Program-made: the position numbers and the translations under genes | Shown: positions 1-64,000 of the stretch, one piece after another | Position numbering within the stretch: the stretch's first letter is position 1 | Layout: each line of letters starts with the position of its first letter | Source: a virus | Direction: 5' to 3' (one strand) | Length of the DNA stretch: 64,000 bases | Virus record (IMG/VR): IMGVR_UViG_3300048837_000614 | Span: 1-64,000 of that record | Notes under the pieces: model-generated | Databases searched by the model: none | Told to the model about the DNA's origin: nothing | Seen by the model: the letters and a program-made list of their open reading frames with translations, nothing else

Positions 1-68
1 AACCAAAGGTCAACCCACATAACCCTGCGGTACCTGGAACGTCTACAGGTAGGGCAGTCAATGGCTAA
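1..68 (+). CDS. Partial 3' end of upstream gene (possibly terminase small subunit)
   Basis: Frame 3 is open from the window edge (PKVNPHNPAVPGTSTGRAVNG*) and stops at 66-68, overlapping the terminase ATG at 61. Identity rests on position only. Confidence 0.3.
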   Translation, partial: PKVNPHNPAVPGTSTGRAVNG

Positions 69-2553
69 GTTTACAAAGTGTCCTCGGTGCGGTGCATCTT
101 TAAGATCTACAAAAGCGTTGTCCGGTGGAAACTCAATCTTTTGGAAAGAGTGTTCCAATTCGTTTTGTGGAACGATGGTGGACACGTTTGAACCGTATGG
201 TATGCAATACAACTTTTTGAAAGACCCACATCCGATTAAAGGTGTGTTCGGAGGGTAAACAAACCTGCTCTCCTTAAACTTATTTAATTGCTGGAAAATC
301 TGACCGGGTAAAGCCGAAGACAATCAGCAGCGAAGTCCAATGGCGGGTATTGAAGTGCAAATCATTTTATGTTATAATAAAACAAAAAGGAGATTTGTAT
401 GTTCAAACCAGTAAAAAATTTTGAAGGCTTATATGAAGTGAATGAAGAAGGGGAAATTAGATCCATTGAAAGAAATGGAACTAAAAAAGGCGGTAGAATT
501 TTAAAACATTCAACTGACTCTTATGGATATTCAGTGGTTAAGATGAGAAATAAAGAAATCATCAAAACGGTTAAAGTACATAGAGTCGTGGCTGAAGCCT
601 TTATAAAAAACCCAGAAAACAAAGAACAGGTAAATCATATCGATGGAAACAAAAAGAATAATCACGTTTCAAACCTAGAGTGGAATAATGTAGTCGAAAA
701 TATAAGACACATGTTAAAAATGGGTTTATATAAAGGTGATTTCGGAAGAGTTAAAGTTGATAAGGTTGATCCAAAAAATATGAAGGTTCTTGAAACGTAT
801 AATTCACTTAAAGAAGCTGGCGAAAAAAATAACCTAATGTGGCACAACATCTCTCAAGTAATTAGAGGGAAAAGATTTAAAGCAGGTGGTTATCATTGGA
901 AACGTTCAACGACTATCCCGAAAGGGAGTACACTAGAAGCCTAGTGGAAAAGGTAAGCCTCGAAAGAGTGAAGATATAGTCTAAACTATATGGAAACATA
1001 TAGCAGTTCATAAGAGAACGCAGAGTAAGTAGCGATTATTCTGGAATACAATTGATGGATCTGGTAAGTCGAGAGGTGTTATTAAAGACGTTGAAAAACA
1101 CGGTGCAATTACACCGGGTGGACATATTGCGATTATTGGTTTTACGTATAGAGTTATTAACCGTAACTTCAAAAAAGACTTCGATGAAGACTTTCCTGTA
1201 GCTTTGGTTAGACAATCAAGCGGTGAGAAAACACCTGGCTTTAACGCTAAGGATATGGTGTATACACTTAAGAACGGTTGCAAGATAGAACTTATTACAG
1301 CTGATAATGTCATTAAATTAAGAGGTCTAAACGCAACAAAGATTGTTTTACTAGAAGCAAGTAATATTACGTATGAAATCTTTGAGGCACTTAAATCAAG
1401 ACTTAGAAATCAAGCTGCATCGGTCCCAAAGTTAAACGATAAAGGACAACAAGAGTTTGAGTTAAACATTCAAACAGGTGAGATGGTACCTTTAACGGAA
1501 GCTGAATGGCATACCATGACACTTGAATCAAACCCTGAAGGGAATTGGATCCAAACAGACTTCTTATTAAAGGCTGACCGTATTCAATTCTATGGAAACT
1601 CATATAATAAGTATCAATATTTAGTCGATCAGATCAATAAAGATTATTCACTACATATTTCAGCAACGGATGCCAATCCATATCTTCCAAAGAACTACTT
1701 GGAGATTAACACGAGAGGTAAACCTGAACACGAAATCAAACGATTCTATTATGGGTCTTTCTTATTCGTTGCGAATATGGTGCATCCAAAGATTCACCAG
1801 GCATTGATAGATCCATACCCAATCAACTTAAATGACCCAGACATCTTTGTTATCATTGGTTACGACTACGGTCTATATGATCCTTCCGTATTTGAGTTTG
1901 GTGTTGTAAACTTTAAACGGCACACTGTAACATTCTTTGACGAGATAGAAGTTATTGATATGTCGGTTAAACAAATAGCTGAAGCTTTTAGAAAAAAACT
2001 ATCTGTGATTCCAGATGGAAAACTCTTGTTCATTCCAAAGATGGATGCGAAGAGCTATTCAAAAAGAGGTGGAGATAAAGTTTCTTTAGGCTCTATGTTT
2101 GAAGACGCAGGTCTTATCTTTGACCCTGTGCAAGAAGCACCAAAGGAAAGAGTTATTAAGACGAACTCGTTAATTGATAACGGACAACTCTTTATCTTTA
2201 GAACACTTAAGCTCGCTGAAGAACTTAGAACAAGAAGACGTAAGGTTAATTCCAAGGGTGAAGCAACAGATGAACTCGTGGATAAACATAACCATAGAGG
2301 CGATGCTATGGAGTTTGCTTTAATCAAACTTCCTATTAACTTAGAGAAAATGACCTTAGCTGATTATCTTCGCCCAGGAGAAAGAGTTATTGCTGATTTA
2401 AAGCGTAAAAAAGATAAACCTATTTTAGACGATAAACAAAAATTAATACAATCGATGAATCCTCTTAACTTCACAAAGGAAAAAGATTACGAAGAACATG
2501 ACTATAACGAAGAAGAATATGATACAATTATAAGTAAACTTTCTGGAATTTAA
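61..2553 (+). CDS. terL: Terminase large subunit, spliced: exon 1 61..256 + exon 2 1055..2553 (564 aa)
   Basis: Joining T256 to A1055 gives GGG TAT GGA TCT GGT AAG TCG = Walker A (FGGYGSGKS), in frame with ORF 1204..2553. Also LRGLNA..IVLLEA (Walker B-like), ESNP coupling motif, RNase H-like nuclease IIGYDYG..DP and DKHNHRGDAMEF; lies upstream of portal. Confidence 0.92.
350..378 (+). promoter_or_regulatory. Intron-internal sigmaA-type promoter for the homing endonuclease
   Basis: TTGAAG(350-355)-17 nt-TATAAT(373-378) with TG extension, followed by AGGAGA RBS and ATG399. Confidence 0.7.
399..944 (+). CDS. Intron-encoded NUMOD4-HNH-NUMOD1 homing endonuclease
   Basis: FKPVKNFEGLYEVNEEGEIRS (NUMOD4), VHRVVAEAFI..VNHIDGNKKNNHVSNLEW (HNH), YNSLKEA..ISQVIRGKRFKAGGYHW (NUMOD1/IENR1). 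Confidence 0.95.
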   Translation: MFKPVKNFEGLYEVNEEGEIRSIERNGTKKGGRILKHSTDSYGYSVVKMRNKEIIKTVKVHRVVAEAFIKNPENKEQVNHIDGNKKNNHVSNLEWNNVVENIRHMLKMGLYKGDFGRVKVDKVDPKNMKVLETYNSLKEAGEKNNLMWHNISQVIRGKRFKAGGYHWKRSTTIPKGSTLEA

Positions 2554-2584
2554 TGTATAATGAAAATATAAATGAGGTGTTGAT

Positions 2585-4402
2585 ATGGCGAAGAAAAAAG
2601 AAACCGAAAAAATAGAGGTTGAAAAAAAGGTAGAAGAAACAAAAAACGTTGTACCTGAAACAAACATTAAGGACATCGTTTCGATGTACCAATCGTACAA
2701 AGCAGCAAAGGCACCAACCGTGCAAAGATGGAATCGTATCAAAGCTTTCTTTGATGGCGAGTTCTGGGAGAAGTTCAAGGAAAAGGTTAAAGAGTACACA
2801 CTTATTCCTGATACGAACTACGTTGAATATGTAACTACAGCCTATATCAACTCTATTTATTCAGGTGTTTACATTCCAGAAGTCATTGCGACAGACTTAC
2901 AAATGCAAGAACTAGCTCAACAACTTTCCGCTTATATTCATGCTGAATTCATCCGTAAAGGTATCAAGTCAGAAATGACGGGGTGGGGTGAAAATGTTAT
3001 GCTATATAACATGCAACCGGTCAAGACTTTTTTGAACAAAAGAGAAAAAGACGCTGATTGGGAAACGATTAACCCATTCGGAATCTTCTTAGATCCTTCA
3101 GTTTCTGACTTTAGAAAAGGTGAAGCGGTGTTCATCGTTAAAGATACGAACATCTACACACTCCTTAAGGACCCAAGATTTAATGCAAAGATTAAAGACT
3201 ATCTATTAACTCATGACGAAAACGGAACAGAGTTAGAAGCCGTCAATATCTTCGATCAGGAGCCTGACATGGAAAGATTTACAACTACAGGTAACAAGAC
3301 TGTTTCAATTCTTGAATACTATATTAGAACAAAAGAAGGTATCAACAACGGCTTCATTATGAATGAGAGATTACTTCTTCACGAGAAGAAAGGTATCATT
3401 CCTGATGATTTCCCTATCGATATCTTATACCATAGAAAACCAAATGGTAACCCATATGGTAAACCACTGATTTATAAGATCCTTAACTCATACATCACAC
3501 TTAATCTATTAGATAGTATGGATGCAACTCAACCATACCTTGCACAAAATAGACCGAAGTTCTTCGACTTAAAGAGCAGAATCAACCCGAGAGCGTTTAT
3601 CGATTACGGTAACACTCCTGGTTCTACATTCCCACTCTTTGGAGAACCTACAAAAGCTGTGCATTACCAAGATATTCAATTCGTTCCAGACTCTACCAAT
3701 ATCAAGATCAGACTTGAGAACGGTATCTATAACGTAACAGGTGTCGACATGGCATATCGTGGTAGACAAACAAACTCGATTACGACAACCGGTGGCATTG
3801 AACAGCAACAAGCCAGAGTTATTATGCTTACAGATAACGGTCCAATCGTAGCTCTCGAGACATTCATAGAATCTTTAGCTAAAAGAAGATTGATGTTTGT
3901 TAAAGAATACCTAGATGAAATCGAAGTACCGAAAAATAACTTCATCAAAGAAATGGTTAAGGTTAATCTTAAGGACGTAGATCTCAATAAGATGTCGTTC
4001 ATTCTAGAATCTAAACCATATCTTCCAATGACTAAGAAGACGTTGTTTGAAACACTTAAACAATTATATGAAATGCAAGGTCAGTATCAATTCCAAATTA
4101 AACTTATTCAAGAAGAAGATTTACTTGATGAACTTCCAATCGATCCAATCAGACGTTCTAAACTTCTACAAAGAATTGCAAGTGAGAAACAAAGTAATGC
4201 AGCACTTAAGAAGAGAGAAACTCTACTTACCTTCGCATCACTATTCCAACAAATGCAATCTGCTGGACTTGATGATGAATCAGCTGCTAACGAAGCACTT
4301 AATATCATGGATGAAGAAGAAAATGCTAAATTACAAGACCCAACACTTGGCGTTAATAAGGGTGCTATGGCACCTCAAGGTGGAACTCCAATGGGATTCT
4401 AA
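2585..4402 (+). CDS. Portal protein
   Basis: 605 aa directly after terL. Motifs INPFGIFLDPS and YHRKPNGNPYGKPL, helical C-terminal Gln/Met-rich tail as in podovirus portals. Confidence 0.8.
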   Translation: MAKKKETEKIEVEKKVEETKNVVPETNIKDIVSMYQSYKAAKAPTVQRWNRIKAFFDGEFWEKFKEKVKEYTLIPDTNYVEYVTTAYINSIYSGVYIPEVIATDLQMQELAQQLSAYIHAEFIRKGIKSEMTGWGENVMLYNMQPVKTFLNKREKDADWETINPFGIFLDPSVSDFRKGEAVFIVKDTNIYTLLKDPRFNAKIKDYLLTHDENGTELEAVNIFDQEPDMERFTTTGNKTVSILEYYIRTKEGINNGFIMNERLLLHEKKGIIPDDFPIDILYHRKPNGNPYGKPLIYKILNSYITLNLLDSMDATQPYLAQNRPKFFDLKSRINPRAFIDYGNTPGSTFPLFGEPTKAVHYQDIQFVPDSTNIKIRLENGIYNVTGVDMAYRGRQTNSITTTGGIEQQQARVIMLTDNGPIVALETFIESLAKRRLMFVKEYLDEIEVPKNNFIKEMVKVNLKDVDLNKMSFILESKPYLPMTKKTLFETLKQLYEMQGQYQFQIKLIQEEDLLDELPIDPIRRSKLLQRIASEKQSNAALKKRETLLTFASLFQQMQSAGLDDESAANEALNIMDEEENAKLQDPTLGVNKGAMAPQGGTPMGF

Positions 4403-4405
4403 AAT

Positions 4406-4434
4406 AAAAGGCGATATTCATTATCGCTTTTTTT
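4406..4434 (+). terminator. Intrinsic terminator
   Basis: AGGCGATA-TTCAT-TATCGCTT followed by a T-run. Confidence 0.8.
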
Positions 4435-4441
4435 CTTTAGA

Positions 4442-4475
4442 TGCTATAATAAAAGTATAAAAATTGAGTGAGGTA
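4442..4475 (+). promoter_or_regulatory. Extended -10 promoter plus conserved leader/RBS
   Basis: TGCTATAAT AAAAGTATAAAAA...GAGGTA, same layout as at 20688 and 32731. Confidence 0.65.
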
Positions 4476-4480
4476 TCCGC

Positions 4481-7400
4481 ATGAATCCTAATTGGAAGAA
4501 AAAAATGAATGCCATACCCGTGCAAAGGAAAGGTCCAAGCGATCGAATAACAGCACAGGAATGGAATCAAATTATTAACATTCTTTCTGAACAAGTCAAC
4601 AATAACACTTTAGGCAACGAAAAGTTTATTAAGATTGTTGAAGAAATTGAAAGTGGTAATTTGAAGAAAGAACTCGTATTCAAAATCTTTAAAAATTATG
4701 AGGGTGACTTGTCTAAGTTCATTGAAGATCTCATCATGAGAATGGAACTTATAGTCAACGTCAAGCGTTATGAGACCGAAGATGATTTTCCAGAAGTAGG
4801 AGATGAGGAATCACTCTATATCGCTAAGTTTTACAAATCTTCAGATGAAGAGGGCAATATTGTTCTAAACAAATTGAACTCTATTTTTGGCTTTGATCCA
4901 GAGAGTGGATACTATGAAATTGATGGACAAAAGGGCGGTGCCCTAGAATTCCACAGTGAGTTCGACTTCCCACTGCAAGGAAAAGAAAACTTCCTTTACT
5001 TAGCTAAAAATAGAAACACGGCTTTGGAAGGTGAAGAACCTGTTTGGGAAAAATACAACATGCTCTTTAGATGGGATGCTGAACAGGGAATCTATGAAGC
5101 TGTTGCCGGTCAAGGTAGTGGTGGTGGTGGAAGTGGAACAGGAACTGTAACAAGAGTTATACCATTCCCTGTAGGAATACCGACTGTATTTGGGCACAAC
5201 CTATTAGAAGATTTAATTTTAGGTTATTCCTATATAAACAACACATATGATAGTGCTACACGCATTTTATATGTAAATGATATTCCAAAAAATACAGCAC
5301 AAATATCTACAGGCGAAAACTCAATCGATGTGACACCTTATCTCACACAAGGTTTGAATACGATTAAAATATATATTACGGATCCAGAAGGAACTGCATC
5401 TCAACTTATTTATCGTGTGACAGGAAATACAATGTCATTGAGTTCATTGTTTAATGATGCGACAGCCATTATAGGTACAGATGTATTCGTTCCGTATTCT
5501 ATCGTTGGGACAGCACAGGTAAAAACAATGCACTTCATTTTAGATGAAGTCGAAACAACTGAAGTGGTATCTAACTTAAACGGAAACAAAATCATAAGTG
5601 GGCTTAACCATGGCGTCCATAAATTAGAAATATTTGTAGTTGGAGATTTTAAAGACAATAATGGTAATACGCTTTATTCAATAACAAGTAATTCTGTATT
5701 CCTAGACATTATTTATGCACAACCAGGAGAAACAGAAACGCTGATCTCATCTAAGTTTAGATTACAAGAAGAGTATCAAGGTAATACAATTTTTATAGAC
5801 TATATAGTTTATAATCCTATCTTAGAACTTTCTGAAGTATCATTATACATCGATGATGTTTTATTTACTACGCTTTCTGTAGATGATACAAGACAAACAT
5901 GGAGTATTAAAACTCTTCAACCAGGCATGAGAACACTTAAAATTGAATCAAATGGTGTATATGTAGAAAAAACAATTAACATTTTACCTATAGAATTAGA
6001 CTTGGATGTTACTAAGGACAGCTTTTTAAAGTTGTTCTTAACTGCATTTGGTAAAACAAATAACGACTTAGATAAAGATGTTTGGGTAAACTCATTTGGA
6101 AATAGTGTTAATGTCACACTTCAAAATATTAACTTCAGTAATACAGGTTGGGTATCTGATTCTCTACGTTTAATTGGAGACGCTAAAGCAATCATAGGTT
6201 TCAAACCATTCGGATCTAATTTAGCATCTTCAGGTAAAACGATTGAATTTGATTTTACAACAAGATTCACTGTATCGGAAAATACAAAACTTATCTCATG
6301 TATGTCCGGTGGTGTTGGTTTTGAAATTACAACACAATCGGTTTCATTAAAAGGTTCTAACATTGAGATCTTATCAAGATTCAAGGAAGATGAACATATC
6401 AAGATTGCTTTTGTTATTAGACCTACAGACAAAATGATTCTAACTTATATCAATGGTGTTATTAGTGGCGTAGCAAACTATACAAATGAAACATCGTTTA
6501 GACAATTAGTACCTGTAGATATAACTGTTAACCCAGAGGGTGGTGCTTTAGATCTATACAGTATTCGTGTATACGACAGAGCATTAAATAATATCGAAAT
6601 GCTTGAAAATTATTTAGCTGAAATTTCTACACTTGATGAACGTGTTGAAAAATTTATGTTCAATGATATCTTTGATGAATATGGGAACGCATCAAAAGAT
6701 AAAATGTCACAGCTTATACCTATAATGATGTTTGACGCACCGATTATGCCACAGTTCAAAGGTGATAAGCGTCCTCTTAAAGTAACATTCGAGCATCCAT
6801 TTGATCCATCAAAAAACTTTATTAGAGAAGCAGATAAGACTGTTGTGGATTGGCAAGGTACTTCTTCTATTCAGTATCCTGTTAAAAACTTTAAGATAAC
6901 ATTTGATAAGAAACAAAAATATCCTATTGAAGATGGTTGGATTCCAGAACGCAAGTTTACCTTAAAAGCAGATTACATGGACTCATCACACTCGCATAAT
7001 ACAGGGTTTGCAAGACTTTTTGATACGATGTATGATGAAGGATTGCCGCCTAAACAATACGATGAAAGAATTAGATCGACTGTTTATGGGTATCCAATAG
7101 CTTTATTCTATAGACCTAATGCAAATTCGCCATATGAATATTGGGGTGTCTATAACTTTAATTTAGATAAAGACTGCGAAGATACATTTGGTTTGAACAA
7201 CGAAAAGAATTATGTCGATGCAGAATTAGATGGGATTGAACCGACTTTCCCTTTATGTCAATCATTTGAAATTACATTTAACGCCGATTCATCTGCGGGT
7301 GCATTTAAAAATAATGAACTGATGAATGTTGTTGCATCTTTTGAGGCTCGTTATCCGGAGTTAGATGGGGACACGGTTTACAATGTAGACACTGGAGAAG

Positions 7401-10400
7401 TACACGATGCTGTAGCTTTAGAAGCTCACTATGCAAATCTAAGAGCGATGATCCAATGGGTTATGGACAATGACAATAATCCTAATTTTAAAACAGAATT
7501 TGATTTACACTTCAATAGAGATTACACGCTTAAGTATTTAATAGCAACAGAGTTATTTGGATTAGTCGATAACTTAGGTAAGAACGCAATGATGAATACA
7601 TGGGATGGGCAGATCTGGTATCCTAACTTTTATGACGTAGATACTGCAATGGGTTTAGAAAACCAAGGTAGAAACATTCATAACTATGATATTGAAATTG
7701 GACAAGTTGGAACTTATGCAACAGCGGATTCAGGTTTATGGATCAATATCATGCGTTTCTTTTATAATGAACTTCAAGCTATTTATCAGAACTTAAGAGG
7801 TGACAAGTTCTCTTATAATAAAGTTCTTGAGTTTTTAGAAACGAATCAAATCAGTAAGATATCGGAATCGCAATATAACCTAGATGCCTATGCTAAATAC
7901 ATTGGCGTAACAACGGACTGGCTATGGATGGCTCAAGGTAAACGAATTGAGCATATTAAGAGATGGCTTACTTTACGTATGGCATTTTTAGATAGCAAAT
8001 ATATTGGTGGAGAGTTCGCCAACTATGTAGCACTCCGTATTAATGTGACAGGTGATGATTTAGATCCTGCTTATTTAAAAGCAAAGGTCACTATTACTCC
8101 TATCATTACACAATATGCTACAGCTAAGTTTGGTAATACAAATCCTGTTCAACAAAAAACACCAGGTAATACACCTGTAGAAATTGTAGGACCTTCCGTT
8201 ATTGGCAACTCCGGTATTACAAATATGGAAGTTTCAGTCTATGGTGCTAAGTATATTGAAGACTTGGGTGATCTATCAACTCTTTATCTATCGTCTATAT
8301 CGACAGAGTTTGCACAAAGACTTAGAAAACTTCTTATTGGTAGCCAAGCTGAAGGATATATCAACGACAAACTTACACAAGTTTCAGTTGGTAATAATTC
8401 ATATCTTGAAGAAATAGATCTTACAAACTGTACGATTTTAGGAACCGATACAAACGGAACACAAGTTCTCGATTTATCACAAGCGGTTAATATTAAAAAA
8501 GTTCACGCCCATGGAACACAGCTTAAAGGAATAACTTTCCCAAGCGGTGCAAACTTAGAACTTCTTAAATTGCCAGCAAGCATTACTCAATTAGTGTTAA
8601 GAAATATGCCACTCTTAACAGCCGAAGGTTTATTATTAGATGGAATCAACAACATAACACTATTAAGAATTGAAAACATAAATGGAATTAATTCTGTGCA
8701 GTTAGCTAACTTAGCGGCAAGTCTACAAAGACTTCGTTTAATCGGTCTTAAATATTCTATGTTAGGTATGGCTGATATGATCTCATTAGCAGAAAAACTA
8801 TGGGATAGTGATCTTAACTCATATAGAATCATTGGTGTTGATGCTACAGGCCAAGACGTAAACGAACCTATAGTCGAAGGTATTATTAAGGTCTTAACTT
8901 ATGATTTAATCGCTAATGAAGATATAGTACTTATTCAATCTAGAATGCCTAATCTTCAATTAGAGGTTAATCAAATTACTGAAGGAATGACTTTTGAAGA
9001 TTATGAAGATGGATTACGTATGACAGGATATACAGGTATCGCAACAATATTAAGTGTTCCTGGGAATACAAACGCTGAATTATCAGAAGAAAATCCAATC
9101 ATACCATCAATAGATGGTTGGAAACCCGTCATAGCGATTGCACCATTTGCATTAAACAACAAGACGGCAATCACTCAAGTTATTATTCCAAGAACTGTAG
9201 AAGCTATTGGACAACAAGCGTTCAACGGTATGACTAATTTAGGAATAACCTACATACCGAATACAGTTGAAACCATGGGATTAGAAGTATTTAGAAACAC
9301 ACCCAACGCATTGATTCTTTGTGAAGCACCAAGTAAACCAGAGGGTTGGAATAATAATTGGTATGCAAGCCAAGCATTAACCATTCTTTGGGGAGTGCCT
9401 TCAGCAAATAGTACATTCAACTTTAACTCAAACGGTGGTTCTTCAGTAGATCAAGTAATTAACAATGTATTATTTCAAGCTCCAACAGCACCAACTCGTT
9501 TAGGAAAAGACTTTGTGAAGTGGCAATACAACGGACAAGATGTTACATTCCCATTTGTTCCTGAAGTTGCAGGAGAATATACATTCACAGCGGTTTGGGA
9601 AGATGCAATCTTTACTGTTCAATATCTTAAACCAGACGGTCTTGGTGGTTGGGTTCTTCACGATTCTCACTTTATTCAATACGGAGATTTTCTAGGATCA
9701 GAATTTCAAGAAATTTCAATACCTATTTCTGGAACACTTTCTTTTAGAGAGTGGAGAATGTACTCTCCATCAGGAGAATTGGTTTTTGAAGGCACACAAA
9801 TATTACATAATCATATAACTTCACCAGATGGAAACATTATTAAAATATATGCAATTATGGTAGACACTGCGGGATTAGGTGCTGTATTCCTTAATGACGA
9901 TGTCGCTAATTATCCAGATGGATATTATAATATAGTTTCTTATGTAAATAATAATTCAGGAAATGCAATAACAGATCTTTTAATACCTAGCCAATGGACA
10001 GGTATAGAAGGAACCAGACCAGTAAAAGGCGTAAGACTAACATCAGGCTCATTCATAAATGGTAATCTATATAAAGTAAGAACATTAACTATTGAAGAAG
10101 GTGTAAAAAGAATAGAACAATACGCATTTAATGGAATTAGTTATTGCACAAAAGTAACAGTCCCTGCGAGTGTAGTTTTCATAGGAAGTAATGCCTTTAA
10201 TGGTGCTGGAAATAATATTCCATCAGTTGGATGTGAGTTAATTTTCAACTGTAATCTAGATAATATTACAGGTCCGTATATAGCTTCAAATGCTCGAGTA
10301 AAAATTAATATAGCGTTTGGAACGACAAAAATTAATAATTCTTTATTCTATAACTCTATGTCAATAAAAGAAATAATTTTGCCTAATTCAGTGTTAGAAT

Positions 10401-11602
10401 TGAAAGCAAATTGTTTCGGATTTGGTGTAACCGGTGAATCTCCAGATTTAAGTTTCTTGCCAGATTCTGTATGGAAGATTGAAGATGGAGCGTTTCAAGG
10501 TTGGTTAGGTCTAACAGACGTAATAATACCTAGAACTGTAACAAGTTATAGTTGGCTTGCCTTTTCAAGAGCTAGAAACTTAGGGACTATAACAATATAC
10601 AAAGAAACCAATATTATACCTAACACAAATAGTACTGGATGGTCAGAGGCTTTAACGGCACCGCTATTTGACATAGATGCAGATCACCCATTATTTCAAG
10701 GTACACCAAATAAAAAATGTGTTTATGAAAAAACCGGTTCTAAAAGAATAATCTATCTTAAGGGTGATGGCGACGTTGTTATGCCAGATGATGCAGGAAA
10801 CTTCTATAGTAGTTCAAGTTCATTAGTAAGAGGAACAGCAGATCAAATAAGTTCATTGTATATAAATGAAGCAGGATCGATTCCAAGTATGTCTCATTTT
10901 ATAACTGCATCGTTTATCTCCGTTCACGTGAATAACGCAAGTCTTTCTAGCGATGAGTATGGAAATTTATACAACAAAACAAAAACAAATTTAATTAGAA
11001 TGATTAAAACAAATCCATTGTCAACGTTACACCCTAATGTAACGACGTGGAATAATTCGCAGGCGTTCGCGTTGTATGAAGGAGAGACCAATTTTGTTGT
11101 TCCGAGTAGAATAACCTCTATAAGTGGAAGTGAAATGTTTTCAAAAGCAAAAATAATCACACTTTCATTCGAAGAAGGAAGTACAATAACATCATTACCA
11201 GCACACTTTGCTAGAGAGTGTAAACAACTAACAACTGTAGTTCTTCCAAATACAATCACATCGATAGAATCGAACTGTTTTAGTACTACACCAGCACTAC
11301 AAAATATAAATTTACATGAGGGAATAACTAAGATAGATAGTGATGCTTTCGAAATGTCTGGTTTAACATCAATAACAATACCTTCAACAGTTACAACTAT
11401 AGGATCAGATGCATTCCATGACTGTTCATCTTTAGCGGAAATAATAGTATTAAGAACAACGCCGCCTACGATAGGTGATGGAGATGCATTAGATGGGCAT
11501 GTTCCGGGTAGAGCTATTAAAGTTCCTGTAGGAAAGGTTTCAACTTACCAAGCGGCAACTCATTGGAGTGAATACGCTAGCAATATAGTGGAAAATGTTT
11601 AA
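4481..11602 (+). CDS. Large virion appendage/receptor-binding protein with LamG-like, CotH-kinase-like, B-repeat and BspA-type LRR domains
   Basis: N-terminal RITAQEWNQII and two FP..G....LY.AK repeats; LamG-like LYSIRVYDRAL; CotH-like WQGTSS.QYPVKN, KADYMDSS, DNLGKN..WYPNFYDVD; FNSNGGS..PTRLG B-repeat; many xIPxxVxxIGxxAF LRRs at the C-terminus. Confidence 0.8.
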   Translation: MNPNWKKKMNAIPVQRKGPSDRITAQEWNQIINILSEQVNNNTLGNEKFIKIVEEIESGNLKKELVFKIFKNYEGDLSKFIEDLIMRMELIVNVKRYETEDDFPEVGDEESLYIAKFYKSSDEEGNIVLNKLNSIFGFDPESGYYEIDGQKGGALEFHSEFDFPLQGKENFLYLAKNRNTALEGEEPVWEKYNMLFRWDAEQGIYEAVAGQGSGGGGSGTGTVTRVIPFPVGIPTVFGHNLLEDLILGYSYINNTYDSATRILYVNDIPKNTAQISTGENSIDVTPYLTQGLNTIKIYITDPEGTASQLIYRVTGNTMSLSSLFNDATAIIGTDVFVPYSIVGTAQVKTMHFILDEVETTEVVSNLNGNKIISGLNHGVHKLEIFVVGDFKDNNGNTLYSITSNSVFLDIIYAQPGETETLISSKFRLQEEYQGNTIFIDYIVYNPILELSEVSLYIDDVLFTTLSVDDTRQTWSIKTLQPGMRTLKIESNGVYVEKTINILPIELDLDVTKDSFLKLFLTAFGKTNNDLDKDVWVNSFGNSVNVTLQNINFSNTGWVSDSLRLIGDAKAIIGFKPFGSNLASSGKTIEFDFTTRFTVSENTKLISCMSGGVGFEITTQSVSLKGSNIEILSRFKEDEHIKIAFVIRPTDKMILTYINGVISGVANYTNETSFRQLVPVDITVNPEGGALDLYSIRVYDRALNNIEMLENYLAEISTLDERVEKFMFNDIFDEYGNASKDKMSQLIPIMMFDAPIMPQFKGDKRPLKVTFEHPFDPSKNFIREADKTVVDWQGTSSIQYPVKNFKITFDKKQKYPIEDGWIPERKFTLKADYMDSSHSHNTGFARLFDTMYDEGLPPKQYDERIRSTVYGYPIALFYRPNANSPYEYWGVYNFNLDKDCEDTFGLNNEKNYVDAELDGIEPTFPLCQSFEITFNADSSAGAFKNNELMNVVASFEARYPELDGDTVYNVDTGEVHDAVALEAHYANLRAMIQWVMDNDNNPNFKTEFDLHFNRDYTLKYLIATELFGLVDNLGKNAMMNTWDGQIWYPNFYDVDTAMGLENQGRNIHNYDIEIGQVGTYATADSGLWINIMRFFYNELQAIYQNLRGDKFSYNKVLEFLETNQISKISESQYNLDAYAKYIGVTTDWLWMAQGKRIEHIKRWLTLRMAFLDSKYIGGEFANYVALRINVTGDDLDPAYLKAKVTITPIITQYATAKFGNTNPVQQKTPGNTPVEIVGPSVIGNSGITNMEVSVYGAKYIEDLGDLSTLYLSSISTEFAQRLRKLLIGSQAEGYINDKLTQVSVGNNSYLEEIDLTNCTILGTDTNGTQVLDLSQAVNIKKVHAHGTQLKGITFPSGANLELLKLPASITQLVLRNMPLLTAEGLLLDGINNITLLRIENINGINSVQLANLAASLQRLRLIGLKYSMLGMADMISLAEKLWDSDLNSYRIIGVDATGQDVNEPIVEGIIKVLTYDLIANEDIVLIQSRMPNLQLEVNQITEGMTFEDYEDGLRMTGYTGIATILSVPGNTNAELSEENPIIPSIDGWKPVIAIAPFALNNKTAITQVIIPRTVEAIGQQAFNGMTNLGITYIPNTVETMGLEVFRNTPNALILCEAPSKPEGWNNNWYASQALTILWGVPSANSTFNFNSNGGSSVDQVINNVLFQAPTAPTRLGKDFVKWQYNGQDVTFPFVPEVAGEYTFTAVWEDAIFTVQYLKPDGLGGWVLHDSHFIQYGDFLGSEFQEISIPISGTLSFREWRMYSPSGELVFEGTQILHNHITSPDGNIIKIYAIMVDTAGLGAVFLNDDVANYPDGYYNIVSYVNNNSGNAITDLLIPSQWTGIEGTRPVKGVRLTSGSFINGNLYKVRTLTIEEGVKRIEQYAFNGISYCTKVTVPASVVFIGSNAFNGAGNNIPSVGCELIFNCNLDNITGPYIASNARVKINIAFGTTKINNSLFYNSMSIKEIILPNSVLELKANCFGFGVTGESPDLSFLPDSVWKIEDGAFQGWLGLTDVIIPRTVTSYSWLAFSRARNLGTITIYKETNIIPNTNSTGWSEALTAPLFDIDADHPLFQGTPNKKCVYEKTGSKRIIYLKGDGDVVMPDDAGNFYSSSSSLVRGTADQISSLYINEAGSIPSMSHFITASFISVHVNNASLSSDEYGNLYNKTKTNLIRMIKTNPLSTLHPNVTTWNNSQAFALYEGETNFVVPSRITSISGSEMFSKAKIITLSFEEGSTITSLPAHFARECKQLTTVVLPNTITSIESNCFSTTPALQNINLHEGITKIDSDAFEMSGLTSITIPSTVTTIGSDAFHDCSSLAEIIVLRTTPPTIGDGDALDGHVPGRAIKVPVGKVSTYQAATHWSEYASNIVENV

Positions 11603-11609
11603 CAAAATT

Positions 11610-11639
11610 AAAGGGCAAGAGAAATCTTGTTCTTTTTTT
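11610..11639 (+). terminator. Intrinsic terminator
   Basis: AAGGGCAAGA-GAAA-TCTTGTTCTT plus T-run. Confidence 0.8.
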
Positions 11640-11648
11640 ATTCAAAGT

Positions 11649-11680
11649 AGTTTACTTTTTTTACTTTTATGTTATAATAG
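11649..11680 (+). promoter_or_regulatory. Promoter with 17-bp box GTTTACTTTTTTTACTT
   Basis: TTTACT..TGTTATAAT; near-identical to 12244-12276. Confidence 0.7.
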
Positions 11681-11729
11681 TCTTAAGGAAAACTTAAGGA
11701 TTCCAAACAACAAAGGAGAGTTTTAGAAA

Positions 11730-12209
11730 ATGAAAAAAAGAATTGCAATTTTATCAATCTTGTTACTATTGATTGCAACATTTACAGTAACATACGCATG
11801 GCTTGTATTCGAAGAAACGAATAAAACAATTCAGGTGCCAAAAGCGAAAGTAGAACTCAATGTCAAAAGCGTTGAACCAAACAATACTAAACAGTTAGTT
11901 CCTACAAAATACTATTGGTTGGAAACTCAAACAGATGAATATCTATTCTACATTGAAGCAACTAATCTATTAACCACATTAACAGATCAAGAGAAGAAAG
12001 ATTTTTATCAAGAACTTTTGGACACATATAATGTCGGTTTAGTAGGTGCACCTGTTCAATTACGATTAGAAGAACCATTAGCTACACCAGATGGAATCTA
12101 TATTGTAGTCTACTTAGATGGAAATGAGTTCTCAAATTTCGGACAGTATAGGTCATGGAGAAATGCGAATACACCTGTAACATTTAGTTTCAGTTTTACT
12201 TTAAAATAG
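11730..12209 (+). CDS. Secreted/surface protein with SipW-class-like signal peptide (moron)
   Basis: MKKR + hydrophobic core + TVTYAWL; own promoter, AGGAG RBS and terminator. Confidence 0.65.
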   Translation: MKKRIAILSILLLLIATFTVTYAWLVFEETNKTIQVPKAKVELNVKSVEPNNTKQLVPTKYYWLETQTDEYLFYIEATNLLTTLTDQEKKDFYQELLDTYNVGLVGAPVQLRLEEPLATPDGIYIVVYLDGNEFSNFGQYRSWRNANTPVTFSFSFTLK

Positions 12210-12210
12210 T

Positions 12211-12235
12211 AAAGAGGGCAACCTCTTTTTTCTTT
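12211..12235 (+). terminator. Intrinsic terminator
   Basis: AAAGAGG-GCAA-CCTCTTT plus T-run. Confidence 0.8.
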
Positions 12236-12243
12236 ATTTTATG

Positions 12244-12276
12244 AGTTTACTTTTTTTACTTTTTATATTATAATAG
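12244..12276 (+). promoter_or_regulatory. Promoter of the helicase/accessory operon with 17-bp box
   Basis: TTTACT(12246)-17 nt-TATAAT(12269); repeat of 11649-11680. Confidence 0.7.
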
Positions 12277-12324
12277 AAGTAGACATAAAAACATCTCATG
12301 TATCGCCATGAGAAAGGTGGAAAA

Positions 12325-13674
12325 ATGGAAAAGAATATTATTCATTATTTGTTGTTCTCTTGTGATAACATCGAAGAACAAATGGAAGCCGTAAAGAAAT
12401 TACGGATGGTTCCGGAAAAGTTTTACGACCAAGAAACAAAGATAATTCTTAAGGGTATAGAGTTCTCACATAGCATGAATAAATTAGCCACAGAGAGATC
12501 AATATCAACCTACTTTAAATTTGATAAAGTGAAGTTTGACATTGATGATTACTTTTGGGATACTGATGAAAAAGAAGCAAATCATATTGTTTTACAAGAC
12601 GCTTGTGAACTTTTCGTTAAGCAAAAAGAGATTGAGATAAACAAAGAACTAATCTCAGATGCACTATCTAAATATGAAAAGACAGGCGACATAGCACTAT
12701 TAAGCAAACTAGATCTTGCAAGTGCTGAAAGAAAAAAAGCAGTAAAGAGTATCAAAGAAGCTACAAGTTTGGGTCTAAAAAAACTTGAAGATATTAAAAA
12801 CAAAAGAGATTTGAAGAGTATTAAATTCAGCAAGAGTTTCTTCTTTATGGAATTGATTCTAAAGGGATTAGAACCAGGAGAACTTATTATCATGGCAGCA
12901 AGACCTGGTGTTGGGAAAACAGCGTTCAGTTTGGGTTTTCTAAACGATTTCTCTAAACAGGGTAAACGCAGTATGTATGTGACTCTTGAAATGGCCGCAG
13001 AAGAACTAACAGAGAGAATGCTAATTGCAAAGACAGGTATTCCAAGGTCAGTATTCTTTTCTCAAACAGGATTTACTGAAGATAAATTTAATGAACTTAA
13101 AAATGCTGCAGGCGAATTAAACAAACAACCAATTATTGTTGTAGATGATGCACCTGGTACATTTGTAGAGATTAGAGAAATTATTAGAGAAGAACATAGA
13201 AAAAATGGATTAGACATTGTTTTCATAGACTACCTTGGCTTAATAGGATCTTATAGTGGGGAAGATAACTTCAATGTAAGAGATACTGTTTCCAAGATAA
13301 GTAGAGGATGTAAACTACTAGCCATGGAACTAAAAATACCTATAGTCCTGATTCAACAGGTTAATAGAAATGCTGCAGCTGGAACAAGAGATGATTCGAG
13401 TTTTAAAGAATTGCAACTTACAGACTTAAGAGACTCTGGATCCTTGGAACAAGATGCAAATAAAGTATTCTTGCTATGGAACTTAGAACCACAAAGTGAA
13501 AAAGATAAACAAGATCAACTTGATTCTAAATATAAGGTGGTCCTAAATATAGCCAAAAATAGAAACGGTCAAAGTAATCAAAAGGTTTTATTTGAATTCA
13601 ACAGAACAGTTCAAAGAATCAAAGAATTAGATTGGATAACTAAACCTTCGACGTGGGGTAAGAAAAATGATTAA
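12325..13674 (+). CDS. dnaB: Replicative DNA helicase, DnaB family
   Basis: GELIIMAARPGVGKT, TLEM, IVFIDYLGLI, QQVNR, DLRDSGSLEQDA, IAKNRNG. Start placed at ATG12325 behind a GAAAGGTGG RBS. Confidence 0.95.
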   Translation: MEKNIIHYLLFSCDNIEEQMEAVKKLRMVPEKFYDQETKIILKGIEFSHSMNKLATERSISTYFKFDKVKFDIDDYFWDTDEKEANHIVLQDACELFVKQKEIEINKELISDALSKYEKTGDIALLSKLDLASAERKKAVKSIKEATSLGLKKLEDIKNKRDLKSIKFSKSFFFMELILKGLEPGELIIMAARPGVGKTAFSLGFLNDFSKQGKRSMYVTLEMAAEELTERMLIAKTGIPRSVFFSQTGFTEDKFNELKNAAGELNKQPIIVVDDAPGTFVEIREIIREEHRKNGLDIVFIDYLGLIGSYSGEDNFNVRDTVSKISRGCKLLAMELKIPIVLIQQVNRNAAAGTRDDSSFKELQLTDLRDSGSLEQDANKVFLLWNLEPQSEKDKQDQLDSKYKVVLNIAKNRNGQSNQKVLFEFNRTVQRIKELDWITKPSTWGKKND

Positions 13675-13867
13675 CTGCGTTGTAATGTTAAATAAAAAAG
13701 TAAAAGTGATTACAATGGTTATGTTTCAAAATGGTAGAAAGATAAAGACTGATTATATAGGTATCCTAACTAAAGAAGATGGGTTTGCATTAACTATTAA
13801 AGAGTTAGATGGTAATGAAGTTAGAATACCTAAAAAGCATATCAAAAGAATAGAGGAAATTTTATGA
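13667..13867 (+). CDS. Small Sm/Hfq-like fold protein
   Basis: LNKKVKV..FQNGRK..GILTKEDGFALTI..EVRIPKKHIKRIE follows the Sm1/Sm2 pattern; translationally coupled to neighbours. Confidence 0.5.
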   Translation: MINCVVMLNKKVKVITMVMFQNGRKIKTDYIGILTKEDGFALTIKELDGNEVRIPKKHIKRIEEIL

Positions 13868-14283
13868 GACGTAGAATGGGTATTGCAAGTATGACGCGTT
13901 TAGGTGGAAACTCAGACAAACCTATACTAATCAATAATTGGCCCGAAGATAAAACACTAGAAAAAAAACTTATGGATATGATGGAAGAGGCTTCTAAAAC
14001 TTTTAAAGCTTTGGAAAAAATGAGAAACATAGACTTCTCAATATTTGAAAACAATATACTGATAGGCATAGAGCCTTCGTATATGTATGACGAGATTTAC
14101 GTCATATCAATTAATAGAGATAAAAATAGTTCGATGCTTCGATCTGGAATATCTTTTGGTAATTATGGAAGCAACATTATAAGCAAGGTATCATTCTATA
14201 AAGACAAGAAAACAAAAAGTAAGTTTATTAGATTTGTAGATAAATACCATGCGTTGATTTATGGTGAAAATAATGGCAAATAA
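13864..14283 (+). CDS. Hypothetical protein
   Basis: 139-aa ORF with ATGA coupling. Confidence 0.7.
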   Translation: MRRRMGIASMTRLGGNSDKPILINNWPEDKTLEKKLMDMMEEASKTFKALEKMRNIDFSIFENNILIGIEPSYMYDEIYVISINRDKNSSMLRSGISFGNYGSNIISKVSFYKDKKTKSKFIRFVDKYHALIYGENNGK

Positions 14284-14893
14284 AAGAAACTTTATGAAAA
14301 CATCTAAGAATAATTTCAAAAAAGGTGGAGAATTCGAAACAGTATTTCACTTAGGGATAAGTAGCAAAGCAGTGTTCACACTCTCCGAACAAGCGTTAAA
14401 ATTGTACATACTGTTTGTTTTACATGGCAAACGAAATCCACCTTCTATGAAATTATTCGCAGCACGTATGAAGAAAAGTGAAAGAACGGTTTCAAGACTC
14501 TATGAGGAACTCAAAGAGAAAAAGTTCTTAACTATCGAATGTGTGAGACCTAAAGTTTATAAATATGTTTTCGACTCAAATGGTAATGTTGGTTATAGTT
14601 TAAAGAAAGAAAAACAAAAAGTTGAGTTGGTTGAAAAGCCAATAGAAGAATTAGAAAACGATGAAGAGGTAGAAATCATTGAAGAGATTGAAGAATCAAA
14701 TGATGATGATATTTTTGATAAAGCTAGAACGATTATGGAGTATGAGGACTTTGCGGTACTCGAAAATATCTTCTGGGACTTAGTGCCCGATTCAAGAGAA
14801 ACAATCATTTCGATCTTGGAAGAAAGGTTTAAAAAAGAACCACAATCCAAAGATGTATTAGAGTGGTTTTTAGAAAAAGTAAAATATGTATAA
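14261..14893 (+). CDS. Winged-HTH DNA-binding protein (replication-initiator/regulator-like)
   Basis: LSEQALKLYILF..PSMKLFAARMKKSERTVSRLYEELKEKKFL is an HTH_36-like pattern, followed by an acidic linker. Confidence 0.7.
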   Translation: MVKIMANKRNFMKTSKNNFKKGGEFETVFHLGISSKAVFTLSEQALKLYILFVLHGKRNPPSMKLFAARMKKSERTVSRLYEELKEKKFLTIECVRPKVYKYVFDSNGNVGYSLKKEKQKVELVEKPIEELENDEEVEIIEEIEESNDDDIFDKARTIMEYEDFAVLENIFWDLVPDSRETIISILEERFKKEPQSKDVLEWFLEKVKYV

Positions 14894-15371
14894 AAAGTGT
14901 GATATAATAGAAACAAGAACCTTTAGTTTTGATAAAACAAGAGAGTTCACAGATAAGATGGATGTTGATCTTCTTAACAATTCAAATTGGGTATATGAGA
15001 TTATAGAGAAAGAAGTTCACAGACTTAGAAACGAATTAGATACTAAGTTAGACAAGGAATTAAAAGCACATGGCATTAAAACAAGAAAGCCAAAATACCT
15101 AAAAGGGTGGCTAACAAGAAAGAGGTTATTAGTTCACATGATTGTAGATGGATTGGACACGACGGTAAGGATTGTTTCAAAGGATAAACCATTATGTGGG
15201 AGAGGCGAAGTTATCAAAGCCGGACTAAAGGCAACATCGCTTGTGGGAATGTCAGACTGTATATTAAAAGTAACAGAGAGAGCTTATAACAACGTAAGCG
15301 TATCTGATAGGATATACATAGAGCAGTCTGCAAATATTAGAAGAATAGATATAAAAATTGTGAAGGAGTGA
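14886..15371 (+). CDS. Hypothetical protein
   Basis: 161-aa coupled ORF. Confidence 0.6.
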   Translation: MYKKCDIIETRTFSFDKTREFTDKMDVDLLNNSNWVYEIIEKEVHRLRNELDTKLDKELKAHGIKTRKPKYLKGWLTRKRLLVHMIVDGLDTTVRIVSKDKPLCGRGEVIKAGLKATSLVGMSDCILKVTERAYNNVSVSDRIYIEQSANIRRIDIKIVKE

Positions 15372-15375
15372 AAAT

Positions 15376-15564
15376 ATGGAAAAAGAAAAGAAAGAATATT
15401 CCATCATTGTAAAAGACATCGATGTAAAATTAGAAGTCTCAAAGAGAACTTACTACAAGATCTTCAACAATGAAATTGGTACGGTAACGCCTGAAGGTTA
15501 TCATATTAGTTTAGAGTCCATCAAGAAGTATAAGAAACTCTACAACTCGATAAGAGGTATGTAA
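15376..15564 (+). CDS. Hypothetical protein
   Basis: 62 aa, AAGGAG RBS. Confidence 0.7.
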   Translation: MEKEKKEYSIIVKDIDVKLEVSKRTYYKIFNNEIGTVTPEGYHISLESIKKYKKLYNSIRGM

Positions 15565-15872
15565 TGGAAAATTTATACATATTATTCATAATCGTTTTAT
15601 TAGTTATGTTCATTTGTATTTTGTTACTAGCTTCTTTAGTTATATGGCTCTTTGTTAGAAAAGATAAATTGAGAGAAAAAGAGATTAATTTTAATATATC
15701 TAATAACAATTTAAAAATCGCAGAAAACAACGCAAAACAATCATCTGCAGATTTAGAGAACGTGAAGCTTCAGATTCAATATGAAGAAACAATTAAAATG
15801 ATTAAAGAACGTGGAGTATCATTAGCTGAAGGTGTTGCACAAACATTTAAAGAAATAGATAAAGGAGAATAG
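15564..15872 (+). CDS. Single-pass membrane protein with coiled coil
   Basis: Long N-terminal hydrophobic helix; GAGGT RBS. Confidence 0.7.
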   Translation: MENLYILFIIVLLVMFICILLLASLVIWLFVRKDKLREKEINFNISNNNLKIAENNAKQSSADLENVKLQIQYEETIKMIKERGVSLAEGVAQTFKEIDKGE

Positions 15873-15874
15873 AT

Positions 15875-16177
15875 GTGGAAGACAAAAGAGATGGTTTAGA
15901 TTTTGGAGAGGCTCTATTTTGGGCCAAGAAAGGTTTTGTAGTATCTCGTAAAGGTTGGAACGGTAAAGGTCAATGGGTATCTTATACTGAAGGAAAAACG
16001 CTTGACTTATCAGTTAATGAAATTTGGACAAAACCTATTAAAGATGTTGCAGAACAAAACGGTGGTAAGGTTACAATTAGACCTTACATGAATTTAAAGA
16101 CTGTTGATAATCAAATTCAAATCGGATGGATACCAAGTGCGTCTGATATGCTAGCAAAGGATTGGTACATTGTATGA
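15875..16177 (+). CDS. tad2: Tad2-like (DUF2829) anti-Thoeris/CBASS signal sponge
   Basis: DFGEAL..KKG..VSRKGWNGKG...[22 protein letters not shown] matches the Tad2/DUF2829 signature; GTG start with AGGAG RBS. Confidence 0.85.
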   Translation: MEDKRDGLDFGEALFWAKKGFVVSRKGWNGKGQWVSYTEGKTLDLSVNEIWTKPIKDVAEQNGGKVTIRPYMNLKTVDNQIQIGWIPSASDMLAKDWYIV

Positions 16178-16389
16178 AAAACTATATTAGATTAAATGAT
16201 GATGTTGTGATTGCTGAAGGATCAGTTGTTGCAATCGTAAAGAATAGAGAGAAAGTTGCGACTGACTCTGGTTTGGTAGAACAAACAAATATGTTTATCT
16301 ACATTGAAAATAGTCAAGTTCCTGTAGTAATCACAACAACAAGTCGTGATGAAGCTAAAGAATTTGAACAAAAACTTTTAGGAGAATAA
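16174..16389 (+). CDS. Hypothetical 71-aa protein between Tad2 and Tad1
   Basis: ATG16174 overlaps the Tad2 TGA; beta-rich with C-terminal helix. Confidence 0.7.
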
Positions 16390-16391
16390 AA

Positions 16392-16766
16392 ATGCAAGAA
16401 GCAAAATTTGGCGGTAAGCAATTAATAACTATTCAAAAAAGAGGCAAATTAAACACTGTGTTTTGTATGGACGAAGAACATCCTGTGAATAAGGGTCACC
16501 ATATTTATAGCATTAAAATGAAAACACAAGGTGTAGATATTCATTTCCAAAATGGACCGAGAAACGAAGAAGGAAGTATTGAAGGTGTTTTAGATGTTGA
16601 TTTACTTGAAATAGTATTAGACAGATTAAAGTCATTTCAAAGTGGCCCATACGCAACAAGAGAGAATGCAATAGCTATCACTAAAATAGAAGAAGCTTTA
16701 CTTTGGATGAACAAGCGTGTTGAAGATAGAATTGAAGCCGGAACATTAGGCACACACAAAGTATAA
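16392..16766 (+). CDS. tad1: Tad1-like (Acb2/Tad1 hairpin) anti-Thoeris/CBASS signal sponge
   Basis: [47 protein letters not shown]...R...GT is the Tad1 signature. Confidence 0.85.
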
Positions 16767-16776
16767 GGAGAATAAT

Positions 16777-17664
16777 ATGAAAAATAAAATGAATCTATTG
16801 CCATTAAACATTCAAATGTTTGCTGATCCAGATCCACAACAAGAACTCGATGATTTAATCAAAGAGGTTTCCGGAGAAGAAAAAAAAGTAGAACCTGTTG
16901 TAGAAACAAAAACAGATCCAGAAGTTGAGAAAAAAACAGATCCAGAAGTTGAGAAAAAAACTGAAGAAAAAACTACTGAAGAAGAAACCACTGAAGAAGA
17001 TGATGAAGATGATGAAGAACAAGAATTAGGTGAAGATGGAAAACCTAAAAAAAGTTCTATCAAAGAATTAAGAGATAGTTACAAGGCTGAAAAGAAAAAA
17101 GCTAAAGAGTTAGAACTTCAAAGACAGAAGTTGGAAACCGATAATAGAACGGTCAAGGAAAAACTTTTAAAGGCTATCAAACTCGGAATCAAAGGTGAGA
17201 CCGAAGAAGAAATTCTACAAAATCTTGATAATCATGAAGTGAAAGAAGAAGCAAGCAAATCAGGTTTAACTGAAGAACAAGTTCGTAAGGAAGCTGAACT
17301 TAAACTTGAGATGCAAAAACTCTCCGAAGAAAAGAAAGAAAATCTATTCAATCGTAGAGCGTATAATCTTCAAAGAGAATTAAATATCGGCGATAAAGAA
17401 CTTATGAAGTTTATTCAAACTGCAGCTAAAGTAGGCATCGATCTTTTGAGTACACCAACAGACTTCAAAGAAATCTATAATACAGTAATGGCACCTCAAG
17501 ATACGACTGCACTCACTGCAAAAGATCAAGAAATTTTAGAACTTAAAAAACAAATAGCTTTGTTAAAAGGCGAAAAAGCACCCGAAGAAGGTCCGGGTAA
17601 AACAAAAAATCCAGCGAACCCAGATGATTGGGAAGGTCTTATTGCTAATATGAAAGGTAAATAA
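16777..17664 (+). CDS. Capsid scaffolding protein with Prp-cleavage motif
   Basis: N-terminal LLPLNIQMFA motif, acidic low-complexity region, coiled coil; upstream of capsid. Confidence 0.8.
   Translation: MKNKMNLLPLNIQMFADPDPQQELDDLIKEVSGEEKKVEPVVETKTDPEVEKKTDPEVEKKTEEKTTEEETTEEDDEDDEEQELGEDGKPKKSSIKELRDSYKAEKKKAKELELQRQKLETDNRTVKEKLLKAIKLGIKGETEEEILQNLDNHEVKEEASKSGLTEEQVRKEAELKLEMQKLSEEKKENLFNRRAYNLQRELNIGDKELMKFIQTAAKVGIDLLSTPTDFKEIYNTVMAPQDTTALTAKDQEILELKKQIALLKGEKAPEEGPGKTKNPANPDDWEGLIANMKGK
16908..16961 (+). repeat. 24-nt in-frame tandem duplication
   Basis: AAAAACAGATCCAGAAGTTGAGAA x2 (KTDPEVEK). Confidence 0.85.
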
Positions 17665-17666
17665 TC

Positions 17667-18308
17667 ATGTCGAATAAACTTAAAAAAGATGATAGAGCTT
17701 TTCTTTACTTTAGAGAAAATGCTAAAGGTGCATTAAATATTAAATTCGGTCCAGAAAAATTTTCTACTGATACACAAAAGTTTACAGAGGTCTTGCTAAC
17801 AGGAAACCTTCACTGTATGACATTCCTATCAAATCTAACTAAACAAGAACCGATGGAATTCAGAATGAGACAATATGATAATATGAAACTTAATTACCAT
17901 GCTGTTTTAGATCAAGCTTTTGATGACGTATTTGCTGAAAAGAAACGTATTTACGAACTCGAAGAATTAGCTATTGAAAGAGTTGAAAATGGAGATGCTA
18001 TCAGTCCTGAATTTGAAGAAAAAATTCAAGAGGCTAAAGCAACTATCAAAGAGAGAAGCACTCAAAAAACTCCTGAAAAAATTGAAGGACAAAGTGAGAG
18101 GTTTAAGAAAGAAGTTGAGGATAGAATCCAAATTCTCGAAGAAACTAAAGCACGTTTTGAAGAGTTACACCCCGAACTTGAACCAGGTGAAGAAGATGAA
18201 GAAAACTTCATTATGAAACAAGTAATCAATGGTCTAATCGAAGATGAAATCGAAAAATTAACAAACCTTTACAGAGAAATTGAAGAAGGAAAAGCGATAA
18301 TGGTATAA
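17667..18308 (+). CDS. Hypothetical helical protein between scaffold and capsid
   Basis: 213-aa ORF, RBS, highly-expressed-type codon usage. Confidence 0.75.
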   Translation: MSNKLKKDDRAFLYFRENAKGALNIKFGPEKFSTDTQKFTEVLLTGNLHCMTFLSNLTKQEPMEFRMRQYDNMKLNYHAVLDQAFDDVFAEKKRIYELEELAIERVENGDAISPEFEEKIQEAKATIKERSTQKTPEKIEGQSERFKKEVEDRIQILEETKARFEELHPELEPGEEDEENFIMKQVINGLIEDEIEKLTNLYREIEEGKAIMV

Positions 18309-18312
18309 AAAT

Positions 18313-18339
18313 AAAAGGGTGATTTTATCACTCTTTTTT
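18313..18339 (+). terminator. Intrinsic terminator
   Basis: AAAAGGGTGAT-TTT-ATCACTCTTTT. Confidence 0.8.
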
Positions 18340-18345
18340 ATTTTG

Positions 18346-18376
18346 TTGTTGCAAAAGTAAAAAATGTGATATTATA
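18346..18376 (+). promoter_or_regulatory. Capsid-operon promoter (extended -10)
   Basis: TGA-TATTAT at 18367-18375 directly after the terminator; TTG-containing elements upstream. Confidence 0.55.
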
Positions 18377-18382
18377 GAAGTG

Positions 18383-18560
18383 AACAAAGTAAGAAGCTTT
18401 GGTCGGCTAAAGTTTCCTGTTTTACAAAAAACAGAGTGCAAAATCTTGAGCGTTCAGGAAGCTCATGATGGTTCTGGCTTGGACCAATCCTAGACGGGGA
18501 CGTTATAATAATATCCAAAGTGTGATTACTTTAAATCTGACCGTTTGAAAGCAAACCAAA
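18383..18560 (+). ncRNA. Candidate structured RNA / capsid 5' leader
   Basis: About 200 nt non-coding, GC-enriched, with 5-6 consecutive hairpins and a possible closing stem AAAGTAA/TTACTTT. Confidence 0.5.
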
Positions 18561-18587
18561 AATAAAAACTTTAGAGGAGATCAAACT

Positions 18588-20192
18588 ATGTTATTAAATT
18601 CTATTGAAAACATTAACTCGGCTTTGGCTGTGGTTCGTAATAACCCTTCAGTTAGACCGGAGAAATTCTATTCAAAGATCTTGCTTGACACTATCAAAGT
18701 GCCTCAAGAAGATTACGTCCATTTAAAGCACGCATCTAAAACTATGATGCTTCCTGCTGGACATCAAAAGTTGGAACTTAAGAGATTAGGTTCATGGACA
18801 GCTCACACACAAGTACTTCGTGAAGGTATTCCACCTCGCCCAGACTTAACTCGTTCAGAAACGATCGAAGTTGGTTACACGCAATTTGGTAGATTCGCAT
18901 TCTTCACGGATCAAATTAGAACTGACGTTCTCGTTGACTTCGTAGCTCATTATTCAAAAGAACTTTCAGACTTAGCTAATAGAACATTAGAAAAGTTTGC
19001 TCGTGAAAAATTACTTTCTGCACCAGCAGCATTCTATGCAGGCGGAAGAACTTCAATCGGTCAACTTGTCCCAGGCGACATCGTTACGATTGCAGACCTT
19101 CGCTTAATCACTCTTAAATTCGGAAGAATGTTTATTGATCCTATCGATGGATTCTACAACTACATTTGTTCACCTGAATTTATGTATGATTTGATTGACG
19201 ATCCATATGTCAAATATTACATGGAAACAAACAACAATACGTTTGACTTATACTCAAGCGGTAAACCATTCCCATTATTCAAGATTCGTTACATCGAAAC
19301 CCGTTTAGATGAAAACTTAGCTCCAGACTTAGATCACCCAGGTGAATACATGGATGCTTCCGGAACTTATTGGTTACGTATGATTAAGAAAGATGGTTCA
19401 GTTGTTTATTCTATTAAGAATGAAGCTGTATCTACTACACCTGTAAATAACGAATCAGATGTTACTGACACAACTAAACTTGGTGGACGTTATATCCTTA
19501 AACAATACTACTACAGAGATGGTTCTGCTATCGAAAATAGAGTATATTGGAAATTGAATTCAGCTGTTGCAGGTACTGCAGCAAACGTAGCTAACGTAAT
19601 GACTATCAAATCTGATGGCACTTATGAAGCAGGGGATCATACAGATGTTCCAGCTGGAACTGCTGCTGATTCAGTAGAACTTCCAATCAACAGAGGCATC
19701 TTCACCGGTGCTAAAGGACTTATTAAAGTTCAAGTTGAAGGTCAAGGTGCAACTCAAATTATTGTTAAGGGCTTAGGCTCTGGTGGAACAAATGACCCAC
19801 TCGACCAATTAAGTTCAATCGGTTTCAAGATTCAAGGCGTTGGTTTTGGTTTCGAAAGACCAGAAGCAGTCTTCGTTACTTACTCAGTTCCTAACCACGC
19901 GTTAGACACTGCGGGTATTTCAAGAGATGCTATCCTTGGAAAAGGCAATCCAGTGAATGAAAAAGGTATGATTCTTGATGTTTCAGGTGTTGATAAATAT
20001 CAATCAGTTACTTGGGTAACAGGAACTGTTTATACACAAGGTCAACACGTCAATGACGCAACTAGCGAATATGTAGTTGTAGTTACTCATACAGCATCTG
20101 CTGCATTAGCAACTGACTTAGCTGCAGGCAAACTAGTTAAACTTGGAACAGTAGTTGTTAATAACCCAACTGACCTTGGATTAGTAAAATAA
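18588..20192 (+). CDS. Major capsid protein, N4-gp56 family, with C-terminal CBM5/12-like extension
   Basis: LREGIPP, QFGRFAFFTD, NDPLDQLSSIGFK motifs; C-terminal WVTGTVYTQGQHV..YVVVVTHT; strongly biased codons. Confidence 0.9.
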   Translation: MLLNSIENINSALAVVRNNPSVRPEKFYSKILLDTIKVPQEDYVHLKHASKTMMLPAGHQKLELKRLGSWTAHTQVLREGIPPRPDLTRSETIEVGYTQFGRFAFFTDQIRTDVLVDFVAHYSKELSDLANRTLEKFAREKLLSAPAAFYAGGRTSIGQLVPGDIVTIADLRLITLKFGRMFIDPIDGFYNYICSPEFMYDLIDDPYVKYYMETNNNTFDLYSSGKPFPLFKIRYIETRLDENLAPDLDHPGEYMDASGTYWLRMIKKDGSVVYSIKNEAVSTTPVNNESDVTDTTKLGGRYILKQYYYRDGSAIENRVYWKLNSAVAGTAANVANVMTIKSDGTYEAGDHTDVPAGTAADSVELPINRGIFTGAKGLIKVQVEGQGATQIIVKGLGSGGTNDPLDQLSSIGFKIQGVGFGFERPEAVFVTYSVPNHALDTAGISRDAILGKGNPVNEKGMILDVSGVDKYQSVTWVTGTVYTQGQHVNDATSEYVVVVTHTASAALATDLAAGKLVKLGTVVVNNPTDLGLVK

Positions 20193-20290
20193 TCTAAGTT
20201 GAATTGATGATCGGTTTTACGTGGTTTTTACCAGTGAGCGTCTTTAGCCGGACGAAAAGAACCATATGACCTTAAAGGAGATGATTAAAA

Positions 20291-20644
20291 ATGGCTGGAA
20301 GAGATTCAATGGATGCGCATCAAAAACGCATGCAACAAGAAAAAGAGAAAGAAATTGAACAACAAAGGATGAAAGAACAACTTCTAAAAGAAGAAGAAGT
20401 TCACGTAAGTATTCCTGCGATTTACAGAAAGAGACTAGGTAAGAACTTACCGTTATCAGTAGGTGTTGAAACAATCAGTATCCCTGTTGATGGACAAACT
20501 TACAAAGTTAAAAAGTCTTTCGCTGAAGTTATGAAACGTCACCTAAGTCAAATCGATTTAGAGGAAATTCGTTCAGAAGGAAGATGGCATGGAAATCAAG
20601 GAAACGTTTATCCTACAGGTCCTATCCCTGGAAAAGACGAATAA
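20291..20644 (+). CDS. Conserved capsid-adjacent protein
   Basis: VHVSIP..LPLSVG...IPVDGQTYKV...AEV resembles small proteins following N4-gp56-type capsid genes; AAGGAG RBS. Confidence 0.6.
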   Translation: MAGRDSMDAHQKRMQQEKEKEIEQQRMKEQLLKEEEVHVSIPAIYRKRLGKNLPLSVGVETISIPVDGQTYKVKKSFAEVMKRHLSQIDLEEIRSEGRWHGNQGNVYPTGPIPGKDE

Positions 20645-20649
20645 AGAAC

Positions 20650-20681
20650 AAACACTCTAATTTTATTAGGGTGTTTTTTTT
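20650..20681 (+). terminator. Intrinsic terminator
   Basis: AAACACTCTAAT-TTT-ATTAGGGTGTTT plus T-run. Confidence 0.8.
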
Positions 20682-20687
20682 GTTTCA

Positions 20688-20722
20688 TGATATAATCGAA
20701 GTATAAAAAGTAAACGAGGTAA
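20688..20722 (+). promoter_or_regulatory. Extended -10 promoter with conserved 24-nt leader
   Basis: TGATATAAT then AAGTATAAAAAGTAAACGAGGTAA, identical to 32742-32765. Confidence 0.7.
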
Positions 20723-20728
20723 GCGTTA

Positions 20729-23700
20729 ATGGAACTAACTAAAAATGGTATAGTTAATTGGATCAACAAACGAGTAGTAAGTTATAGAGTTTCTTGGGAT
20801 GATATTGTAGACTATTTAGATATGGCTATTGATGAAATAAATTCATATATGTCGACTAAATATCCTCATGTAAGCTCGGTATTAAACGAATATGCACCAA
20901 CAGAAAAGACATACTCTTATAGAGCGGGTGGTATAGATGTTGAATTCTTCCCAGGGAAGTACTTTACATCCATCGTTATGCCATATGCAATAACTCAAAT
21001 ATTAACTACAGATGAAGAATTCACAATGATCTATAGTAAATACATGAGTCAATATCAAGAGAATCTTTTTATTATGGCGAGAGATGAAATGAATAGTATT
21101 CCTTACCAATTTATTTCAGCACCAAAAGGTGTTTACTTTGCTAATCCAGATCCACAGTTCAAGCAAAATCCTGAAAAATATTTCAATCAACAAATCGTCA
21201 TGGATATTCCTAAGATTAGAGTATTCTATTCTTGGGGTAATTATAAGTCTATGATTCCTTTCAACGCACAAACATTTGTTGAGAAGCCTCTACCTAAAGA
21301 TCCAAACGCTTATGAAACAGGCTTTAAGTATATGCCTATTATGATGGCGGGAGAAAATTACTCAACGTATATCGTAGACTACGCTCAAAAGGTTTTAGGT
21401 GTATTCCTTGGTTGGTCCTTAAAGGATGATAACAAAGCTGAAGGCATTGTTCAAAGTCCGATCGATCTTTATGAAGATACAACGTTCTATGCGGTATTTG
21501 ATTTAGATATCGTTGGAATCGAATACAACGGTAACGGTGGAACAATCCATAATTGGAGACCCACATATGTAACTAAGTCAGAATTCAATGCGAATGCACT
21601 ATCTCCAATGGGTGGAACAGCATTTAGAAAAGGTTATAGATTTGTTGGCTTCGAATTAGAAAAGACAAATGAATTCACATTAGAAGAAGAGTATGACGGT
21701 TTCGAAGAACAAAACGATGTTGTTGCAGAACCAGGTGCAATCTTCAAAGCTCTTTGGTACAAGATGCTTTATAACATTTCATATGTTGGTGCTAAAGGGA
21801 ACTTCACAACAACTAAAATAAACTACACTTTCGGACAAGAGTTTGATTTGGATCTTCCTGTTCAAAGTGAATCAGAACCAGATGAGTTTATAGGTTGGTG
21901 GGATAACCCTCAATTCTTAGGAGATAGAATTACTAAGATTAACGAAAGCGATTATGGAGATAAAACATTCTATGCTAAATATAACGAAGAAAAATATCGT
22001 ATAAGATGGTTAGCTGAAGATGAAACTATAATCAAAGAAGACTTTTTAACTAGAGGAACTTTCTTGACTGAACCTGAACCTGAAGGCATGGTTAAAGATA
22101 ACGCTTGGATCAATGGTTTACTTTATAGATTTGAGTATGTTGGTTTTATCAATGAATATAACGAATTCTTTCAACCCGGTATTACAAAGGCACAAAGAAA
22201 TACAAATCTAAAGGTTGTATTCAGTCAACCTATCCCAGTCGAAACAGACTTAGCTGTTCACTACAAAGTTAAAGAAGAGGGTGCTATTGTAACAAAGCAA
22301 CTTTACATTAAAAAACAAGTAGGAACTGAAGTAGATGTGGATTTAGATATTCTACAATATTTAAGTAATGATAACTTGAACACCTATGAAGATCTTTCAT
22401 CAGTTCAACAATTTGTAAAGAGTGTTTCGTTTATTGTAGATGGAACACCACTTGAAGAAGAATTAGTGAGTGGAATGACTTTCATAATGGATGAAGAAGA
22501 ACCTTACCAACTTTCATGTAATTATGATACTACTGCATGGGTTGTAACTTTCAGAAAGAAAACTTACGCATCCGGAGAGTATAGTTTAGGTGCTTCAGTA
22601 GGAACTCATAGTTTTGCAGACAATAGTACAAAATCGGTTATCGAAAATAAAGGTGCATCTTACTTAGATATACTTTATGAAGTTACATTAAATACAGGTG
22701 CAAAAGAATATCTACAGGGTTTTAAAGTTCTCGGAGAAGAAGATGTAGAAACGGATATGCCAACAAACATTGGAAGTGATCTAACATTAGTTCCATATTA
22801 TGGGCCAGAAGTAAACCAAGCTTTTGTTAAAACTTTAACTTTCGGAAAAGAAGACGGTTCATTTGGAATGCCGATGATGGACAGCTTAACGAATAAACAA
22901 AAAATCACTCAATACTATAGAGTAGGAACAGAAGTAAGCCTATTAGCTATAAAAGAACTCACACAAACAAATCAATACAAATACATGGAGATTGATAAAT
23001 TCTTTGCTGATTTATTAAATGGCGTTCCAAGTAATGAGATAGTCTCAGATACATTGATCTTGAATAACAATAGAACGCTATATATTCAAACCGCTAATAA
23101 AAAGTTATATAGTGTAATTTATAAAAATTATTCAAGCCCAAGCAGTACTTATAACTTGGATGTCATAAATTATTACCCATTCCATTTTGAATCAGGTAAT
23201 ATTTCATTTAATACTCAAACAAATCAACCCGAAGTAACAAGCTACCTAGGAAGTAGATATGTTCATAAAGGTTGGTCTACAACAAATGGCGGTTCGCTTA
23301 ATGAATTAAATGTGACTCTATTGGAGAATAGAGGAGCGGATTTAATTCTATATCCAATATTTGTAAGATTAGGAGATTTCTTAATTAATTTCACATTTAA
23401 AACAAATACAAATACACCGTTGCTTACAAACTACACATTAGATTCTACTTTGGAAAAGACTGTCACTTACGATAAACTTGGAACTAATCATACATTATAC
23501 GAAACTTATTTAGCATTTATAAACGAGTTAAACGCTAATAGTCCTTTGATAAGTGGGACAGCTATACAACCTCAACAAATAGGTTATAACTTCAATAGAT
23601 ATAGAGTTAATGGTGGCGTTTGGGAAACAACAATGCCTATCAGAGTAAACTTAGCTATGAATCAATCTGAAATTGAAGGTCAAGATAAAGAAATGACTAT

Positions 23701-24997
23701 CGAAATAGAGTTGATAAGAAACACATCATACGCACACTTAGTCATAGGAGATTCTTCAAAACCAAACGACTCGTTAAATTTAACGGATATTAATTTCCAC
23801 ACAGGAACTGTTGCATATCAAAGAAATAAATTTATCAATAAAGGATTGACATTCAGCCAATTAATTTCAAACGGAGAGATACCAGCATTAAGCCCTTATG
23901 GTGGAGAAACTCTATACTACTGTTATTGGGATCCTTCAGAACCTTATTCAATAAGTGATGTAATGTATAGTGCTAACATTGTTGGCGACATGGAAATATT
24001 TGTTAAAGATACAGTTGAAGGACTGCATCAATTTAGAATTATATATCAAGATTTAAATGGTGTTGGTGGTTTCACAACTATTAAAACAATGCACATTTAT
24101 GCGAACCAACTTGTTCAATATGGTAGTGTTTGGTTATTTGATATAAATCTTTATAAACCGTCCGATCCAGGAATATACGGATATATATTCAAAGGCTACA
24201 GTTCACCAAGTTCTAACGGTGCAGTAGTCACAAGTTATGCAATAGGTACAGGTAATATCGAAGATATCTACTTAACAGCAGTGCATAGTGCGTTCGGACA
24301 GATAAATGTTAATTTCAAAGTTAAGGGAGAATCTGGGAATCTAATTACAGATTACGACTTAACAGGGGATCATGATTGGTCTAATATGGGAACTTATATG
24401 TTTTCAAAACAATATCAATTCTATCAAAGATCAACGCATTACTTTTCCCCTACAACACTATTGAATGAATTTAAAGATAGTATAGAATATAACCAAAGAG
24501 CTCAAATGGGATATGATGTCGTAGGTTTTAGAGTAGATTATCCTGAAGGAGTGTTAGGAGAAGGTCATTCAAGTTACCAAATAGCATCCTTTGTAAGCCC
24601 TTATATCAACTTAACTAATGTGTTAGATTCTGCAATCGATGGGAAGAATTGTGACATAACATTCACATTTATTTTAAGAAGAAAGAGTGGATATGTTCAT
24701 GTCGAAGTTTTAAATGAATCACAGCCAAGCTTAAACACAGGATCATTAGACAGCAGTAATTATCCATATAGAAAATTCTTTATGCCCTGGGGAGAAACTA
24801 TTCTAGACGTTAGGAACGACTTTAATGCCAACTATGAAGAAGGACAAAACCCAATATATGATTTAAGTATTTATGGAGTATTTAGTAATTACTATACATA
24901 TAACACAGGTGGTGGATATACATTGGTTATTAATTCTTACCAAGTAAATTCGTCAATGCCACAAAATATTCAAATATTTGTAAGAGATGATATTTAA
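20729..24997 (+). CDS. Head-tail adaptor-like domain fused to InlB-B/Flg_new-type repeat array
   Basis: N-terminal helical IVDYLDMAIDEINSY..YP..YF.SIVMPYA (adaptor-like), then repeats YNGNGG..RKGYRFVG, FIGWWDNP..DKTFYAKY, HKGWSTT, GYIFKGYS. Confidence 0.7.
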   Translation: MELTKNGIVNWINKRVVSYRVSWDDIVDYLDMAIDEINSYMSTKYPHVSSVLNEYAPTEKTYSYRAGGIDVEFFPGKYFTSIVMPYAITQILTTDEEFTMIYSKYMSQYQENLFIMARDEMNSIPYQFISAPKGVYFANPDPQFKQNPEKYFNQQIVMDIPKIRVFYSWGNYKSMIPFNAQTFVEKPLPKDPNAYETGFKYMPIMMAGENYSTYIVDYAQKVLGVFLGWSLKDDNKAEGIVQSPIDLYEDTTFYAVFDLDIVGIEYNGNGGTIHNWRPTYVTKSEFNANALSPMGGTAFRKGYRFVGFELEKTNEFTLEEEYDGFEEQNDVVAEPGAIFKALWYKMLYNISYVGAKGNFTTTKINYTFGQEFDLDLPVQSESEPDEFIGWWDNPQFLGDRITKINESDYGDKTFYAKYNEEKYRIRWLAEDETIIKEDFLTRGTFLTEPEPEGMVKDNAWINGLLYRFEYVGFINEYNEFFQPGITKAQRNTNLKVVFSQPIPVETDLAVHYKVKEEGAIVTKQLYIKKQVGTEVDVDLDILQYLSNDNLNTYEDLSSVQQFVKSVSFIVDGTPLEEELVSGMTFIMDEEEPYQLSCNYDTTAWVVTFRKKTYASGEYSLGASVGTHSFADNSTKSVIENKGASYLDILYEVTLNTGAKEYLQGFKVLGEEDVETDMPTNIGSDLTLVPYYGPEVNQAFVKTLTFGKEDGSFGMPMMDSLTNKQKITQYYRVGTEVSLLAIKELTQTNQYKYMEIDKFFADLLNGVPSNEIVSDTLILNNNRTLYIQTANKKLYSVIYKNYSSPSSTYNLDVINYYPFHFESGNISFNTQTNQPEVTSYLGSRYVHKGWSTTNGGSLNELNVTLLENRGADLILYPIFVRLGDFLINFTFKTNTNTPLLTNYTLDSTLEKTVTYDKLGTNHTLYETYLAFINELNANSPLISGTAIQPQQIGYNFNRYRVNGGVWETTMPIRVNLAMNQSEIEGQDKEMTIEIELIRNTSYAHLVIGDSSKPNDSLNLTDINFHTGTVAYQRNKFINKGLTFSQLISNGEIPALSPYGGETLYYCYWDPSEPYSISDVMYSANIVGDMEIFVKDTVEGLHQFRIIYQDLNGVGGFTTIKTMHIYANQLVQYGSVWLFDINLYKPSDPGIYGYIFKGYSSPSSNGAVVTSYAIGTGNIEDIYLTAVHSAFGQINVNFKVKGESGNLITDYDLTGDHDWSNMGTYMFSKQYQFYQRSTHYFSPTTLLNEFKDSIEYNQRAQMGYDVVGFRVDYPEGVLGEGHSSYQIASFVSPYINLTNVLDSAIDGKNCDITFTFILRRKSGYVHVEVLNESQPSLNTGSLDSSNYPYRKFFMPWGETILDVRNDFNANYEEGQNPIYDLSIYGVFSNYYTYNTGGGYTLVINSYQVNSSMPQNIQIFVRDDI

Positions 24998-25010
24998 TTA
25001 GAGGTGGATT

Positions 25011-28000
25011 ATGCCAAACAAAATGATTACAGGATATAAAGAAAAGCAAATTTATAGAAACGAACGTTTTACAAAAGGCGTAGTCTCAACGAATGACCCT
25101 TTGTTTGAAGGGTCTTTCAGACGTCTAATTAACTTTAAAGTATCAAATCAAAATGCTTCTATCGAAAACAGGGAACCTTTCTTAAGTGTTCCCTTATTCG
25201 ATTTATCCAATAGAGAGATAAAATTATCTAAAGATGCTTTTGTCTTCGCACTAAATAGTGACACAGAACATGCTTTTATTTTAGATCTATATCAAGAAAA
25301 AATTACAGTAGATAAATATGACGCACATTTTTTAGAAAAAGATATCAATGACTCAAATGATTTCTTTGTAATAGATGGTGATACTATCGAAGTAAAAGGT
25401 CAAAGATATCGTTTGGCTTTCGTGGATGCACCTGAAACTGATGATTACTCTTTCGAAGCGAATGATAGTAATTTTGATAATCTCGGACAAGAAGCAAAAA
25501 GTATCACAAATCAATTCTTACAGGATCCATTCTCAATAGTGCAATTCGATTTCCAATCTGAAAAGATTGATAAGTTCGGACGTAAACTTGTATTCATCAT
25601 AAAAAAATTAGATGAACAGGAATATAAAATTCTTAACCTGGAATTATTGAAAGATGGCTATGCTCACTTTTATAACTTCCACAATTATGATAAGGTTTCA
25701 GTAAACTTATATGTCCCTGAAAAAGTGACTATAGAAGAAACTGAAATCAACTTATTCAATGAAACAAGAGTTGCTTATATATTGGGGCAAGATAAATCAT
25801 ATTCATGCTTTGGAACTAAGTACACAGAAACGGTTGCTGAAATTCTAGTCAACGCAGAGAACAGTTACTTTACCAAAGCTAAAGTGTATAAAATCAAAAA
25901 GGACACAGACCTCAAAGAGATCCAATTAGAAGAAATCGTAGATGAAAAAAAGGTATTTCACAAACATCTTATCAAAAGAGTTATTAAAGAATTCGAAATC
26001 AGTGAGATTGAAGTTAAAAAAGATTTAGAGATTTTCAATGATGAAAGTTTGAAGTATTCTATGATTACTAGAGATTTCTCAATCATCAATGGTAAGTATA
26101 GAAATCAACATCTAAATATGTATATTCAAATACACAATCAATTTGGAACCGAAATTTATAGAGGTTTATTAGAACTCAGCTATACTCCAGGAGTAATCGA
26201 AGATAACATTGAAGAGGGTTTTGATTTCATCACATATAAAAGACCTGAAGCTCATGTAGAAATTCAAGACGTAGTAAATACAAAGCCCAATATCTTGGAC
26301 GATAGAAGTATTATACCTATGACTTATAAAGGTGTTAAAGCAAACGTAAAAGGTTATTCAAACCCAAGTGTAAATACGGTACTACTAAATGTTAATCTAA
26401 ATAGAAATTTAGAAAGACCAAATATGGTTAGTGATGAAGTTGTGACTAAGTACTTTAGAACGGATAGACCTATATTTGAAGATATAGAAAGATACAACTT
26501 AACGCCATTCTTTAAAGCACCAAATATTAGATCAGAAAAAAATAAGTATATGTATCGTTGGGACTTTGTTAATCTTAAAGAAGTAGATTTTGGAAATGAA
26601 GATGAGATTAAAAATTTTAAACCATTCTTTAGAAGTGCTTGGACGGAATTAGTAGACTATCCAAATGAAACAAATAACATTTCTAAAAAGCCAGAAAGAA
26701 TGAAAAGAATAGCAACTACACTAAAAAATATTAAAACAGCTGATGAATTTTATATGATTGAAAGTTTAGCGACTAAAAGAACAATCACCGCTGATGATTC
26801 AGAAGGTTTTAATATTGATGAATTAAACGACAATCTGACAGCACCTAAAACTCTAAAAGAGATACAAGCCTTATTTAATAATTTTTTAGAAGAACATACA
26901 TTATCTGAATTAAAAACAGAACTTACGAGAATGCATTACATAGTTGATATAGAGGTTGAAACATTAGTAACTATTGGTGATTATCATTTCAAAATAGTTA
27001 AGGTTAAAAATAAAACTAAACTAAAAGAAGCCATAGAGTCTAATGAGAAAGAAGATGGGTTCTCATTCGAAGAAGATTATGGAAAAGAAGCTAAAGCTTT
27101 AAACTACTCAGAAAGACAATTGATCTTCACTTCAGAAGAAAACAAAAATAAGAAGATTGCATTCTTATTCTCTGGAATTTCAGTAATATACGAAAATGGA
27201 ACTAATCCTAAAAAAGTCGTTCACTATGCCGATGAAACAAGAGGAATTGTATTTGACTTAACGGAAGATAGATCGAGTGTTATACCCTATAACTTAAACA
27301 TGGGTATACTTAAAAACATGAATGTTCCAGGATTAGACTTTGACGATTTCTTCAAGAATGGTATTCAAGCAACATTTTATCTTATGACTTATAAGGATGA
27401 AGAATCACTAACCGAAGAAGATGTTTTCTATGATAATGTAGCCTACAAAAAATCCTCAGCAACATACTTCTTTAGAAAAGGAAATATCTTCAAATACGGA
27501 AAAGAAGACTTCGTTGATGATAGATTAGATAGAGAGAGCTTCATGATTAGATATGGGAAATACGTTGCAGCTTACCAAGATAGAATTCTAACTTACGGAA
27601 ACCCGATGTATAAGAATACAGTATCTATGAGTGAAGAAGGTGCACCTTATTACTTCTCACTTTATAACACGTTTGAATTCGATCACGAAGTAGTTCATGT
27701 CCAATCATTCAAAACGATAATGCTTGTATTTACAATTAACGACGTTTGGGTTATCTATCCATGGGAAGATAAAAACATAGAAACAGGCATAGTAACAATT
27801 AGTTATAGAATCAAAAAGATTCTCTATAACATATCGACCGAAGTTAAGAATAAAGTTACTATTAAAAACATCACGAGATACATCACGTTACTCAGTAACA
27901 ACGTACTATACCTAATTAAACCTTCTACTTATATTGGTGATGATACAGAGTTTTACTTGAACATACTTTCTCAAAACATCGATAGCATCGTAAGAGATCC

Positions 28001-28892
28001 ATTGACATTTATAAATGAAAGAATTCAATACTTTGGTATAAATGAAGAGGCTACAAGTTATGATGTTAATCTCAATGCGACCGATAACTATGTCAAATTA
28101 TACTATTCAACCAAGTTCGAAGATTTAAAACAGTATACGCTTATATTAACTTATGATATATTAAACAATCGTTGGTATGAAGAAGATACAATGAGTTTCG
28201 GAAGACCTCACCAAATCTATTTATTAGACTCAACAACGAAATATGAAATGTTGACTGAAATGAATAATCAACTATTCATAACATATCAAACAGATAAGTA
28301 TAAAATGTTTATGATGGATAAGTATAGCCAAAGCTATTATGATAAAAACTTCTTTGGTGATTACCCAATAGAGTACTTCATAGATTCTGGTTATCTAAAA
28401 CTCAACGAGCATTTAAAAAAGAGATTTAAAACCCTTCAGATCAATATGAAGAATATTGATTCTAAGGAAATTTTATTTAGTTATAACTTCACAATAGATG
28501 ATAAACAGTTTGAAAATAACTTTGAACCATTCTATACAACGAATGAATCAGATGTTATCGTAGAAGTTAATAAGTTAAAAGAAATAGAGTTAGATCTGAA
28601 CAGAAGATTATCTACAGAGAAGAGCAAAAAAATGCTAGAAGAATTAAAGGATAGACTCTATTTTATGAAAGATATCGAAAGCAGTTATAAAAAAGATTTG
28701 ATTTCAGACATAGGAACTTTAGAAAATTTCTTCTTGGATTTCTCAAATCTTCAAACAGGTGATATAATTACAGTAAAGCAACATCTGCTTGGTGTTGGTA
28801 GATTACCTAGAGTGAGAATGAACTTTAGTTCAAAAAACAAGTTTTACATTTTATCGTTCGGGATAATATATTCTGAACACGGAGGAAAATAA
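25011..28892 (+). CDS. Tail nozzle/stabilisation-like protein with inserted thermonuclease (SNase) domain
   Basis: F.KGV...DP + R.PF start, beta-propeller-like YQDRILTYG..TVSMSE..PYYF, IDSGYL..HLKKRFKTLQI end; SNase motifs at ~25365-25680. Confidence 0.7.
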   Translation: MPNKMITGYKEKQIYRNERFTKGVVSTNDPLFEGSFRRLINFKVSNQNASIENREPFLSVPLFDLSNREIKLSKDAFVFALNSDTEHAFILDLYQEKITVDKYDAHFLEKDINDSNDFFVIDGDTIEVKGQRYRLAFVDAPETDDYSFEANDSNFDNLGQEAKSITNQFLQDPFSIVQFDFQSEKIDKFGRKLVFIIKKLDEQEYKILNLELLKDGYAHFYNFHNYDKVSVNLYVPEKVTIEETEINLFNETRVAYILGQDKSYSCFGTKYTETVAEILVNAENSYFTKAKVYKIKKDTDLKEIQLEEIVDEKKVFHKHLIKRVIKEFEISEIEVKKDLEIFNDESLKYSMITRDFSIINGKYRNQHLNMYIQIHNQFGTEIYRGLLELSYTPGVIEDNIEEGFDFITYKRPEAHVEIQDVVNTKPNILDDRSIIPMTYKGVKANVKGYSNPSVNTVLLNVNLNRNLERPNMVSDEVVTKYFRTDRPIFEDIERYNLTPFFKAPNIRSEKNKYMYRWDFVNLKEVDFGNEDEIKNFKPFFRSAWTELVDYPNETNNISKKPERMKRIATTLKNIKTADEFYMIESLATKRTITADDSEGFNIDELNDNLTAPKTLKEIQALFNNFLEEHTLSELKTELTRMHYIVDIEVETLVTIGDYHFKIVKVKNKTKLKEAIESNEKEDGFSFEEDYGKEAKALNYSERQLIFTSEENKNKKIAFLFSGISVIYENGTNPKKVVHYADETRGIVFDLTEDRSSVIPYNLNMGILKNMNVPGLDFDDFFKNGIQATFYLMTYKDEESLTEEDVFYDNVAYKKSSATYFFRKGNIFKYGKEDFVDDRLDRESFMIRYGKYVAAYQDRILTYGNPMYKNTVSMSEEGAPYYFSLYNTFEFDHEVVHVQSFKTIMLVFTINDVWVIYPWEDKNIETGIVTISYRIKKILYNISTEVKNKVTIKNITRYITLLSNNVLYLIKPSTYIGDDTEFYLNILSQNIDSIVRDPLTFINERIQYFGINEEATSYDVNLNATDNYVKLYYSTKFEDLKQYTLILTYDILNNRWYEEDTMSFGRPHQIYLLDSTTKYEMLTEMNNQLFITYQTDKYKMFMMDKYSQSYYDKNFFGDYPIEYFIDSGYLKLNEHLKKRFKTLQINMKNIDSKEILFSYNFTIDDKQFENNFEPFYTTNESDVIVEVNKLKEIELDLNRRLSTEKSKKMLEELKDRLYFMKDIESSYKKDLISDIGTLENFFLDFSNLQTGDIITVKQHLLGVGRLPRVRMNFSSKNKFYILSFGIIYSEHGGK

Positions 28893-28893
28893 C

Positions 28894-29292
28894 ATGATTT
28901 TAGAAATGGATAAAGGCAATATTAAGGTTATACAAAATAGTTGTGAAAAAACTGAAGAAGCTTTAATCTATCTAAAGTTCAAAGATACAATTCTTACGAA
29001 CAAAGATCAAGTTAGCTTCCTAATTAATGATGTTCCTCTTGAACAAATCAAACCAAACGTTTGGAAGATGAACCATTCTATTCACAACGGAAGAGAAGAT
29101 AAACTTGTTGTAGTCCTCAAGAGAGGCGAATACTTAAGAATCTATCAAGGTATCGTCATAGTAAAAAACTATGTTTCATTCGGAGAACTTGGGGAATTTA
29201 AACTTCCTCAAGTGATCCTTGATTTGAATGAAAAAATTGCAAGTTTGGAAAAAAGAATTAAACTTATAGAAAGCAAATCCACAGTGATTTAG
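28894..29292 (+). CDS. Hypothetical protein with C-terminal coiled coil
   Basis: 132 aa, GGAGG RBS, LNEKIASLEKRIKLIE. Confidence 0.7.
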   Translation: MILEMDKGNIKVIQNSCEKTEEALIYLKFKDTILTNKDQVSFLINDVPLEQIKPNVWKMNHSIHNGREDKLVVVLKRGEYLRIYQGIVIVKNYVSFGELGEFKLPQVILDLNEKIASLEKRIKLIESKSTVI

Positions 29293-29304
29293 GAGGAACT
29301 AAAA

Positions 29305-29814
29305 ATGATGATTCTAATATCAGCACTTGATTGGGTGCAAAGTTTTCAAGGGATAACAACGATTTCTATCGGTGGTATCAGTTTAGGTGGTATCACAGCT
29401 TTCATCGTCTATGCGGTTAAATCAGCGAGCACAATGAAGGGTGTTGGAGACCTTGTTAAGTTAGTCAAAGAAGCGAAAGTTATGCTCGATGAGGAAAAAG
29501 AACAAACAAGGATTTATAAAGAATCTGCAGATAAAAAAGATTTAGAGATTGCAAAACAATCAGAAGTTAATAATCTTTTACTAAAAGGCATGAGTATTGT
29601 CATTGCTGCTTCAGGTGGAATTGACACTGTTTCAAAAATTGAGATGGTAAACGACATGAAGAACGCAAGAGACATCTTAACTTCTGAAGTAAAAGAGACA
29701 GTTAAAGAAACTGTTGCAGTTGTTAAACAAGAAGCCAAAGAACAATCCGTAAAAGTTTTGGACACGGCGATTAAAGAAGCAGCAACTCTTATCGACAAAT
29801 ACTCTAAGAAGTAG
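29305..29814 (+). CDS. Membrane-anchored coiled-coil protein (holin-like position)
   Basis: ISIGGISLGGITAFIVYAV hydrophobic segment plus coiled coil; AGGAGG RBS. Confidence 0.6.
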   Translation: MMILISALDWVQSFQGITTISIGGISLGGITAFIVYAVKSASTMKGVGDLVKLVKEAKVMLDEEKEQTRIYKESADKKDLEIAKQSEVNNLLLKGMSIVIAASGGIDTVSKIEMVNDMKNARDILTSEVKETVKETVAVVKQEAKEQSVKVLDTAIKEAATLIDKYSKK

Positions 29815-29822
29815 GTGATCTT

Positions 29823-30503
29823 ATGAAAGCATATCGCATCATAAGTCTATTAACATTATTTTTACCAATAACAGCACTTCTAGTATTTTTCTACTTTACA
29901 AGTAATCAAGGTGTAAAAGAAATATTAGAAGCACCTAATGTTGTTTTTCCAAACGTGGATAAGAGATACGATTACTTAGTCGATGCTAATGACTATTGGT
30001 CTATAGATCCTGTAGAAAAAACAATATCGTTTCACGCTGAAGTTTTAATATACGAAAATGTAGAAGTTTTAAATGGAACAATTAAAATCGAATATCCAGA
30101 GTTCTTCTCAATGGGCAGTAAGTTCTACGCCATGGATGAAAATGATAACCTGGTTATATTTGATGCAGCAAAACTTGTTAAGGAAAGAATGTTTGAAATG
30201 AATTTCTTAATAGGTTTATCTGTGTTTATAACAATAGGAACAGTGATGGTTATATCTTTAATAGTCGTTAAAAAAATGCAGTTACTAAATAGACATAGAA
30301 GATTATCTGTAGCGATATCGCTCTGGACATTCACGATCTTCTTTTTGATTATTTCTATGATTAGTAATCAAGTCTACTTAATTTTCTTGGTATTTAGTTT
30401 ATCGTGGACAGCCTACTACATTGAATGGCTAATTCAAAGAAAGAAAAACGGATTACCTCTTACAGATCAAATTGCACAAAGGGTGGTAATCACTAATGAA
30501 TGA
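29823..30503 (+). CDS. Multi-pass membrane protein
   Basis: About 4 hydrophobic helices with an extramembrane loop. Confidence 0.7.
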   Translation: MKAYRIISLLTLFLPITALLVFFYFTSNQGVKEILEAPNVVFPNVDKRYDYLVDANDYWSIDPVEKTISFHAEVLIYENVEVLNGTIKIEYPEFFSMGSKFYAMDENDNLVIFDAAKLVKERMFEMNFLIGLSVFITIGTVMVISLIVVKKMQLLNRHRRLSVAISLWTFTIFFLIISMISNQVYLIFLVFSLSWTAYYIEWLIQRKKNGLPLTDQIAQRVVITNE

Positions 30504-31752
30504 ATTAGAAAATAAAAAACCACAACCTGAAAAGACGGGTGCTAGTATATTAGTCTCAGAATCATCAAGGAATGGATTTGTTCTCATTATAGCAATATTA
30601 TTTGTTTCAATTATGAGCGGTATTCTTGGTGCATTTAAAAATGGAGAGTTCCAAAAGACATATGACTTCGTTCAAGTAAACGTAGCAGTAAGTGAAGTCG
30701 ATTTCAATGATCCTGTATTTTCTCAAATAACAGATAAATCAAGAGAATTTATTTACGATAAAGAAGTGATTATGTATGACGAAGAATTCGGTGAAACATA
30801 TATAATAACAGTACCCTGGTATAAGGGATATTACAAAAACTACTTCTTTAATAGCTCATGGTTTTACTTAGAAACTATGATGAATACATTAATGGTTGCC
30901 ATATTCTACGTAGCACTAATTAACTTTCTAATTGCAAAGAAGAAATCTAAAGACCGGGTTTACCTAAAACTAACGGGCGAAATCAATAACATTGTAGTAG
31001 AGAAGAATGATGTCCCATCTACAACGTTTGAACCATTCTTAGATGATTGGAACTCGGATAGAAAGAAAAGACAGTTTAAATCGAATATTAAATATAAGCT
31101 TTCAAAACTAGAACGAAAGACTAAATTTAAAATCAAAAGACTGTTCCAAGAAAAAGATGAAAATGGAAAAGTAAAATTTACATATGAACCAGAAATACTC
31201 ACTAAAAAAATTAAGTGGTATAAATGGTTCAGTAGAGAATCTAAAAAACAAAGAAAAGCTAGAAAATACATTAACAAAAAAATGTCTTTAGAAACTTATC
31301 TTACGAAAAATTACATCGATGAAAATGTGTTATATGAAAAGGTTAAATATTTCAAATACATTTATCCGTCATTCGTTTATAATGGTAAGAATGGTATTCA
31401 TAAAACAACAGATGAATACTCAGCGATTACATCAGATGATAAGAGAAAATCAAAAGACTTGGGTAGAAAAATACTTTTAGGTTTTGCAACTACTTCAATC
31501 TTTGCTACAATACTATCATTCACATTGTTTAGTGCAGATGAGAATTGGTTGATTGTAGTTTACACAGTCATTCTAAAATTACTACCATTAGTTCTTCAGT
31601 GGATCCTTGGCGTAGATTATTCAAATAGTTATATGTCGGACCAACTAATACCAACACAAAAATATCGTTTAAGTATCATCAATATGTATTTAAGTAACAA
31701 AGATAAATATATTAGTTTAGAAAAACAAGTAGTTGCAAAGGATGTGAGCTAA
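30496..31752 (+). CDS. Multi-pass membrane protein with basic cytoplasmic loop
   Basis: 2+2 hydrophobic helices separated by a Lys-rich domain. Confidence 0.7.
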   Translation: MNELENKKPQPEKTGASILVSESSRNGFVLIIAILFVSIMSGILGAFKNGEFQKTYDFVQVNVAVSEVDFNDPVFSQITDKSREFIYDKEVIMYDEEFGETYIITVPWYKGYYKNYFFNSSWFYLETMMNTLMVAIFYVALINFLIAKKKSKDRVYLKLTGEINNIVVEKNDVPSTTFEPFLDDWNSDRKKRQFKSNIKYKLSKLERKTKFKIKRLFQEKDENGKVKFTYEPEILTKKIKWYKWFSRESKKQRKARKYINKKMSLETYLTKNYIDENVLYEKVKYFKYIYPSFVYNGKNGIHKTTDEYSAITSDDKRKSKDLGRKILLGFATTSIFATILSFTLFSADENWLIVVYTVILKLLPLVLQWILGVDYSNSYMSDQLIPTQKYRLSIINMYLSNKDKYISLEKQVVAKDVS

Positions 31753-31753
31753 G

Positions 31754-32695
31754 ATGCCATGGATTAAAAAAGGAACCAAGATGGAATATTATGACGAATC
31801 TGGAAACCTAATCAAAAGTTATGATACAAATCTAGCAAACGGTTGGGACGCTGGTGATATAGGCATGGATCATCCTCTTAACGATGGGTATAAGACAAAT
31901 AACTTTTTTATAAGAGGTCAAGTAAAGCATGTCGAATCTGCCATTCAATACTTTTTAGAAAATCAAAAAATGCCATCAGCTTCAGACATAGGAGTCGGCG
32001 GTGGTAAACCTTATGACAACGTTATGGAAGACGTTAGAAAATGGTTATCCAGAAACGGAATCGATGAAGTAAAGTATTCAAAAGATGCAAATCAGTTTAT
32101 CTATTCGGATCAAGGCGGAGAAAAAAATCCGGATGCACCTAAAGTAGCACCTGTAGTAAATACTGAAGCAAGTACTTTGAATCCTTACACGGCTTATCTC
32201 GAAGAACAAAGATCTAAACAAGAAAACGCTGAACTCGGTTTATTAAACGAAACAACAAAAGCAAATATTCAAAACGCTGAAATTTCTACACAGCAAGGAA
32301 TGATTCAACAAGCACAATTAAAAGATCAACTTGTTGAACAAATTAGAAGTGATAGACTTTCTAAAATGCGTGCAGGTTTAACACCTATGCAAATCGCTCA
32401 AGAAGATCTTCAGTTCATGGTAGGAAACATGCAAGGCAATAATCAAAATATGCAGATGATGAATCAACAAAGGTTAGCAGCACAACAACAAAAAGCAATT
32501 AACCCATATCAAGCTTATGTAAATGCAAATGCAGCGATAACAGGTGGACAAGGTTATGTTAATGCGGCGAGTGGTTTTGCAGCAACTGATGCAGGAGATT
32601 TATATCAACAAGCATTAAGAATTGCACAAAGCAAAGGAAGAACGGCACCAAGTAATGATGACTTCTTCATGGCCCAAGGACAAAAACAAGGATAA
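31754..32695 (+). CDS. Putative internal virion/ejection protein
   Basis: Gln/Asn/Ala-rich helical C-half; located before the giant internal protein. Confidence 0.55.
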   Translation: MPWIKKGTKMEYYDESGNLIKSYDTNLANGWDAGDIGMDHPLNDGYKTNNFFIRGQVKHVESAIQYFLENQKMPSASDIGVGGGKPYDNVMEDVRKWLSRNGIDEVKYSKDANQFIYSDQGGEKNPDAPKVAPVVNTEASTLNPYTAYLEEQRSKQENAELGLLNETTKANIQNAEISTQQGMIQQAQLKDQLVEQIRSDRLSKMRAGLTPMQIAQEDLQFMVGNMQGNNQNMQMMNQQRLAAQQQKAINPYQAYVNANAAITGGQGYVNAASGFAATDAGDLYQQALRIAQSKGRTAPSNDDFFMAQGQKQG

Positions 32696-32702
32696 TAAAA
32701 TT

Positions 32703-32729
32703 AAGGTGGATATAATTCCATCTTTTTTT
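32703..32729 (+). terminator. Intrinsic terminator
   Basis: AAGGTGGA-TATAAT-TCCATCTT plus T-run. Confidence 0.75.
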
Positions 32730-32730
32730 A

Positions 32731-32765
32731 TGCTATAATGAAAGTATAAAAAGTAAACGAGGTAA
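32731..32765 (+). promoter_or_regulatory. Extended -10 promoter with conserved 24-nt leader
   Basis: TGCTATAAT then AAGTATAAAAAGTAAACGAGGTAA. Confidence 0.7.
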
Positions 32766-32769
32766 CGTT

Positions 32770-35700
32770 ATGGCAGTCGCAAGAGTTGATAATCCCTGGG
32801 TAAGAAATTTAACATTAGCACCTTCAAGAGTCTATGCTACGTCTCCTTATAGACCCTATGCGGGTGTTTTCAATAATAGAGTAAACGTATCTACAGAACA
32901 ATACCAAGATAATTTTATTAGAGCTCTAAGTCCATTTAGTATCAATGATAAAAATGTAATCAATGCTATTCGCAAAGAATACAATATCGTTGATAATGGA
33001 AATTATAGAATGTCATCTAATGTAGGTTTCGGAGTTGGTGCTGTTGCCGGTGTTGTTGCATCTGGTGTTTTATATGGAAGTACAATAACGACATTAGCGA
33101 ATGCAGCCATTTATGGTGGTATGTTATCCTTTAACCCTGTAGGTTGGACTGCTGCTGCAGTTGGTACTGTTTTAGCTGTAGCAGGAACAATTATGACCTC
33201 TGCCGAATTAGGTAGGGCTATAGGTGCTTCTGTAGGCTCTAGAGAAGGTTCTATCGCTATGAGTAGATATCTTGCTAACCTTGGAAACTCAATGGTTAAG
33301 AGACCTACATCAACGGTTTTAACAGTAGCAACTATATTCGCAACTAATTGGGCTTTAAATAAAACTCCACTTAAATCTCCTATCGTAAGACAAGGTATAA
33401 CAATGACTGCAATGAGAGTTGTAAGACCTATCGCTGACAAATTAGACGATAGTCTTTTTGGTGAACTGAGTGAAGTAGATCAAATGTCTTACACTGATTT
33501 ACTTTCATTGCAAGGAGATTTGGCTGATAACTTCTCTGGTACTTCTTTAGTTAAGGGTGCTTTGGCTGGTGTATCTGGAGATGAAGGAAAGACAAAAGAA
33601 CTTATTGCAAAAATGTACGGTAGACACGAAGAAGGTTTTGATCCACTCGACTTCATGGATGTTCGTGAAGCTTGGGGGATTGACATAGGAACATTTGGAA
33701 ATGGTGTTATCGACATCCTTGGTGAAATAGTTTTTGATACGGATAATTCATTAAACACAATTAAAAATAAAACAACTACTACAATCTCAACATCGATTAA
33801 AAATCAAGTAGTAAAGAAAATCCTCTCTAATGAGAACGGAGATTTATTTAAGAGATACTTTGAAAAAGTAGAAACTAAAAATCCGGACGGAACTATTAAG
33901 ACAGAAATCAAAGCTAAGGATACTTTTAAAAATGAATTTCAAAATAAGATTATCCAAAGAGTAGTTGAAAAATATTTAGACGATTACAAAGACCCTTCTA
34001 CAGCTAAAACAGCCGAAGAAAGAAATGCAATTTTCAAAGAGAACAACGAGAAGTTGGACCACCACATTGGTGATCTTTATATCTATCTCTATAGAAAAGG
34101 TTTAGCTAACATCAAAGAAGACTCTTTAAAGATAGTTGAAGCACAAAAGATTATCGGTGAAATCAAAAAAGAAATTCAAGAAGGGCTTGAGGCTCATTCT
34201 GGTTACATGGAAAAGAATGTAAGCAATAAAACGAAATACGCTAAAGCTGTTAAGACAATGATAGAGTCACAAAAAGAAGCCACTAAAATTGTCAATCAAA
34301 ACTTTAAAAACAATGTCTATAACTTTGATAAAGCAATGCTTAAAGAGTTTCAAATACACAAAGCAGATTTCGATCATAACTATATTACAGGATTGTTAAA
34401 ATTACATCCTGCATTTTATCTTTACTCTGAAGCAAATAATAAAAACATGAGAGTCTTAGGTTATTTCACGAGACCTTTTCAGTCTGCAATTGCAAGTAAA
34501 CCAGGAAGAAAAGTAATTCAAAATGTTTTAAATAAGATTCAAAGAAAGTATGATCCTTACAAGAAGATAACCAAGGTTGATGAAATTATGCAATATGATA
34601 ATCCTATAACCAAGGAACAACAAAAAGAAGCATTAGAAAAGCTTAAACAATTTGATGATGTCTTGAAGGCTCAACTCAATAAATTTGAAGAAGAAAAAAT
34701 GAGACAAACACTCGGACAAGCTGAGATAGATAAACTCCTAAAAGAGTTAAATGACATCGAGGAATTTTTCGCAACTAATAAATTAACTGATGCTGAAAAA
34801 ATTAAGTACGAGAAATTTGAAGCACGTCAAAAGGAACTAACTAAGAAATATGCTGAAGCTAAAGCAGAAGCAATTAAGAAGATGGAAGTAGAAGATAAAA
34901 AGGCTTACGCACGTTATAAGAAATCTTTAAAGACAATCAACGATAGATACAAACAACTTATAGCTAATGCAGAACTTGTAGATAAATACATGGAAATGAC
35001 TAAGTTTGAATATGTCAACAAAGGCGTTAGACAAAAAATGGAAGTCAATAAAGACACCGAACAAGAGGTTTTAGACATTATTAAAGAATTAGAAGCGAAA
35101 AAAGATTTATCCGGTGATGAAAGAATCACTTTAGAAAACGCTAAGTTCGCATACTTCTTATATATGAAGGAAGATTTATTCAAAAAAGGGTATCAAGAAA
35201 TAACTTCAAATTATAATAAAGTAATTAAGTTTATTCAAAACTTCGAAACGTGGTTTACAGAAAACGCCTTTAAGCTGGAATCTTTAGTATTAAATACTAC
35301 GATATTCTCTGAAGTAAAACAACTTCAAAAAGAGATAAGAGATATAGATGCTAAACCATCTAAAACTCAAGATGAACTTGTTTTAGCAGAAAAAGAGAGA
35401 ATTAAATCGAGATACGAAGGTTTGATTAAGACTGTATATGCCAACCTGGAGAATGCGGAAGTATTCGACAAGAAAACAAGAGATGAAATCATCAAAGCTT
35501 TAGAAGGGGATGAGATGATTGAACTTCCTATTTTCTACGCAACAAATTTCTTTTCTGGAATCAAATTATTCGAACAAGACAAATCTTTCTTCTTAAATAA
35601 CAGAGCCCTATTCGATGAATTTAATAAAAGAATTTTAGAAGATGAAACTCAAGATCTATTAGATAGACTTAAGGATTCTATCATTAGAAAATCAAAAACA

Positions 35701-38700
35701 AAGTTTGAGTTTAAACAGAAGACTGAGTTCATCAATAACAAAGAATTACTTATAAAGAAAATTCAAAAGATACTTTTAGATTTGAATACAAAAGAAGATC
35801 CAGATAATCCTGGTTCAAAATTGTTGTCTGATGAAAATTATGAACTACTAAAACAAAACATCGAAGGCGTTGCAACAAGTTTAATCAATACAAATAGATC
35901 GATGCAAGTAGACCCTACAACATTAAGAAAAAATAACATGTACTCTAAGCGTTTTTCTGAACTATCACAGAATGATATCTTAGACTACGCTTTTAGACTT
36001 GCCACAAAGAACAATGAATTCTTAGGTACTGAATCAAAAATGATTGATAACGTTTTAAAAAACTTAGACCATTCAATCAAACAACTTCTACAAGTCGTTA
36101 AAGAAAGTAACAATGGAAAACTTAACTTCTTAGAAGGTTTTATTAACGAAAGCATTAGACGTCAAATGTATAAAATAAACAGTTCTAAAATCATCAATGC
36201 GATTAGTGCGAAGTATCTGCGTGTAGGACAATCGAAGAATTACTTTTTAAACCCAGAAGTTGAAGGTAAAAAGATTAAGGCTCTTAGTGAAAAAGCTCTT
36301 AAGAAAATTTCAAACAAGAAATATAAGTTTGAAACAACTGATAAAGATGTTATTAAACAAGGTATTGCTGCAGAGTTCTTAGAATCATTTAAAGGTACAC
36401 CTATGTATGACTTACTAATCAAGATGGGATTCGAAAAAATAATCAATGATAATGTTTCAGTAATAGATAAGGAAGAGGTTAAACCTAAAAAAGTAAAAAA
36501 GAGAGGTAAATCTCAGGAAGAGAAAGACTTCGAAGAACGTGGATTAACTTACACAAGATTAGTTGATGGAATCGTTAAAGATATCGAAATTAAAACAGGT
36601 AAAGTTTTAGATAACGAAGCAAGAAAGAAAATCTCACAAGCAGTTGCAAAAGCTATTAACGATCAAATAGGCTTAGTCAAGTCTGAATATGAAATCAAGA
36701 GAATGGAAAGTGCAGGATCTAAAAAAGTTTTCGATGATGTCTTCATGAATAAACTTGCTGAATCATTCTTCGGTAAATTAGTTGACGTTGAAAACTTAAG
36801 TTCAATCTTAAGAGGGAATAAAAGTTTACCTAAAACTAAAATAGATATGACTAAACCTGATCCAGAATCTGGAGTAAAAGGAAACCCATATCGTAATGCG
36901 ATTATCAACTTCATGTTAAATAATGAACCTACAGTTGAAAACATAATGAAGTTAAAATTACAACCATTCGGAACTTACTTGAACTTCGATGGTAAGGCTG
37001 TTTCTTTAGAGTCCATTGTTCAAATAGGCGAAGAAAATTTAGTTGGTGCATGGGCTGAAAAATATCGTTCTGACTTTAGTGAAAAAAATGAATATGGAGA
37101 ACCTATAAACGATCCTTTAGTTTTTGAATTCTTTAGAGGAATTGACGTAACTAAAGAAAGCAATGAAGGGTATGAGAGACATGTAGATGCTTCCTTTAAT
37201 TTACCTAATTCGCTTAGAAATAAAAAAGGTCTTCAAAATCTAAAGGACGAAGATTTCGTAGAAGTCAAAGATGATTTTGAAAGTGATGGAACAATAGCAA
37301 ATGATTTTATTAGAGTTTTCAAAGAAAGCGACTACGGACACAACTTCAAAAAAATAGCAATTCATAAAGGACAATTTGTATTTGATGATGTCATTAGAGG
37401 CAAAACAGTCACAAACGATATCATAGTTATTAGAATCACGACTACGGGAAATAAGAGTTATGACTTCTATGTCCCTAGAGAAATAATTAAAACTTATGGC
37501 GATCAAAAGATAGCGACATATAAAGTAAACAATAATGAATACATGAGAGTCATGATTGAAGGAGAAGATGAAAAATCTCTCGCTTATTTAGACAACATTA
37601 GTAAAGCTATTGAAAAAGACTTTATCAATCGCAAAATGATTAGTGATGAATTCAAGCAAAAGTTTGAACCGTTCTCAGTCCAAAAAGAAATCTTTAGATT
37701 ATTTTCTAAACAAAGAAATATAGGCGATACTCATGAACTCATCACAGACTTTGTCTATTTAGATCCTGATAAAACTGATTACGAAAAATTAGTTTACTCA
37801 CTTATGAGAAGACTTGACGAAGGTAAGAGAAAGAACTTAACTAAAAATAAAGCCTTTAGAGATGATTATAAAAAGAATGGTTATTATTTTGACTATACAC
37901 AAAGTGATCCTAAAGTAGTTGTTAAGGGAATCAAATTAAATAGTGGTGAATTTCAGTCTATAACAAGAATTTTTTCTCCGCTTGGTATCTTTACAGGTCG
38001 TGCCGAAAGAAGTGCTTTAGCGGCCAACGCAAGACGTAATGCGATTGAATTAGATACAAACGAACTACCTTTCTTATCATCATTGTTTATTCAACAGAAT
38101 CCTGAACTTTCCCAATTTGAAAAAGGTGGTTTTAATGCACGTGTATATTTAAAGGACACTTACTTAGATAACGGAAGTTCAACACATAATGAAACAGTGA
38201 TTATGAGAGAAGGTTTCGCAAGACAAAAATTTATTAAGAATGGTGTTCCAATGGATCTTTCCAATGGTATGAAAATCATAGATAGATACTCATCTAAACA
38301 TGGCGTGAGAATAGTTTCAGAAGATGAATGGAAAGAGATGTTCAAAGGTGATGATAAAGCTTTAAACTCAGATGTTATCATGTCGAAGAGAACGGTTAGA
38401 AAGAGAACGCTTTGGAATGTTGAAGCTGAACTTGCTATGAATGGTTTGGATGGAACAAGAAAATATATTGATAGCGAAATGAAAGGCAAGACAGATGAAG
38501 AAAAATTAGAATATCTTAAATCGGAGACAAAAGATGGAAATCTTGAAGGCGATCACGGATATCTTTATATGTTTCTAACTGATGATTTAAGCGATAACAA
38601 TGGAAGAGGTTATAAAGTTGCTGGAGATAACGACTCAAGCAATGGTGCAAAAATATCCATTGAAGAATGGCAAATGTTTAGTGCGTTAAGAGAAATCACT

Positions 38701-41700
38701 TACGCTGAAAATGGAAGTAGACAACCTATAGATCCTAATGGGGAATTATTCGACTTCTTATGGAAAAGAACTAAAACTCCTGAATCGGAATTAAGAGAAT
38801 CTATCTATGGAAATGTAAATGCAACCACAGGTAAGCAAGGGAAGTTTAGAAAAGAAATCATCGAAAGAAGAATGCCTAACTCTGCATACGCTAAAGCAAT
38901 ATCAAATACAAAATTAGCTAAGAATGAAATAGGAATACCAAGAGCGATGGCTGAGTCCATGGGTATTATCGTTAAAATCGAAGATGGATCTTATAGCAAT
39001 ACAACATCAAGTTCACAATATGTTTTATTACATCGTTCTCCAACACAAGGTAGAAGAAGTTTTGTTTATGCCAAAGTTAAAATCCTAGACGATGTTAAAG
39101 GAATGGTAAACAAAGCGATAGAAGTTAATCCTGCGTTTGAAGAAGCATTAAACCTTGACTTTGACGGTGATGGTGTTTCTATTTTCTCGTTGAAAGATGC
39201 GACTCCTGACATTTTAAAAATTGCTGAAACTGCATTTAGCCATAGTTATAAAGAAAAAACAAACTACAGCGATTACACTTTAAGAAATGAATATGGTATT
39301 AAACACAAAGATGTTGATATGAAAACTGAAAAAGATTTTGATATTAATAGAGATAAAAAAGATATATTAAACGAGGAAGCAAAACCAAAAGGTTATAAAC
39401 CCTCATTTGTTTCTGAAGATCAATGGGATAATGTTATGTTAAACCAAAAGACTTTAAAAGATTATTCTGGGTTATTTAAAAACATATTTGATGCCGATTA
39501 CCAGGACTATATTTCTAGTAAAGAAAATATGGATTGGTTTAATAAAACATTCAAAACTGAAGACATATCAAACGTTAAATTTGAATCGTTTTATGCACTT
39601 ACAACACTAGCATATGACTTTTATTCGCAAAAGACATTTGACTTCTCTAAGCATAGTAGACCAGGTGAAAAAGAATCTTTCGATGCAATTTATTCTATTA
39701 TCAAGAAAAAAGGTGGAGAAACTTTTGAGAATCACATTAGAAAATTAGTTAAAGTTCTTATGTTTGATATAACAAATACCCAAAAGAAGAATAGTAAAAT
39801 AGAGTTAATCAACAAGAGAAAAGATATTTCTGATTCAGAAAAAAGCAGACTATCTGATATAGAAGTTCAAAAATATCTTTACAAATTACGAGAATTCTTA
39901 AAAGAGGTAAGTAGAGAAGAACAAAGATTAGGTAAGACTAAACCCGAGATAATTAAAGAAGCTGAAACTAAAGAAATTGAAGGCGAAAAAGTTAAACCTG
40001 AAGAAGAACTACCAAAACAATTTGAAGAAGCTGACAACCAATTACTTAGAGATATCAATAAGATTTTAAAAGATAATGGTTTAGAAGAAACTACTATGGA
40101 CCAATTGGGTGCATTTAAGTCTGATAAGTTACTTTCGATTACAGGTGCATTCGATCAAAACGAAATCAAACATTTTAATCTCAATGATTGGAACTTAGAC
40201 CTTAAAGGTGTAAATCAAGTCTTTAGTTTTATGCTGAAGATGAATCAAGATATCGCCAAAGCAGCAAAAAGAAAGATGAAAACTAATGATAAAGTTTTAG
40301 AACCATTCCACAAAGCGTTTACAACTTATATAAGACAAGTGATACAGTCTTTTTATCAAGATCCTGATGTACTTAAAAACTTGTATCTTATTAAGATTGT
40401 AGAAATAAATGGGGAAGAAGTCCCTGAAAAGATAAGTTTCTTAGAATTGATTAATGTTTTTGGTTTGAAACCAGACGGAAAGTCCAAGAGAAGTATAGCC
40501 ACATTTAAAAACATAAACCCTGCAATCACTAAAATGGATAGCATAGGTGTTAATAAAGATGTATTAAGACTAGATGATAAGCGTCTAAGAAGTTTTTATA
40601 TAAGCAATGAGTCTGCATTCGAATCACCTAAATTAAATCGTTTAACGAATGAATTATTTACGAAGGTTCATAACAACATTAGAAAGACATTAAACAATAT
40701 GGGTTTAGGTGGAACACCTGTATTCAGCCCACTATTACACAACAAGTTGTTATTTAAACAAAATGTTTTTGACTCAATGTATCAAGCTCTTATGAGCAAC
40801 GAAGAAGATAAATCTATACTCGTGGATATCTTAAGAGATATGGGCGATGAAGATTCTATCAATGAATTAAAAGAAATCTTCAAACCATTCTTCATGTTTC
40901 AAACTGTTGCCCAATTCTTATCGGGTGATAAGAGAACAAACTTCATTAAATACCTATATCAAGTTGAGGGTATTTTTGACGACACGATAAAGACGGTTAT
41001 TCCAGAAAAGAAAACAGGTGCACTTGTTAAGAACTTAATCCGTTGGAACTTGATGAAAACAGGTGAACCCTACGAAGATTTTGGAAACGAGATTAAAGTT
41101 CTACTTAATACGAATGATGATAAGGTTGTAGATGAAATCGTTGAGATCTATTATCAAATGAGAAATGGTTTATTGGATAAAGATACATATGGTTCAATGA
41201 GTCAATTCGATAAAATGGATAGAGAGTTTAAATTAGATTTATTAGTCAAGATACACGAAATTAAGAACGGTAAGTTCGTAGAAAAGTTCGGAAGTAAGTA
41301 TGGAATCACTCAAGAAGATTTGAGAGAGAAAACTGAAAACTTCGAAATAGATGATAAGGTCATGGCTAAGTTCTTTAGAATTTATGACTATGCTTTTGAC
41401 ACAATTGAAGGAACTTTCGATATTAAGAATAGACAAAGAATCACAAGTGCTTTAGAAAAAGAAAAGATTAACTTTGGTTTAGTAAGTAATGTGATTAAAA
41501 ATGCTAACTATGAGTTATCAAAACTTGTGGCAAACACAATTACCATTCAAAACTCCAAAGGCGAAGCTGAAGATGTTAATCCATATCCATTTAGAAGTTT
41601 ATTACACCCAAATAACATCGAAGAAAATTCCATAATACTTATGAATGCGAACAAGAATAAGATGGCTAAAAACCTTACTGAACGTTTCTACAGATTAGTT

Positions 41701-44700
41701 ATGAAAGCTTTCAACAAAGAGGGTGCCGATAGTGAAATGACTAAGGAGATCCAAAAGATAAGTAATGATTTGAAAGCCGGTAATGACATCATGTCCTTAT
41801 ATTTATTTGAGGGTAAAGATATTGGAAGTTTTATCAAATTACTCAATGATTTAATTAACAATCAACAAACATTTACGATTCCATTGACGGATAGAATATT
41901 CAAATATTTCTTACACTTCAATGAAATGTCTAAAGTTATGGGTTTCGACAAGAAGATAATGCCTGGTACTATTGACGCTTACTACAGAGATATTAAAGGA
42001 TCAAACGTTGTAGATAGCGAAGGCAATATTAAAATGAATAATATTTACCGTATCATGTTCTTCGATTACGTTTACGGAGAGGGTATGCAAATCAATGCAA
42101 GAAATAACACTCCTGAGTTCCAGGAAGCATTTAACAATTTAGTTTCTTACTTTGATAAGAACCCTAACATGAATACATTTGGTTTACATCCACACGCATT
42201 TGTTGAAACATTCTTTGGTAAGATGTTATTTGAACAAAGAGTTGAAAGCGAAAAGCACACCATTAAAGAAGATCCAAAACCTATCCAAGAAAAACTCATA
42301 GAGTATTACAAGGATAGAATTAAAGAACTTGAAGTGCTTTCCAAAAATAGAGATTCAACAAGCAACGAATATCTTAAAGCAATGGAAGAAGCAACAGAAA
42401 AAGGCGAAACTTTAGATTTAAGTCAAATTACGATTGATCCTGTTAAGCAACAAGAAATATTAGACGCCTACAAAAAATATTTATCTGTAGAACTTCTTGA
42501 AGAAAAGATTGTAGATGATAAAGTTTCTAACGTATTCGATACATTTGAGTGGTCGAAGTACATAGGTCAAGAAGGTGTTGAGTTTAATACCAAAAACCTA
42601 TTTAACATTTATGCTCAACTTATTGGTAAAAAAGAATTTCCACAAGAAGAAATCGTCAAGCTAACTGAAGAGTTATCTCAAGAGATTATTAGAGATAATA
42701 CAAACGCTAATTTCAAGTTTAAAGGTAATAAGAAGATACATACAGCGTTGATAGATGCACAACTTAACTTAAAAGTAATGGATCTTATCGTTAGAGAGTT
42801 CGAAAAGAACGAAGGTAGATATAAAGACTACCAAGAGTTAAAAACTCTTATAAACGATTTTAAAGACCCAAGCAAGAAGAAGAACTTTGCTATCATAGAT
42901 AGTGAAAACTTAGTTTCTGGAAATGACTACAACCGTATTTATGAAATCTCATACATAACGTTTGATGATAATGGTAAGCCTTTATATCATCAACATTATT
43001 TGAAGTATGACATTGATAAAAGAACTGAAAATTGGTTGAAGAAGATGGGTTATAGCGATAAAGAAATTCAAATTATCAAAGACAACATGAAGAATATCGC
43101 TGATCCAGATTACAACAAAAAGATTTATGAACAAGTTTTTGCTGATTTAAAAGGTAAAAACCTTATTGGACAAAGTGTCAAATCACAAGGCGACACTCCG
43201 GGTGATATCGGTAAATTGAATTACGAATATCAACAAATTCTTAAGAATGATGTTCGTAAAACGATTAAGAAACATAATGAAAAAGAACAAGAGTTCTTAG
43301 ATAACATTAAAGAATCAAGCATGAAAGACTTGATGAAGAATGTAGATAGCACTGAACTTAATTCAACAGCTCAAGCTGATATGATGATGAAAGTTTTAAT
43401 TGACATCGTTAAAGAAGATTTGAACGAAAAGATTTTACCTCAAGGCGTTGAAAAAATTGACAACGAACAATTTAATACACACATATCAAAGACTTCAGAA
43501 TTAATGAGAGTGTTTATTGAAGAAAACAATCAAGACATTCTTAAACTTCGTATGGAAGAAATCTTAGAGATCGATGAAATGCCTAAAGAAGTATTTGATG
43601 CAATCTTAAAGAAATTCGAAGATAAATTCAACGAATTAAAAGGTGAAAACAATGATGGCGTACTTGTGATGAAGTGGCCTAGAATTGTTAAAACTGAAGA
43701 TGGTGTAAGAGTAGAGTTTTTAGAAGTTGATGAAAAAGAAATCGTTGGCAAAAATGAAGAGTTCTTAGTTAAGAAAGTAAGATTCGACTCTGACGATGTT
43801 CGTGCAAATTACTTATTTAGAAGTCGTGCCTTTTATGAAATCATCAAAGAAGTCAAGGACATGATTATCATTCGTGGTATACCACATGAACATTTAGGTA
43901 AGACAGTTCAAAGAACAATTACCTTAAATCAATACGAAATGCTTAATCGCAAAATCGTAAGATTACAAGGCAAGCTTGATGATAAAAATCTAAAAGTTAA
44001 AAAGCATTTAGATGATGCAACAAAGTTTATGATGGAAGGTAACGAAGTCGAATACCTTGTATCCATGAATAAAGCAATAAAAGAATATGAAAAAACAAAT
44101 TCTAAGATGGATGCTTTTACAGATATCGATTTAGAAACCGACTCAAACAAGGTCGATTTATTCTTGAAAGAACAAGTCGAAAAGAATACAGGCCAAATGG
44201 CTAACATTCCAATGTGGAGAGTTGAACAACACTTCGCAGATATGATTTCTAAATTCTATAAAGATACTTTGGCATCGAAAAGAACGATTGAAGAAAAAGA
44301 ACAAGATTATAAGTACATCGCTAAAATCGAAGATATTATTACAGCTTTAGAGTATGAAGATATGAACACTTTAGATTTCAAGCGATTTGCTGACATCGTA
44401 GGTTTAAATGAGTATGGCGATTTCGGTAGAGAAATACATACACAACTTATGGAAACTTACGAAGATTACAAGAAAAACGGTATACCATTCTTCTATGCAG
44501 GAAGTGACAAACCTTATTCAACACTTGAATATAAAGAAGATGGCGAAAACCTATTTAAAAAAATGGCTTTCTATGCAATACTCAATCCACGTAGTGATGA
44601 TAAAAAAACTTTAGGAAGTTTCTTGAAGATGATTATCTCTGAAGAAGGCGTTAGAGAATACAAACGCTATGACATCGATGAAACAAAGCAAACCGAAATA

Positions 44701-47619
44701 GATAAAGTAAAATCTAAGTTAGTCAACAAAAAACAAGAAGATGCAAGAAACAAAGAAGCTTTCGCAGACGCTAGAATTGAAGTTAAAAACATGATACTCA
44801 AAGAGGATTGGGCTGGTTTAGAAGCATACTTAAAAGACAAACCTGGTGAGAAGTTTAATATTGAAGAATTCAAACAAAGATTTTATGAAGAGTTCAACAA
44901 AACTAAAACTAAAGGTATTGCCAAATACAAAATGGAATGGCGTATGGAAGGACAAACTCCTACACCGTTTGAGAAGTTTATTGAAAGCGTTCCTTACATT
45001 GAACAACCTGGTGTTCGTGGTGAGTTCTTAAGAACAGTTATTTCTAATTTTGAAAAAGAGATTAGTGGAATCACTTATATTAAGAGTCACTATACAACGT
45101 TAGATCCAACGATGAGAGTTGATAAACCTGTAACATACAAGTATTACAACGACCATTTAGAAGATTACAATGGTAAATGGGTACCAAGTGATTACCGTAG
45201 GGATCATCCACAAAATCAAACGATTAGAAAGAGTTATGATTACTTAAGAGCAAACGTTGATAAGACAAGAGATTTGTCACAGTATCAAGCTGGGTTTGAA
45301 GGAATGATTGCACCTTTTAGAAAAGGAAATAGTTATGACTATGAAAAACTATACTACGAATTAACTGAAGGTTATTTATCAAAGATTTACAAATTAACAA
45401 TTATTACTGATATTTCCAAAGGTTCTACAGGTATGGGTAAACTGACCGAAGAACAAGAGATTGAAGCTTCTACAGAACGTAGAAACAAAGCGTTCCAAAA
45501 AGGTTTACAAAAGAAGATTGATAAACTTGAAAATAAGATTATCGAACTTCAAAAGTTAAACACTCCTGAAGCAAATCAACAGATTTCACAAATTAGATTA
45601 CAAATCGATGATACCAAAAAAGTAGTATATCAAAAGAACAAGTATTACGACGAAGCCGAAATATCTAAATTGAGAAGAAGTGAGCCGATTTGGAAATCAG
45701 ATCAAGAAGTATTTGGAAGTTCAATCATAAGAACTACAGACAAAAAAGGTAATGTAGTTGAAGAGAATATGTTAGATTGGATGGACAGTATTAAAGACAC
45801 AGCACACCCAACCTTAAAGGTAATAGCTTTAGATGGCAACAAAGAAAATGCCATCAAACAACTCAAAGAGTTAGTTAAGATGAATAGAGAAAAAGGTTTA
45901 CACCTTGGTTTCACATTACTTCATGACATCTTAAAGACTGATGAAATGAGTTATTCTGGTTATATGTTGCCTAAACCTGTTGCTATGCTGCAGTCAAGTA
46001 TTATTAAGTTTCAAAAGTTCATGATGTTAATGAACAATGGATTCATGGTTAGAAATATCTATGATGGTATGCTAAGAAATCATCAACTGATTTTAGGTAG
46101 TGATGATATCGTGAGTGAAAACTTTAGATTTGCTAAAGAGGCAGTTAGAAGTTGGAACTTGATTTTCCAATACAAAGCATACGCTAAAGCCCATGGTTTC
46201 CAAGTGAGAGAACTTAAACACTTCTTCGAAAGCGTTAAAGACTTTGAAAGTGGTCCATATGCGTTGCATGATTTACAAAAAGTTAGCACAGACTTTCAAG
46301 CGATGCTAACATTACAAATAGATTCTCTTAAGAATTATTTGGGAAACATCATCAAAGATGAAAACCAAACAGCAACAAGACGTGCTAGTGACAACTTCAC
46401 AGACCTATCAAGAATCATGAGAAGATTACAAGCAATCGTAGATACACTAAAAAATAACCCGGCAACAAAGTCACCAGAATATATTAAAGAGTTTAAATTG
46501 CAACTGAAAGATTTCTTTGAAGTCTATCAACAGGCTGGTTTCTTTAAGCAAGTTATTATGAATGCTAATGATAAGAGAATCAAATTAGATTTTAGTAATA
46601 ATTCAGAAGATAACATCAAAAAAACTAAAGATAATCTTAACATGGTTAGACTTATCAATGAAATCGAAAAGTCTGGTATCATTTCGGATCAATACGAAAT
46701 TACAGGTAAACAAGATGTTAAAGATATCTATAGAAACATCGATAAGATGTTAGATGATGAATTGATGAATGTCGGTTTAAACGATAGAATCGATAAGATT
46801 ATGTCGCATCACCCTATCGCTATTGCAACAAACTATGTTGAACAGCATCAACGTGTCCATGGTGTCCTACTCGATATGTTCGTCAATGGTAAAACTAAAG
46901 ATAGAGCCTTGGCTGAATCTTTAGGTAGATTCTTCAACTACGGTATGAAGGGTGCTTATGAAAAATCAGCAAGTGTTTACTTCCCGTTCATGAGCTTTGC
47001 CATTAGAAACTTAGATTACTATTTGGACCTTATGGGCGACCAAAAGTATATGAGATTTATGACAAACGTAGCACAAGGTATGAATACCTGGTATGATGAT
47101 GAAGATGAAGAAAACTTTAGATTTAGTCGTTCATTTAATGACTTTACTGAAAACCAAGGCTGGATACCTTTAGGTAAGAATTATGGAATTAAAATGGGCA
47201 ACGCCATGTTTGATGCCATGAGTTTGGTTGAGGATCCATTTCAAAGTGGATACCAAAAATTAAATCCTGTTTTACAACAGGCTAATAATCTTACCAAGGG
47301 TGAAGATTTTAATCCGAAAGCATTAGCTTCCGTTACACAATATAGCCGTATGGCTAGTGCGATAGGAACAATCGCTAAAGGACAAGGCATGAATATGCCA
47401 CAGGATTTACCTGATTTAGTTCCATCTCTATTTTATAAACGTAGTGAATACACTCCGTATAAGTATAGAAGATATTCTACTGACTATAGAAATATTTATA
47501 GAAATCTATTCTTTAGTGATGGAAGTCGTAGAGTCCCAAGTAAGAATCCGTTTACTACAGCTAAGAATATTCGTTATGAAGCCTATGTTCGTGCAAGATT
47601 AAATGCGAATATAAAATAG
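32770..47619 (+). CDS. Giant 4949-aa internal virion protein containing a fused beta/beta' (two-barrel) DNA-dependent RNA polymerase; candidate virion RNAP
   Basis: Collinear RNAP motifs: RSALAANARRNA(~38008), NETVIMRE(~38188), GMKIIDRYSSKHGV(38266), DVIMS, GYLYM(38557), GAKISIEEW(38644), GKQGKFR..RMPNS..IGIP(38830), LHRSPT(39028), NPAFEEALNLDFDGDG (NLDFDGD at 39151-39171). N-terminal Gly/Ala-rich hydrophobic helices; C-terminal FFNY..YE..YFPFMSF..RN motif. Confidence 0.88.
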   Translation: MAVARVDNPWVRNLTLAPSRVYATSPYRPYAGVFNNRVNVSTEQYQDNFIRALSPFSINDKNVINAIRKEYNIVDNGNYRMSSNVGFGVGAVAGVVASGVLYGSTITTLANAAIYGGMLSFNPVGWTAAAVGTVLAVAGTIMTSAELGRAIGASVGSREGSIAMSRYLANLGNSMVKRPTSTVLTVATIFATNWALNKTPLKSPIVRQGITMTAMRVVRPIADKLDDSLFGELSEVDQMSYTDLLSLQGDLADNFSGTSLVKGALAGVSGDEGKTKELIAKMYGRHEEGFDPLDFMDVREAWGIDIGTFGNGVIDILGEIVFDTDNSLNTIKNKTTTTISTSIKNQVVKKILSNENGDLFKRYFEKVETKNPDGTIKTEIKAKDTFKNEFQNKIIQRVVEKYLDDYKDPSTAKTAEERNAIFKENNEKLDHHIGDLYIYLYRKGLANIKEDSLKIVEAQKIIGEIKKEIQEGLEAHSGYMEKNVSNKTKYAKAVKTMIESQKEATKIVNQNFKNNVYNFDKAMLKEFQIHKADFDHNYITGLLKLHPAFYLYSEANNKNMRVLGYFTRPFQSAIASKPGRKVIQNVLNKIQRKYDPYKKITKVDEIMQYDNPITKEQQKEALEKLKQFDDVLKAQLNKFEEEKMRQTLGQAEIDKLLKELNDIEEFFATNKLTDAEKIKYEKFEARQKELTKKYAEAKAEAIKKMEVEDKKAYARYKKSLKTINDRYKQLIANAELVDKYMEMTKFEYVNKGVRQKMEVNKDTEQEVLDIIKELEAKKDLSGDERITLENAKFAYFLYMKEDLFKKGYQEITSNYNKVIKFIQNFETWFTENAFKLESLVLNTTIFSEVKQLQKEIRDIDAKPSKTQDELVLAEKERIKSRYEGLIKTVYANLENAEVFDKKTRDEIIKALEGDEMIELPIFYATNFFSGIKLFEQDKSFFLNNRALFDEFNKRILEDETQDLLDRLKDSIIRKSKTKFEFKQKTEFINNKELLIKKIQKILLDLNTKEDPDNPGSKLLSDENYELLKQNIEGVATSLINTNRSMQVDPTTLRKNNMYSKRFSELSQNDILDYAFRLATKNNEFLGTESKMIDNVLKNLDHSIKQLLQVVKESNNGKLNFLEGFINESIRRQMYKINSSKIINAISAKYLRVGQSKNYFLNPEVEGKKIKALSEKALKKISNKKYKFETTDKDVIKQGIAAEFLESFKGTPMYDLLIKMGFEKIINDNVSVIDKEEVKPKKVKKRGKSQEEKDFEERGLTYTRLVDGIVKDIEIKTGKVLDNEARKKISQAVAKAINDQIGLVKSEYEIKRMESAGSKKVFDDVFMNKLAESFFGKLVDVENLSSILRGNKSLPKTKIDMTKPDPESGVKGNPYRNAIINFMLNNEPTVENIMKLKLQPFGTYLNFDGKAVSLESIVQIGEENLVGAWAEKYRSDFSEKNEYGEPINDPLVFEFFRGIDVTKESNEGYERHVDASFNLPNSLRNKKGLQNLKDEDFVEVKDDFESDGTIANDFIRVFKESDYGHNFKKIAIHKGQFVFDDVIRGKTVTNDIIVIRITTTGNKSYDFYVPREIIKTYGDQKIATYKVNNNEYMRVMIEGEDEKSLAYLDNISKAIEKDFINRKMISDEFKQKFEPFSVQKEIFRLFSKQRNIGDTHELITDFVYLDPDKTDYEKLVYSLMRRLDEGKRKNLTKNKAFRDDYKKNGYYFDYTQSDPKVVVKGIKLNSGEFQSITRIFSPLGIFTGRAERSALAANARRNAIELDTNELPFLSSLFIQQNPELSQFEKGGFNARVYLKDTYLDNGSSTHNETVIMREGFARQKFIKNGVPMDLSNGMKIIDRYSSKHGVRIVSEDEWKEMFKGDDKALNSDVIMSKRTVRKRTLWNVEAELAMNGLDGTRKYIDSEMKGKTDEEKLEYLKSETKDGNLEGDHGYLYMFLTDDLSDNNGRGYKVAGDNDSSNGAKISIEEWQMFSALREITYAENGSRQPIDPNGELFDFLWKRTKTPESELRESIYGNVNATTGKQGKFRKEIIERRMPNSAYAKAISNTKLAKNEIGIPRAMAESMGIIVKIEDGSYSNTTSSSQYVLLHRSPTQGRRSFVYAKVKILDDVKGMVNKAIEVNPAFEEALNLDFDGDGVSIFSLKDATPDILKIAETAFSHSYKEKTNYSDYTLRNEYGIKHKDVDMKTEKDFDINRDKKDILNEEAKPKGYKPSFVSEDQWDNVMLNQKTLKDYSGLFKNIFDADYQDYISSKENMDWFNKTFKTEDISNVKFESFYALTTLAYDFYSQKTFDFSKHSRPGEKESFDAIYSIIKKKGGETFENHIRKLVKVLMFDITNTQKKNSKIELINKRKDISDSEKSRLSDIEVQKYLYKLREFLKEVSREEQRLGKTKPEIIKEAETKEIEGEKVKPEEELPKQFEEADNQLLRDINKILKDNGLEETTMDQLGAFKSDKLLSITGAFDQNEIKHFNLNDWNLDLKGVNQVFSFMLKMNQDIAKAAKRKMKTNDKVLEPFHKAFTTYIRQVIQSFYQDPDVLKNLYLIKIVEINGEEVPEKISFLELINVFGLKPDGKSKRSIATFKNINPAITKMDSIGVNKDVLRLDDKRLRSFYISNESAFESPKLNRLTNELFTKVHNNIRKTLNNMGLGGTPVFSPLLHNKLLFKQNVFDSMYQALMSNEEDKSILVDILRDMGDEDSINELKEIFKPFFMFQTVAQFLSGDKRTNFIKYLYQVEGIFDDTIKTVIPEKKTGALVKNLIRWNLMKTGEPYEDFGNEIKVLLNTNDDKVVDEIVEIYYQMRNGLLDKDTYGSMSQFDKMDREFKLDLLVKIHEIKNGKFVEKFGSKYGITQEDLREKTENFEIDDKVMAKFFRIYDYAFDTIEGTFDIKNRQRITSALEKEKINFGLVSNVIKNANYELSKLVANTITIQNSKGEAEDVNPYPFRSLLHPNNIEENSIILMNANKNKMAKNLTERFYRLVMKAFNKEGADSEMTKEIQKISNDLKAGNDIMSLYLFEGKDIGSFIKLLNDLINNQQTFTIPLTDRIFKYFLHFNEMSKVMGFDKKIMPGTIDAYYRDIKGSNVVDSEGNIKMNNIYRIMFFDYVYGEGMQINARNNTPEFQEAFNNLVSYFDKNPNMNTFGLHPHAFVETFFGKMLFEQRVESEKHTIKEDPKPIQEKLIEYYKDRIKELEVLSKNRDSTSNEYLKAMEEATEKGETLDLSQITIDPVKQQEILDAYKKYLSVELLEEKIVDDKVSNVFDTFEWSKYIGQEGVEFNTKNLFNIYAQLIGKKEFPQEEIVKLTEELSQEIIRDNTNANFKFKGNKKIHTALIDAQLNLKVMDLIVREFEKNEGRYKDYQELKTLINDFKDPSKKKNFAIIDSENLVSGNDYNRIYEISYITFDDNGKPLYHQHYLKYDIDKRTENWLKKMGYSDKEIQIIKDNMKNIADPDYNKKIYEQVFADLKGKNLIGQSVKSQGDTPGDIGKLNYEYQQILKNDVRKTIKKHNEKEQEFLDNIKESSMKDLMKNVDSTELNSTAQADMMMKVLIDIVKEDLNEKILPQGVEKIDNEQFNTHISKTSELMRVFIEENNQDILKLRMEEILEIDEMPKEVFDAILKKFEDKFNELKGENNDGVLVMKWPRIVKTEDGVRVEFLEVDEKEIVGKNEEFLVKKVRFDSDDVRANYLFRSRAFYEIIKEVKDMIIIRGIPHEHLGKTVQRTITLNQYEMLNRKIVRLQGKLDDKNLKVKKHLDDATKFMMEGNEVEYLVSMNKAIKEYEKTNSKMDAFTDIDLETDSNKVDLFLKEQVEKNTGQMANIPMWRVEQHFADMISKFYKDTLASKRTIEEKEQDYKYIAKIEDIITALEYEDMNTLDFKRFADIVGLNEYGDFGREIHTQLMETYEDYKKNGIPFFYAGSDKPYSTLEYKEDGENLFKKMAFYAILNPRSDDKKTLGSFLKMIISEEGVREYKRYDIDETKQTEIDKVKSKLVNKKQEDARNKEAFADARIEVKNMILKEDWAGLEAYLKDKPGEKFNIEEFKQRFYEEFNKTKTKGIAKYKMEWRMEGQTPTPFEKFIESVPYIEQPGVRGEFLRTVISNFEKEISGITYIKSHYTTLDPTMRVDKPVTYKYYNDHLEDYNGKWVPSDYRRDHPQNQTIRKSYDYLRANVDKTRDLSQYQAGFEGMIAPFRKGNSYDYEKLYYELTEGYLSKIYKLTIITDISKGSTGMGKLTEEQEIEASTERRNKAFQKGLQKKIDKLENKIIELQKLNTPEANQQISQIRLQIDDTKKVVYQKNKYYDEAEISKLRRSEPIWKSDQEVFGSSIIRTTDKKGNVVEENMLDWMDSIKDTAHPTLKVIALDGNKENAIKQLKELVKMNREKGLHLGFTLLHDILKTDEMSYSGYMLPKPVAMLQSSIIKFQKFMMLMNNGFMVRNIYDGMLRNHQLILGSDDIVSENFRFAKEAVRSWNLIFQYKAYAKAHGFQVRELKHFFESVKDFESGPYALHDLQKVSTDFQAMLTLQIDSLKNYLGNIIKDENQTATRRASDNFTDLSRIMRRLQAIVDTLKNNPATKSPEYIKEFKLQLKDFFEVYQQAGFFKQVIMNANDKRIKLDFSNNSEDNIKKTKDNLNMVRLINEIEKSGIISDQYEITGKQDVKDIYRNIDKMLDDELMNVGLNDRIDKIMSHHPIAIATNYVEQHQRVHGVLLDMFVNGKTKDRALAESLGRFFNYGMKGAYEKSASVYFPFMSFAIRNLDYYLDLMGDQKYMRFMTNVAQGMNTWYDDEDEENFRFSRSFNDFTENQGWIPLGKNYGIKMGNAMFDAMSLVEDPFQSGYQKLNPVLQQANNLTKGEDFNPKALASVTQYSRMASAIGTIAKGQGMNMPQDLPDLVPSLFYKRSEYTPYKYRRYSTDYRNIYRNLFFSDGSRRVPSKNPFTTAKNIRYEAYVRARLNANIK

Positions 47620-47700
47620 CCGTTTTAAAGAGTTTTAAGTCTAACGTGAACACCTATAAGGGTTATACAATAAAAATTGAATACAGGCTAAAATTAGCCT

Positions 47701-47737
47701 AAAAAAAAGGGTAATGCCGTTAAGCACTACCCTTTAT
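47701..47737. terminator. Bidirectional terminator at the convergence of the two arms
   Basis: A-run-GGGTAATGC-CGTTAA-GCACTACCC-T-run between convergent genes. Confidence 0.75.
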
Positions 47738-47938
47738 TTATTCACCTTGATTACAGTGGTAACGAATGTTAGTTCTAACTTCGTTATATTTAGTTGAAGT
47801 AACGATTACAGAATCTCCTTCTCTTTCGTTAAGAATGATAACTGCATTATCATCTATACCTGGATAAACTTGAGAAATCTTCTCAATATTTACAAGAACT
47901 CTTTTTCCTTCTTCAACAACCTCAATGAACTTTGTCAT
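47738..47938 (-). CDS. Small FlbD-like/beta-rich protein
   Basis: FIEV..GKRVLVNIEKISQV...AVIIL...IVTSTKYNEV pattern; AGGAG RBS. Confidence 0.6.
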   Translation of the reverse strand: MTKFIEVVEEGKRVLVNIEKISQVYPGIDDNAVIILNEREGDSVIVTSTKYNEVRTNIRYHCNQGE

Positions 47939-48141
47939 TTGTTTTCTCCTGTCTTATTTGTATAACATTCTTTTTTACAGTCTGCTATCATCGCTTTAAA
48001 ATCTCTTCTTGTTAATCTTGTTTCGCCACCTGCAAAGAAACCGTTATATTGATGAACTCTATACTCTTTTTTTACGTGGTCTATCGTAAGATAATCGTTA
48101 GCACCATACATATTAGCTTTTGTTTTAAATACTTGTATCAT
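47935..48141 (-). CDS. Hypothetical protein
   Basis: 68 aa, GAGGTGG RBS, coupled. Confidence 0.7.
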   Translation of the reverse strand: MIQVFKTKANMYGANDYLTIDHVKKEYRVHQYNGFFAGGETRLTRRDFKAMIADCKKECYTNKTGENK

Positions 48142-48403
48142 CTGATTCCACCTCTTCCACTAAATCTAATTCAACTAAATCTTCAATATCTTCTGGGTTT
48201 AATTCTTCAGGTAGAGAACCATGTGCTGAATATTGAATTACTCTTTTTCCATATTCACATTCTTCCAAAGGGATTATTATTTCATATTGGCTTGTTGACT
48301 TAAGGTATTGTTCGTGGTAAAACCTTTCATCTGGCATATAGTGTTTATAACCACACTTCTTCATTTGTTTCTTTGTTGCTTTTTCTTTTAATTTGTATAT
48401 CAT
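48125..48403 (-). CDS. Hypothetical protein
   Basis: Likely start MIYKLK at 48403 behind GGGAGG. Confidence 0.65.
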   Translation of the reverse strand: MIYKLKEKATKKQMKKCGYKHYMPDERFYHEQYLKSTSQYEIIIPLEECEYGKRVIQYSAHGSLPEELNPEDIEDLVELDLVEEVESDDTSI

Positions 48404-48404
48404 A

Positions 48405-48788
48405 TTAGTCCTCCCAAGTAGTCCAATAACTATCACCATTTCCATCATCATATAATTCAAGATATTCTTCTTGAGTCATATGTCCATGTAAGCAATCATC
48501 TGAACAATAATACTCTTCTCCACTGTTGATGCAATAGCCTTCTGACATTTCTTTTCCACAATGAGAACAAATTCTTTTTTCTTCTAAATCTGTCTCAATT
48601 AATTTAATTACGTGTGAACTTCTAAATATACATGAGCAACATATGTTATTATCGTCTACCAAGTGATACAGTTTATCTTGATAAAAATAACCATTTCCTT
48701 TAACAAGAGTTCCTCTTATTTTTTCTTTATCAAAAAGCGTTATTTCTACTTTTTTTCTTAAATATTTTTCTAACAAATCTCTTTTCAT
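48405..48788 (-). CDS. LSm-like domain plus C-terminal zinc finger
   Basis: LEKYLRKKVEITLFDKEKIRGTL..IFRSSHVIKL, then CSHCGKEM.EGY..YYCSDDC. Confidence 0.6.
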   Translation of the reverse strand: MKRDLLEKYLRKKVEITLFDKEKIRGTLVKGNGYFYQDKLYHLVDDNNICCSCIFRSSHVIKLIETDLEEKRICSHCGKEMSEGYCINSGEEYYCSDDCLHGHMTQEEYLELYDDGNGDSYWTTWED

Positions 48789-48790
48789 TC

Positions 48791-48967
48791 TTATCCCTCT
48801 ATTCTTATATCGGTTATCATGTAACCTAAATATTCTAATTCATCAATTAAATCATAAAAATCGTCCGTACCGATTTCCTCAAAGACTGTAGGGTATTCTT
48901 CTTTTGTGATTGTGTTTACTATTGTGAAAAAACCCTTAACTGTTCTGTTTTTTAGAAACATTTCCAT
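48791..48967 (-). CDS. Hypothetical 58-aa protein (below ORF-track cutoff)
   Basis: Read manually: MEMFLKNRTVKGFFTIVNTITKEEYPTVFEEIGTDDFYDLIDELEYLGYMITDIRIEG*; fills the gap in the gene array. Confidence 0.6.
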   Translation of the reverse strand: MEMFLKNRTVKGFFTIVNTITKEEYPTVFEEIGTDDFYDLIDELEYLGYMITDIRIEG

Positions 48968-49286
48968 TTTTACAAATACTTTTAACTAAATGGTTATAGC
49001 GAATCGATCTTGCTTGTTTAATCATTAAGTCGAGCTTTCTCTCTATGAAGTTAAAGTTTGTGGTTCTACGGACAACTTTAGTTTTAACTTCTGAATTGTA
49101 GTGGTCGCTAATGCGATACTTTATTCTAATGTGATTATCTTGAGCCATTGTCATTACAGTCATGTAAATACTGTTAGATGAATTTGATTTAGATAATTTA
49201 AACCTCACATCATTATACTTTGGGTTATTTCTTTTTGAGTTAATTAGTCCTTCAATTCTTTTGTATAACTGTTCTTGTATAATCAT
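48936..49286 (-). CDS. Hypothetical protein (SxY...RISDH motif)
   Basis: SNSIYMTV..IKYRISDHYN; coupled ORF. Confidence 0.65.
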   Translation of the reverse strand: MIIQEQLYKRIEGLINSKRNNPKYNDVRFKLSKSNSSNSIYMTVMTMAQDNHIRIKYRISDHYNSEVKTKVVRRTTNFNFIERKLDLMIKQARSIRYNHLVKSICKNGNVSKKQNS

Positions 49287-49600
49287 ATCTTCTTCCTCAG
49301 TTCATAGTTTTTAACTTCGTTGTCCAAAACGGCTTGTATTCCATAAAACATCATATTAGGCAAGTCTTCTGAATAGATATTGTCGTTATTTGCGAATTGC
49401 CATTTATGTAGTAATGCTCTGTAATATATTTCATTTAAGTGTATTTGATAATCTTCAACTTTTTGTTTGGATAATAAAATTTCTCTTCTTTCAAATAAAA
49501 TACATTCTTGAAGTTGTTTTGTTGTTTTAATATCTGTTATAGGCATTTTTTTCTCTCTTTCCTTATACGACATATTTGTCTTACATAATATATATTTCAT
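49283..49600 (-). CDS. Hypothetical protein
   Basis: ORF downstream of a terminator; true start may be MPITD. Confidence 0.55.
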   Translation of the reverse strand: MKYILCKTNMSYKEREKKMPITDIKTTKQLQECILFERREILLSKQKVEDYQIHLNEIYYRALLHKWQFANNDNIYSEDLPNMMFYGIQAVLDNEVKNYELRKKI

Positions 49601-49611
49601 ATATATTTATT

Positions 49612-49647
49612 AAAAGGGAAATAACTTGGTAGTTATTTTCCCTTTTT
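49612..49647. terminator. Intrinsic terminator hairpin
   Basis: AAAAGGGAAATAACT-TGGT-AGTTATTTTCCCTTTT. Confidence 0.75.
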
Positions 49648-49653
49648 TAGTAA

Positions 49654-49833
49654 CTACTCTTCTTCTGTATTAACTGCTTCGTAAATCATTTCACAACAAT
49701 CTTGATAATCTTTTTCAGATGTGTTTTGACTAAGTTGCCAAAGAGCTTCAAGTGCATAACTTTTTAATTCTTCTTTTGACATATTGTGATATTCATTTGC
49801 AATATGATCGTATAATCTTTTTTTAATTTCCAC
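49654..49833 (-). CDS. Hypothetical protein
   Basis: Likely GTG start (VEIKKRLYDH) after GGAGAAGG. Confidence 0.6.
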   Translation of the reverse strand: MEIKKRLYDHIANEYHNMSKEELKSYALEALWQLSQNTSEKDYQDCCEMIYEAVNTEEE

Positions 49834-50098
49834 TTTGCACCTTCTCCATTTTTTCAAAATAATAAGTCTTATCCGATAATTTAAAATACTTTTCATTGTA
49901 GTTTCTTATAAATGTTTTAGTAATTGAAATCTTAAAATCTTTTTCTACGATTGCATTTTCAATTTCAGTATTGCAAAAGCCATAGAAACGTAAATCTCCA
50001 AACTTACCTTTTAATGGTATTTTTTTATGTAAAACCTTGTCCGAAATTTCTTTTTTTGTGAGCCATTCTCTGTTAAATTGATACCTTTTCTGTTCCAT
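49823..50098 (-). CDS. Hypothetical protein
   Basis: 91-aa coupled ORF. Confidence 0.6.
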   Translation of the reverse strand: MEQKRYQFNREWLTKKEISDKVLHKKIPLKGKFGDLRFYGFCNTEIENAIVEKDFKISITKTFIRNYNEKYFKLSDKTYYFEKMEKVQSGN

Positions 50099-50438
50099 TT
50101 TCTTCTACCATGGGTATGCTGTTTTTATACAGTCCCCAACCTTCGTTTATTTTTGTGTTGTCCATATTTAAATAATATCCTGTTTCGTCCATAAAATAGT
50201 AGTTCAAATGTTCTTCAACAAAGTCTGATTTATGCCCCCAATCTTTAGATTCTGGGTAATCAGCACACATTTCGTTTATTTTTTCTTCGCTATAATCGAA
50301 ACCTAAAATACTATAATCTTCTTTTTTAGCTCTTTCTACTGCTTTATATAGTGCTTCAATTTCTGATTCTGCTTCAACTTCAAACGGAAATAAAATATAT
50401 CCAGCACCAGGCCATAAACATACTGTGAATTTTTCCAT
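50073..50438 (-). CDS. Hypothetical protein (VEAESExEA motif)
   Basis: 121 aa, AAGGAG RBS. Confidence 0.7.
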   Translation of the reverse strand: MEKFTVCLWPGAGYILFPFEVEAESEIEALYKAVERAKKEDYSILGFDYSEEKINEMCADYPESKDWGHKSDFVEEHLNYYFMDETGYYLNMDNTKINEGWGLYKNSIPMVEENGTEKVSI

Positions 50439-50439
50439 A

Positions 50440-50673
50440 TTACCACTCCTTAAGATATTCTAATAATTCTTTTATCTTTTCTTCTTCTTGTTCAAAAAGA
50501 ATAGGCTCTTCATTTCCCATAATGAATGTTATAAACATAAAATCTTTTCCTATTTTTTCTTCCTCTATGAAGTTTGAAATTACATCTGTGTCCATTATAG
50601 TTGTACAGTTATAGACATTAAATGTCCATCTCATAGAAACTAACTGTAAAATTAACTTTTCAAATAGACTCAT
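50440..50673 (-). CDS. Hypothetical protein
   Basis: 77-aa ORF in tightly packed array. Confidence 0.65.
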   Translation of the reverse strand: MSLFEKLILQLVSMRWTFNVYNCTTIMDTDVISNFIEEEKIGKDFMFITFIMGNEEPILFEQEEEKIKELLEYLKEW

Positions 50674-51161
50674 TATTTTACTTCCTTTTCTGGATAAAAC
50701 TTATCACCACAACCGTTATTGTCCACCTCTTCCCAAAAGCCGTCTAAGACGCTTAATTTTTTGTTAAGACACTTTACTTCATACTCAACAAAACCGTTGC
50801 TATACGTGATTTTTCGTGCCTTTCCTGCTGAGTATTGGTCGTATTCGTGTGCGTAATATTCACCATTAACAAAATTTCCTTTTTTTGCTGTGACTAATTG
50901 GATGTTTCTAATTTCTTTTTCTGTTTTTTCAATAATGGGTCTTTCTTCTTTTTTAACAGCTTCCAATAACTTCTTTTCTGTTAGTATTTTTTTATAGTGT
51001 TCTAAAATTTCTTTTGGTTTAGCAGCTTGGAAAACCTTTTTAATTACTGACTCTGGGATTTCATAGAAAGCATTTGATATTATAGGTATAATTGTTTCCT
51101 TATCTTCTTGTCCTTCTTTTTTAAACTTGTAAACTTCCTCATAATAAATGTATAATTTCAT
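50673..51161 (-). CDS. Hypothetical protein
   Basis: 162 aa, GGGAG RBS. Confidence 0.7.
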   Translation of the reverse strand: MKLYIYYEEVYKFKKEGQEDKETIIPIISNAFYEIPESVIKKVFQAAKPKEILEHYKKILTEKKLLEAVKKEERPIIEKTEKEIRNIQLVTAKKGNFVNGEYYAHEYDQYSAGKARKITYSNGFVEYEVKCLNKKLSVLDGFWEEVDNNGCGDKFYPEKEVK

Positions 51162-51162
51162 T

Positions 51163-51603
51163 TTAATCTCCCCAGTTTATTGGTGGCACAGGAACATCTT
51201 CTACTCTCGCTAAATACCACTTTTCTTTTTCATAAATTAGTTTCCAAATTTGTTTGTAGTTTTGTGCGTAATATTGTAGTTGAGTTTGTTTTGGTTGATA
51301 GTTTTTAGGGAAACCTATTTCCATCTCTTTTAACTTCAACATTGATTCCACTAATGTTCCAATCAATTCAGCTTCTTCTTGCTTCTTTTTTAAATCGTCA
51401 TGTGAATAGAATACGCCGTATTGAACAACACCCATTTTTCCATTTCTTGTTTCTATCTTTAATTTCTTTGCCTCTAAGTCCATTCTTGTTGATTTTAATT
51501 CGATAAACTTTAAGTCTAATAATTCACTTAATGCCACTAAATGGTAGTAGTCAAAGTTATCTACGATTTCCTGTTTTGTTATTTCTTTTTTAACTTGATA
51601 CAT
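51163..51603 (-). CDS. Hypothetical protein
   Basis: 146 aa, GAGG RBS. Confidence 0.7.
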   Translation of the reverse strand: MYQVKKEITKQEIVDNFDYYHLVALSELLDLKFIELKSTRMDLEAKKLKIETRNGKMGVVQYGVFYSHDDLKKKQEEAELIGTLVESMLKLKEMEIGFPKNYQPKQTQLQYYAQNYKQIWKLIYEKEKWYLARVEDVPVPPINWGD

Positions 51604-51895
51604 TTAGATTCAGTCCTCTCTTTCGGTAATTTAACATTTGGTTGTTTCTTTGTTCAAAGCCCTCTATTGAAACTTTAATTGTTTCTTTTAATGTTTTCTT
51701 TGCATACGTGTATGAATACTCTTTTCCGTTTTCGTATACGAAACTAACCACACCTATATAATTAATTATGTTTCTTTTTGTCTTACTGCTTTTCATCGAA
51801 AACTTTTTGATTACAAGTTTAGCTTGATCTTTAACTTCAACTTGAGTTAAATCTTTTGGAAATCTTTTCATTTCCTTTAGTTCGTTAATTGTCAT
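51590..51895 (-). CDS. Hypothetical protein
   Basis: Likely start MTINELK at 51895 after AGGAG. Confidence 0.65.
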   Translation of the reverse strand: MTINELKEMKRFPKDLTQVEVKDQAKLVIKKFSMKSSKTKRNIINYIGVVSFVYENGKEYSYTYAKKTLKETIKVSIEGFEQRNNQMLNYRKRGLNLNVSS

Positions 51896-52202
51896 TTTCT
51901 TTCTCCTTTTGAGGTTTATATTTACTTCCGTGTGGAAATAAAAACGGTGTGTTTGATATTTTTTCAACTCCACCTAACATTAAAAACTCACCAAATTCAT
52001 TTCTTTTGTATACAAGTTCTACTGCTTCGAAATCTAAAACTTCTAAGACATATTCTGGATTTATTGTGTCTAAAATAAAACCACCTTTTGTAGATACTCT
52101 TAATTCAAATTCGTCTTTTCTTTGGTTGAAGTGTTTTACTACTGCATTTCTTTTTGTTTCTTGAAAGTGTAAACCTATTTTCACATACGTTTCATATTTC
52201 AT
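51885..52202 (-). CDS. Hypothetical protein
   Basis: 105 aa, AGGAG RBS, ATGA coupling. Confidence 0.65.
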   Translation of the reverse strand: MKYETYVKIGLHFQETKRNAVVKHFNQRKDEFELRVSTKGGFILDTINPEYVLEVLDFEAVELVYKRNEFGEFLMLGGVEKISNTPFLFPHGSKYKPQKEKENDN

Positions 52203-52720
52203 TTTTTGTTCTCCTGGTTTAAGTAGTAGTATGCGTGTCTAATTGCATCTACAATATGATTTGATATTCTTATTCCTTCAAAAAACCATTGCACTTTATC
52301 TGCTTTTGTCGTTTTAAACGTTAATCTATCTTCCGTCTTATTGACTAAACCTAACAACACGTTATTTTTCTTTAATACAGATTTAATTTGCTGTGCTTTT
52401 TGTCTTACTATTTTTTTACCTTGTTCTTCTTCGAAGTCACAAATAACACCGATCAACTCACTTGTCTCTAATTCTTGGTTAAATAATGAAGAAGCCGTAG
52501 ATTGATATAAGATAAAATTTTCAATAACTAAAACATCATGGATATATAACCTTGCTATTGATTTGTGTTTAGAGAAGTACTGTTCTCTTGTATCGAATTC
52601 TTTAGCTTTGATGTTTCCTAAACCTATGATTTTTCCTGTTTCATCATCAACTACACACCAACCCGAAGTTCCACTTCCATGTTTAAATGAACCGCTTGGA
52701 TCTATTGCTAATATTCTCAT
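52199..52720 (-). CDS. RuvC-like (RNase H fold) Holliday junction resolvase
   Basis: MRILAIDPSG..GTSGWC, LVIENF, HIVDAIRH. Confidence 0.8.
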   Translation of the reverse strand: MRILAIDPSGSFKHGSGTSGWCVVDDETGKIIGLGNIKAKEFDTREQYFSKHKSIARLYIHDVLVIENFILYQSTASSLFNQELETSELIGVICDFEEEQGKKIVRQKAQQIKSVLKKNNVLLGLVNKTEDRLTFKTTKADKVQWFFEGIRISNHIVDAIRHAYYYLNQENKK

Positions 52721-52932
52721 TCTAATTCAACTCCTAACGATTCAGCGTATTCATCTACATATTGGTCGTAGTTGTTAGTGAAAATTTCATCCTCATATTC
52801 ATCTCGTGGTCCTCGATAATCATCTAACTCTCCTATGTTTTCGCCTATTGATTGTAAGGCACTTTCCTTAATTCTATCTTCATATAGTTTTTCAAAGTCA
52901 CTTCTCTTCATTTTTTTTCTTGTATTTGACAT
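52717..52932 (-). CDS. Small acidic hypothetical protein
   Basis: 71 aa, D/E/Y-rich, coupled. Confidence 0.65.
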   Translation of the reverse strand: MSNTRKKMKRSDFEKLYEDRIKESALQSIGENIGELDDYRGPRDEYEDEIFTNNYDQYVDEYAESLGVELE

Positions 52933-53938
52933 TTGTTCTTTCCTCTTCCAATCTTTTTTCTAATTCTTTTAGTGTCTTGTGAACATCACTAATCAAAGCT
53001 ATAACGCTTTTGTTTTCTAATGCTGGTGGTTGATACCAATTTGAGTTTTCTATTACATTCCAAAGATCTAAATCGTTTTTGTGGTATTTCATGAAGAAGT
53101 CGGTTAAATCTTCCTTTTCTTCTTTTGCCACCGTTGTTAAATCTCCATCTTTTTCATTAAAAACATCTGAAACGTTTAATACTTTTATTTCTCTCGAATA
53201 CCGATATAACCATTCAGCTAAATCTAATGCGCCTTCCATACCTGCCTTATCGTTGTCGTAAGCGATATAGATTTTTTTGTCTCTAAAAAGATTTTTGTAA
53301 TAATGTGGTTTTGCTTTTTCTCCACCTAAAATTGTTACTGCATTAAAACCAAATTTTGTCGCTTGCAACATATCTTTTTCGCCTGCAGCAACTAAGATAT
53401 AATCTAAATCTTGGTTAAAAGTTTTTGTTGTTGTTATAATTCCTGTAATTGCTGATGCTGAATTTCTATACTTTGGCACTTCTCCTGGACAAAATTGACA
53501 AAGGTTAATGATTTGTCCTTTGTAAAAAGTTGGTAAGGTTAATCTATTTTGATATATACCCATTCTTGCCGTTTCAACAATACTTAGTAAGTCCAACTCT
53601 TTTAAATATTTGTAAATATTTGAATCTTCGTTTTTTAATTCTTCAATAAGTCTTTCTTGATTTTTTTTCCATTTTGTTTTACTTGGCATAAAAAGTCTTG
53701 TTTCTTTTAACATTTTATTAAATTTCTCTGCTTGTTTTAGACTGCAGTTTAAATACGCCGATGTGAACCAATCTTCATTTGTAAAACCTCTCCCACAAAC
53801 GAAACAGTTGAAGGCACCTTCTTCGTTAATACCACAAGATGGCACCTTCTCTAAATACTGTTTACCTGTTTTATTGTGTTTATGTGGAAAAGGACAAAGA
53901 TTTTGCTCACCTACTTTTAATTTTAGAGCTTTATACAT
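52898..53938 (-). CDS. DNA primase (Zn-binding + TOPRIM)
   Basis: CPFPH..PSC..FNCFVCG; VAAGEKDMLQA..GFNAV; IYIAYDNDKAG; EDLTDFF. Start ATG53938 after GGAG. Confidence 0.88.
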   Translation of the reverse strand: MYKALKLKVGEQNLCPFPHKHNKTGKQYLEKVPSCGINEEGAFNCFVCGRGFTNEDWFTSAYLNCSLKQAEKFNKMLKETRLFMPSKTKWKKNQERLIEELKNEDSNIYKYLKELDLLSIVETARMGIYQNRLTLPTFYKGQIINLCQFCPGEVPKYRNSASAITGIITTTKTFNQDLDYILVAAGEKDMLQATKFGFNAVTILGGEKAKPHYYKNLFRDKKIYIAYDNDKAGMEGALDLAEWLYRYSREIKVLNVSDVFNEKDGDLTTVAKEEKEDLTDFFMKYHKNDLDLWNVIENSNWYQPPALENKSVIALISDVHKTLKELEKRLEEERTNVKYKKKNEEK

Positions 53939-53951
53939 CGTCCTATCTCCT

Positions 53952-54605
53952 TTATTTTCCTGTGGATCCAATTCCACCGATTCTTTGTTCTGATACAGGC
54001 ACATCGTTATCTACTGTTAAGTAATTAACGAATACTGCTTGAAAAATTTTATCACCTTTTTTAACTTCGAATGGTTTATCGCTTGTGTTGTGAAGCGAAA
54101 CGTGAATTTCTCCTTCGTTTTGTGGATTGTTATAATAATCTGAATCGATAACACCTGTTCCGTTTGTTAAACGAATTCCATGTTTGATACCTAAGCTTGA
54201 ACGTGGATAACAAAGCAACACTTCGTTCTCTCTCATATAGGCTTTAATTCCCGTTCTAAAGAGTTTTTTGTCGTTTGGCATAACTACTCCATCTTCATAC
54301 GCAAAGAAGTCGTAGCCAGCCGATTTCGTTGTTCCTCGTTGTGGTAGACGTGCATCTTGACAATTCGATACTGTTTCAAAACCTCTTACCTTACCTTTTT
54401 TGTTTCTTTCTACAAATTCAAAATCTTCAATAGGGTAATCTGGTTCTCCTTCGATGTCTTTTCCTTTATAACAAATTCTTGCGTTTTTGTCATACTCCGG
54501 CATTAAATTGACATCACAATAATATAGACCTGTTACTAAATCTTGATATAACGGCCTACTCCAACTGTCTGTTTTTTCTAAACTAACTAGATATTTGATT
54601 CTCAT
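53952..54605 (-). CDS. dut: Trimeric dUTPase with extra N-terminal domain
   Basis: SAGYDF, PRSSLG, GVIDSDYY, GDKIFQAVF, RIGGIGSTG; about 70-aa N-terminal DSWSRP..EGEPD domain. Confidence 0.93.
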   Translation of the reverse strand: MRIKYLVSLEKTDSWSRPLYQDLVTGLYYCDVNLMPEYDKNARICYKGKDIEGEPDYPIEDFEFVERNKKGKVRGFETVSNCQDARLPQRGTTKSAGYDFFAYEDGVVMPNDKKLFRTGIKAYMRENEVLLCYPRSSLGIKHGIRLTNGTGVIDSDYYNNPQNEGEIHVSLHNTSDKPFEVKKGDKIFQAVFVNYLTVDNDVPVSEQRIGGIGSTGK

Positions 54606-56232
54606 GTCCTTCTCCTTTTAAATTTTGTAATTGCACAAGGTTATTATACTTTATTGAACTTGCAATCTCTTTAATTTCTTCGTAAAAATCTGTGCTTTTG
54701 TTTTGAACACCATGAATTTGATCTATGGATAATTCTTTTCCATTTAGGTTCCATGAAACAATTTCTCCATCTGTTTCTTTTTTTCCTTCAGGCACTGCAA
54801 TGTAGATTATTCTTTGTTGTTTGTATACTTTTATATGAAATTCATTTGTGACTAAACAATTTCTAAACTTAGTTGCTGTTTCTTGGAAGTCTTTGAATGT
54901 TCTTAAGGGGACAAAAGTAAAATGCCCTATTTTTAACTCTTTGAATGTGCTTGTCACTTCTTCTAAAGATTTCGCCATCTTTCTTTTTTCTGCCTTAATT
55001 TTGTTTTCTCTTCTTTTTTCTTCTGTTCTTATTGTTTGGATAATTTCAGCTTTTTTTCTTTCGAACTCTTCAATTATAGCTTCTCTTTCTTTTCTACCTT
55101 TGAAGATGTATTCATGCTGATTTAAACCTAAGAAATAACAGCAGCCTGCAAAGTGATTCAATTCTTCCCATGTTGATCCTGTGTTTAAAAGATTGATTAC
55201 TCTATATAATACTTTAGCATTTACACTTGAATAAGAGGTTTTATTTTTAACTTCACTTTCGTAATAGTATCCATCTCCTCTTTTTTTTATGACTTCTCTA
55301 TCGTATCTTTCGCTTTTAAATGTATTGGCGTGGGATATTTGGCTTCTTCCAAAGTAGCTTAAACCAAATGTATCCGTAATCATTTTGTAGTCTTTTGGGT
55401 CATTTCCAGACTTATGAATTGAAAACATCAAATCTAATTCTTCCTTTTTGATATTTTTAGGTATTGATTTTTTGTTTTTTCTTAAGAAATCATATTTCTG
55501 TTTACTTAGCGTTCTATCGACTAACTGTGTATATCCCATTTTCAACAACACTTCAGTCATCCCTGGGTCTTGATTTAATACTTTTTGAAACCAACTGTAA
55601 TCTATGTACCAATTTTTTTGGATTCGTTCTTCAGTGTTGTATTTATAATACTCATTGATTTCTAATTCTCTAAAGCTTTTGTGATATTCTTTTTTACCAC
55701 TCCAAACACTACCCGGTGTTCTTAACTTCCCTAAATCATATTGATAGATAAAACTATCGTATGTTGTTTTGTAGTTATATCCACCCATTCCTGTGTAGTT
55801 CTTCTTTTCGTTGACTAACCCTACTTTTTGTTTAAAGTCTATTGCTTCAGTCATTACGAATTGATTTCTTTCGTGTGTGAAGTTTTCTTTGTTGAAGTCT
55901 GAATGATTTCTATAATAAACAAACTCCCAATAAAGAACTGATCTATTCTTCACTTCTACATAGTTAAATGTAAAGTATCTATCCCTATATGGGTCTCTTT
56001 GTTTCTTTATGACATAATCTAAATATTGTTGTACTGTATTTTTGAATGCTTTTTGAATCAGTCTTTTTGATGGTATTAGATTTTTAGCTTCTTTTATGTT
56101 ATCACTGTAAACAAAATCAGCCATCATAAAATCTGGTATCTTAAATGGATCTTTTACATACTTTTGTGCTATCTCTAATCTTTTTTTTATTCTTTTTGTT
56201 TTTTCTTCTTTGGTTACTTTTTCTTGTTCCAT
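54583..56232 (-). CDS. PcfJ-like protein
   Basis: EVLLKMGY and C-terminal FVPLRT..DFQET...RNCLV...Q..GVQN domain pattern; PcfK-like gene in the same arm. Confidence 0.6.
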   Translation of the reverse strand: MEQEKVTKEEKTKRIKKRLEIAQKYVKDPFKIPDFMMADFVYSDNIKEAKNLIPSKRLIQKAFKNTVQQYLDYVIKKQRDPYRDRYFTFNYVEVKNRSVLYWEFVYYRNHSDFNKENFTHERNQFVMTEAIDFKQKVGLVNEKKNYTGMGGYNYKTTYDSFIYQYDLGKLRTPGSVWSGKKEYHKSFRELEINEYYKYNTEERIQKNWYIDYSWFQKVLNQDPGMTEVLLKMGYTQLVDRTLSKQKYDFLRKNKKSIPKNIKKEELDLMFSIHKSGNDPKDYKMITDTFGLSYFGRSQISHANTFKSERYDREVIKKRGDGYYYESEVKNKTSYSSVNAKVLYRVINLLNTGSTWEELNHFAGCCYFLGLNQHEYIFKGRKEREAIIEEFERKKAEIIQTIRTEEKRRENKIKAEKRKMAKSLEEVTSTFKELKIGHFTFVPLRTFKDFQETATKFRNCLVTNEFHIKVYKQQRIIYIAVPEGKKETDGEIVSWNLNGKELSIDQIHGVQNKSTDFYEEIKEIASSIKYNNLVQLQNLKGEGHENQISS

Positions 56233-56242
56233 GTTTTCTCCT

Positions 56243-57067
56243 TTACTTGAACTGAAATGTTTTTGATTGTTTAACCTTAACTTTCATTTTTATAGATTCA
56301 TTTTTTTCTAAGTAGTTTTTTATTTTTTCTATGTGTGTTAAGTGGTCTTTGTGTACTTCACAAATGATTTCATCGTGAATAAATGCGTGTAGTGCAAATT
56401 TTTCTCCACTTTTTTCATGTAGTCTGATGAGCTTTTTTTTCATAAAATCAGCTTCTAAACGTTGTGCTATGTGACTTAATTTTACATTATTTTCGTAATC
56501 ATTGATATCTACTTCGAACCAATCTTGATAAACTTTTGTTGCTTTTGATATTTCTTTTTCGTCTAATTCTAAGACAAAATTTCTTTCTAATGTTCTTTTT
56601 GTTCCACCAAAACTTAATGGTAACATGATATCTTTACATAATTGTCTGTTGTGAATGCCTGTTTCTTTTGCAAATTCTGTGTAAATATCTAAGTCTTTTT
56701 CAAATATTTCTTTCACTTTTTTTAGGTTTTTATATGCTGCTAAATGCCTCATTTGACTTCCTGAAAAATCAAAACTAACAAAAATATAGTCTTCTCTTGG
56801 GATTATTAATTCTTTTATGTACTTGTCTAAAATGGGTTTGTTAGGCAATAATACATACTTCGCAAATATTCTTCCTGTCTTATAAGTTGTTAAATCATGT
56901 TCAAAAAACAAAGGTTGTTTAAACATAAATTTGTATCTTTTAACACTTCTTATATCTTCCATTTCTTTGGCGTTTTCATCCAAATACTTCTTAATTCGTT
57001 GCCAATCACTTCTCAGATACCATTCCTTTTTGGATAGGTACTCTAATACTTTTTCGATTTTTGTCAT
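56243..57067 (-). CDS. Minimal family A DNA polymerase (palm/fingers only)
   Basis: TGRI, motif A FVSFDFSGSQMRHLA, DIYT, motif B RQLCKDIMLPLSFGG, Q..EADFMK, motif C FIHDEII; only 274 aa. Confidence 0.8.
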   Translation of the reverse strand: MTKIEKVLEYLSKKEWYLRSDWQRIKKYLDENAKEMEDIRSVKRYKFMFKQPLFFEHDLTTYKTGRIFAKYVLLPNKPILDKYIKELIIPREDYIFVSFDFSGSQMRHLAAYKNLKKVKEIFEKDLDIYTEFAKETGIHNRQLCKDIMLPLSFGGTKRTLERNFVLELDEKEISKATKVYQDWFEVDINDYENNVKLSHIAQRLEADFMKKKLIRLHEKSGEKFALHAFIHDEIICEVHKDHLTHIEKIKNYLEKNESIKMKVKVKQSKTFQFK

Positions 57068-57073
57068 GTTATT

Positions 57074-57118
57074 AAAAAAAGAAAAAAGGCCTTACATAAC
57101 TTTCGTTAATGCCTTTTG
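57074..57118 (-). terminator. Probable terminator after SSB gene
   Basis: AAAAGGC...GCCTTTT stem with A-run on + (T-run on -). Confidence 0.45.
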
Positions 57119-57142
57119 TCTTTATCCCTTCGGGTTTATTTT

Positions 57143-57733
57143 TTATAGATCGTCATCATCGTCATCATCATCATCTTCTTCTGATGCTAACTTTTTAGAT
57201 TCTTTAATATTTTTTTCTTTTTCTTCTTTTAGAAGATCTACAATTTTCATCTTTCTCTTTTCAGCAAATTCTTCTGCATCCTCTAGCGTTGCTAATGGAT
57301 CAATGAATGTATTGATATTTGTTGCGTCATTGCCTTGATAGATTGAATTCTTTGTTGCTACATAGAATGTAACTTTTTCTTTGATAAGTTTTCCAATAAC
57401 TTGATTTGAGTCAGCATCTTCTAATTTTTTTAGAAGTCTTTCATCATCTTCGAATGCTTTTTTAGCGATATTTGTTAAGGCTAATAGGAAATTATAACCT
57501 TCTGGGACAATGTCGCCTTCTTCATTTTGGTAATAGATTCTTGCCATGCTTGTTCTGTTGTTTTCAAATTGGAACTTTAAAAAATGGTAATTGTAACCTT
57601 TTCTTTTCGATTCTTTTTTTTCATCAACTGCATCTTCGTTTCCAACTAGAACTACTTTATATAGTCCTTCTTCCTTTAAATAAAGAAAACCTGTTGCTTT
57701 CTTTTCTGCGTTTTTAGGTAATTTTAGTGCCAT
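57143..57733 (-). CDS. Single-stranded DNA-binding protein (phage type)
   Basis: EEGLYKV OB-like start, very acidic EEDDDDDDDDDL tail, adjacent to ERF recombinase. Confidence 0.6.
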   Translation of the reverse strand: MALKLPKNAEKKATGFLYLKEEGLYKVVLVGNEDAVDEKKESKRKGYNYHFLKFQFENNRTSMARIYYQNEEGDIVPEGYNFLLALTNIAKKAFEDDERLLKKLEDADSNQVIGKLIKEKVTFYVATKNSIYQGNDATNINTFIDPLATLEDAEEFAEKRKMKIVDLLKEEKEKNIKESKKLASEEDDDDDDDDDL

Positions 57734-57735
57734 TT

Positions 57736-58617
57736 TTATTCTTCTCCTTCGGATTCTTTTTTAGTATATTTTTCTTCTAAATCTTTGTAAAATTGTTGTG
57801 CTTCTTCTAAAGTCATTGTTCCTAATTTTCTACCATTTAATTCTTTGACGATATCATCACGAACGAATTCCTTTTTGATTTGACTTCTTAATTCTGCTGC
57901 ATCATCTTGTAGACGTTTGTCTTTAGGTGTTGCTTCTTCTTTTTTTGTTTCTTTTTTGTCTTTCTTTGTGCCTTCTTCTAAGACTAAGTTTTTATCTAAC
58001 TTGCCTTTTTTCTCAATCTTATCTTCTTTTGTTTCTTGGAAATCATAAAGTTGATTATAGGTATATCTTTGGAAGTAGGTTGAAATCGCACCAAGGTTTT
58101 GTGGCTCGAAGAAATCTAAATACAATGTTTTCCAAGCATCTCTTGGTTCTGCAATTCTTAAGATTTCATTCTTAAGTTCGTATGGATCAGTGACTTGTTT
58201 TAGATTAGTGATGTCGATTTCTGTATACGTGATAGTATTTCCTGTTAAAATATCAATCAAATCTCTTCTTACGATGTTTTTGATTATAGGAACACTTACT
58301 CCTGCACCTTCGATACCAGGGTTTATAAGTCTTGTTTCTTCTGTGTAAACACTTGTTAGAAAATATTTAAGCTCTAATGTTGTAAATACTTTTTGCATGT
58401 CCTGTAAAGACACATAAAAATATTGTGATTTATAACCTGCTTCTTCTTTTTCTAGACTAATTCCTCTTATTTCTGCCTTTAGTAATGCAAATCTTAACCA
58501 AGGTGGCATAAGTTTATAGTCTGGCTCTTTAGCTTCTGTCACTTCTTCCACCTTTTTCTTTTTTGTTTCTTTTTTATCTGTCGGATCTTGTTGGTCTTTT
58601 AATTCTTTTTCATCCAT
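57736..58617 (-). CDS. ERF-family single-strand annealing protein
   Basis: YFYVSLQD and PQNLGAISTYFQRY, matching the ERF G-x3-TY-x-RRY motif. Confidence 0.75.
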   Translation of the reverse strand: MDEKELKDQQDPTDKKETKKKKVEEVTEAKEPDYKLMPPWLRFALLKAEIRGISLEKEEAGYKSQYFYVSLQDMQKVFTTLELKYFLTSVYTEETRLINPGIEGAGVSVPIIKNIVRRDLIDILTGNTITYTEIDITNLKQVTDPYELKNEILRIAEPRDAWKTLYLDFFEPQNLGAISTYFQRYTYNQLYDFQETKEDKIEKKGKLDKNLVLEEGTKKDKKETKKEEATPKDKRLQDDAAELRSQIKKEFVRDDIVKELNGRKLGTMTLEEAQQFYKDLEEKYTKKESEGEE

Positions 58618-60244
58618 TGTTTCTTTTCCTTCTTTCTATGAATTTTTTATAATCATTGATGATCTCTGTTGTTGATTTCTTTAAGATTAAAGCGTTATTT
58701 ATGATTGTATCTATTGTTTCAGGTACTTGTAATATGATGAATTCTTTTTCTCCAAAATATTCTTGTGCTTCTGGTGTTGTTGCATCAAGCCTATGACCTA
58801 ATTGTTCCATGTCTGATGGTACCCAAACTTGGTCCAAAGCGATTGCTGTATTAAGTCCTTCTATGGAAATGCCCTCTTTGCAAGTTCCTATAGTTCCTAA
58901 TAATATTATATCACTTTTTTTACTTTTTTTATTTATTATATCTTGGATTTTGATACTTTCTTCATCTTTTGTTTTCCCTGTTATTTCATAAAACACTTTA
59001 CTCGGAAACTCTTTTTGTATCTCTTTTTTAATTAAAGATATAGCTTCTTCTCTTGCTGAAAATATTGCAACATTCTTTTCTGGATTATCCATTAAGTAAT
59101 CTAATACAAACTCCGTTTTACAACCGTGTGTCTTTGCTTTTATTTGTTTTAGTATCTTTGGGTTTATGACTATACTTGAGTAGTGTGTCATTTGTTCTAA
59201 AGTGTTTAAGATAAATGAATCTCCTATCCTGCCATTCTCCATTAAATCATTTTCTAAAGTCTTTTGTTCATTATTCAACTCTAACTCCATATATGTTTTT
59301 TTGGGTGGTATGAGCCACTTCATAGACTCTTTTTGCTTGTTATTTGAACTACAGTAATCTAAGATTTCTTGTAATTCTTTTTGTTTTTCTTCTGACTTGT
59401 AACCCTTGATTTCTCTTCCACCCATGAAGTTTCTATCTACATCAAAGAAGTAGTATGCGAATGTCCAATAACTATCGAACGTACTTGGCATAATAAATTG
59501 TAATGTTGCGAAAGTGTCTTCCGGTGTGTTTACACTTGGCGTTCCACTTAATGGGTATCTATGTTCCGCTACTTTGCCTACTTTTAAAATTGATTTATTG
59601 ATAGGCATTAAGCCTGTTTCATCGTTTATTTCTTTTTGTTTTTTAGACATTTTTTGTCTATTACCTTTTGAGTTTCTTAAGACGTGAGCTTCATCAAGTA
59701 TTACAACTTTTGGTTTCCATTTCAAGATTGTGTCAAGTGAAAACCTTACCCTTGCATACGTTGAAACATACACATTGTAATTAGGATCAAACTCTCCTTC
59801 AAACTTTTTAGCAGTCACATTAGCCCATTCATTAAACCTTTTTATCCAGTTTCCTGTTACTTTCCCAGGGGACATTACGAATACTTTTTCACCTATTAGA
59901 TTTTTTCTTTCAATAAGTTTAATAACTGTTGGCGTCTTACCTAATCTTGGTTCATCAAAGATAGCAAATGATTTTAGATCTTCAGCGTAATCTACAATTT
60001 TTTGTTGGTAATCTCTTAACCTTAACTCTGTTTTTTCTTCTCCTTCTTCAAGTTGACCTTTTAACAGCGTGTTTTTTCTTTCGATTGCCTCATTGTATAT
60101 TGTTACTTTTTCATCATATTCTTCTTGATCTATGTCGCCAAGCTTTAATAGACGCAATAAAAGGGTCGGAGTTTCTAACAACTTCATGACCCTTTGCTTG
60201 CCTTCTACTTTGGTATAGATTTCAACGAAACCTACTTTTTTCAT
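58610..60244 (-). CDS. SNF2-family helicase
   Basis: LRDYQ, FDEPRLGKT, ILDEAH, LSGTP, EGISI, W.PSDMEQ..HR, TID. Confidence 0.9.
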   Translation of the reverse strand: MKKVGFVEIYTKVEGKQRVMKLLETPTLLLRLLKLGDIDQEEYDEKVTIYNEAIERKNTLLKGQLEEGEEKTELRLRDYQQKIVDYAEDLKSFAIFDEPRLGKTPTVIKLIERKNLIGEKVFVMSPGKVTGNWIKRFNEWANVTAKKFEGEFDPNYNVYVSTYARVRFSLDTILKWKPKVVILDEAHVLRNSKGNRQKMSKKQKEINDETGLMPINKSILKVGKVAEHRYPLSGTPSVNTPEDTFATLQFIMPSTFDSYWTFAYYFFDVDRNFMGGREIKGYKSEEKQKELQEILDYCSSNNKQKESMKWLIPPKKTYMELELNNEQKTLENDLMENGRIGDSFILNTLEQMTHYSSIVINPKILKQIKAKTHGCKTEFVLDYLMDNPEKNVAIFSAREEAISLIKKEIQKEFPSKVFYEITGKTKDEESIKIQDIINKKSKKSDIILLGTIGTCKEGISIEGLNTAIALDQVWVPSDMEQLGHRLDATTPEAQEYFGEKEFIILQVPETIDTIINNALILKKSTTEIINDYKKFIERRKRNNG

Positions 60245-61272
60245 TTCTTAACTTTTGTTTCCTTTTTTTTAACAGGTGTCACAGTCAATCTTCCTTTTAC
60301 ATTAGTAATAGATGTATAAGTTTCTTTTTCTTCTTCAGTTAAAGATTCCTTTACCTCATCTACTGTAATTAGCTTATATTCTTCTTGTCCGTTTTCAACT
60401 AAGAACTCATTCACTGCTTTTAATTTAGCCAAATTCTTTTCTTCGGTTGCTTTTGTGTAGTCTACATTTCTTCTTACACCTGGTTCAGTATAAGTTATTT
60501 TGAAATCTTCTAACTCTAATGTTTTGATTGCTGAATCTGCCATGTAGTTTTCTATTTCTTTGTAGTAACCATCAAGCTTCTTTTGTTCTTCATCTAATAA
60601 GGCTTTGTATTCTTGGACTTTTGAGAATGTTTGGGATAAAACTTTCATATTTACAACTTCCGAAAGTTCTGTTCCTTCAGTATATTTTTCATCAAGTTGA
60701 TAGCATTCCAACATCTTTAGAATGTTCTCTTTCTTTAAATCTTTTAACTGAATGGCTGTGAATCTATCGTCTTTTTCATTGTAATGGATAACCCACTTTT
60801 CTGTTTCTTGGAAGAATTCTTCATCGTCCATAAAAGAGTAAGTGTTCGTTTGCCAAGTTACTTTGTTAATGTAGATTTCATAAGTTGCTTTAAGGTCAAC
60901 GATTGCTTTTTTACCTGTGATAACATTTCTTCCTTTGAAATCTCCTGTTCCAGCTAATGCAAATGGTTTTAGAATACCAAATCTTGGCTGTGCATATTGC
61001 ATGTCCAATCCTTTTTCTTGTAATGCTTTTAAGAATCTTTCTTGCCATTCTGTTAATTCAAATGGGTCATTGATAGCTTCTTCTGCTAATTTGTCATAAT
61101 AGTTTCCTTTTTCTGATGCCGCCTCAACTTTAGCCATTAAAACTTTATTATTTTCATCGAAACCCTTGTCAATTCCTACCGCTTTTAATAATTGTGTTAC
61201 TGAAATTGCATCTATACCATCAACTTTATATGTGTGGTTTTCTGCGTAATACTCTATTTTGTGCTTACCCAT
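60241..61272 (-). CDS. PD-(D/E)xK (Cas4/RecB-like) exonuclease
   Basis: HTY..DG..SVTQLL, LAGTGDF, IVDLKAT, WQ..Y; C-terminal coiled coil. Confidence 0.8.
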   Translation of the reverse strand: MGKHKIEYYAENHTYKVDGIDAISVTQLLKAVGIDKGFDENNKVLMAKVEAASEKGNYYDKLAEEAINDPFELTEWQERFLKALQEKGLDMQYAQPRFGILKPFALAGTGDFKGRNVITGKKAIVDLKATYEIYINKVTWQTNTYSFMDDEEFFQETEKWVIHYNEKDDRFTAIQLKDLKKENILKMLECYQLDEKYTEGTELSEVVNMKVLSQTFSKVQEYKALLDEEQKKLDGYYKEIENYMADSAIKTLELEDFKITYTEPGVRRNVDYTKATEEKNLAKLKAVNEFLVENGQEEYKLITVDEVKESLTEEEKETYTSITNVKGRLTVTPVKKKETKVKK

Positions 61273-61281
61273 TTTTTCCTC

Positions 61282-61683
61282 CTAATATGGACTGTCATCG
61301 TCAATTTCTTTTACTTTTTCTTGTATCAGTTTATAAACTGTTAAAAGTTTTTGTAAGGATAGATCTTTTAGCTTTTTTCCTTCGGTAACTTCCTTAAAGT
61401 AATCTTCTAATTTATGATATCTAACTTTTATTGTGATTTGTTCTTGTATGCCTTCTTTTGTTAGATATTCTGGATTAGATGTTACCACTCTTGTTAATCT
61501 TTGAAGAAGTAGTTTTGTTTCGTCTGTATCATAAAGATTGTAGTTGAATACGAATTGTTCAGTTTCTTCTTCTGAAAGTTCTATTTCGTTATTTGAATCA
61601 AGATACAAGATTTTACTTTGCAAATCTAAATGAATCACCTTATCTAAGTTGATTAGGTGGTTTCCAATGTGAACTATTTTCAT
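61282..61683 (-). CDS. Hypothetical protein
   Basis: VHIGNHLINLDKV beta-rich N-terminus; ends DDDSPY. Confidence 0.7.
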   Translation of the reverse strand: MKIVHIGNHLINLDKVIHLDLQSKILYLDSNNEIELSEEETEQFVFNYNLYDTDETKLLLQRLTRVVTSNPEYLTKEGIQEQITIKVRYHKLEDYFKEVTEGKKLKDLSLQKLLTVYKLIQEKVKEIDDDSPY

Positions 61684-62006
61684 TCTAACATCCCTTCTGG
61701 AATGAGTAATACATTCCCTACATATTTATTTTTACCATTTTTATCGCCATAATTCCACCAAAAACCGTGATTAACGGGAAGATTTTTGATTAAACCTTCC
61801 TCGTCAACTACGATTGTGTAATTTTTGTTATCTATTGATATTGATCCTGCTATTTCGATATAACCACCTACAGCTTCTTGCATTTCTTCTAATTCGTAAG
61901 TTTTACCGTTTTTAGGCTCAAGATGTTCAATAGTTAAATTAGCGATTCCTTGTGCATCTATCGTTTCTTTGTCTAATTTGTAAAGTATCGCTGTTGTCTT
62001 TTTCAT
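61680..62006 (-). CDS. DUF3846-like protein
   Basis: LEEMQEAVGGYIE..VVDEEGL..LPVN..VGNVL. Confidence 0.8.
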   Translation of the reverse strand: MKKTTAILYKLDKETIDAQGIANLTIEHLEPKNGKTYELEEMQEAVGGYIEIAGSISIDNKNYTIVVDEEGLIKNLPVNHGFWWNYGDKNGKNKYVGNVLLIPEGMLE

Positions 62007-63043
62007 TATTCTTCTCTTAACGTCATGAGTAAGATCTTCGTTTCACCTTTTGTGAACATGAAGAAATTTTCTCTGATTTCTAAAGAGTTTGCAATGGCGA
62101 CGATGTTTAGGAAGTTTGAATAATTTACTTTCTTTTGGAATACATATTCATTTTCTTCTTTGATTTTGAATGAGTTTGTGTCAATCTCAGACTTTGTTTC
62201 AAAGGTGATTTCTTTTTCATCTTTTGCGATGATAAGAGTTGATGTTTTGTTTTCGATAGCCTTTAATTTCTTAATGACTTCTTCTGTAATTTCACCTGCA
62301 TATTCAAGTTTTTTGAGTTTTCCATTTTCTAATACCGATACTACGTCTGGATAAACACCTTCAAATAGTGTCGCTTTTAGGAATAAGCCTTTAGATGAAA
62401 TGAATAATGCCTTATCGTTTACTAGGATAGGGAATGGCTTCTCACCATTGGCATCAAAAATCGCTTTTAAGACAGGTATTGTTTCTGGTCTGATAATAAC
62501 TGACACTTCACCCTCATAACCGCTCTCAATTTGATTTATATACATTTTTACTGTATCTGTTGAAACGATATTCAATTTTCCTTCTTTAAGGCTTAAGAGT
62601 ACACCCTGTAACATAGGTCTCTTTGTATCCTTGGCAACGAACGATAGAGCATTGTCTAGCGTTTTCATTACCTCTGTTGTAATCATAATTTTTGTTGCTT
62701 CAATTTCTTCTTCCTTAACTTCGAAATTCATTTCTTCTACCATGATGGCAGTTGAGAATGAGATGCCATTTACTTTTGAGCTGATCGTTTTCTTGTTAAT
62801 CTTCAATTCAAATTCTTCAGCATCTTGCTTTTCGATTTTAGTTAAGAATTCTTTTTTAATTGCAATCAATTCGGATTCTTTTTCTTCTGTTTTAATCGCT
62901 TTTAATTTCAATACTAAACCATCTCTTCTTGTGTGGATGTTTAGGACGTTATCTTTTATTTCTAATACAATAATTTGATCCTTAGTTTCCATTTGTTTTA
63001 AGATGGTTAATGTGTTTTTTAATTGACTTTTTGTTATTTTCAT
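62006..63043 (-). CDS. dnaN: DNA polymerase III beta sliding clamp homologue
   Basis: 345 aa; KDTKRPMLQGVLL, VSTDTVKM, VIIRP, LFEGVYPDVVSV, C-terminal LLMTLR. Confidence 0.85.
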   Translation of the reverse strand: MKITKSQLKNTLTILKQMETKDQIIVLEIKDNVLNIHTRRDGLVLKLKAIKTEEKESELIAIKKEFLTKIEKQDAEEFELKINKKTISSKVNGISFSTAIMVEEMNFEVKEEEIEATKIMITTEVMKTLDNALSFVAKDTKRPMLQGVLLSLKEGKLNIVSTDTVKMYINQIESGYEGEVSVIIRPETIPVLKAIFDANGEKPFPILVNDKALFISSKGLFLKATLFEGVYPDVVSVLENGKLKKLEYAGEITEEVIKKLKAIENKTSTLIIAKDEKEITFETKSEIDTNSFKIKEENEYVFQKKVNYSNFLNIVAIANSLEIRENFFMFTKGETKILLMTLREE

Positions 63044-63786
63044 TAGAAAAATCCTTCCTCTTCTTCGGTTTCCTCTTCAGTAGTTTCATCTTCATCATCT
63101 TTATCATCTTCATCTTCAAAGACTTCTCCACCTGTGATATCTTTTTCTGTTATCGGTCCATCCAATTCCAAATCATCATTTTCTTCGTCGATGTTTTGAA
63201 TTTCTTCATTGTCCAATTCTTGTTGCGTTACTTCTGGTTTTTTTTCTTTCTTTTTCTTTTCTGTTTTGTCTTTAACGATTACTTCTACTTTATCATCTTC
63301 CCATGTGAAAGTAATTTCTTTTCCTTCGTTTTCGGAATAGATTTTGCTGATGAAATCATCTTTAGATAATACAGTTTTTTTGTCAATCTTTACTTCTAAA
63401 CCAAAGAAACCTTCTTCGACACCATGAGTAATCTTCTTTTCTGCACCTGCTTTAGTGATTGTGGTTGCTACTCCCGTTTCTTTTTGTCTTGTTTCTGCTT
63501 TTGGTTTTGGTTCTGGTTCTTTCATGTTGGCTTCAAATTCGTCAAAGAATGAGTCAATCCATTCTATAACTACATTATCAGTCACTCCTACATAATTTAA
63601 ACCCTGTAAATCTGCTAAAGCTCTTGCTTTTGTCGTAATGAAATCTACAACTTTTTTCTGAAACTTTTTCTTTTTTTCTTCATCTAATGTTTCGACTTTT
63701 GCAGACATATCTTTAGACTCCTTGATGCGTTGGTTTACAAACACTATAAGCATATTTGTAAAGGCATCTTTATAACTTAGCGACAT
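63043..63786 (-). CDS. PcfK-like protein with acidic tail
   Basis: DFITTKARA..GVTDNVVIEWIDSFFDE pattern; start MSLSY at 63786 after AGGAG. Confidence 0.6.
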   Translation of the reverse strand: MSLSYKDAFTNMLIVFVNQRIKESKDMSAKVETLDEEKKKKFQKKVVDFITTKARALADLQGLNYVGVTDNVVIEWIDSFFDEFEANMKEPEPKPKAETRQKETGVATTITKAGAEKKITHGVEEGFFGLEVKIDKKTVLSKDDFISKIYSENEGKEITFTWEDDKVEVIVKDKTEKKKKEKKPEVTQQELDNEEIQNIDEENDDLELDGPITEKDITGGEVFEDEDDKDDEDETTEEETEEEEGFF

Positions 63787-63800
63787 TTTCTTTCTCCTTT

Positions 63801-64000
63801 TTATTTTTTGTGATTTCTCACCCAAACACTACATTTATCTGGCATAAAAAATGTAAAATCCGAATAATACGATTTCCATTTTGGTTTTGTATTGATACCC
63901 CAACCTTGTTCTCCTTCGATTAGATCAAATACGAAACCCTCTGTTAAAATTTCCGAAACTTTAGACACGTTATCATTTTTGTAATTGCCTATTTGTTCTT
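63801..64000 (-). CDS. Partial hypothetical protein (5' end outside window)
   Basis: Open frame ...EQIGNYKNDNVSKVSEILTEGFVFDLIEGEQGWGINTKPKWKSYYSDFTFFMPDKCSVWVRNHKK* ending at 63801. Confidence 0.6.
   Translation of the reverse strand, partial: EQIGNYKNDNVSKVSEILTEGFVFDLIEGEQGWGINTKPKWKSYYSDFTFFMPDKCSVWVRNHKK

Follow-up and report, generated by a model that had tools for sequence, protein, structure and literature searches.

Injected RNA polymerases (RNAPs) are known from N4-like, crAss-like and P23-45-like phages, and the two-barrel fold occurs only in the latter two. YonO of SPbeta is reportedly a published example of a single-chain beta-beta' RNAP. The Thermus phage P23-45 is described as encoding a 5,002-aa virion RNAP fused to a tape measure, gp96, together with a paralogous non-virion RNAP, gp64 (Chaban et al., 10.1101/2022.12.01.518664; PMC10770324), and gp66 of the crAss-like Cellulophaga phage phi14:2 (PDB 6VR4) is reported to be packaged in the virion (Drobysheva et al., 10.1101/2020.03.07.982082). 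For N4 gp50, a published account ties a three-part layout to injection, catalysis and encapsidation (Iyer et al. 2017, PMC5512222). Here we describe a giant phage protein, carrying both barrels of an RNAP in one chain, for which P23-45 is the closest published analogue.

The giant frame and its relatives

The window analysed, 64,000 nucleotides of the IMG/VR virus record IMGVR_UViG_3300048837_000614, carries on its plus strand, as do all window features given below, a gene at 32770..47619 (stop counted in) that encodes 4,949 aa with zero cysteines. The sequence-only reading had reported this frame, and it was recovered as a single ORF that opens with the ATG at 32770 and ends with the stop at 47619; no competing frame is larger. 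Four independent metagenome runs contribute contigs lying on the gene; furthermore, the indels in a 5,944-base metagenome contig of ~91% identity, which covers 34768-40697, consist only of frame-keeping +1/-1 pairs a few bases apart. The family is rare, with five full-length representatives among 1.84 billion entries, and a literature search found no description of it, the supplementary alignments of 23 RNAP families of Chaban et al., which may include the family, lying outside that search.

In 50,697 phage records, tblastn with aa 1700-2300 as the query gave one weak match, MT836236 (E 5e-5; 26.8% identity, covering 20% of the query), and a scan of viral contigs with the RNAP region yielded 6 pattern matches, 0 of them confirmed. 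PHROGs assigned 0 families to the giant protein. When Pfam was rerun on the chain cut into ten pieces of 500-600 aa each, RNA_pol_Rpb1_2 alone passed its cut-off; NB-ARC (E 0.0039, 16.9 bits) fell under the Pfam cut-off and was taken as chance. A whole-protein profile against the PDB gave 37 matches, 35 of them beta'-type, and the remaining two, a LOV2-DARPin fusion (E 0.037) and Rop (E 0.16), were at chance level. By Pfam, PHROGs and the PDB profile, ~4,300 aa are without an assigned fold, in agreement with the earlier estimate of more than 4,000 unexplained residues, and the chain outside the polymerase core is largely helical and K/E-rich. The designation 'polyprotein', also proposed earlier, is unsupported, since neither a protease domain nor signs of processing were found.

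Both ends of the protein are well conserved. The N-terminal region (aa 1-450; 32770..34119), delimited by identity per 150-aa window, is ~54-78% identical to P0002-P0004 and, together with the conserved C-terminal region (aa 4350-4949; 45817..47616), is among the best-conserved parts of the chain. By analogy with N4 gp50, the C-terminal region is a candidate encapsidation or portal-binding part. In a language-model atlas, the C-terminal 600 aa scored 0.96 to viral clusters at low recognition (1762), one cluster carrying LPD38; this weak lead was not borne out, as aa 4350-4949 gave no Pfam match and no stand-alone homologue. A genome search for PF18857 (LPD38) gave no match but carries no information, its control having matched in 0 of 14 genomes. 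Polyvalent phage proteins (Iyer et al. 2017) combine multiple effector or LPD domains within a single late-gene product, and the LPD38 lead is the one resemblance to them that was seen. The N-terminal 450 aa gave a best atlas score of 0.85 and nothing usable.

The two-barrel polymerase core

The polymerase core was modelled with AlphaFold (AF2) over aa 1735-2175 from nine sequences (pLDDT 80.2, pTM 0.77), superseding a poor first AF2 model (aa 1650-2350, 5 sequences, pLDDT 50) that served only as a pointer. A catalytic, beta'-like double-psi barrel occupies aa 2032-2166 (38863..39267), as delineated by Pfam, PDB profile and VIA-align. On the whole protein, Pfam RNA_pol_Rpb1_2 matched aa 2077-2139 at E 3.4e-5 and 24.6 bits, slightly under the 25.3 cut-off, and on the aa 2001-2500 piece it reached 30.1 bits (E 7e-7), above the same cut-off. 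RNAP largest subunits made up 40 of 40 phmmer matches of aa 1700-2300 in the PDB and all of the best 60 of 109 matches in a PDB profile search (8dkc_D, E 1.6e-5). Moreover, Foldseek found beta'-type chains in all 50 PDB matches listed (E ~1e-7), and each named match in BFVD was a viral RNAP subunit. The barrel aligned with Pol I A190 (7ob9_A) at Z 12.9 and rmsd 2.3 over 107 residues in the first model, and at Z 10.5 in the core model.

Upstream of this barrel, the AF2 model and VIA-align place a beta-like (second-largest-subunit-like) double-psi barrel at aa 1735-1948 (37972..38613). It aligned with nine second-largest-subunit chains at Z 14.9-17.9 over 182-251 residues, including Pol I A135 (4c2m_B) at Z 17.9 (rmsd 3.1, 193 aligned), bacterial beta (6j9e_C) at Z 17.6 and the AR9 chain 7s00_C at Z 16.7. 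PF00562 (Rpb2_6) found no match to the beta-like half in the genome, whereas its control was positive in 14 of 14 genomes, so that identification of this half draws on one predicted nine-sequence model and on weak collinear profile alignments. These alignments come from the comparison of the family profile with four other single-chain RNAP classes, in which hhalign gave 98.1-98.6% over the beta' barrel and the beta motifs were collinear at P 5e-4 to 9e-2. Between the barrels, the secondary structure of the model indicates a connector (aa 1949-2031; 38614..38862) that lacks a clamp-sized insert and, having no cysteine, has no zinc site. Across both barrels, the core matched QDE-1 at Z 12.7 (279 aligned) and P23-45 gp96 at Z 11.5 (206 aligned), and PolD was likewise among the fold matches of the core model. 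The earlier reading had named cellular beta/beta' chains and phi14:2 gp66 as structures to compare with this region; the former match, and gp66 does so weakly (6vr4_B, Z 6.6, rmsd 5.3).

All ten RNAP-like motifs proposed for the protein are present in the order given for them, once each except GIP, which occurs three times. The beta-like barrel holds RSALAANARRNA (aa 1747, containing R1747), ETVIMRE (aa 1808), GMKIIDRYSSK (aa 1833; 38266..38298) and GYLYM (aa 1930); GMKIIDRYSSK is the counterpart of the beta motif GDKxxxRHGNK, with a graded series of motifs across relatives. GAKISIEEW (aa 1959) and GKQGKFR (aa 2021) lie within the connector, and RMPNS (aa 2034), GIP (aa 2055), HRSPT (aa 2088) and the metal-binding loop NLDFDGD (aa 2128-2134; 39151..39171) are beta'-like. 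Among nine homologues of 28-78% identity, R1747, K1835, R1839, K1843, G2021, K2022, G2024, R2089, P2091, N2128, D2130, D2132, G2133 and D2134 are invariant, the N, D, D, G and D of the loop thus being kept in 9 of 9. The Rpb1_2 match, the largest-subunit matches in the PDB and these invariant residues place the resemblance to cellular beta and beta' beyond chance, and we take it as homology. Together, Pfam, the core model, the fold matches and the invariance support a single chain in which a beta-like barrel is followed by a beta'-like double-psi barrel with an intact DxDGD.

The core is unusually short. In all nine family members, 274-311 aa separate the beta motif from DxDGD, versus 376-655 aa in 38 other single-chain RNAPs, and of the two-barrel cores compared, those of the nine family members and these 38 enzymes, the ~440-aa core is the most compact. 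The polymerase module spans aa ~1735-2175, perhaps 1400-2400 in all, and is without flap, clamp and zinc sites. It is followed by a conserved helical region (aa 2175-2360; 39292..39849) with invariant columns, including a Q2287-K-x-F-D-x-x-K-H2295 block, which is a possible equivalent of the bridge helix and trigger loop. The helical block at aa 2226-2340 falls in a low-confidence part of the first AF2 model, and when aa 2140-2360 were aligned by hhalign with the paralogue family (see below) and the four RNAP classes, no match emerged (P 0.43-0.93).

The missing clamp, flap and zinc sites, and a region past the catalytic loop without a counterpart among known bridge helices or trigger loops, might mark the module as a catalytically dead relic, retained for a structural function within a giant internal or ejection protein. 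However, the three aspartates, the preceding N, the R-x-P element and three beta-like basic residues are all invariant in nine proteins, and gp96, similarly stripped, is reported to be active. Such invariance amid 28-78% identity is, at the level of sequence, the pattern of a working active site, and we regard the relic explanation as very improbable.

Virion context and proposed route into the cell

The giant gene is the last of a plus-strand block that includes the terminase, portal and capsid genes, and the coding strand switches after it; its position at the end of the virion module is thus supported. The phage genome is complete (~82 kb, circular or terminally redundant). Its capsid, portal and terminase have cultured relatives only in the Paenibacillus podophages API480 and SV21, which were also the only terminase matches in the phage collection (2 of 50,697 records). 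For the proposed N4-gp56-type capsid no support was found. A host among the Bacillota is plausible, since these sole cultured head-module relatives infect Paenibacillus; the Mollicutes, the other half of the proposed host assignment, are not indicated, because the frame is open under code 11. In API480 the block has the same gene order, with terminase, portal, capsid and gp9 homologous to those of this phage, and ends in the 1,631-aa gp16. In the API480 report, mass spectrometry of unpurified phage particles found gp16 to be the most peptide-rich protein, with 71 peptides (PMC6937236). BLASTP found no similarity between the giant protein and gp16 (best E 0.21), so that the two are linked by position only, nor between the preceding 313-aa protein and API480 gp15.

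The podovirus relatives of the head module have a tail of 12 x 8 nm. Tail genes of this phage have no detectable relatives, and a short tail is thus suggested by the head module alone. If the tail were instead very long and non-contractile, the giant protein could be a tape measure with a fused RNAP, lying in the tail tube as in P23-45. Its size is close to that reported for gp96 (4,949 versus 5,002 aa), and its helical, K/E-rich composition outside the core, its hydrophobic segments and its clamp-less polymerase would fit, as would the fold match to gp96 (Z 11.5) and the presence of a non-virion RNAP paralogue, as described for P23-45. Against this, the RNAP lies mid-protein (aa 1735-2175 of 4,949) and not N-terminally as in a gp96-type tape measure. 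A search of 20 block ORFs with PHROGs and of 9 window ORFs of the block with Pfam turned up no gene for a tail tube, chaperone, distal tail, tail tip or baseplate, and, the genome being complete, no tail module is missing. With the strand switch directly after the giant gene and podoviruses as the sole cultured terminase, portal and capsid relatives, we consider a tape measure improbable.

The giant gene appears to have its own promoter. A terminator-like hairpin, an 8-pair stem followed by TTTTTTT (32703..32724), ends the preceding gene (31754-32695). Downstream lie a putative extended -10 element, TGCTATAAT (32731..32739), identified by its match to the consensus, a 17-bp box, AAGTATAAAAAGTAAAC (32742..32758), and the Shine-Dalgarno sequence GAGG (32759..32762), 7 nt 5' of the ATG. 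An identical copy of the box at 20699-20715 precedes a 1,422-aa gene in the same plus-strand block, and alignment places the same -10 element (TGATATAAT) at equal distance upstream of that gene; the two promoter regions (TGnTATAAT, 17-bp box, GAGG) are near-identical. In the window the box has 4 matches versus 0.09 expected, and 0 of 100 shuffles reached 4. The 1,422-aa gene, which has no family match, is taken from its position to be structural, and these extended -10 late promoters look like host promoters.

Elsewhere in the genome, on the minus strand at 77440-80880 and outside the window, lies a 1,146-aa two-barrel RNAP that is a paralogue of the giant protein. The profiles of the two families aligned in hhalign at 96.2% (E 2.5e-9) over 364 columns that extend from the R motif as far as DFDGD; with a single sequence the value was 92.2%. 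A promoter scan upstream of the paralogue block found 7 matches versus 5.7 expected, and hence no enrichment.

Because the giant gene has its own promoter after a terminator-like hairpin, it need not be structural, and its product could be an intracellular RNA polymerase (or primase) of late or replication-linked function, joined to scaffolding regions and neither packaged nor injected; two-barrel enzymes also include primases and RNA-template enzymes, with QDE-1 and PolD among the fold matches. However, an ordinary-sized paralogue is already available for intracellular transcription, the promoter class is common to the giant gene and the 1,422-aa gene earlier in the block, and the characterised giant RNAP fusions, N4 gp50, crAss gp66 and P23-45 gp96, are described as virion proteins in 3 of 3 cases. 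The composition of the protein is also hard to square with a cytoplasmic enzyme. Cysteine occurs once in the 43,944 residues of nine family proteins, in comparison with 125 in 21,047 residues (0.59%) in the other ORFs of the genome, a frequency at which zero in 4,949 has a probability of 1.6e-13. Near the N-terminus, the Gly/Ala/Val-rich hydrophobic segment 1 (aa 83-107; 33016..33090) is a candidate membrane-inserting helix, and segment 2 (aa 123-147; 33136..33210) is likewise assigned by hydrophobicity. Hydrophobic stretches at roughly aa 75-201 were present in 8 of 8 family proteins examined, as two segments in seven and as one in P0008, and a single extra segment elsewhere occurred in only two of the eight. 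On this evidence an intracellular role seems unlikely.

Gene position, the shared late promoter, cysteine avoidance, the N-terminal hydrophobic segments, a clamp-less short connector like that of the injected gp96, the podovirus-like head module and analogy instead suggest that the giant protein is packaged in the virion and ejected. We propose, as the probable course of events, that a late giant protein with a compact two-barrel RNAP is packaged and injected, and starts phage transcription before its paralogue takes over; in this scheme, the protein's activity as an enzyme, its packaging and ejection, its insertion in the membrane and the sequence of transcription events are inferred. The phage would be short-tailed, with a host probably among the Bacillota, and its capsid would enclose a few copies of the protein. 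The tail would be the channel through which, on infection, the chain, free of cysteine, is threaded out. Its two N-terminal hydrophobic segments would lodge in the cell membrane, and the first genes to enter with the DNA would be transcribed by the polymerase module. These early genes would include that of the 1,146-aa non-virion RNAP, which would then take over, and the late genes, the giant gene included, would be read from promoters of the extended -10 type.

A bolder proposal, which we put forward tentatively and hold to be rather doubtful, is that the ~570-kDa cysteine-free chain is the complete 'transcribing ejectosome' of a short-tailed Gram-positive phage and the third independently assembled giant vRNAP fusion. 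The N-terminal hydrophobic hairpin would open the membrane, and the clamp-less ~440-aa polymerase, whose descent from the cellular beta/beta' line can still be recognised, would both pull in and transcribe the DNA, switching on the stand-alone paralogue. If this were true, early infection would be independent of the host polymerase, and the protein would be a minimal core, provided by nature, on which to examine how two barrels suffice to transcribe.

Comparison with known polymerases

As an injected enzyme in the sense of the packaged and ejected polymerase favoured above, the family would add a fourth lineage of injected RNAPs, in phages with cultured relatives only on the Gram-positive Paenibacillus, and near-absolute cysteine avoidance may serve as a sequence signature for injected phage proteins. 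The kinship of its beta' half is detectable by sequence, yet both barrels fit in ~440 residues without clamp, flap or zinc sites, which recommends it, as a candidate minimal two-barrel enzyme, to structural and evolutionary studies. The family also offers a test of the idea that loss of the clamp is an adaptation to tail passage.

Cellular beta/beta' and the split RNAPs of jumbo phages (AR9 7S00, PhiKZ 7OGP) are the best structural matches for each half, at Z 16-18 for the beta-like half and 10-13 for the beta' half, and share the motif order. Unlike these enzymes, the present one is a single chain with both barrels in ~440 aa embedded in 4,949 aa, and it lacks the flap, the clamp, the zinc sites and an Rpb2_6 signal. 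Profile searches also revealed uncharacterised single-chain beta-beta' RNAPs in classes of ~1,050, 1,100-1,200, 1,500-2,000 and 1,800-1,950 aa; 38 of 145 distant matches share with the giant protein a GxKxxxRHGNK-type motif followed by DFDGD in one chain. The giant family differs from them by its shorter motif spacing, its beta half is only marginally similar to theirs, and none of these classes resides in a ~5,000-aa protein of such architecture.

With API480 gp16, the giant protein shares its place as the last and largest gene of a terminase-portal-capsid block, although it is ~3x the size and without detectable sequence similarity. The layout recalls that described for N4 gp50 (~3,500 aa), in which a central polymerase is flanked by long N- and C-terminal parts, and, as in N4, the giant protein belongs to a phage, here a probable podovirus, with further phage RNAPs. 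However, the N4 enzyme is a T7-type single-subunit polymerase of unrelated fold, and Pfam and PDB searches of the giant protein found no T7-like polymerase, metallopeptidase (zincin) or other N4-associated domain. Like gp66 as reported for phi14:2, it is a large protein that carries a two-barrel RNAP with a DFDxD motif and is encoded among the virion genes of a podovirus-like phage; unlike gp66, to which its fold match is weak and its sequence match nil, it has a beta' barrel detectable by a cellular Pfam model, in contrast to the QDE-1-like crAss enzyme. Membership in the Crassvirales is ruled out by the terminase, capsid and portal, whose kin are API480 and SV21 only.

P23-45 offers the fullest parallel. 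As described for gp96, the giant protein is a ~5,000-aa product of the virion module with a single-chain two-barrel RNAP, a short connector and no clamp, and, as reported for P23-45, a second, paralogous stand-alone two-barrel RNAP is encoded in the genome. The two differ in that the RNAP is mid-chain here and N-terminal in gp96 as published; PDB searches gave no sequence-level match to gp96, and the core is closer to cellular second-largest subunits (Z 15-18) than to gp96 (Z 11.5). Unlike P23-45, this phage has a podovirus-related head module, no long-tail genes were seen, and its giant protein carries two N-terminal hydrophobic segments. With its paralogue pair, the phage thus has the P23-45 arrangement in a virion of another, unrelated type, which suggests, by analogy, that duplication into injected and stand-alone RNAP copies is a recurrent solution.

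A late gene at the end of the virion block

The giant gene (window 32770-47619, plus strand) is uninterrupted over 4,949 codons, far longer than any other frame in the window, and is the final gene of a plus-strand block that opens with the terminase and portal genes. The motifs from which a sequence-only reading had proposed a single-chain beta+beta' RNA polymerase (RNAP) were all found in its product, at the positions and in the order claimed: RSALAANARRNA at residue 1747, ETVIMRE at 1808, GMKIIDRYSSK at 1833, GYLYM at 1930 and GAKISIEEW at 1959, followed by GKQGKFR at 2021, RMPNS at 2034, GIP at 2055, HRSPT at 2088 and NLDFDGD at 2128. Upstream of the gene lie a terminator-like hairpin (32703-32724), TGCTATAAT (32731-32739), a 17-bp box (32742-32758) and GAGG (32759-32762). 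A stretch of about 40 bases in the promoter region is near-identical to the promoter of a 1,422-aa gene at 20729 in the same virion block, whose product has no family match, and both genes have TGnTATAAT, the 17-bp box and GAGG in common; the giant gene therefore belongs to the same late regulon. Four copies of the box were counted in the window against 0.09 expected. Its form is AAGTA(T/A)AAAAAGTAAAC, at 11650-11666 and 12245-12261 (minus strand) and at 20699-20715 and 32742-32758 (plus strand), and each plus-strand copy separates the extended -10 of a late gene from its ribosome-binding site. Parts of the giant gene are also represented in public metagenomes, by contigs from four runs (one compost, three wastewater) of four studies. 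One contig, 5,944 bases long and about 91% identical, spans 34768-40697, and its only indels are +1/-1 pairs a few bases apart, as expected of a frame under selection.

The virus contig of the record has 85,919 bases, and its start recurs at its end: window 1055-4192 is identical to positions 82782-85919 of the whole record (3,138 bases, 100%), and window 1-251 matches 82526-82776 (251 bases) at 95.6%. The genome is therefore complete, circular or terminally redundant, at about 82.5 kb, and consequently no tail module is missing; the completeness estimate of 75% in the record is contradicted by this repeat. The copy at the window start contains an 803-base insertion (252-1054) that splits the large terminase gene and carries an HNH endonuclease gene (399-944; phrog_59, E 9e-43), whereas the copy at the other contig end encodes an intact terminase of 564 aa, a difference suggestive of a homing endonuclease or intron that is polymorphic in the population.

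For the terminase, portal, capsid and small post-capsid gene, the Paenibacillus phages API480 and SV21 provide the only cultured relatives, at 23-30% identity. API480 has been described as a podovirus whose head measures 58 nm and whose tail measures 12 x 8 nm. Its gene order is the same as here and ends in a 1,631-aa protein, for which mass spectrometry of unpurified particles reportedly detected more peptides (71) than for any other protein (PMC6937236); no similarity between that protein and the giant protein was detectable. With a short-tailed relative and a complete genome, we consider it unlikely that the giant protein is a tape-measure fusion of a long-tailed phage, even though gp96 of the Thermus phage P23-45 provides a precedent for a virion RNAP of that build. 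In a 2,373-aa protein (4481-11602), encoded between the portal and helicase genes, BspA-type leucine-rich repeats (E 1e-49) occur together with a CotH kinase-like domain (E 2e-10) and a Listeria-Bacteroides repeat, and the protein is likely a surface-binding or host-recognition protein. A DnaB-like replicative helicase (12298-13674, plus strand; phrog_19, E 2e-63) is placed within the otherwise structural block, between this gene and the capsid gene, and a 1,293-aa structural-block protein (25011-28892) includes a staphylococcal nuclease domain at residues 133-225 (Pfam SNase E 3.9e-6, 27.7 bits, cut-off 21; PHROG endonuclease E 9e-11).

Two polymerase barrels in one chain

The beta'-like barrel was recognized by sequence comparison. 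Pfam RNA_pol_Rpb1_2 scored 24.6 bits on residues 2077-2139 of the whole protein, slightly below its 25.3-bit cut-off, and 30.1 bits (E 7e-7) when the 500-aa piece 2001-2500 was scanned. All 40 phmmer matches (E <= 10) of residues 1700-2300 among PDB sequences were RNAP largest subunits, led by 8dkc_D (E 5.8e-4); a five-sequence profile improved the E-value to 1.6e-5, and the best 60 of its 109 matches were all beta', gamma or Rpb1. Furthermore, structure searches aligned this barrel to Pol I A190 (Z 12.9, rmsd 2.3, 107 residues), as well as to Pol II, archaeal A', AR9, Mycobacterium beta' and vaccinia.

For the beta-like barrel, Pfam Rpb2_6 gave no signal anywhere in the phage genome, in a search that was positive in 14 of 14 control genomes. 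An AlphaFold2 model of residues 1735-2175, built from nine family sequences (alignment A3), was confident (mean pLDDT 80.2, pTM 0.77) and was aligned against 48,161 PDB representatives. Over its own residues 1 to about 214-290, the model matches second-largest RNAP subunits: Pol I A135 (4c2m_B, Z 17.9, rmsd 3.1, 193 aligned), Xanthomonas beta (6j9e_C, 17.6), plastid beta (8qma_A, 17.2), Pol IV (7eu0_B, 17.1), phage AR9 (7s00_C, 16.7), PhiKZ (7ogp_C, 16.3), Pol III (5fj8_B, 16.3), vaccinia (6rfl_B, 15.4) and ASFV (8q3b_B, 14.9), whereas unrelated barrel proteins stay well below, at Z of about 7-10. Across both barrels, the model aligned with QDE-1 (Z 12.7, 279 aligned, model 3-425), P23-45 gp96 (Z 11.5, 206 aligned), P74 gp62 (Z 10.5) and maize RDR2 (Z 10.0); crAss phi14:2 gp66 reached only Z 6.6.

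Comparison of the family profile by hhalign with four other single-chain RNAP classes, drawn from an exhaustive profile search, gave 98.1-98.6% over the beta' barrel. Secondary alignments matched the proposed beta motifs, in the correct order, to the canonical ones: R-S-A-L-A..N-A with RA-MGaKNmKQA (P 5e-4), the GxK motif with GDKLMGRHGNKG (P 5e-3) and, against the 1,050-aa class, the ETVIM, GMK, SKRTV, GYLYM and ISIEE motifs jointly (P 0.09). The beta-like barrel is thus identified by predicted structure together with weak collinear profile matches, sequence methods alone being insufficient.

Among family members the beta motif grades from GFKIINRHSGK to GMKIIDRYSSK. Residues R1747, K1835, R1839, K1843, G2021-K-x-G2024, R2089-x-P2091, G-R-R-S 2094-2097 and N-x-D-x-D-G-D 2128-2134 are invariant in all nine. 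The protein carries, in part according to the predicted model, a two-barrel RNAP fold whose active site is intact and invariant. In the conserved region after the catalytic loop, hhalign matched no bridge helix or trigger loop; next to the invariant active site, decay of the polymerase into a dead relic appears very improbable.

The core is compact. The beta motif and the DxDGD loop are 274-311 aa apart in the nine family proteins, compared with 376-655 aa in the 38 of 145 distant matches that have both motifs in one chain, and the inter-barrel connector in the model is helix-rich and about 80 residues long. In E. coli, the flap spacing is about 250 aa and the clamp spacing about 330 aa. Because the giant protein lacks cysteine, the zinc sites of the cellular clamp are impossible. 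P23-45 gp96 is described as flat, lacking a clamp and having a shortened connector, a shape proposed to permit passage through the tail channel (Chaban et al., PMC10770324).

A rare family and a second polymerase

A word-indexed search retrieved four further giant proteins (4,823-5,355 aa) that align end to end with ours; their RNAP regions are 75, 51, 38 and 29% identical to it. The exhaustive profile search of 1.84 billion representatives yielded 159 matches at E <= 0.001; the whole 700-position profile was matched by only five, P0003 and P0006-P0009 (3,570-5,291 aa). Besides these and a few short fragments, the matches listed were confined to positions of about 335-590, the beta' barrel. 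Conservation peaks at both ends (residues 1-450 and 4350-4949), and the RNAP region is solidly conserved. Judged from these searches, the family is real but rare.

The same phage encodes a second polymerase outside the window (77440-80880 of the record, minus strand), a protein of 1,146 aa that carries DFDGD at residue 811 and is encoded by the second gene of a leftward block. Searches of Pfam, PHROGs and PDB sequences gave no match for it, and its eight homologues in a collection of 5.8 billion proteins are all unannotated. Against the giant-family RNAP profile it scored 92.2% (E 5.7e-7) over 367 columns, in one piece covering both barrels, and a nine-sequence profile of its own family raised this to 96.2% (E 2.5e-9, 364 columns; hhalign). 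Matches to other RNAP classes were much weaker, and the two polymerases are thus each other's closest relatives. In the databases, the giant-protein homologue P0003 is assigned to a Candidatus Moranbacteria MAG and the 1,146-aa RNAP homologue P0160 to a Spirochaetia MAG. The two have similar locus-tag prefixes (EOM19, EOM67) and probably come from phage contigs that a single study binned wrongly; the MAG names are therefore uninformative on the host.

Proposed ejection of the polymerase and known counterparts

The sequence-only reading had left over 4,000 residues unexplained, and about 4,300 indeed match nothing in Pfam, PHROGs or the PDB sequences. All eight family proteins examined have hydrophobic stretches close to their N-terminus (residues ~75-201), as two separate segments (~75-110 and 120-171) in seven; only two of the eight have a single additional segment elsewhere. 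Cysteine is absent from the giant protein and occurs once in 43,944 residues over the nine family proteins, compared with 125 in 21,047 in the other ORFs of the genome, a frequency at which the chance of none in 4,949 residues is 1.6e-13. We infer that these are marks of a chain that exits the virion unfolded and meets the membrane. An intracellular enzyme that is never packaged is an unlikely alternative beside these features and the late-type promoter.

We favor, with some reserve, a giant RNAP that is packed and ejected to transcribe the first genes of the incoming DNA, with the paralogue taking over next. This reading builds on the observed RNAP fold, late-type regulation, gene position, paralogue, cysteine avoidance and N-terminal hydrophobic pair. 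The 570-kDa protein would be packed in the head in a few copies and threaded out at infection, its N-terminus would anchor in the membrane, and the enzyme would transcribe the earliest genes, the paralogue among them; the paralogue may afterwards run the early and middle programme, with late genes presumably served by host-like promoters.

We found no description of the family in the literature, in a comparison that excludes the 23 RNAP families in the supplement of Chaban et al. The giant protein and its paralogue would work like gp96 and gp64 of P23-45, likewise reported as mutual closest relatives (Chaban et al., PMC10770324), and like the virion RNAPs of crAss-like phages and N4. Nevertheless, the giant protein is not a member of any of these three families, because it shows no sequence kinship to gp96 or to crAss-like gp66, its domain order differs from that of gp96, the virion lineage of the phage is another one, and the N4 virion RNAP has a different fold. 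Its core is closer to the cellular beta/beta' and jumbo-phage enzymes than to the QDE-1/crAss group.

What the first reader, a model, noticed from the sequence alone, without database searches (positions are those of the whole stretch)
38000..39240. RNAP core is extremely minimised: flap and clamp apparently deleted
Seen: only ~25 aa separate the ETVIMRE and GMK motifs, where E. coli beta has ~250 aa including the flap. Only ~60 aa separate GAKISIEEW from GKQGKFR, where cellular enzymes have the beta C-terminus plus ~330 aa of beta' with zinc-binding domain and clamp. Both barrels' motifs fit in ~400 aa. Inference: the main sigma-docking surfaces are missing, so promoter recognition must be sigma-independent (ssDNA/hairpin, or via other domains of the polyprotein). 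A possible minimal model of two-barrel RNAPs.
Basis: partly seen in the sequence, partly recalled or inferred. Interest (0 to 1): 0.72.

Follow-up and report, generated by a model that had tools for sequence, protein, structure and literature searches.

The report
Compact clamp-less phage RNA polymerase core
A giant, cysteine-free phage protein carries in its middle a very compact RNA polymerase of the cellular two-barrel type that lacks the flap and clamp, which makes it a new, rare family of an already known kind of phage enzyme rather than a new kind.

Summary
In the 4949-aa ORF 32770-47619(+), ETVIMRE and GMK start 25 aa apart; E. coli beta has 250 aa between the matching motifs. Only 53 aa lie between GAKISIEEW and GKQGKFR, against about 398 in E. 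coli. These spacings hold in 7 of 7 aligned homologues.

- **Beta'-like barrel:** statistically supported (profile vs PDB E 1.3e-9; hhalign 95% to RpoC).
- **Beta-like barrel:** rests on an invariant G-x-K-x3-R-x3-K motif and medium-confidence AlphaFold models, which align with beta-type subunits and, over both barrels, with QDE-1, P23-45 gp96 and P74 gp62.
- **Zinc domain:** the whole chain has no cysteine, so no zinc-binding clamp domain exists anywhere in it.
- **Downstream elements:** candidate bridge helix (aa 2216-2249) and trigger-loop-like hairpin (aa 2274-2311).

Flap-less and clamp-less single-chain two-barrel RNAPs are in print: YonO, gp96 ("clamp-less, flat"), the yeast plasmid K2ORF6p, and the 616-aa gp64. 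What is new is a rare, unannotated family of 8 giant proteins. Its beta' motifs are unusually cell-like and its inter-barrel connector is the shortest of those compared (47-53 aa). It probably works as a virion-delivered, sigma-independent early RNAP. The scan noted this same stretch before, on this genome only.

The parts
32770..47619 (+). Giant ORF of 4949 aa with no cysteine. It is the last gene of the rightward structural block and the carrier of the RNAP core.
   Evidence: 0 Cys and no HExxH. Collinear homologues of 3570-5293 aa. Terminator-like hairpins at 32703-32724(+) before the gene and 47706-47735(-) after it.
33016..33207 (+). Two Gly/Ala-rich hydrophobic segments (aa 83-105 and 124-146) in the conserved N-terminal module. 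Possible membrane-inserting part of an ejection protein (inferred).
   Evidence: Kyte-Doolittle windows of 1.5 or more occur only here in the whole chain. Weak, probably compositional hhalign matches to hydrophobic parts of the gp96 tape measure, E 0.011-0.045.
38002..39894 (+). Single-chain two-barrel RNAP core, about aa 1745-2375.
   Evidence: Model m6d92af793c59 has pLDDT 67.5 and pTM 0.69. VIA-align: QDE-1 7y7p_A Z 11.1, rmsd 4.5, 310 aligned, model 11-589; P74 gp62 8f5m_A Z 9.3, 292 aligned; gp96 8h2n_A Z 8.5, 287 aligned, model 4-627 against chain 327-1104. Foldseek: beta' chains at about E 1e-6, gp96 8h2m at E 1.9e-5.
38098..38670 (+). Beta-like double-psi beta-barrel (aa about 1777-1967). 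Carries E1808 and the invariant G1833-x-K1835-x3-R1839-x3-K1843, and ends in GAKISIEEW.
   Evidence: Invariant columns. Same G-x-K-x3-R-x3-K spacing as RpoB 1063-1073. Nine chains I read as second-largest RNAP subunits align to model residues 37-208 at Z 7.9-10.1. Not significant by hhalign against RpoB.
38212..38265 (+). 18-residue loop at the point where cellular beta carries the flap domain.
   Evidence: The model shows only a short helix here.
38671..38829 (+). 53-aa connector between the two barrels. It stands in place of the beta C-terminus plus beta' residues 1-332.
   Evidence: 47-53 aa in 7 of 7 homologues. Modelled as a beta-hairpin plus two short helices, partly at low confidence. 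For comparison, the gp96 connector is aa 613-679 and those of gp66 and QDE-1 are about 140 aa.
38830..39189 (+). Beta'-like double-psi beta-barrel (aa 2021-2140) with GKQGKFR, HRSPTQGRRS and the Mg-binding NLDFDGD.
   Evidence: PF00623 at E 3.4e-5, 24.6 bits against a 25.3-bit cut-off; 24.9 bits, or 33.4 with its neighbours. hhalign to RpoC 331-468 at 95% probability. Profile against PDB at E 1.3e-9.
39238..39414 (+). Charged linker of variable length (aa 2157-2215), modelled as disordered.
   Evidence: pLDDT under 50. Many gaps in the family alignment.
39415..39516 (+). Candidate bridge helix: a 34-residue helix at aa 2216-2249 with invariant Q2226, L2229, K2230, Y2232 and Y2247.
   Evidence: Helix 476-509 of the model. 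Conservation. Rpb1, QDE-1 and gp96 alignments run through it. No residue-level superposition was possible.
39589..39702 (+). Candidate trigger-loop element: a helix-loop-helix at aa 2274-2311 with an invariant Y-S-Q-x2-F-D-F-x-K-H, whose K-H tip is at aa 2294-2295.
   Evidence: Helices 534-555 and 558-571 with a low-confidence tip. Invariant columns.

Best explanation
The stretch encodes the catalytic core of a single-chain two-barrel DNA-dependent RNA polymerase. A beta-like barrel and a beta'-like barrel are joined by only about 50 residues. A bridge-helix-like and a trigger-loop-like element follow. The beta flap, the beta' zinc-binding domain and the clamp helices are absent. The core lies in the middle of a roughly 5000-residue cysteine-free protein, which is made with the structural genes of an uncultured podovirus-like phage. 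Most likely the protein is packed in the virion and ejected with the DNA. The polymerase part would then transcribe the first phage genes without host sigma. Those genes include a second, distantly related phage RNAP. This is the scheme shown for crAss-like phi14:2 gp66 and Thermus phage P23-45 gp96 with gp64. Shown here: the motifs and spacings, their conservation, homology of the beta' barrel, the predicted fold, and the absence of cysteine. Inferred: RNA synthesis activity, virion packaging, sigma independence, and which genes it transcribes.
For: Spacings and E. coli references; conservation in 7 of 7 homologues. The catalytic set is invariant: G-x-K-x3-R-x3-K, GK-x-G, R-x-P, N-x-D-x-D-G-D. 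Beta' barrel: hhalign 95%; PDB profile E 1.3e-9, with all 60 rows shown being beta'/Rpb1/gamma chains. Both barrels align in one chain with QDE-1, gp62, gp96 and RDR2. 0 Cys in 4949 aa against 0.5% in the other ORFs of the genome; 0 Cys also in the 5293-aa relative L008. The gene ends the structural block, after the capsid and large structural genes, and is followed by a convergent terminator. A second RNAP candidate, P0016 (1146 aa, DFDGD at 811), lies near the head of the leftward block. hhalign links it to this family collinearly over both barrels: E 3.9e-5 to 7.5e-5, 365-367 columns. Precedents read as full text or passages.
Against: No experiment exists and the host is unknown. The models rest on only 7-8 sequences (pLDDT 57.5 and 67.5), so domain boundaries and the bridge-helix and trigger-loop calls are approximate. 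The beta-like half has no significant sequence match to RpoB. There is no sequence-level link to gp66 or gp64, and only E 0.004-0.006 to gp96 around DFDGD. No Pfam or PHROG family supports a virion or ejection role for the flanks. Long conserved helical modules after aa 2319 could act as a non-homologous clamp.
Confidence: 0.62

Rival explanations
1. The enzyme is not really minimal. The working polymerase is much larger than the roughly 630-aa core. Conserved flanking modules of the polyprotein, or another phage protein, would supply a non-homologous clamp, DNA-binding or promoter-recognition surface, as in gp66, where about 1600 residues surround the barrels.
For: The chain is collinear and conserved from about aa 1270 to the C-terminus in 6 of 6 homologues. 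Two long helices (aa 2319-2349 and 2355-2388) and further folded parts follow the trigger-loop candidate. No stand-alone relative of 345-1236 aa turned up with the family profile: none of 8000 scored candidates. gp66 precedent.
Against: gp96 keeps activity as fragment 327-1124 and is clamp-less. The downstream helices match only designed helical bundles. No known DNA-binding family was detected in the chain.
Confidence: 0.35
2. The giant protein is a tail tape measure protein of a long-tailed phage with an inserted RNAP, like P23-45 gp96, and not an internal ejection or cargo protein of a short-tailed phage.
For: Similar size: 4949 against 5002 aa. Hydrophobic Gly/Ala segments, and weak matches to hydrophobic parts of gp96.
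Against: The nearest cultured relatives of the capsid protein and terminase are Paenibacillus phages API480 and SV21; that API480 is a podovirus is my reading of the name vB_PlaP. There is a weak portal match to the SU10 podophage portal, below cut-off. The RNAP is mid-chain, not N-terminal. There is no HExxH metallopeptidase motif. No tail-tube or sheath family was seen, though the search was not exhaustive.
Confidence: 0.12
3. The two-barrel domain does not transcribe genes. It would be a relic kept for structure, or a primer-making or RNA-templated polymerase.
For: The best single structural match is QDE-1, an enzyme with RNA- and DNA-templated activity, at Z 11.1. PolD DP2 also aligns, at Z 9.2.
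Against: Every residue needed for Mg and NTP binding is invariant across homologues down to 24-30% identity. The phage has its own helicase, primase-type and polymerase genes elsewhere.
Confidence: 0.05

Closest known systems
Thermus phage P23-45 gp96 virion RNAP (PDB 8H2M/8H2N; PMC10770324)
   Same: A single chain with both barrels and a canonical DFDGD, fused to a roughly 5000-aa virion protein. It has a short connector (aa 613-679) and is described as clamp-less and flat. It is partnered with a second, non-virion two-barrel RNAP taken to be an old paralogue. The structural alignment covers both barrels: Z 8.5-10.1, 287-301 residues.
   Different: There the RNAP is N-terminal in a tape measure protein with a metallopeptidase, in a long-tailed thermophilic phage. 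Here it is mid-chain, with no HExxH, in a probably short-tailed phage. Sequence similarity is limited to the DFDGD area (E 0.004-0.006). The connector here is shorter (47-53 aa).
Yeast linear-plasmid (pGKL2) RNAP K2ORF6p/K2ORF7p (PMC6211774, passages read)
   Same: A cellular-type beta-beta' fusion in which the beta' N-terminal regions are missing: most of the clamp, the lid and the rudder.
   Different: K2ORF6p keeps almost all conserved beta regions, and it needs a second small subunit and a capping enzyme. Here the beta part is cut down to the barrel. No sequence comparison was run.
SPbeta YonO (PMC5467207, passages read)
   Same: A phage single-chain two-barrel RNAP of about 100 kDa, taken to lack most accessory domains of cellular RNAP. 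The paper's discussion cites flap, lid, zipper, rudder and lobe as dispensable.
   Different: YonO is a free-standing non-virion protein, and its similarity to cellular RNAP is confined to a few residues. Here the beta' barrel matches cellular beta' at E 1e-9. No sequence comparison was run.
crAss-like phage phi14:2 gp66 (PDB 6VR4; 10.1101/2020.03.07.982082)
   Same: A virion RNAP at the end of the structural block, flanked by large virion proteins that in some crAss-like phages are fused into one polyprotein. It is rifampicin-resistant and transcribes early genes.
   Different: gp66 has DFDID, a connector of about 140 aa and a cleft-blocking domain. hhalign finds no similarity to gp65, gp66 or gp67. 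The capsid and terminase here are not crAss-like.
Neurospora QDE-1 and plant RDR2 (PDB 7Y7P, 7W84)
   Same: Best whole-core structural matches: Z 11.1 over 310 residues and Z 8.4 over 333 residues.
   Different: These are eukaryotic RNA-silencing enzymes with a longer connector and head and neck domains. No sequence similarity was detected.

Membership tests
Two-barrel (2 x DPBB) RNA polymerase superfamily | Beta'-type barrel with the Mg-binding N-x-D-x-D-G-D loop | tested here: met
   NLDFDGD at aa 2128-2134, with D-x-D-G-D invariant in all homologues. hhalign to RpoC 331-468 at 95%. PDB profile E 1.3e-9. PF00623 at 24.6 bits, just under the 25.3 cut-off; 33.4 bits with neighbouring stretches.
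Two-barrel (2 x DPBB) RNA polymerase superfamily | Beta-type barrel with the two NTP-binding lysines, in the same chain or a partner chain | tested here: met
   G1833-x-K-x3-R-x3-K1843 is invariant and spaced as in RpoB 1063-1073. Model residues 37-208 align to nine second-largest-subunit chains at Z 7.9-10.1. Caveat: hhalign to RpoB is not significant, and the models are of medium confidence.
Two-barrel (2 x DPBB) RNA polymerase superfamily | Bridge helix and trigger loop after the beta' barrel | tested here: inconclusive
   A 34-residue conserved helix (aa 2216-2249) and a helix-loop-helix with an invariant K-H tip (aa 2274-2311) are present. Alignments to Rpb1, QDE-1 and gp96 run through them. 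No residue-level superposition was available, and hhalign to RpoC over this part is not significant.
Two-barrel (2 x DPBB) RNA polymerase superfamily | Template-dependent RNA synthesis | not testable with these tools
   Needs a biochemical assay.
Canonical cellular multisubunit RNAP (beta / beta') | Flap (wall) domain inserted in the beta barrel | tested here: not met
   18 residues between the flanking motifs, against 248 in E. coli. The motif-to-motif distance is 21-30 aa in 7 of 7 homologues.
Canonical cellular multisubunit RNAP (beta / beta') | Beta' N-terminal clamp with a zinc-binding domain and clamp helices | tested here: not met
   A 53-aa connector stands in place of about 398 aa. 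There are 0 Cys in the whole chain and 0-1 in each of 7 relatives.
crAss-like virion RNAP (gp66 family) | DFD(I/V)D catalytic motif, stated in the paper for all crAss-like phages | tested here: not met
   Glycine at the fourth position in all 8 members. The paper's statement was read.
crAss-like virion RNAP (gp66 family) | Detectable similarity to gp66 and its neighbours gp65 and gp67 | tested here: inconclusive
   hhalign of the family profile against the single sequences gave nothing better than E 0.09. 6VR4 was not among the 50 rows listed by VIA-align. A profile-to-profile test was not possible.
P23-45 gp96-type virion RNAP | Clamp-less core with a short inter-barrel connector and DFDGD | tested here: met
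   Connector of 47-53 aa against 67 aa in gp96. DFDGD, DYDGD or DHDGD in all members. Both-barrel structural alignment at Z 8.5-10.1. Whether the fold is truly flat cannot be read from these models.
P23-45 gp96-type virion RNAP | RNAP at the N-terminus of a tape measure protein that carries a metallopeptidase | tested here: not met
   The core starts at about aa 1745 of 4949. There is no HExxH anywhere in the chain.
P23-45 gp96-type virion RNAP | Paired with a paralogous non-virion two-barrel RNAP in the same genome | tested here: met
   P0016, at genome positions 77440-80880(-), is 1146 aa with DFDGD at 811. hhalign gives E 3.9e-5 to 7.5e-5 over 365-367 collinear columns. The probability is only 62-70%, so the link is suggestive rather than firm.
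YonO-like RNAPs | Sequence or profile similarity to YonO | not tested

The most novel reading that the evidence does not exclude
This family would be the most reduced natural fusion of cellular-type beta and beta' barrels: a core of about 630 aa, a 47-53-aa connector, and beta' motifs still matching cellular enzymes at E 1e-9. On this reading it works on its own, starting at promoters with neither sigma nor clamp. It and the phage's second RNAP would have arisen by duplication, so virion and non-virion RNAP pairs would have evolved in a short-tailed phage lineage independently of P23-45. It would then serve as a tractable link between cellular RNAPs and the divergent single-chain phage and RNAi enzymes.
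Probability: 0.2. Interest if true: 0.65.

Novelty: new member of a known kind. Interest (0 to 1): 0.42.

Why it matters
Single-chain two-barrel RNAPs are used to ask which parts of the universal transcription enzyme are truly essential, and where cellular and RNA-silencing polymerases came from. Most known phage examples share little more with cellular RNAP than the DxDGD loop.

This family keeps clearly cell-like beta' motifs while having lost the flap, the clamp and the zinc domain. It may therefore help align the divergent enzymes with the cellular ones. It also adds a second example of a giant virion protein with a clamp-less polymerase paired with a second phage RNAP.

Complete absence of cysteine from roughly 5000-residue proteins in 7 of 8 members (one has a single Cys) is a simple, testable signature. 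It may relate to passage of the protein through the tail.

The practical value is moderate. The concept is already in print, the host is unknown, and nothing has been tested at the bench.

Tried and rejected
**crAss-like gp66 orthologue (my first guess).** Rejected. The motif is DFDGD, not DFDID. hhalign finds no similarity to gp65, gp66 or gp67. tblastn with the capsid protein and the terminase found 7 and 2 phage records, none of them Crassvirales.

**PHROGs on the giant protein.** 0 families.

**Searches of the phage collection.** Megablast gave no match. tblastn gave one hit, MT836236, which proved to be an ordinary bacterial rpoC (GKQGRFR and NADFDGD present, 17 Cys) inside an unverified 'Bacteriophage sp.' scaffold. 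It is not a relative.

**Searches for relatives in other collections.**
- IMG/VR with the single protein: 15 pattern matches, 0 relatives.
- Genomes of 185,579 species with profile A3: 171 pattern matches, 0 relatives.
- Metagenome contigs: 223 pattern matches, 1 relative, L008.
- Stand-alone forms of 345-1236 aa: none of 8000 scored candidates. I did not search the 'shorter' or 'longer' classes with the profile.

**hhalign of sub-profiles of the beta-like half and of the bridge/trigger region against RpoB and RpoC.** Not significant. The best was E 0.2, at RpoB 676-700.

**Structure library absences.** 6VR4 (gp66) did not appear among the 50 rows listed in either VIA-align run. This is an absence from a list, not evidence of a different fold.

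**ESM Atlas.** Best scores were 0.86-0.88, below the level the tool calls evidence.

**Sequencing runs.** No RNA holder is listed. There were only small shares in contig-level wastewater runs, so I did not lay reads, since contigs cannot show transcript starts.

**12-mer survey for a repeated promoter motif.** It gave only A/T-rich words.

**Not done.** Complex prediction was not used. I did not ask for supplementary files of papers. Supplementary Data 3 and 4 of PMC10770324 (alignments of 23 RNAP families, and a survey of viruses with two RNAPs) may already contain this family, and I could not check that. My two literature searches for a prior description and the first one listed no paper on this family.

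Full report
**What is there**

The finding lies inside one open reading frame, 32770-47619 on the + strand, of 4949 aa.
- ETVIMRE at aa 1808-1814 (nt 38191-38211)
- GMK at aa 1833-1835
- GAKISIEEW at aa 1959-1967
- GKQGKFR at aa 2021-2027
- HRSP at aa 2088
- NLDFDGD at aa 2128-2134 (nt 39151-39171)

**Check of the spacings**

I took E. coli K-12 rpoB and rpoC from the public record rather than from memory. In RpoB, ED is at 813, GDKMAGRHGNKG at 1063, GGQRFGEMEVW at 1266-1276, and the chain ends at 1342. In RpoC, GKQGRFR is at 333 and NADFDGD at 458.

| Interval | This protein | E. coli |
|---|---|---|
| First pair of motifs, start to start | 25 aa (18 between) | 250 aa |
| Between last beta motif and first beta' motif | 53 residues | 66 + 332 = 398 residues |
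| E1808 to D2134 | 327 aa | not computed |

They are a property of the family. In an alignment of the window protein with six homologues (27-73% identical), the two spacings are 21-30 aa and 47-53 aa in 7 of 7 sequences, and the E-to-D span is 303-331 aa.

**How rare the family is**

- A word-indexed search of 5.8 billion proteins found 7 proteins, self included, among 4828 candidates. All are 3570-5230 aa.
- An exhaustive phmmer search of 1.84 billion cluster representatives found 11 hits at E 0.001 or better. Three are giant relatives and four are fragments of 71-231 aa. The other four are proteins of 626-810 aa that I read as ordinary Rpb1/beta'-type N-terminal halves, matching only aa 2010-2143.
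- A profile of the core found no stand-alone protein of 345-1236 aa.
- It found no relative in the genomes of 185,579 prokaryote species.
- It found one more giant ORF in a metagenome contig: L008, at least 5293 aa, 24-33% identical along the whole length.

PHROGs has no family for the protein. Pfam gives only PF00623 at 24.6 bits, just under its 25.3-bit cut-off. The genome-search tool scored the same stretch at 24.9 bits, or 33.4 with neighbouring stretches.

**Is it a two-barrel RNA polymerase?**

The beta' half is secure.
- The family profile matches E. coli RpoC 331-468 at 95% probability, E 1.7e-8 to 2.5e-8.
- It matches solved beta'/Rpb1 chains at E 1.3e-9 and weaker. All 60 rows shown are of that type, including the AR9 phage beta'.
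- GK-x-G, the Ser of RMPNS, the Pro of GIP, R-x-P, GRRS and N-x-D-x-D-G-D are invariant.

The beta half is less secure by sequence. hhalign of the profile, whole or in pieces, against RpoB is not significant. The beta assignment rests on two things.
- One is the invariant G1833-x-K1835-x3-R1839-x3-K1843, spaced exactly as RpoB G1063-K1065-R1069-K1073.
- The other is structure prediction, described next.

**Structure prediction**

Two AlphaFold2 models were made with the 7-8 available sequences.

| Model | Residues | Mean pLDDT | pTM |
|---|---|---|---|
| 1 | aa 1601-2750 | 57.5 | 0.42 |
| 2 | aa 1741-2400 | 67.5 | 0.69 |

The barrels score 70-90. Linkers are below 50.

With VIA-align against 48,161 chains, the second model gave these matches:

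| Chain | Z | rmsd or aligned | Range |
|---|---|---|---|
| QDE-1 7y7p_A | 11.1 | rmsd 4.5, 310 aligned | model 11-589 |
| P74 gp62 8f5m_A | 9.3 | 292 aligned | not noted |
| PolD 6t8h_B | 9.2 | 226 aligned | not noted |
| P23-45 gp96 8h2n_A | 8.5 | 287 aligned | model 4-627 to chain 327-1104 |
| Maize RDR2 7w84_A | 8.4 | 333 aligned | not noted |

Nine further chains align to model 37-208 at Z 7.9-10.1: 7ogp_C, 8q3b_B, 8qma_A, 6rfl_B, 4c2m_B, 6j9e_C, 7s00_C, 7eu0_B and 5fj8_B. I take these to be second-largest (beta/Rpb2-type) subunits from entry and chain letter.

The larger model gave beta'-type largest subunits at Z up to 12.8, and gp96 at Z 10.1 with 301 aligned residues. Foldseek ranked RNAP largest-subunit chains first (E about 1e-6 to 5e-5) and gp96 at 1.9e-5. 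The tool warns that Z of 7-8 is common for unrelated models. What persuades me is the consistency of the matched families and ranges, not any single score.

**Flap and clamp**

Between ETVIMRE and GMK the model has only a short helix. The Xanthomonas beta chain aligns residues 725-1285 to model residues 17-208, so about 370 beta residues in that span have no counterpart.

The connector is modelled as a beta-hairpin and two short helices. The decisive simple test for a zinc-binding domain 'elsewhere in the chain' is cysteine.
- The 4949-aa protein has none.
- The six homologues have 0, 0, 0, 0, 0 and 1.
- L008 has 0.
- No member has HExxH.
- The other ORFs of 150 aa or more in the genome hold 86 Cys in 17,319 aa, or 0.5%.

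So the flap, the zinc domain and the clamp helices have no homologue here. By established knowledge of bacterial holoenzyme, these are the two main sigma contacts.

What I cannot exclude is a non-homologous substitute. The chain is collinear and conserved from about aa 1270 to the end in all homologues. Long helices (aa 2319-2349 and 2355-2388) follow the catalytic part.

**Bridge helix and trigger loop**

After a charged linker of variable length (aa 2157-2215) come two elements.
- A 34-residue helix at aa 2216-2249, with five invariant residues.
- A helix-loop-helix at aa 2274-2311, whose low-confidence tip carries an invariant K-H inside Y-S-Q-x2-F-D-F-x-K-H.

The alignments to Rpb1, QDE-1 and gp96 extend through both. 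I call them candidates only, since no residue-level superposition was available.

**Context**

The record is a virus contig of 85,919 nt. Its last 3.1 kb repeat positions about 1050-4192 exactly, so the unit genome is about 81.7 kb.

The giant gene ends the rightward block. That block holds terminase, a portal-like gene, capsid and large structural genes. A convergent terminator follows the gene.

The nearest cultured relatives of the capsid protein and terminase are Paenibacillus phages API480 and SV21, at 28% identity. They are not Crassvirales.

The N-terminal 330 aa are Gly/Ala-rich, with the only two strongly hydrophobic segments of the chain.

Near the head of the leftward block lies a second candidate RNAP, P0016: 1146 aa, with DFDGD at 811. 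BLASTP, Pfam and a PDB sequence search see nothing in it. However, the family profile aligns to it collinearly over both barrels: 365-367 columns, E 3.9e-5 to 7.5e-5, probability 62-70%. No other single-chain RNAP tested gave more than a local match. gp96 reached E 0.004-0.006 around DFDGD, and gp64 and gp66 gave nothing.

**Comparison with what is known**

- The preprint on phi14:2 gp66 (read in full parts) shows a virion RNAP that transcribes early genes. It is rifampicin-resistant and works on single-stranded DNA in vitro. It has DFDID, a connector of about 140 aa and about 1600 residues of unique folds. The paper notes that in some crAss-like phages the RNAP and its two neighbours are fused into one huge polyprotein.
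- The P23-45 paper (parts read) shows a virion RNAP fused to a 5002-aa tape measure protein. Its minimal active fragment is 327-1124, and its connector (613-679) is disordered and half as long as in QDE-1 and gp66. The paper describes 'a clamp-less, flat structure', AT-rich promoters, and a partner non-virion RNAP thought to be an old duplicate. gp64 itself is only 616 aa.
- The YonO paper (passages) argues that flap, lid, zipper, rudder and lobe are dispensable for RNA synthesis.

The enzyme is not the smallest of its kind.

**What differs**

- The beta' barrel is much closer to cellular beta' than to gp66, gp64 or gp96, the single-chain enzymes whose sequences I could test.
- The connector is the shortest among those I could compare.
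- The core sits mid-chain in a cysteine-free polyprotein of a lineage unrelated to crAss-like or Thermus phages.

**Verdict**

This is a new, rare family within a known kind: virion-type single-chain two-barrel RNAPs without flap and clamp. The mechanism is inferred by analogy, namely packaging, ejection and sigma-independent early transcription that includes the second RNAP gene. I hold it at about 0.6. Interest is moderate.

Noticed in passing
Genome G000 77440-80880 (-), outside the window (L002:941-4381): A second candidate single-chain two-barrel RNAP: 1146 aa (P0016), with DFDGD at 811, near the head of the leftward block. It has no Pfam, PDB-sequence or BLASTP similarity to anything. 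The virion-RNAP family profile nevertheless aligns to it over both barrels, at E 4e-5 to 7.5e-5.
   Followed up: partly
window 32770-47619 and homologues P0002-P0007, L008: Cysteine is completely absent from proteins of about 5000 aa: 0 Cys in 7 of 8 family members and 1 in the eighth. The rest of the genome has 0.5% Cys. This may relate to unfolded passage through the tail, or to an oxidising compartment.
   Followed up: partly
window about 1050-4192 and genome 82777-85919: The end of the contig repeats the terminase-portal region exactly (100% over about 3.1 kb at an offset of 81,727). The first roughly 1050 nt do not match what precedes the second copy. The unit genome is therefore about 81.7 kb, and the record looks like an over-run circular or concatemeric assembly with a variant or chimeric left end. 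IMG/VR calls it linear and 75% complete.
   Followed up: partly
window 4481-11602 (+): A 2373-aa protein combining a CotH kinase-like domain (aa 792-1120), Listeria-Bacteroides repeats and BspA-type leucine-rich repeats (aa 2193-2318). It is probably a host-binding fibre and may hint at the host.
   Followed up: no
window 25011-28892 (+), aa 133-225: A staphylococcal-nuclease domain (PF00565, E 3.9e-6; phrog_452) near the N-terminus of a 1293-aa structural-block protein.
   Followed up: no
L006 (MT836236.1) 6957-11291: A GenBank scaffold labelled 'UNVERIFIED: Bacteriophage sp.' carries what looks like an ordinary bacterial rpoC: 1444 aa, with GKQGRFR and NADFDGD and 17 Cys. This is probably bacterial DNA in a virome bin.
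   Followed up: partly
Genome G000 67404-67435 and 77144-77177 (outside the window): Two similar GC-rich hairpins in an AT-rich genome. Each lies just upstream of leftward features: one about 20 nt before a ribosome-binding site, the other after the second RNAP gene. No T-run follows either. They are candidate phage-RNAP signals or processing sites, but there are only two copies.
   Followed up: partly
P0003 (homologue, 4948 aa): One homologue is filed at NCBI under a Candidatus Moranbacteria metagenome-assembled genome. This is either a binning artefact or a clue to the host range.
   Followed up: no
window 12298-13674 (+): A DnaB-like replicative helicase (phrog_19, E 1.8e-63) sits on the rightward strand between the large fibre-like gene and the capsid gene. 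The other replication genes are on the leftward strand.
   Followed up: no
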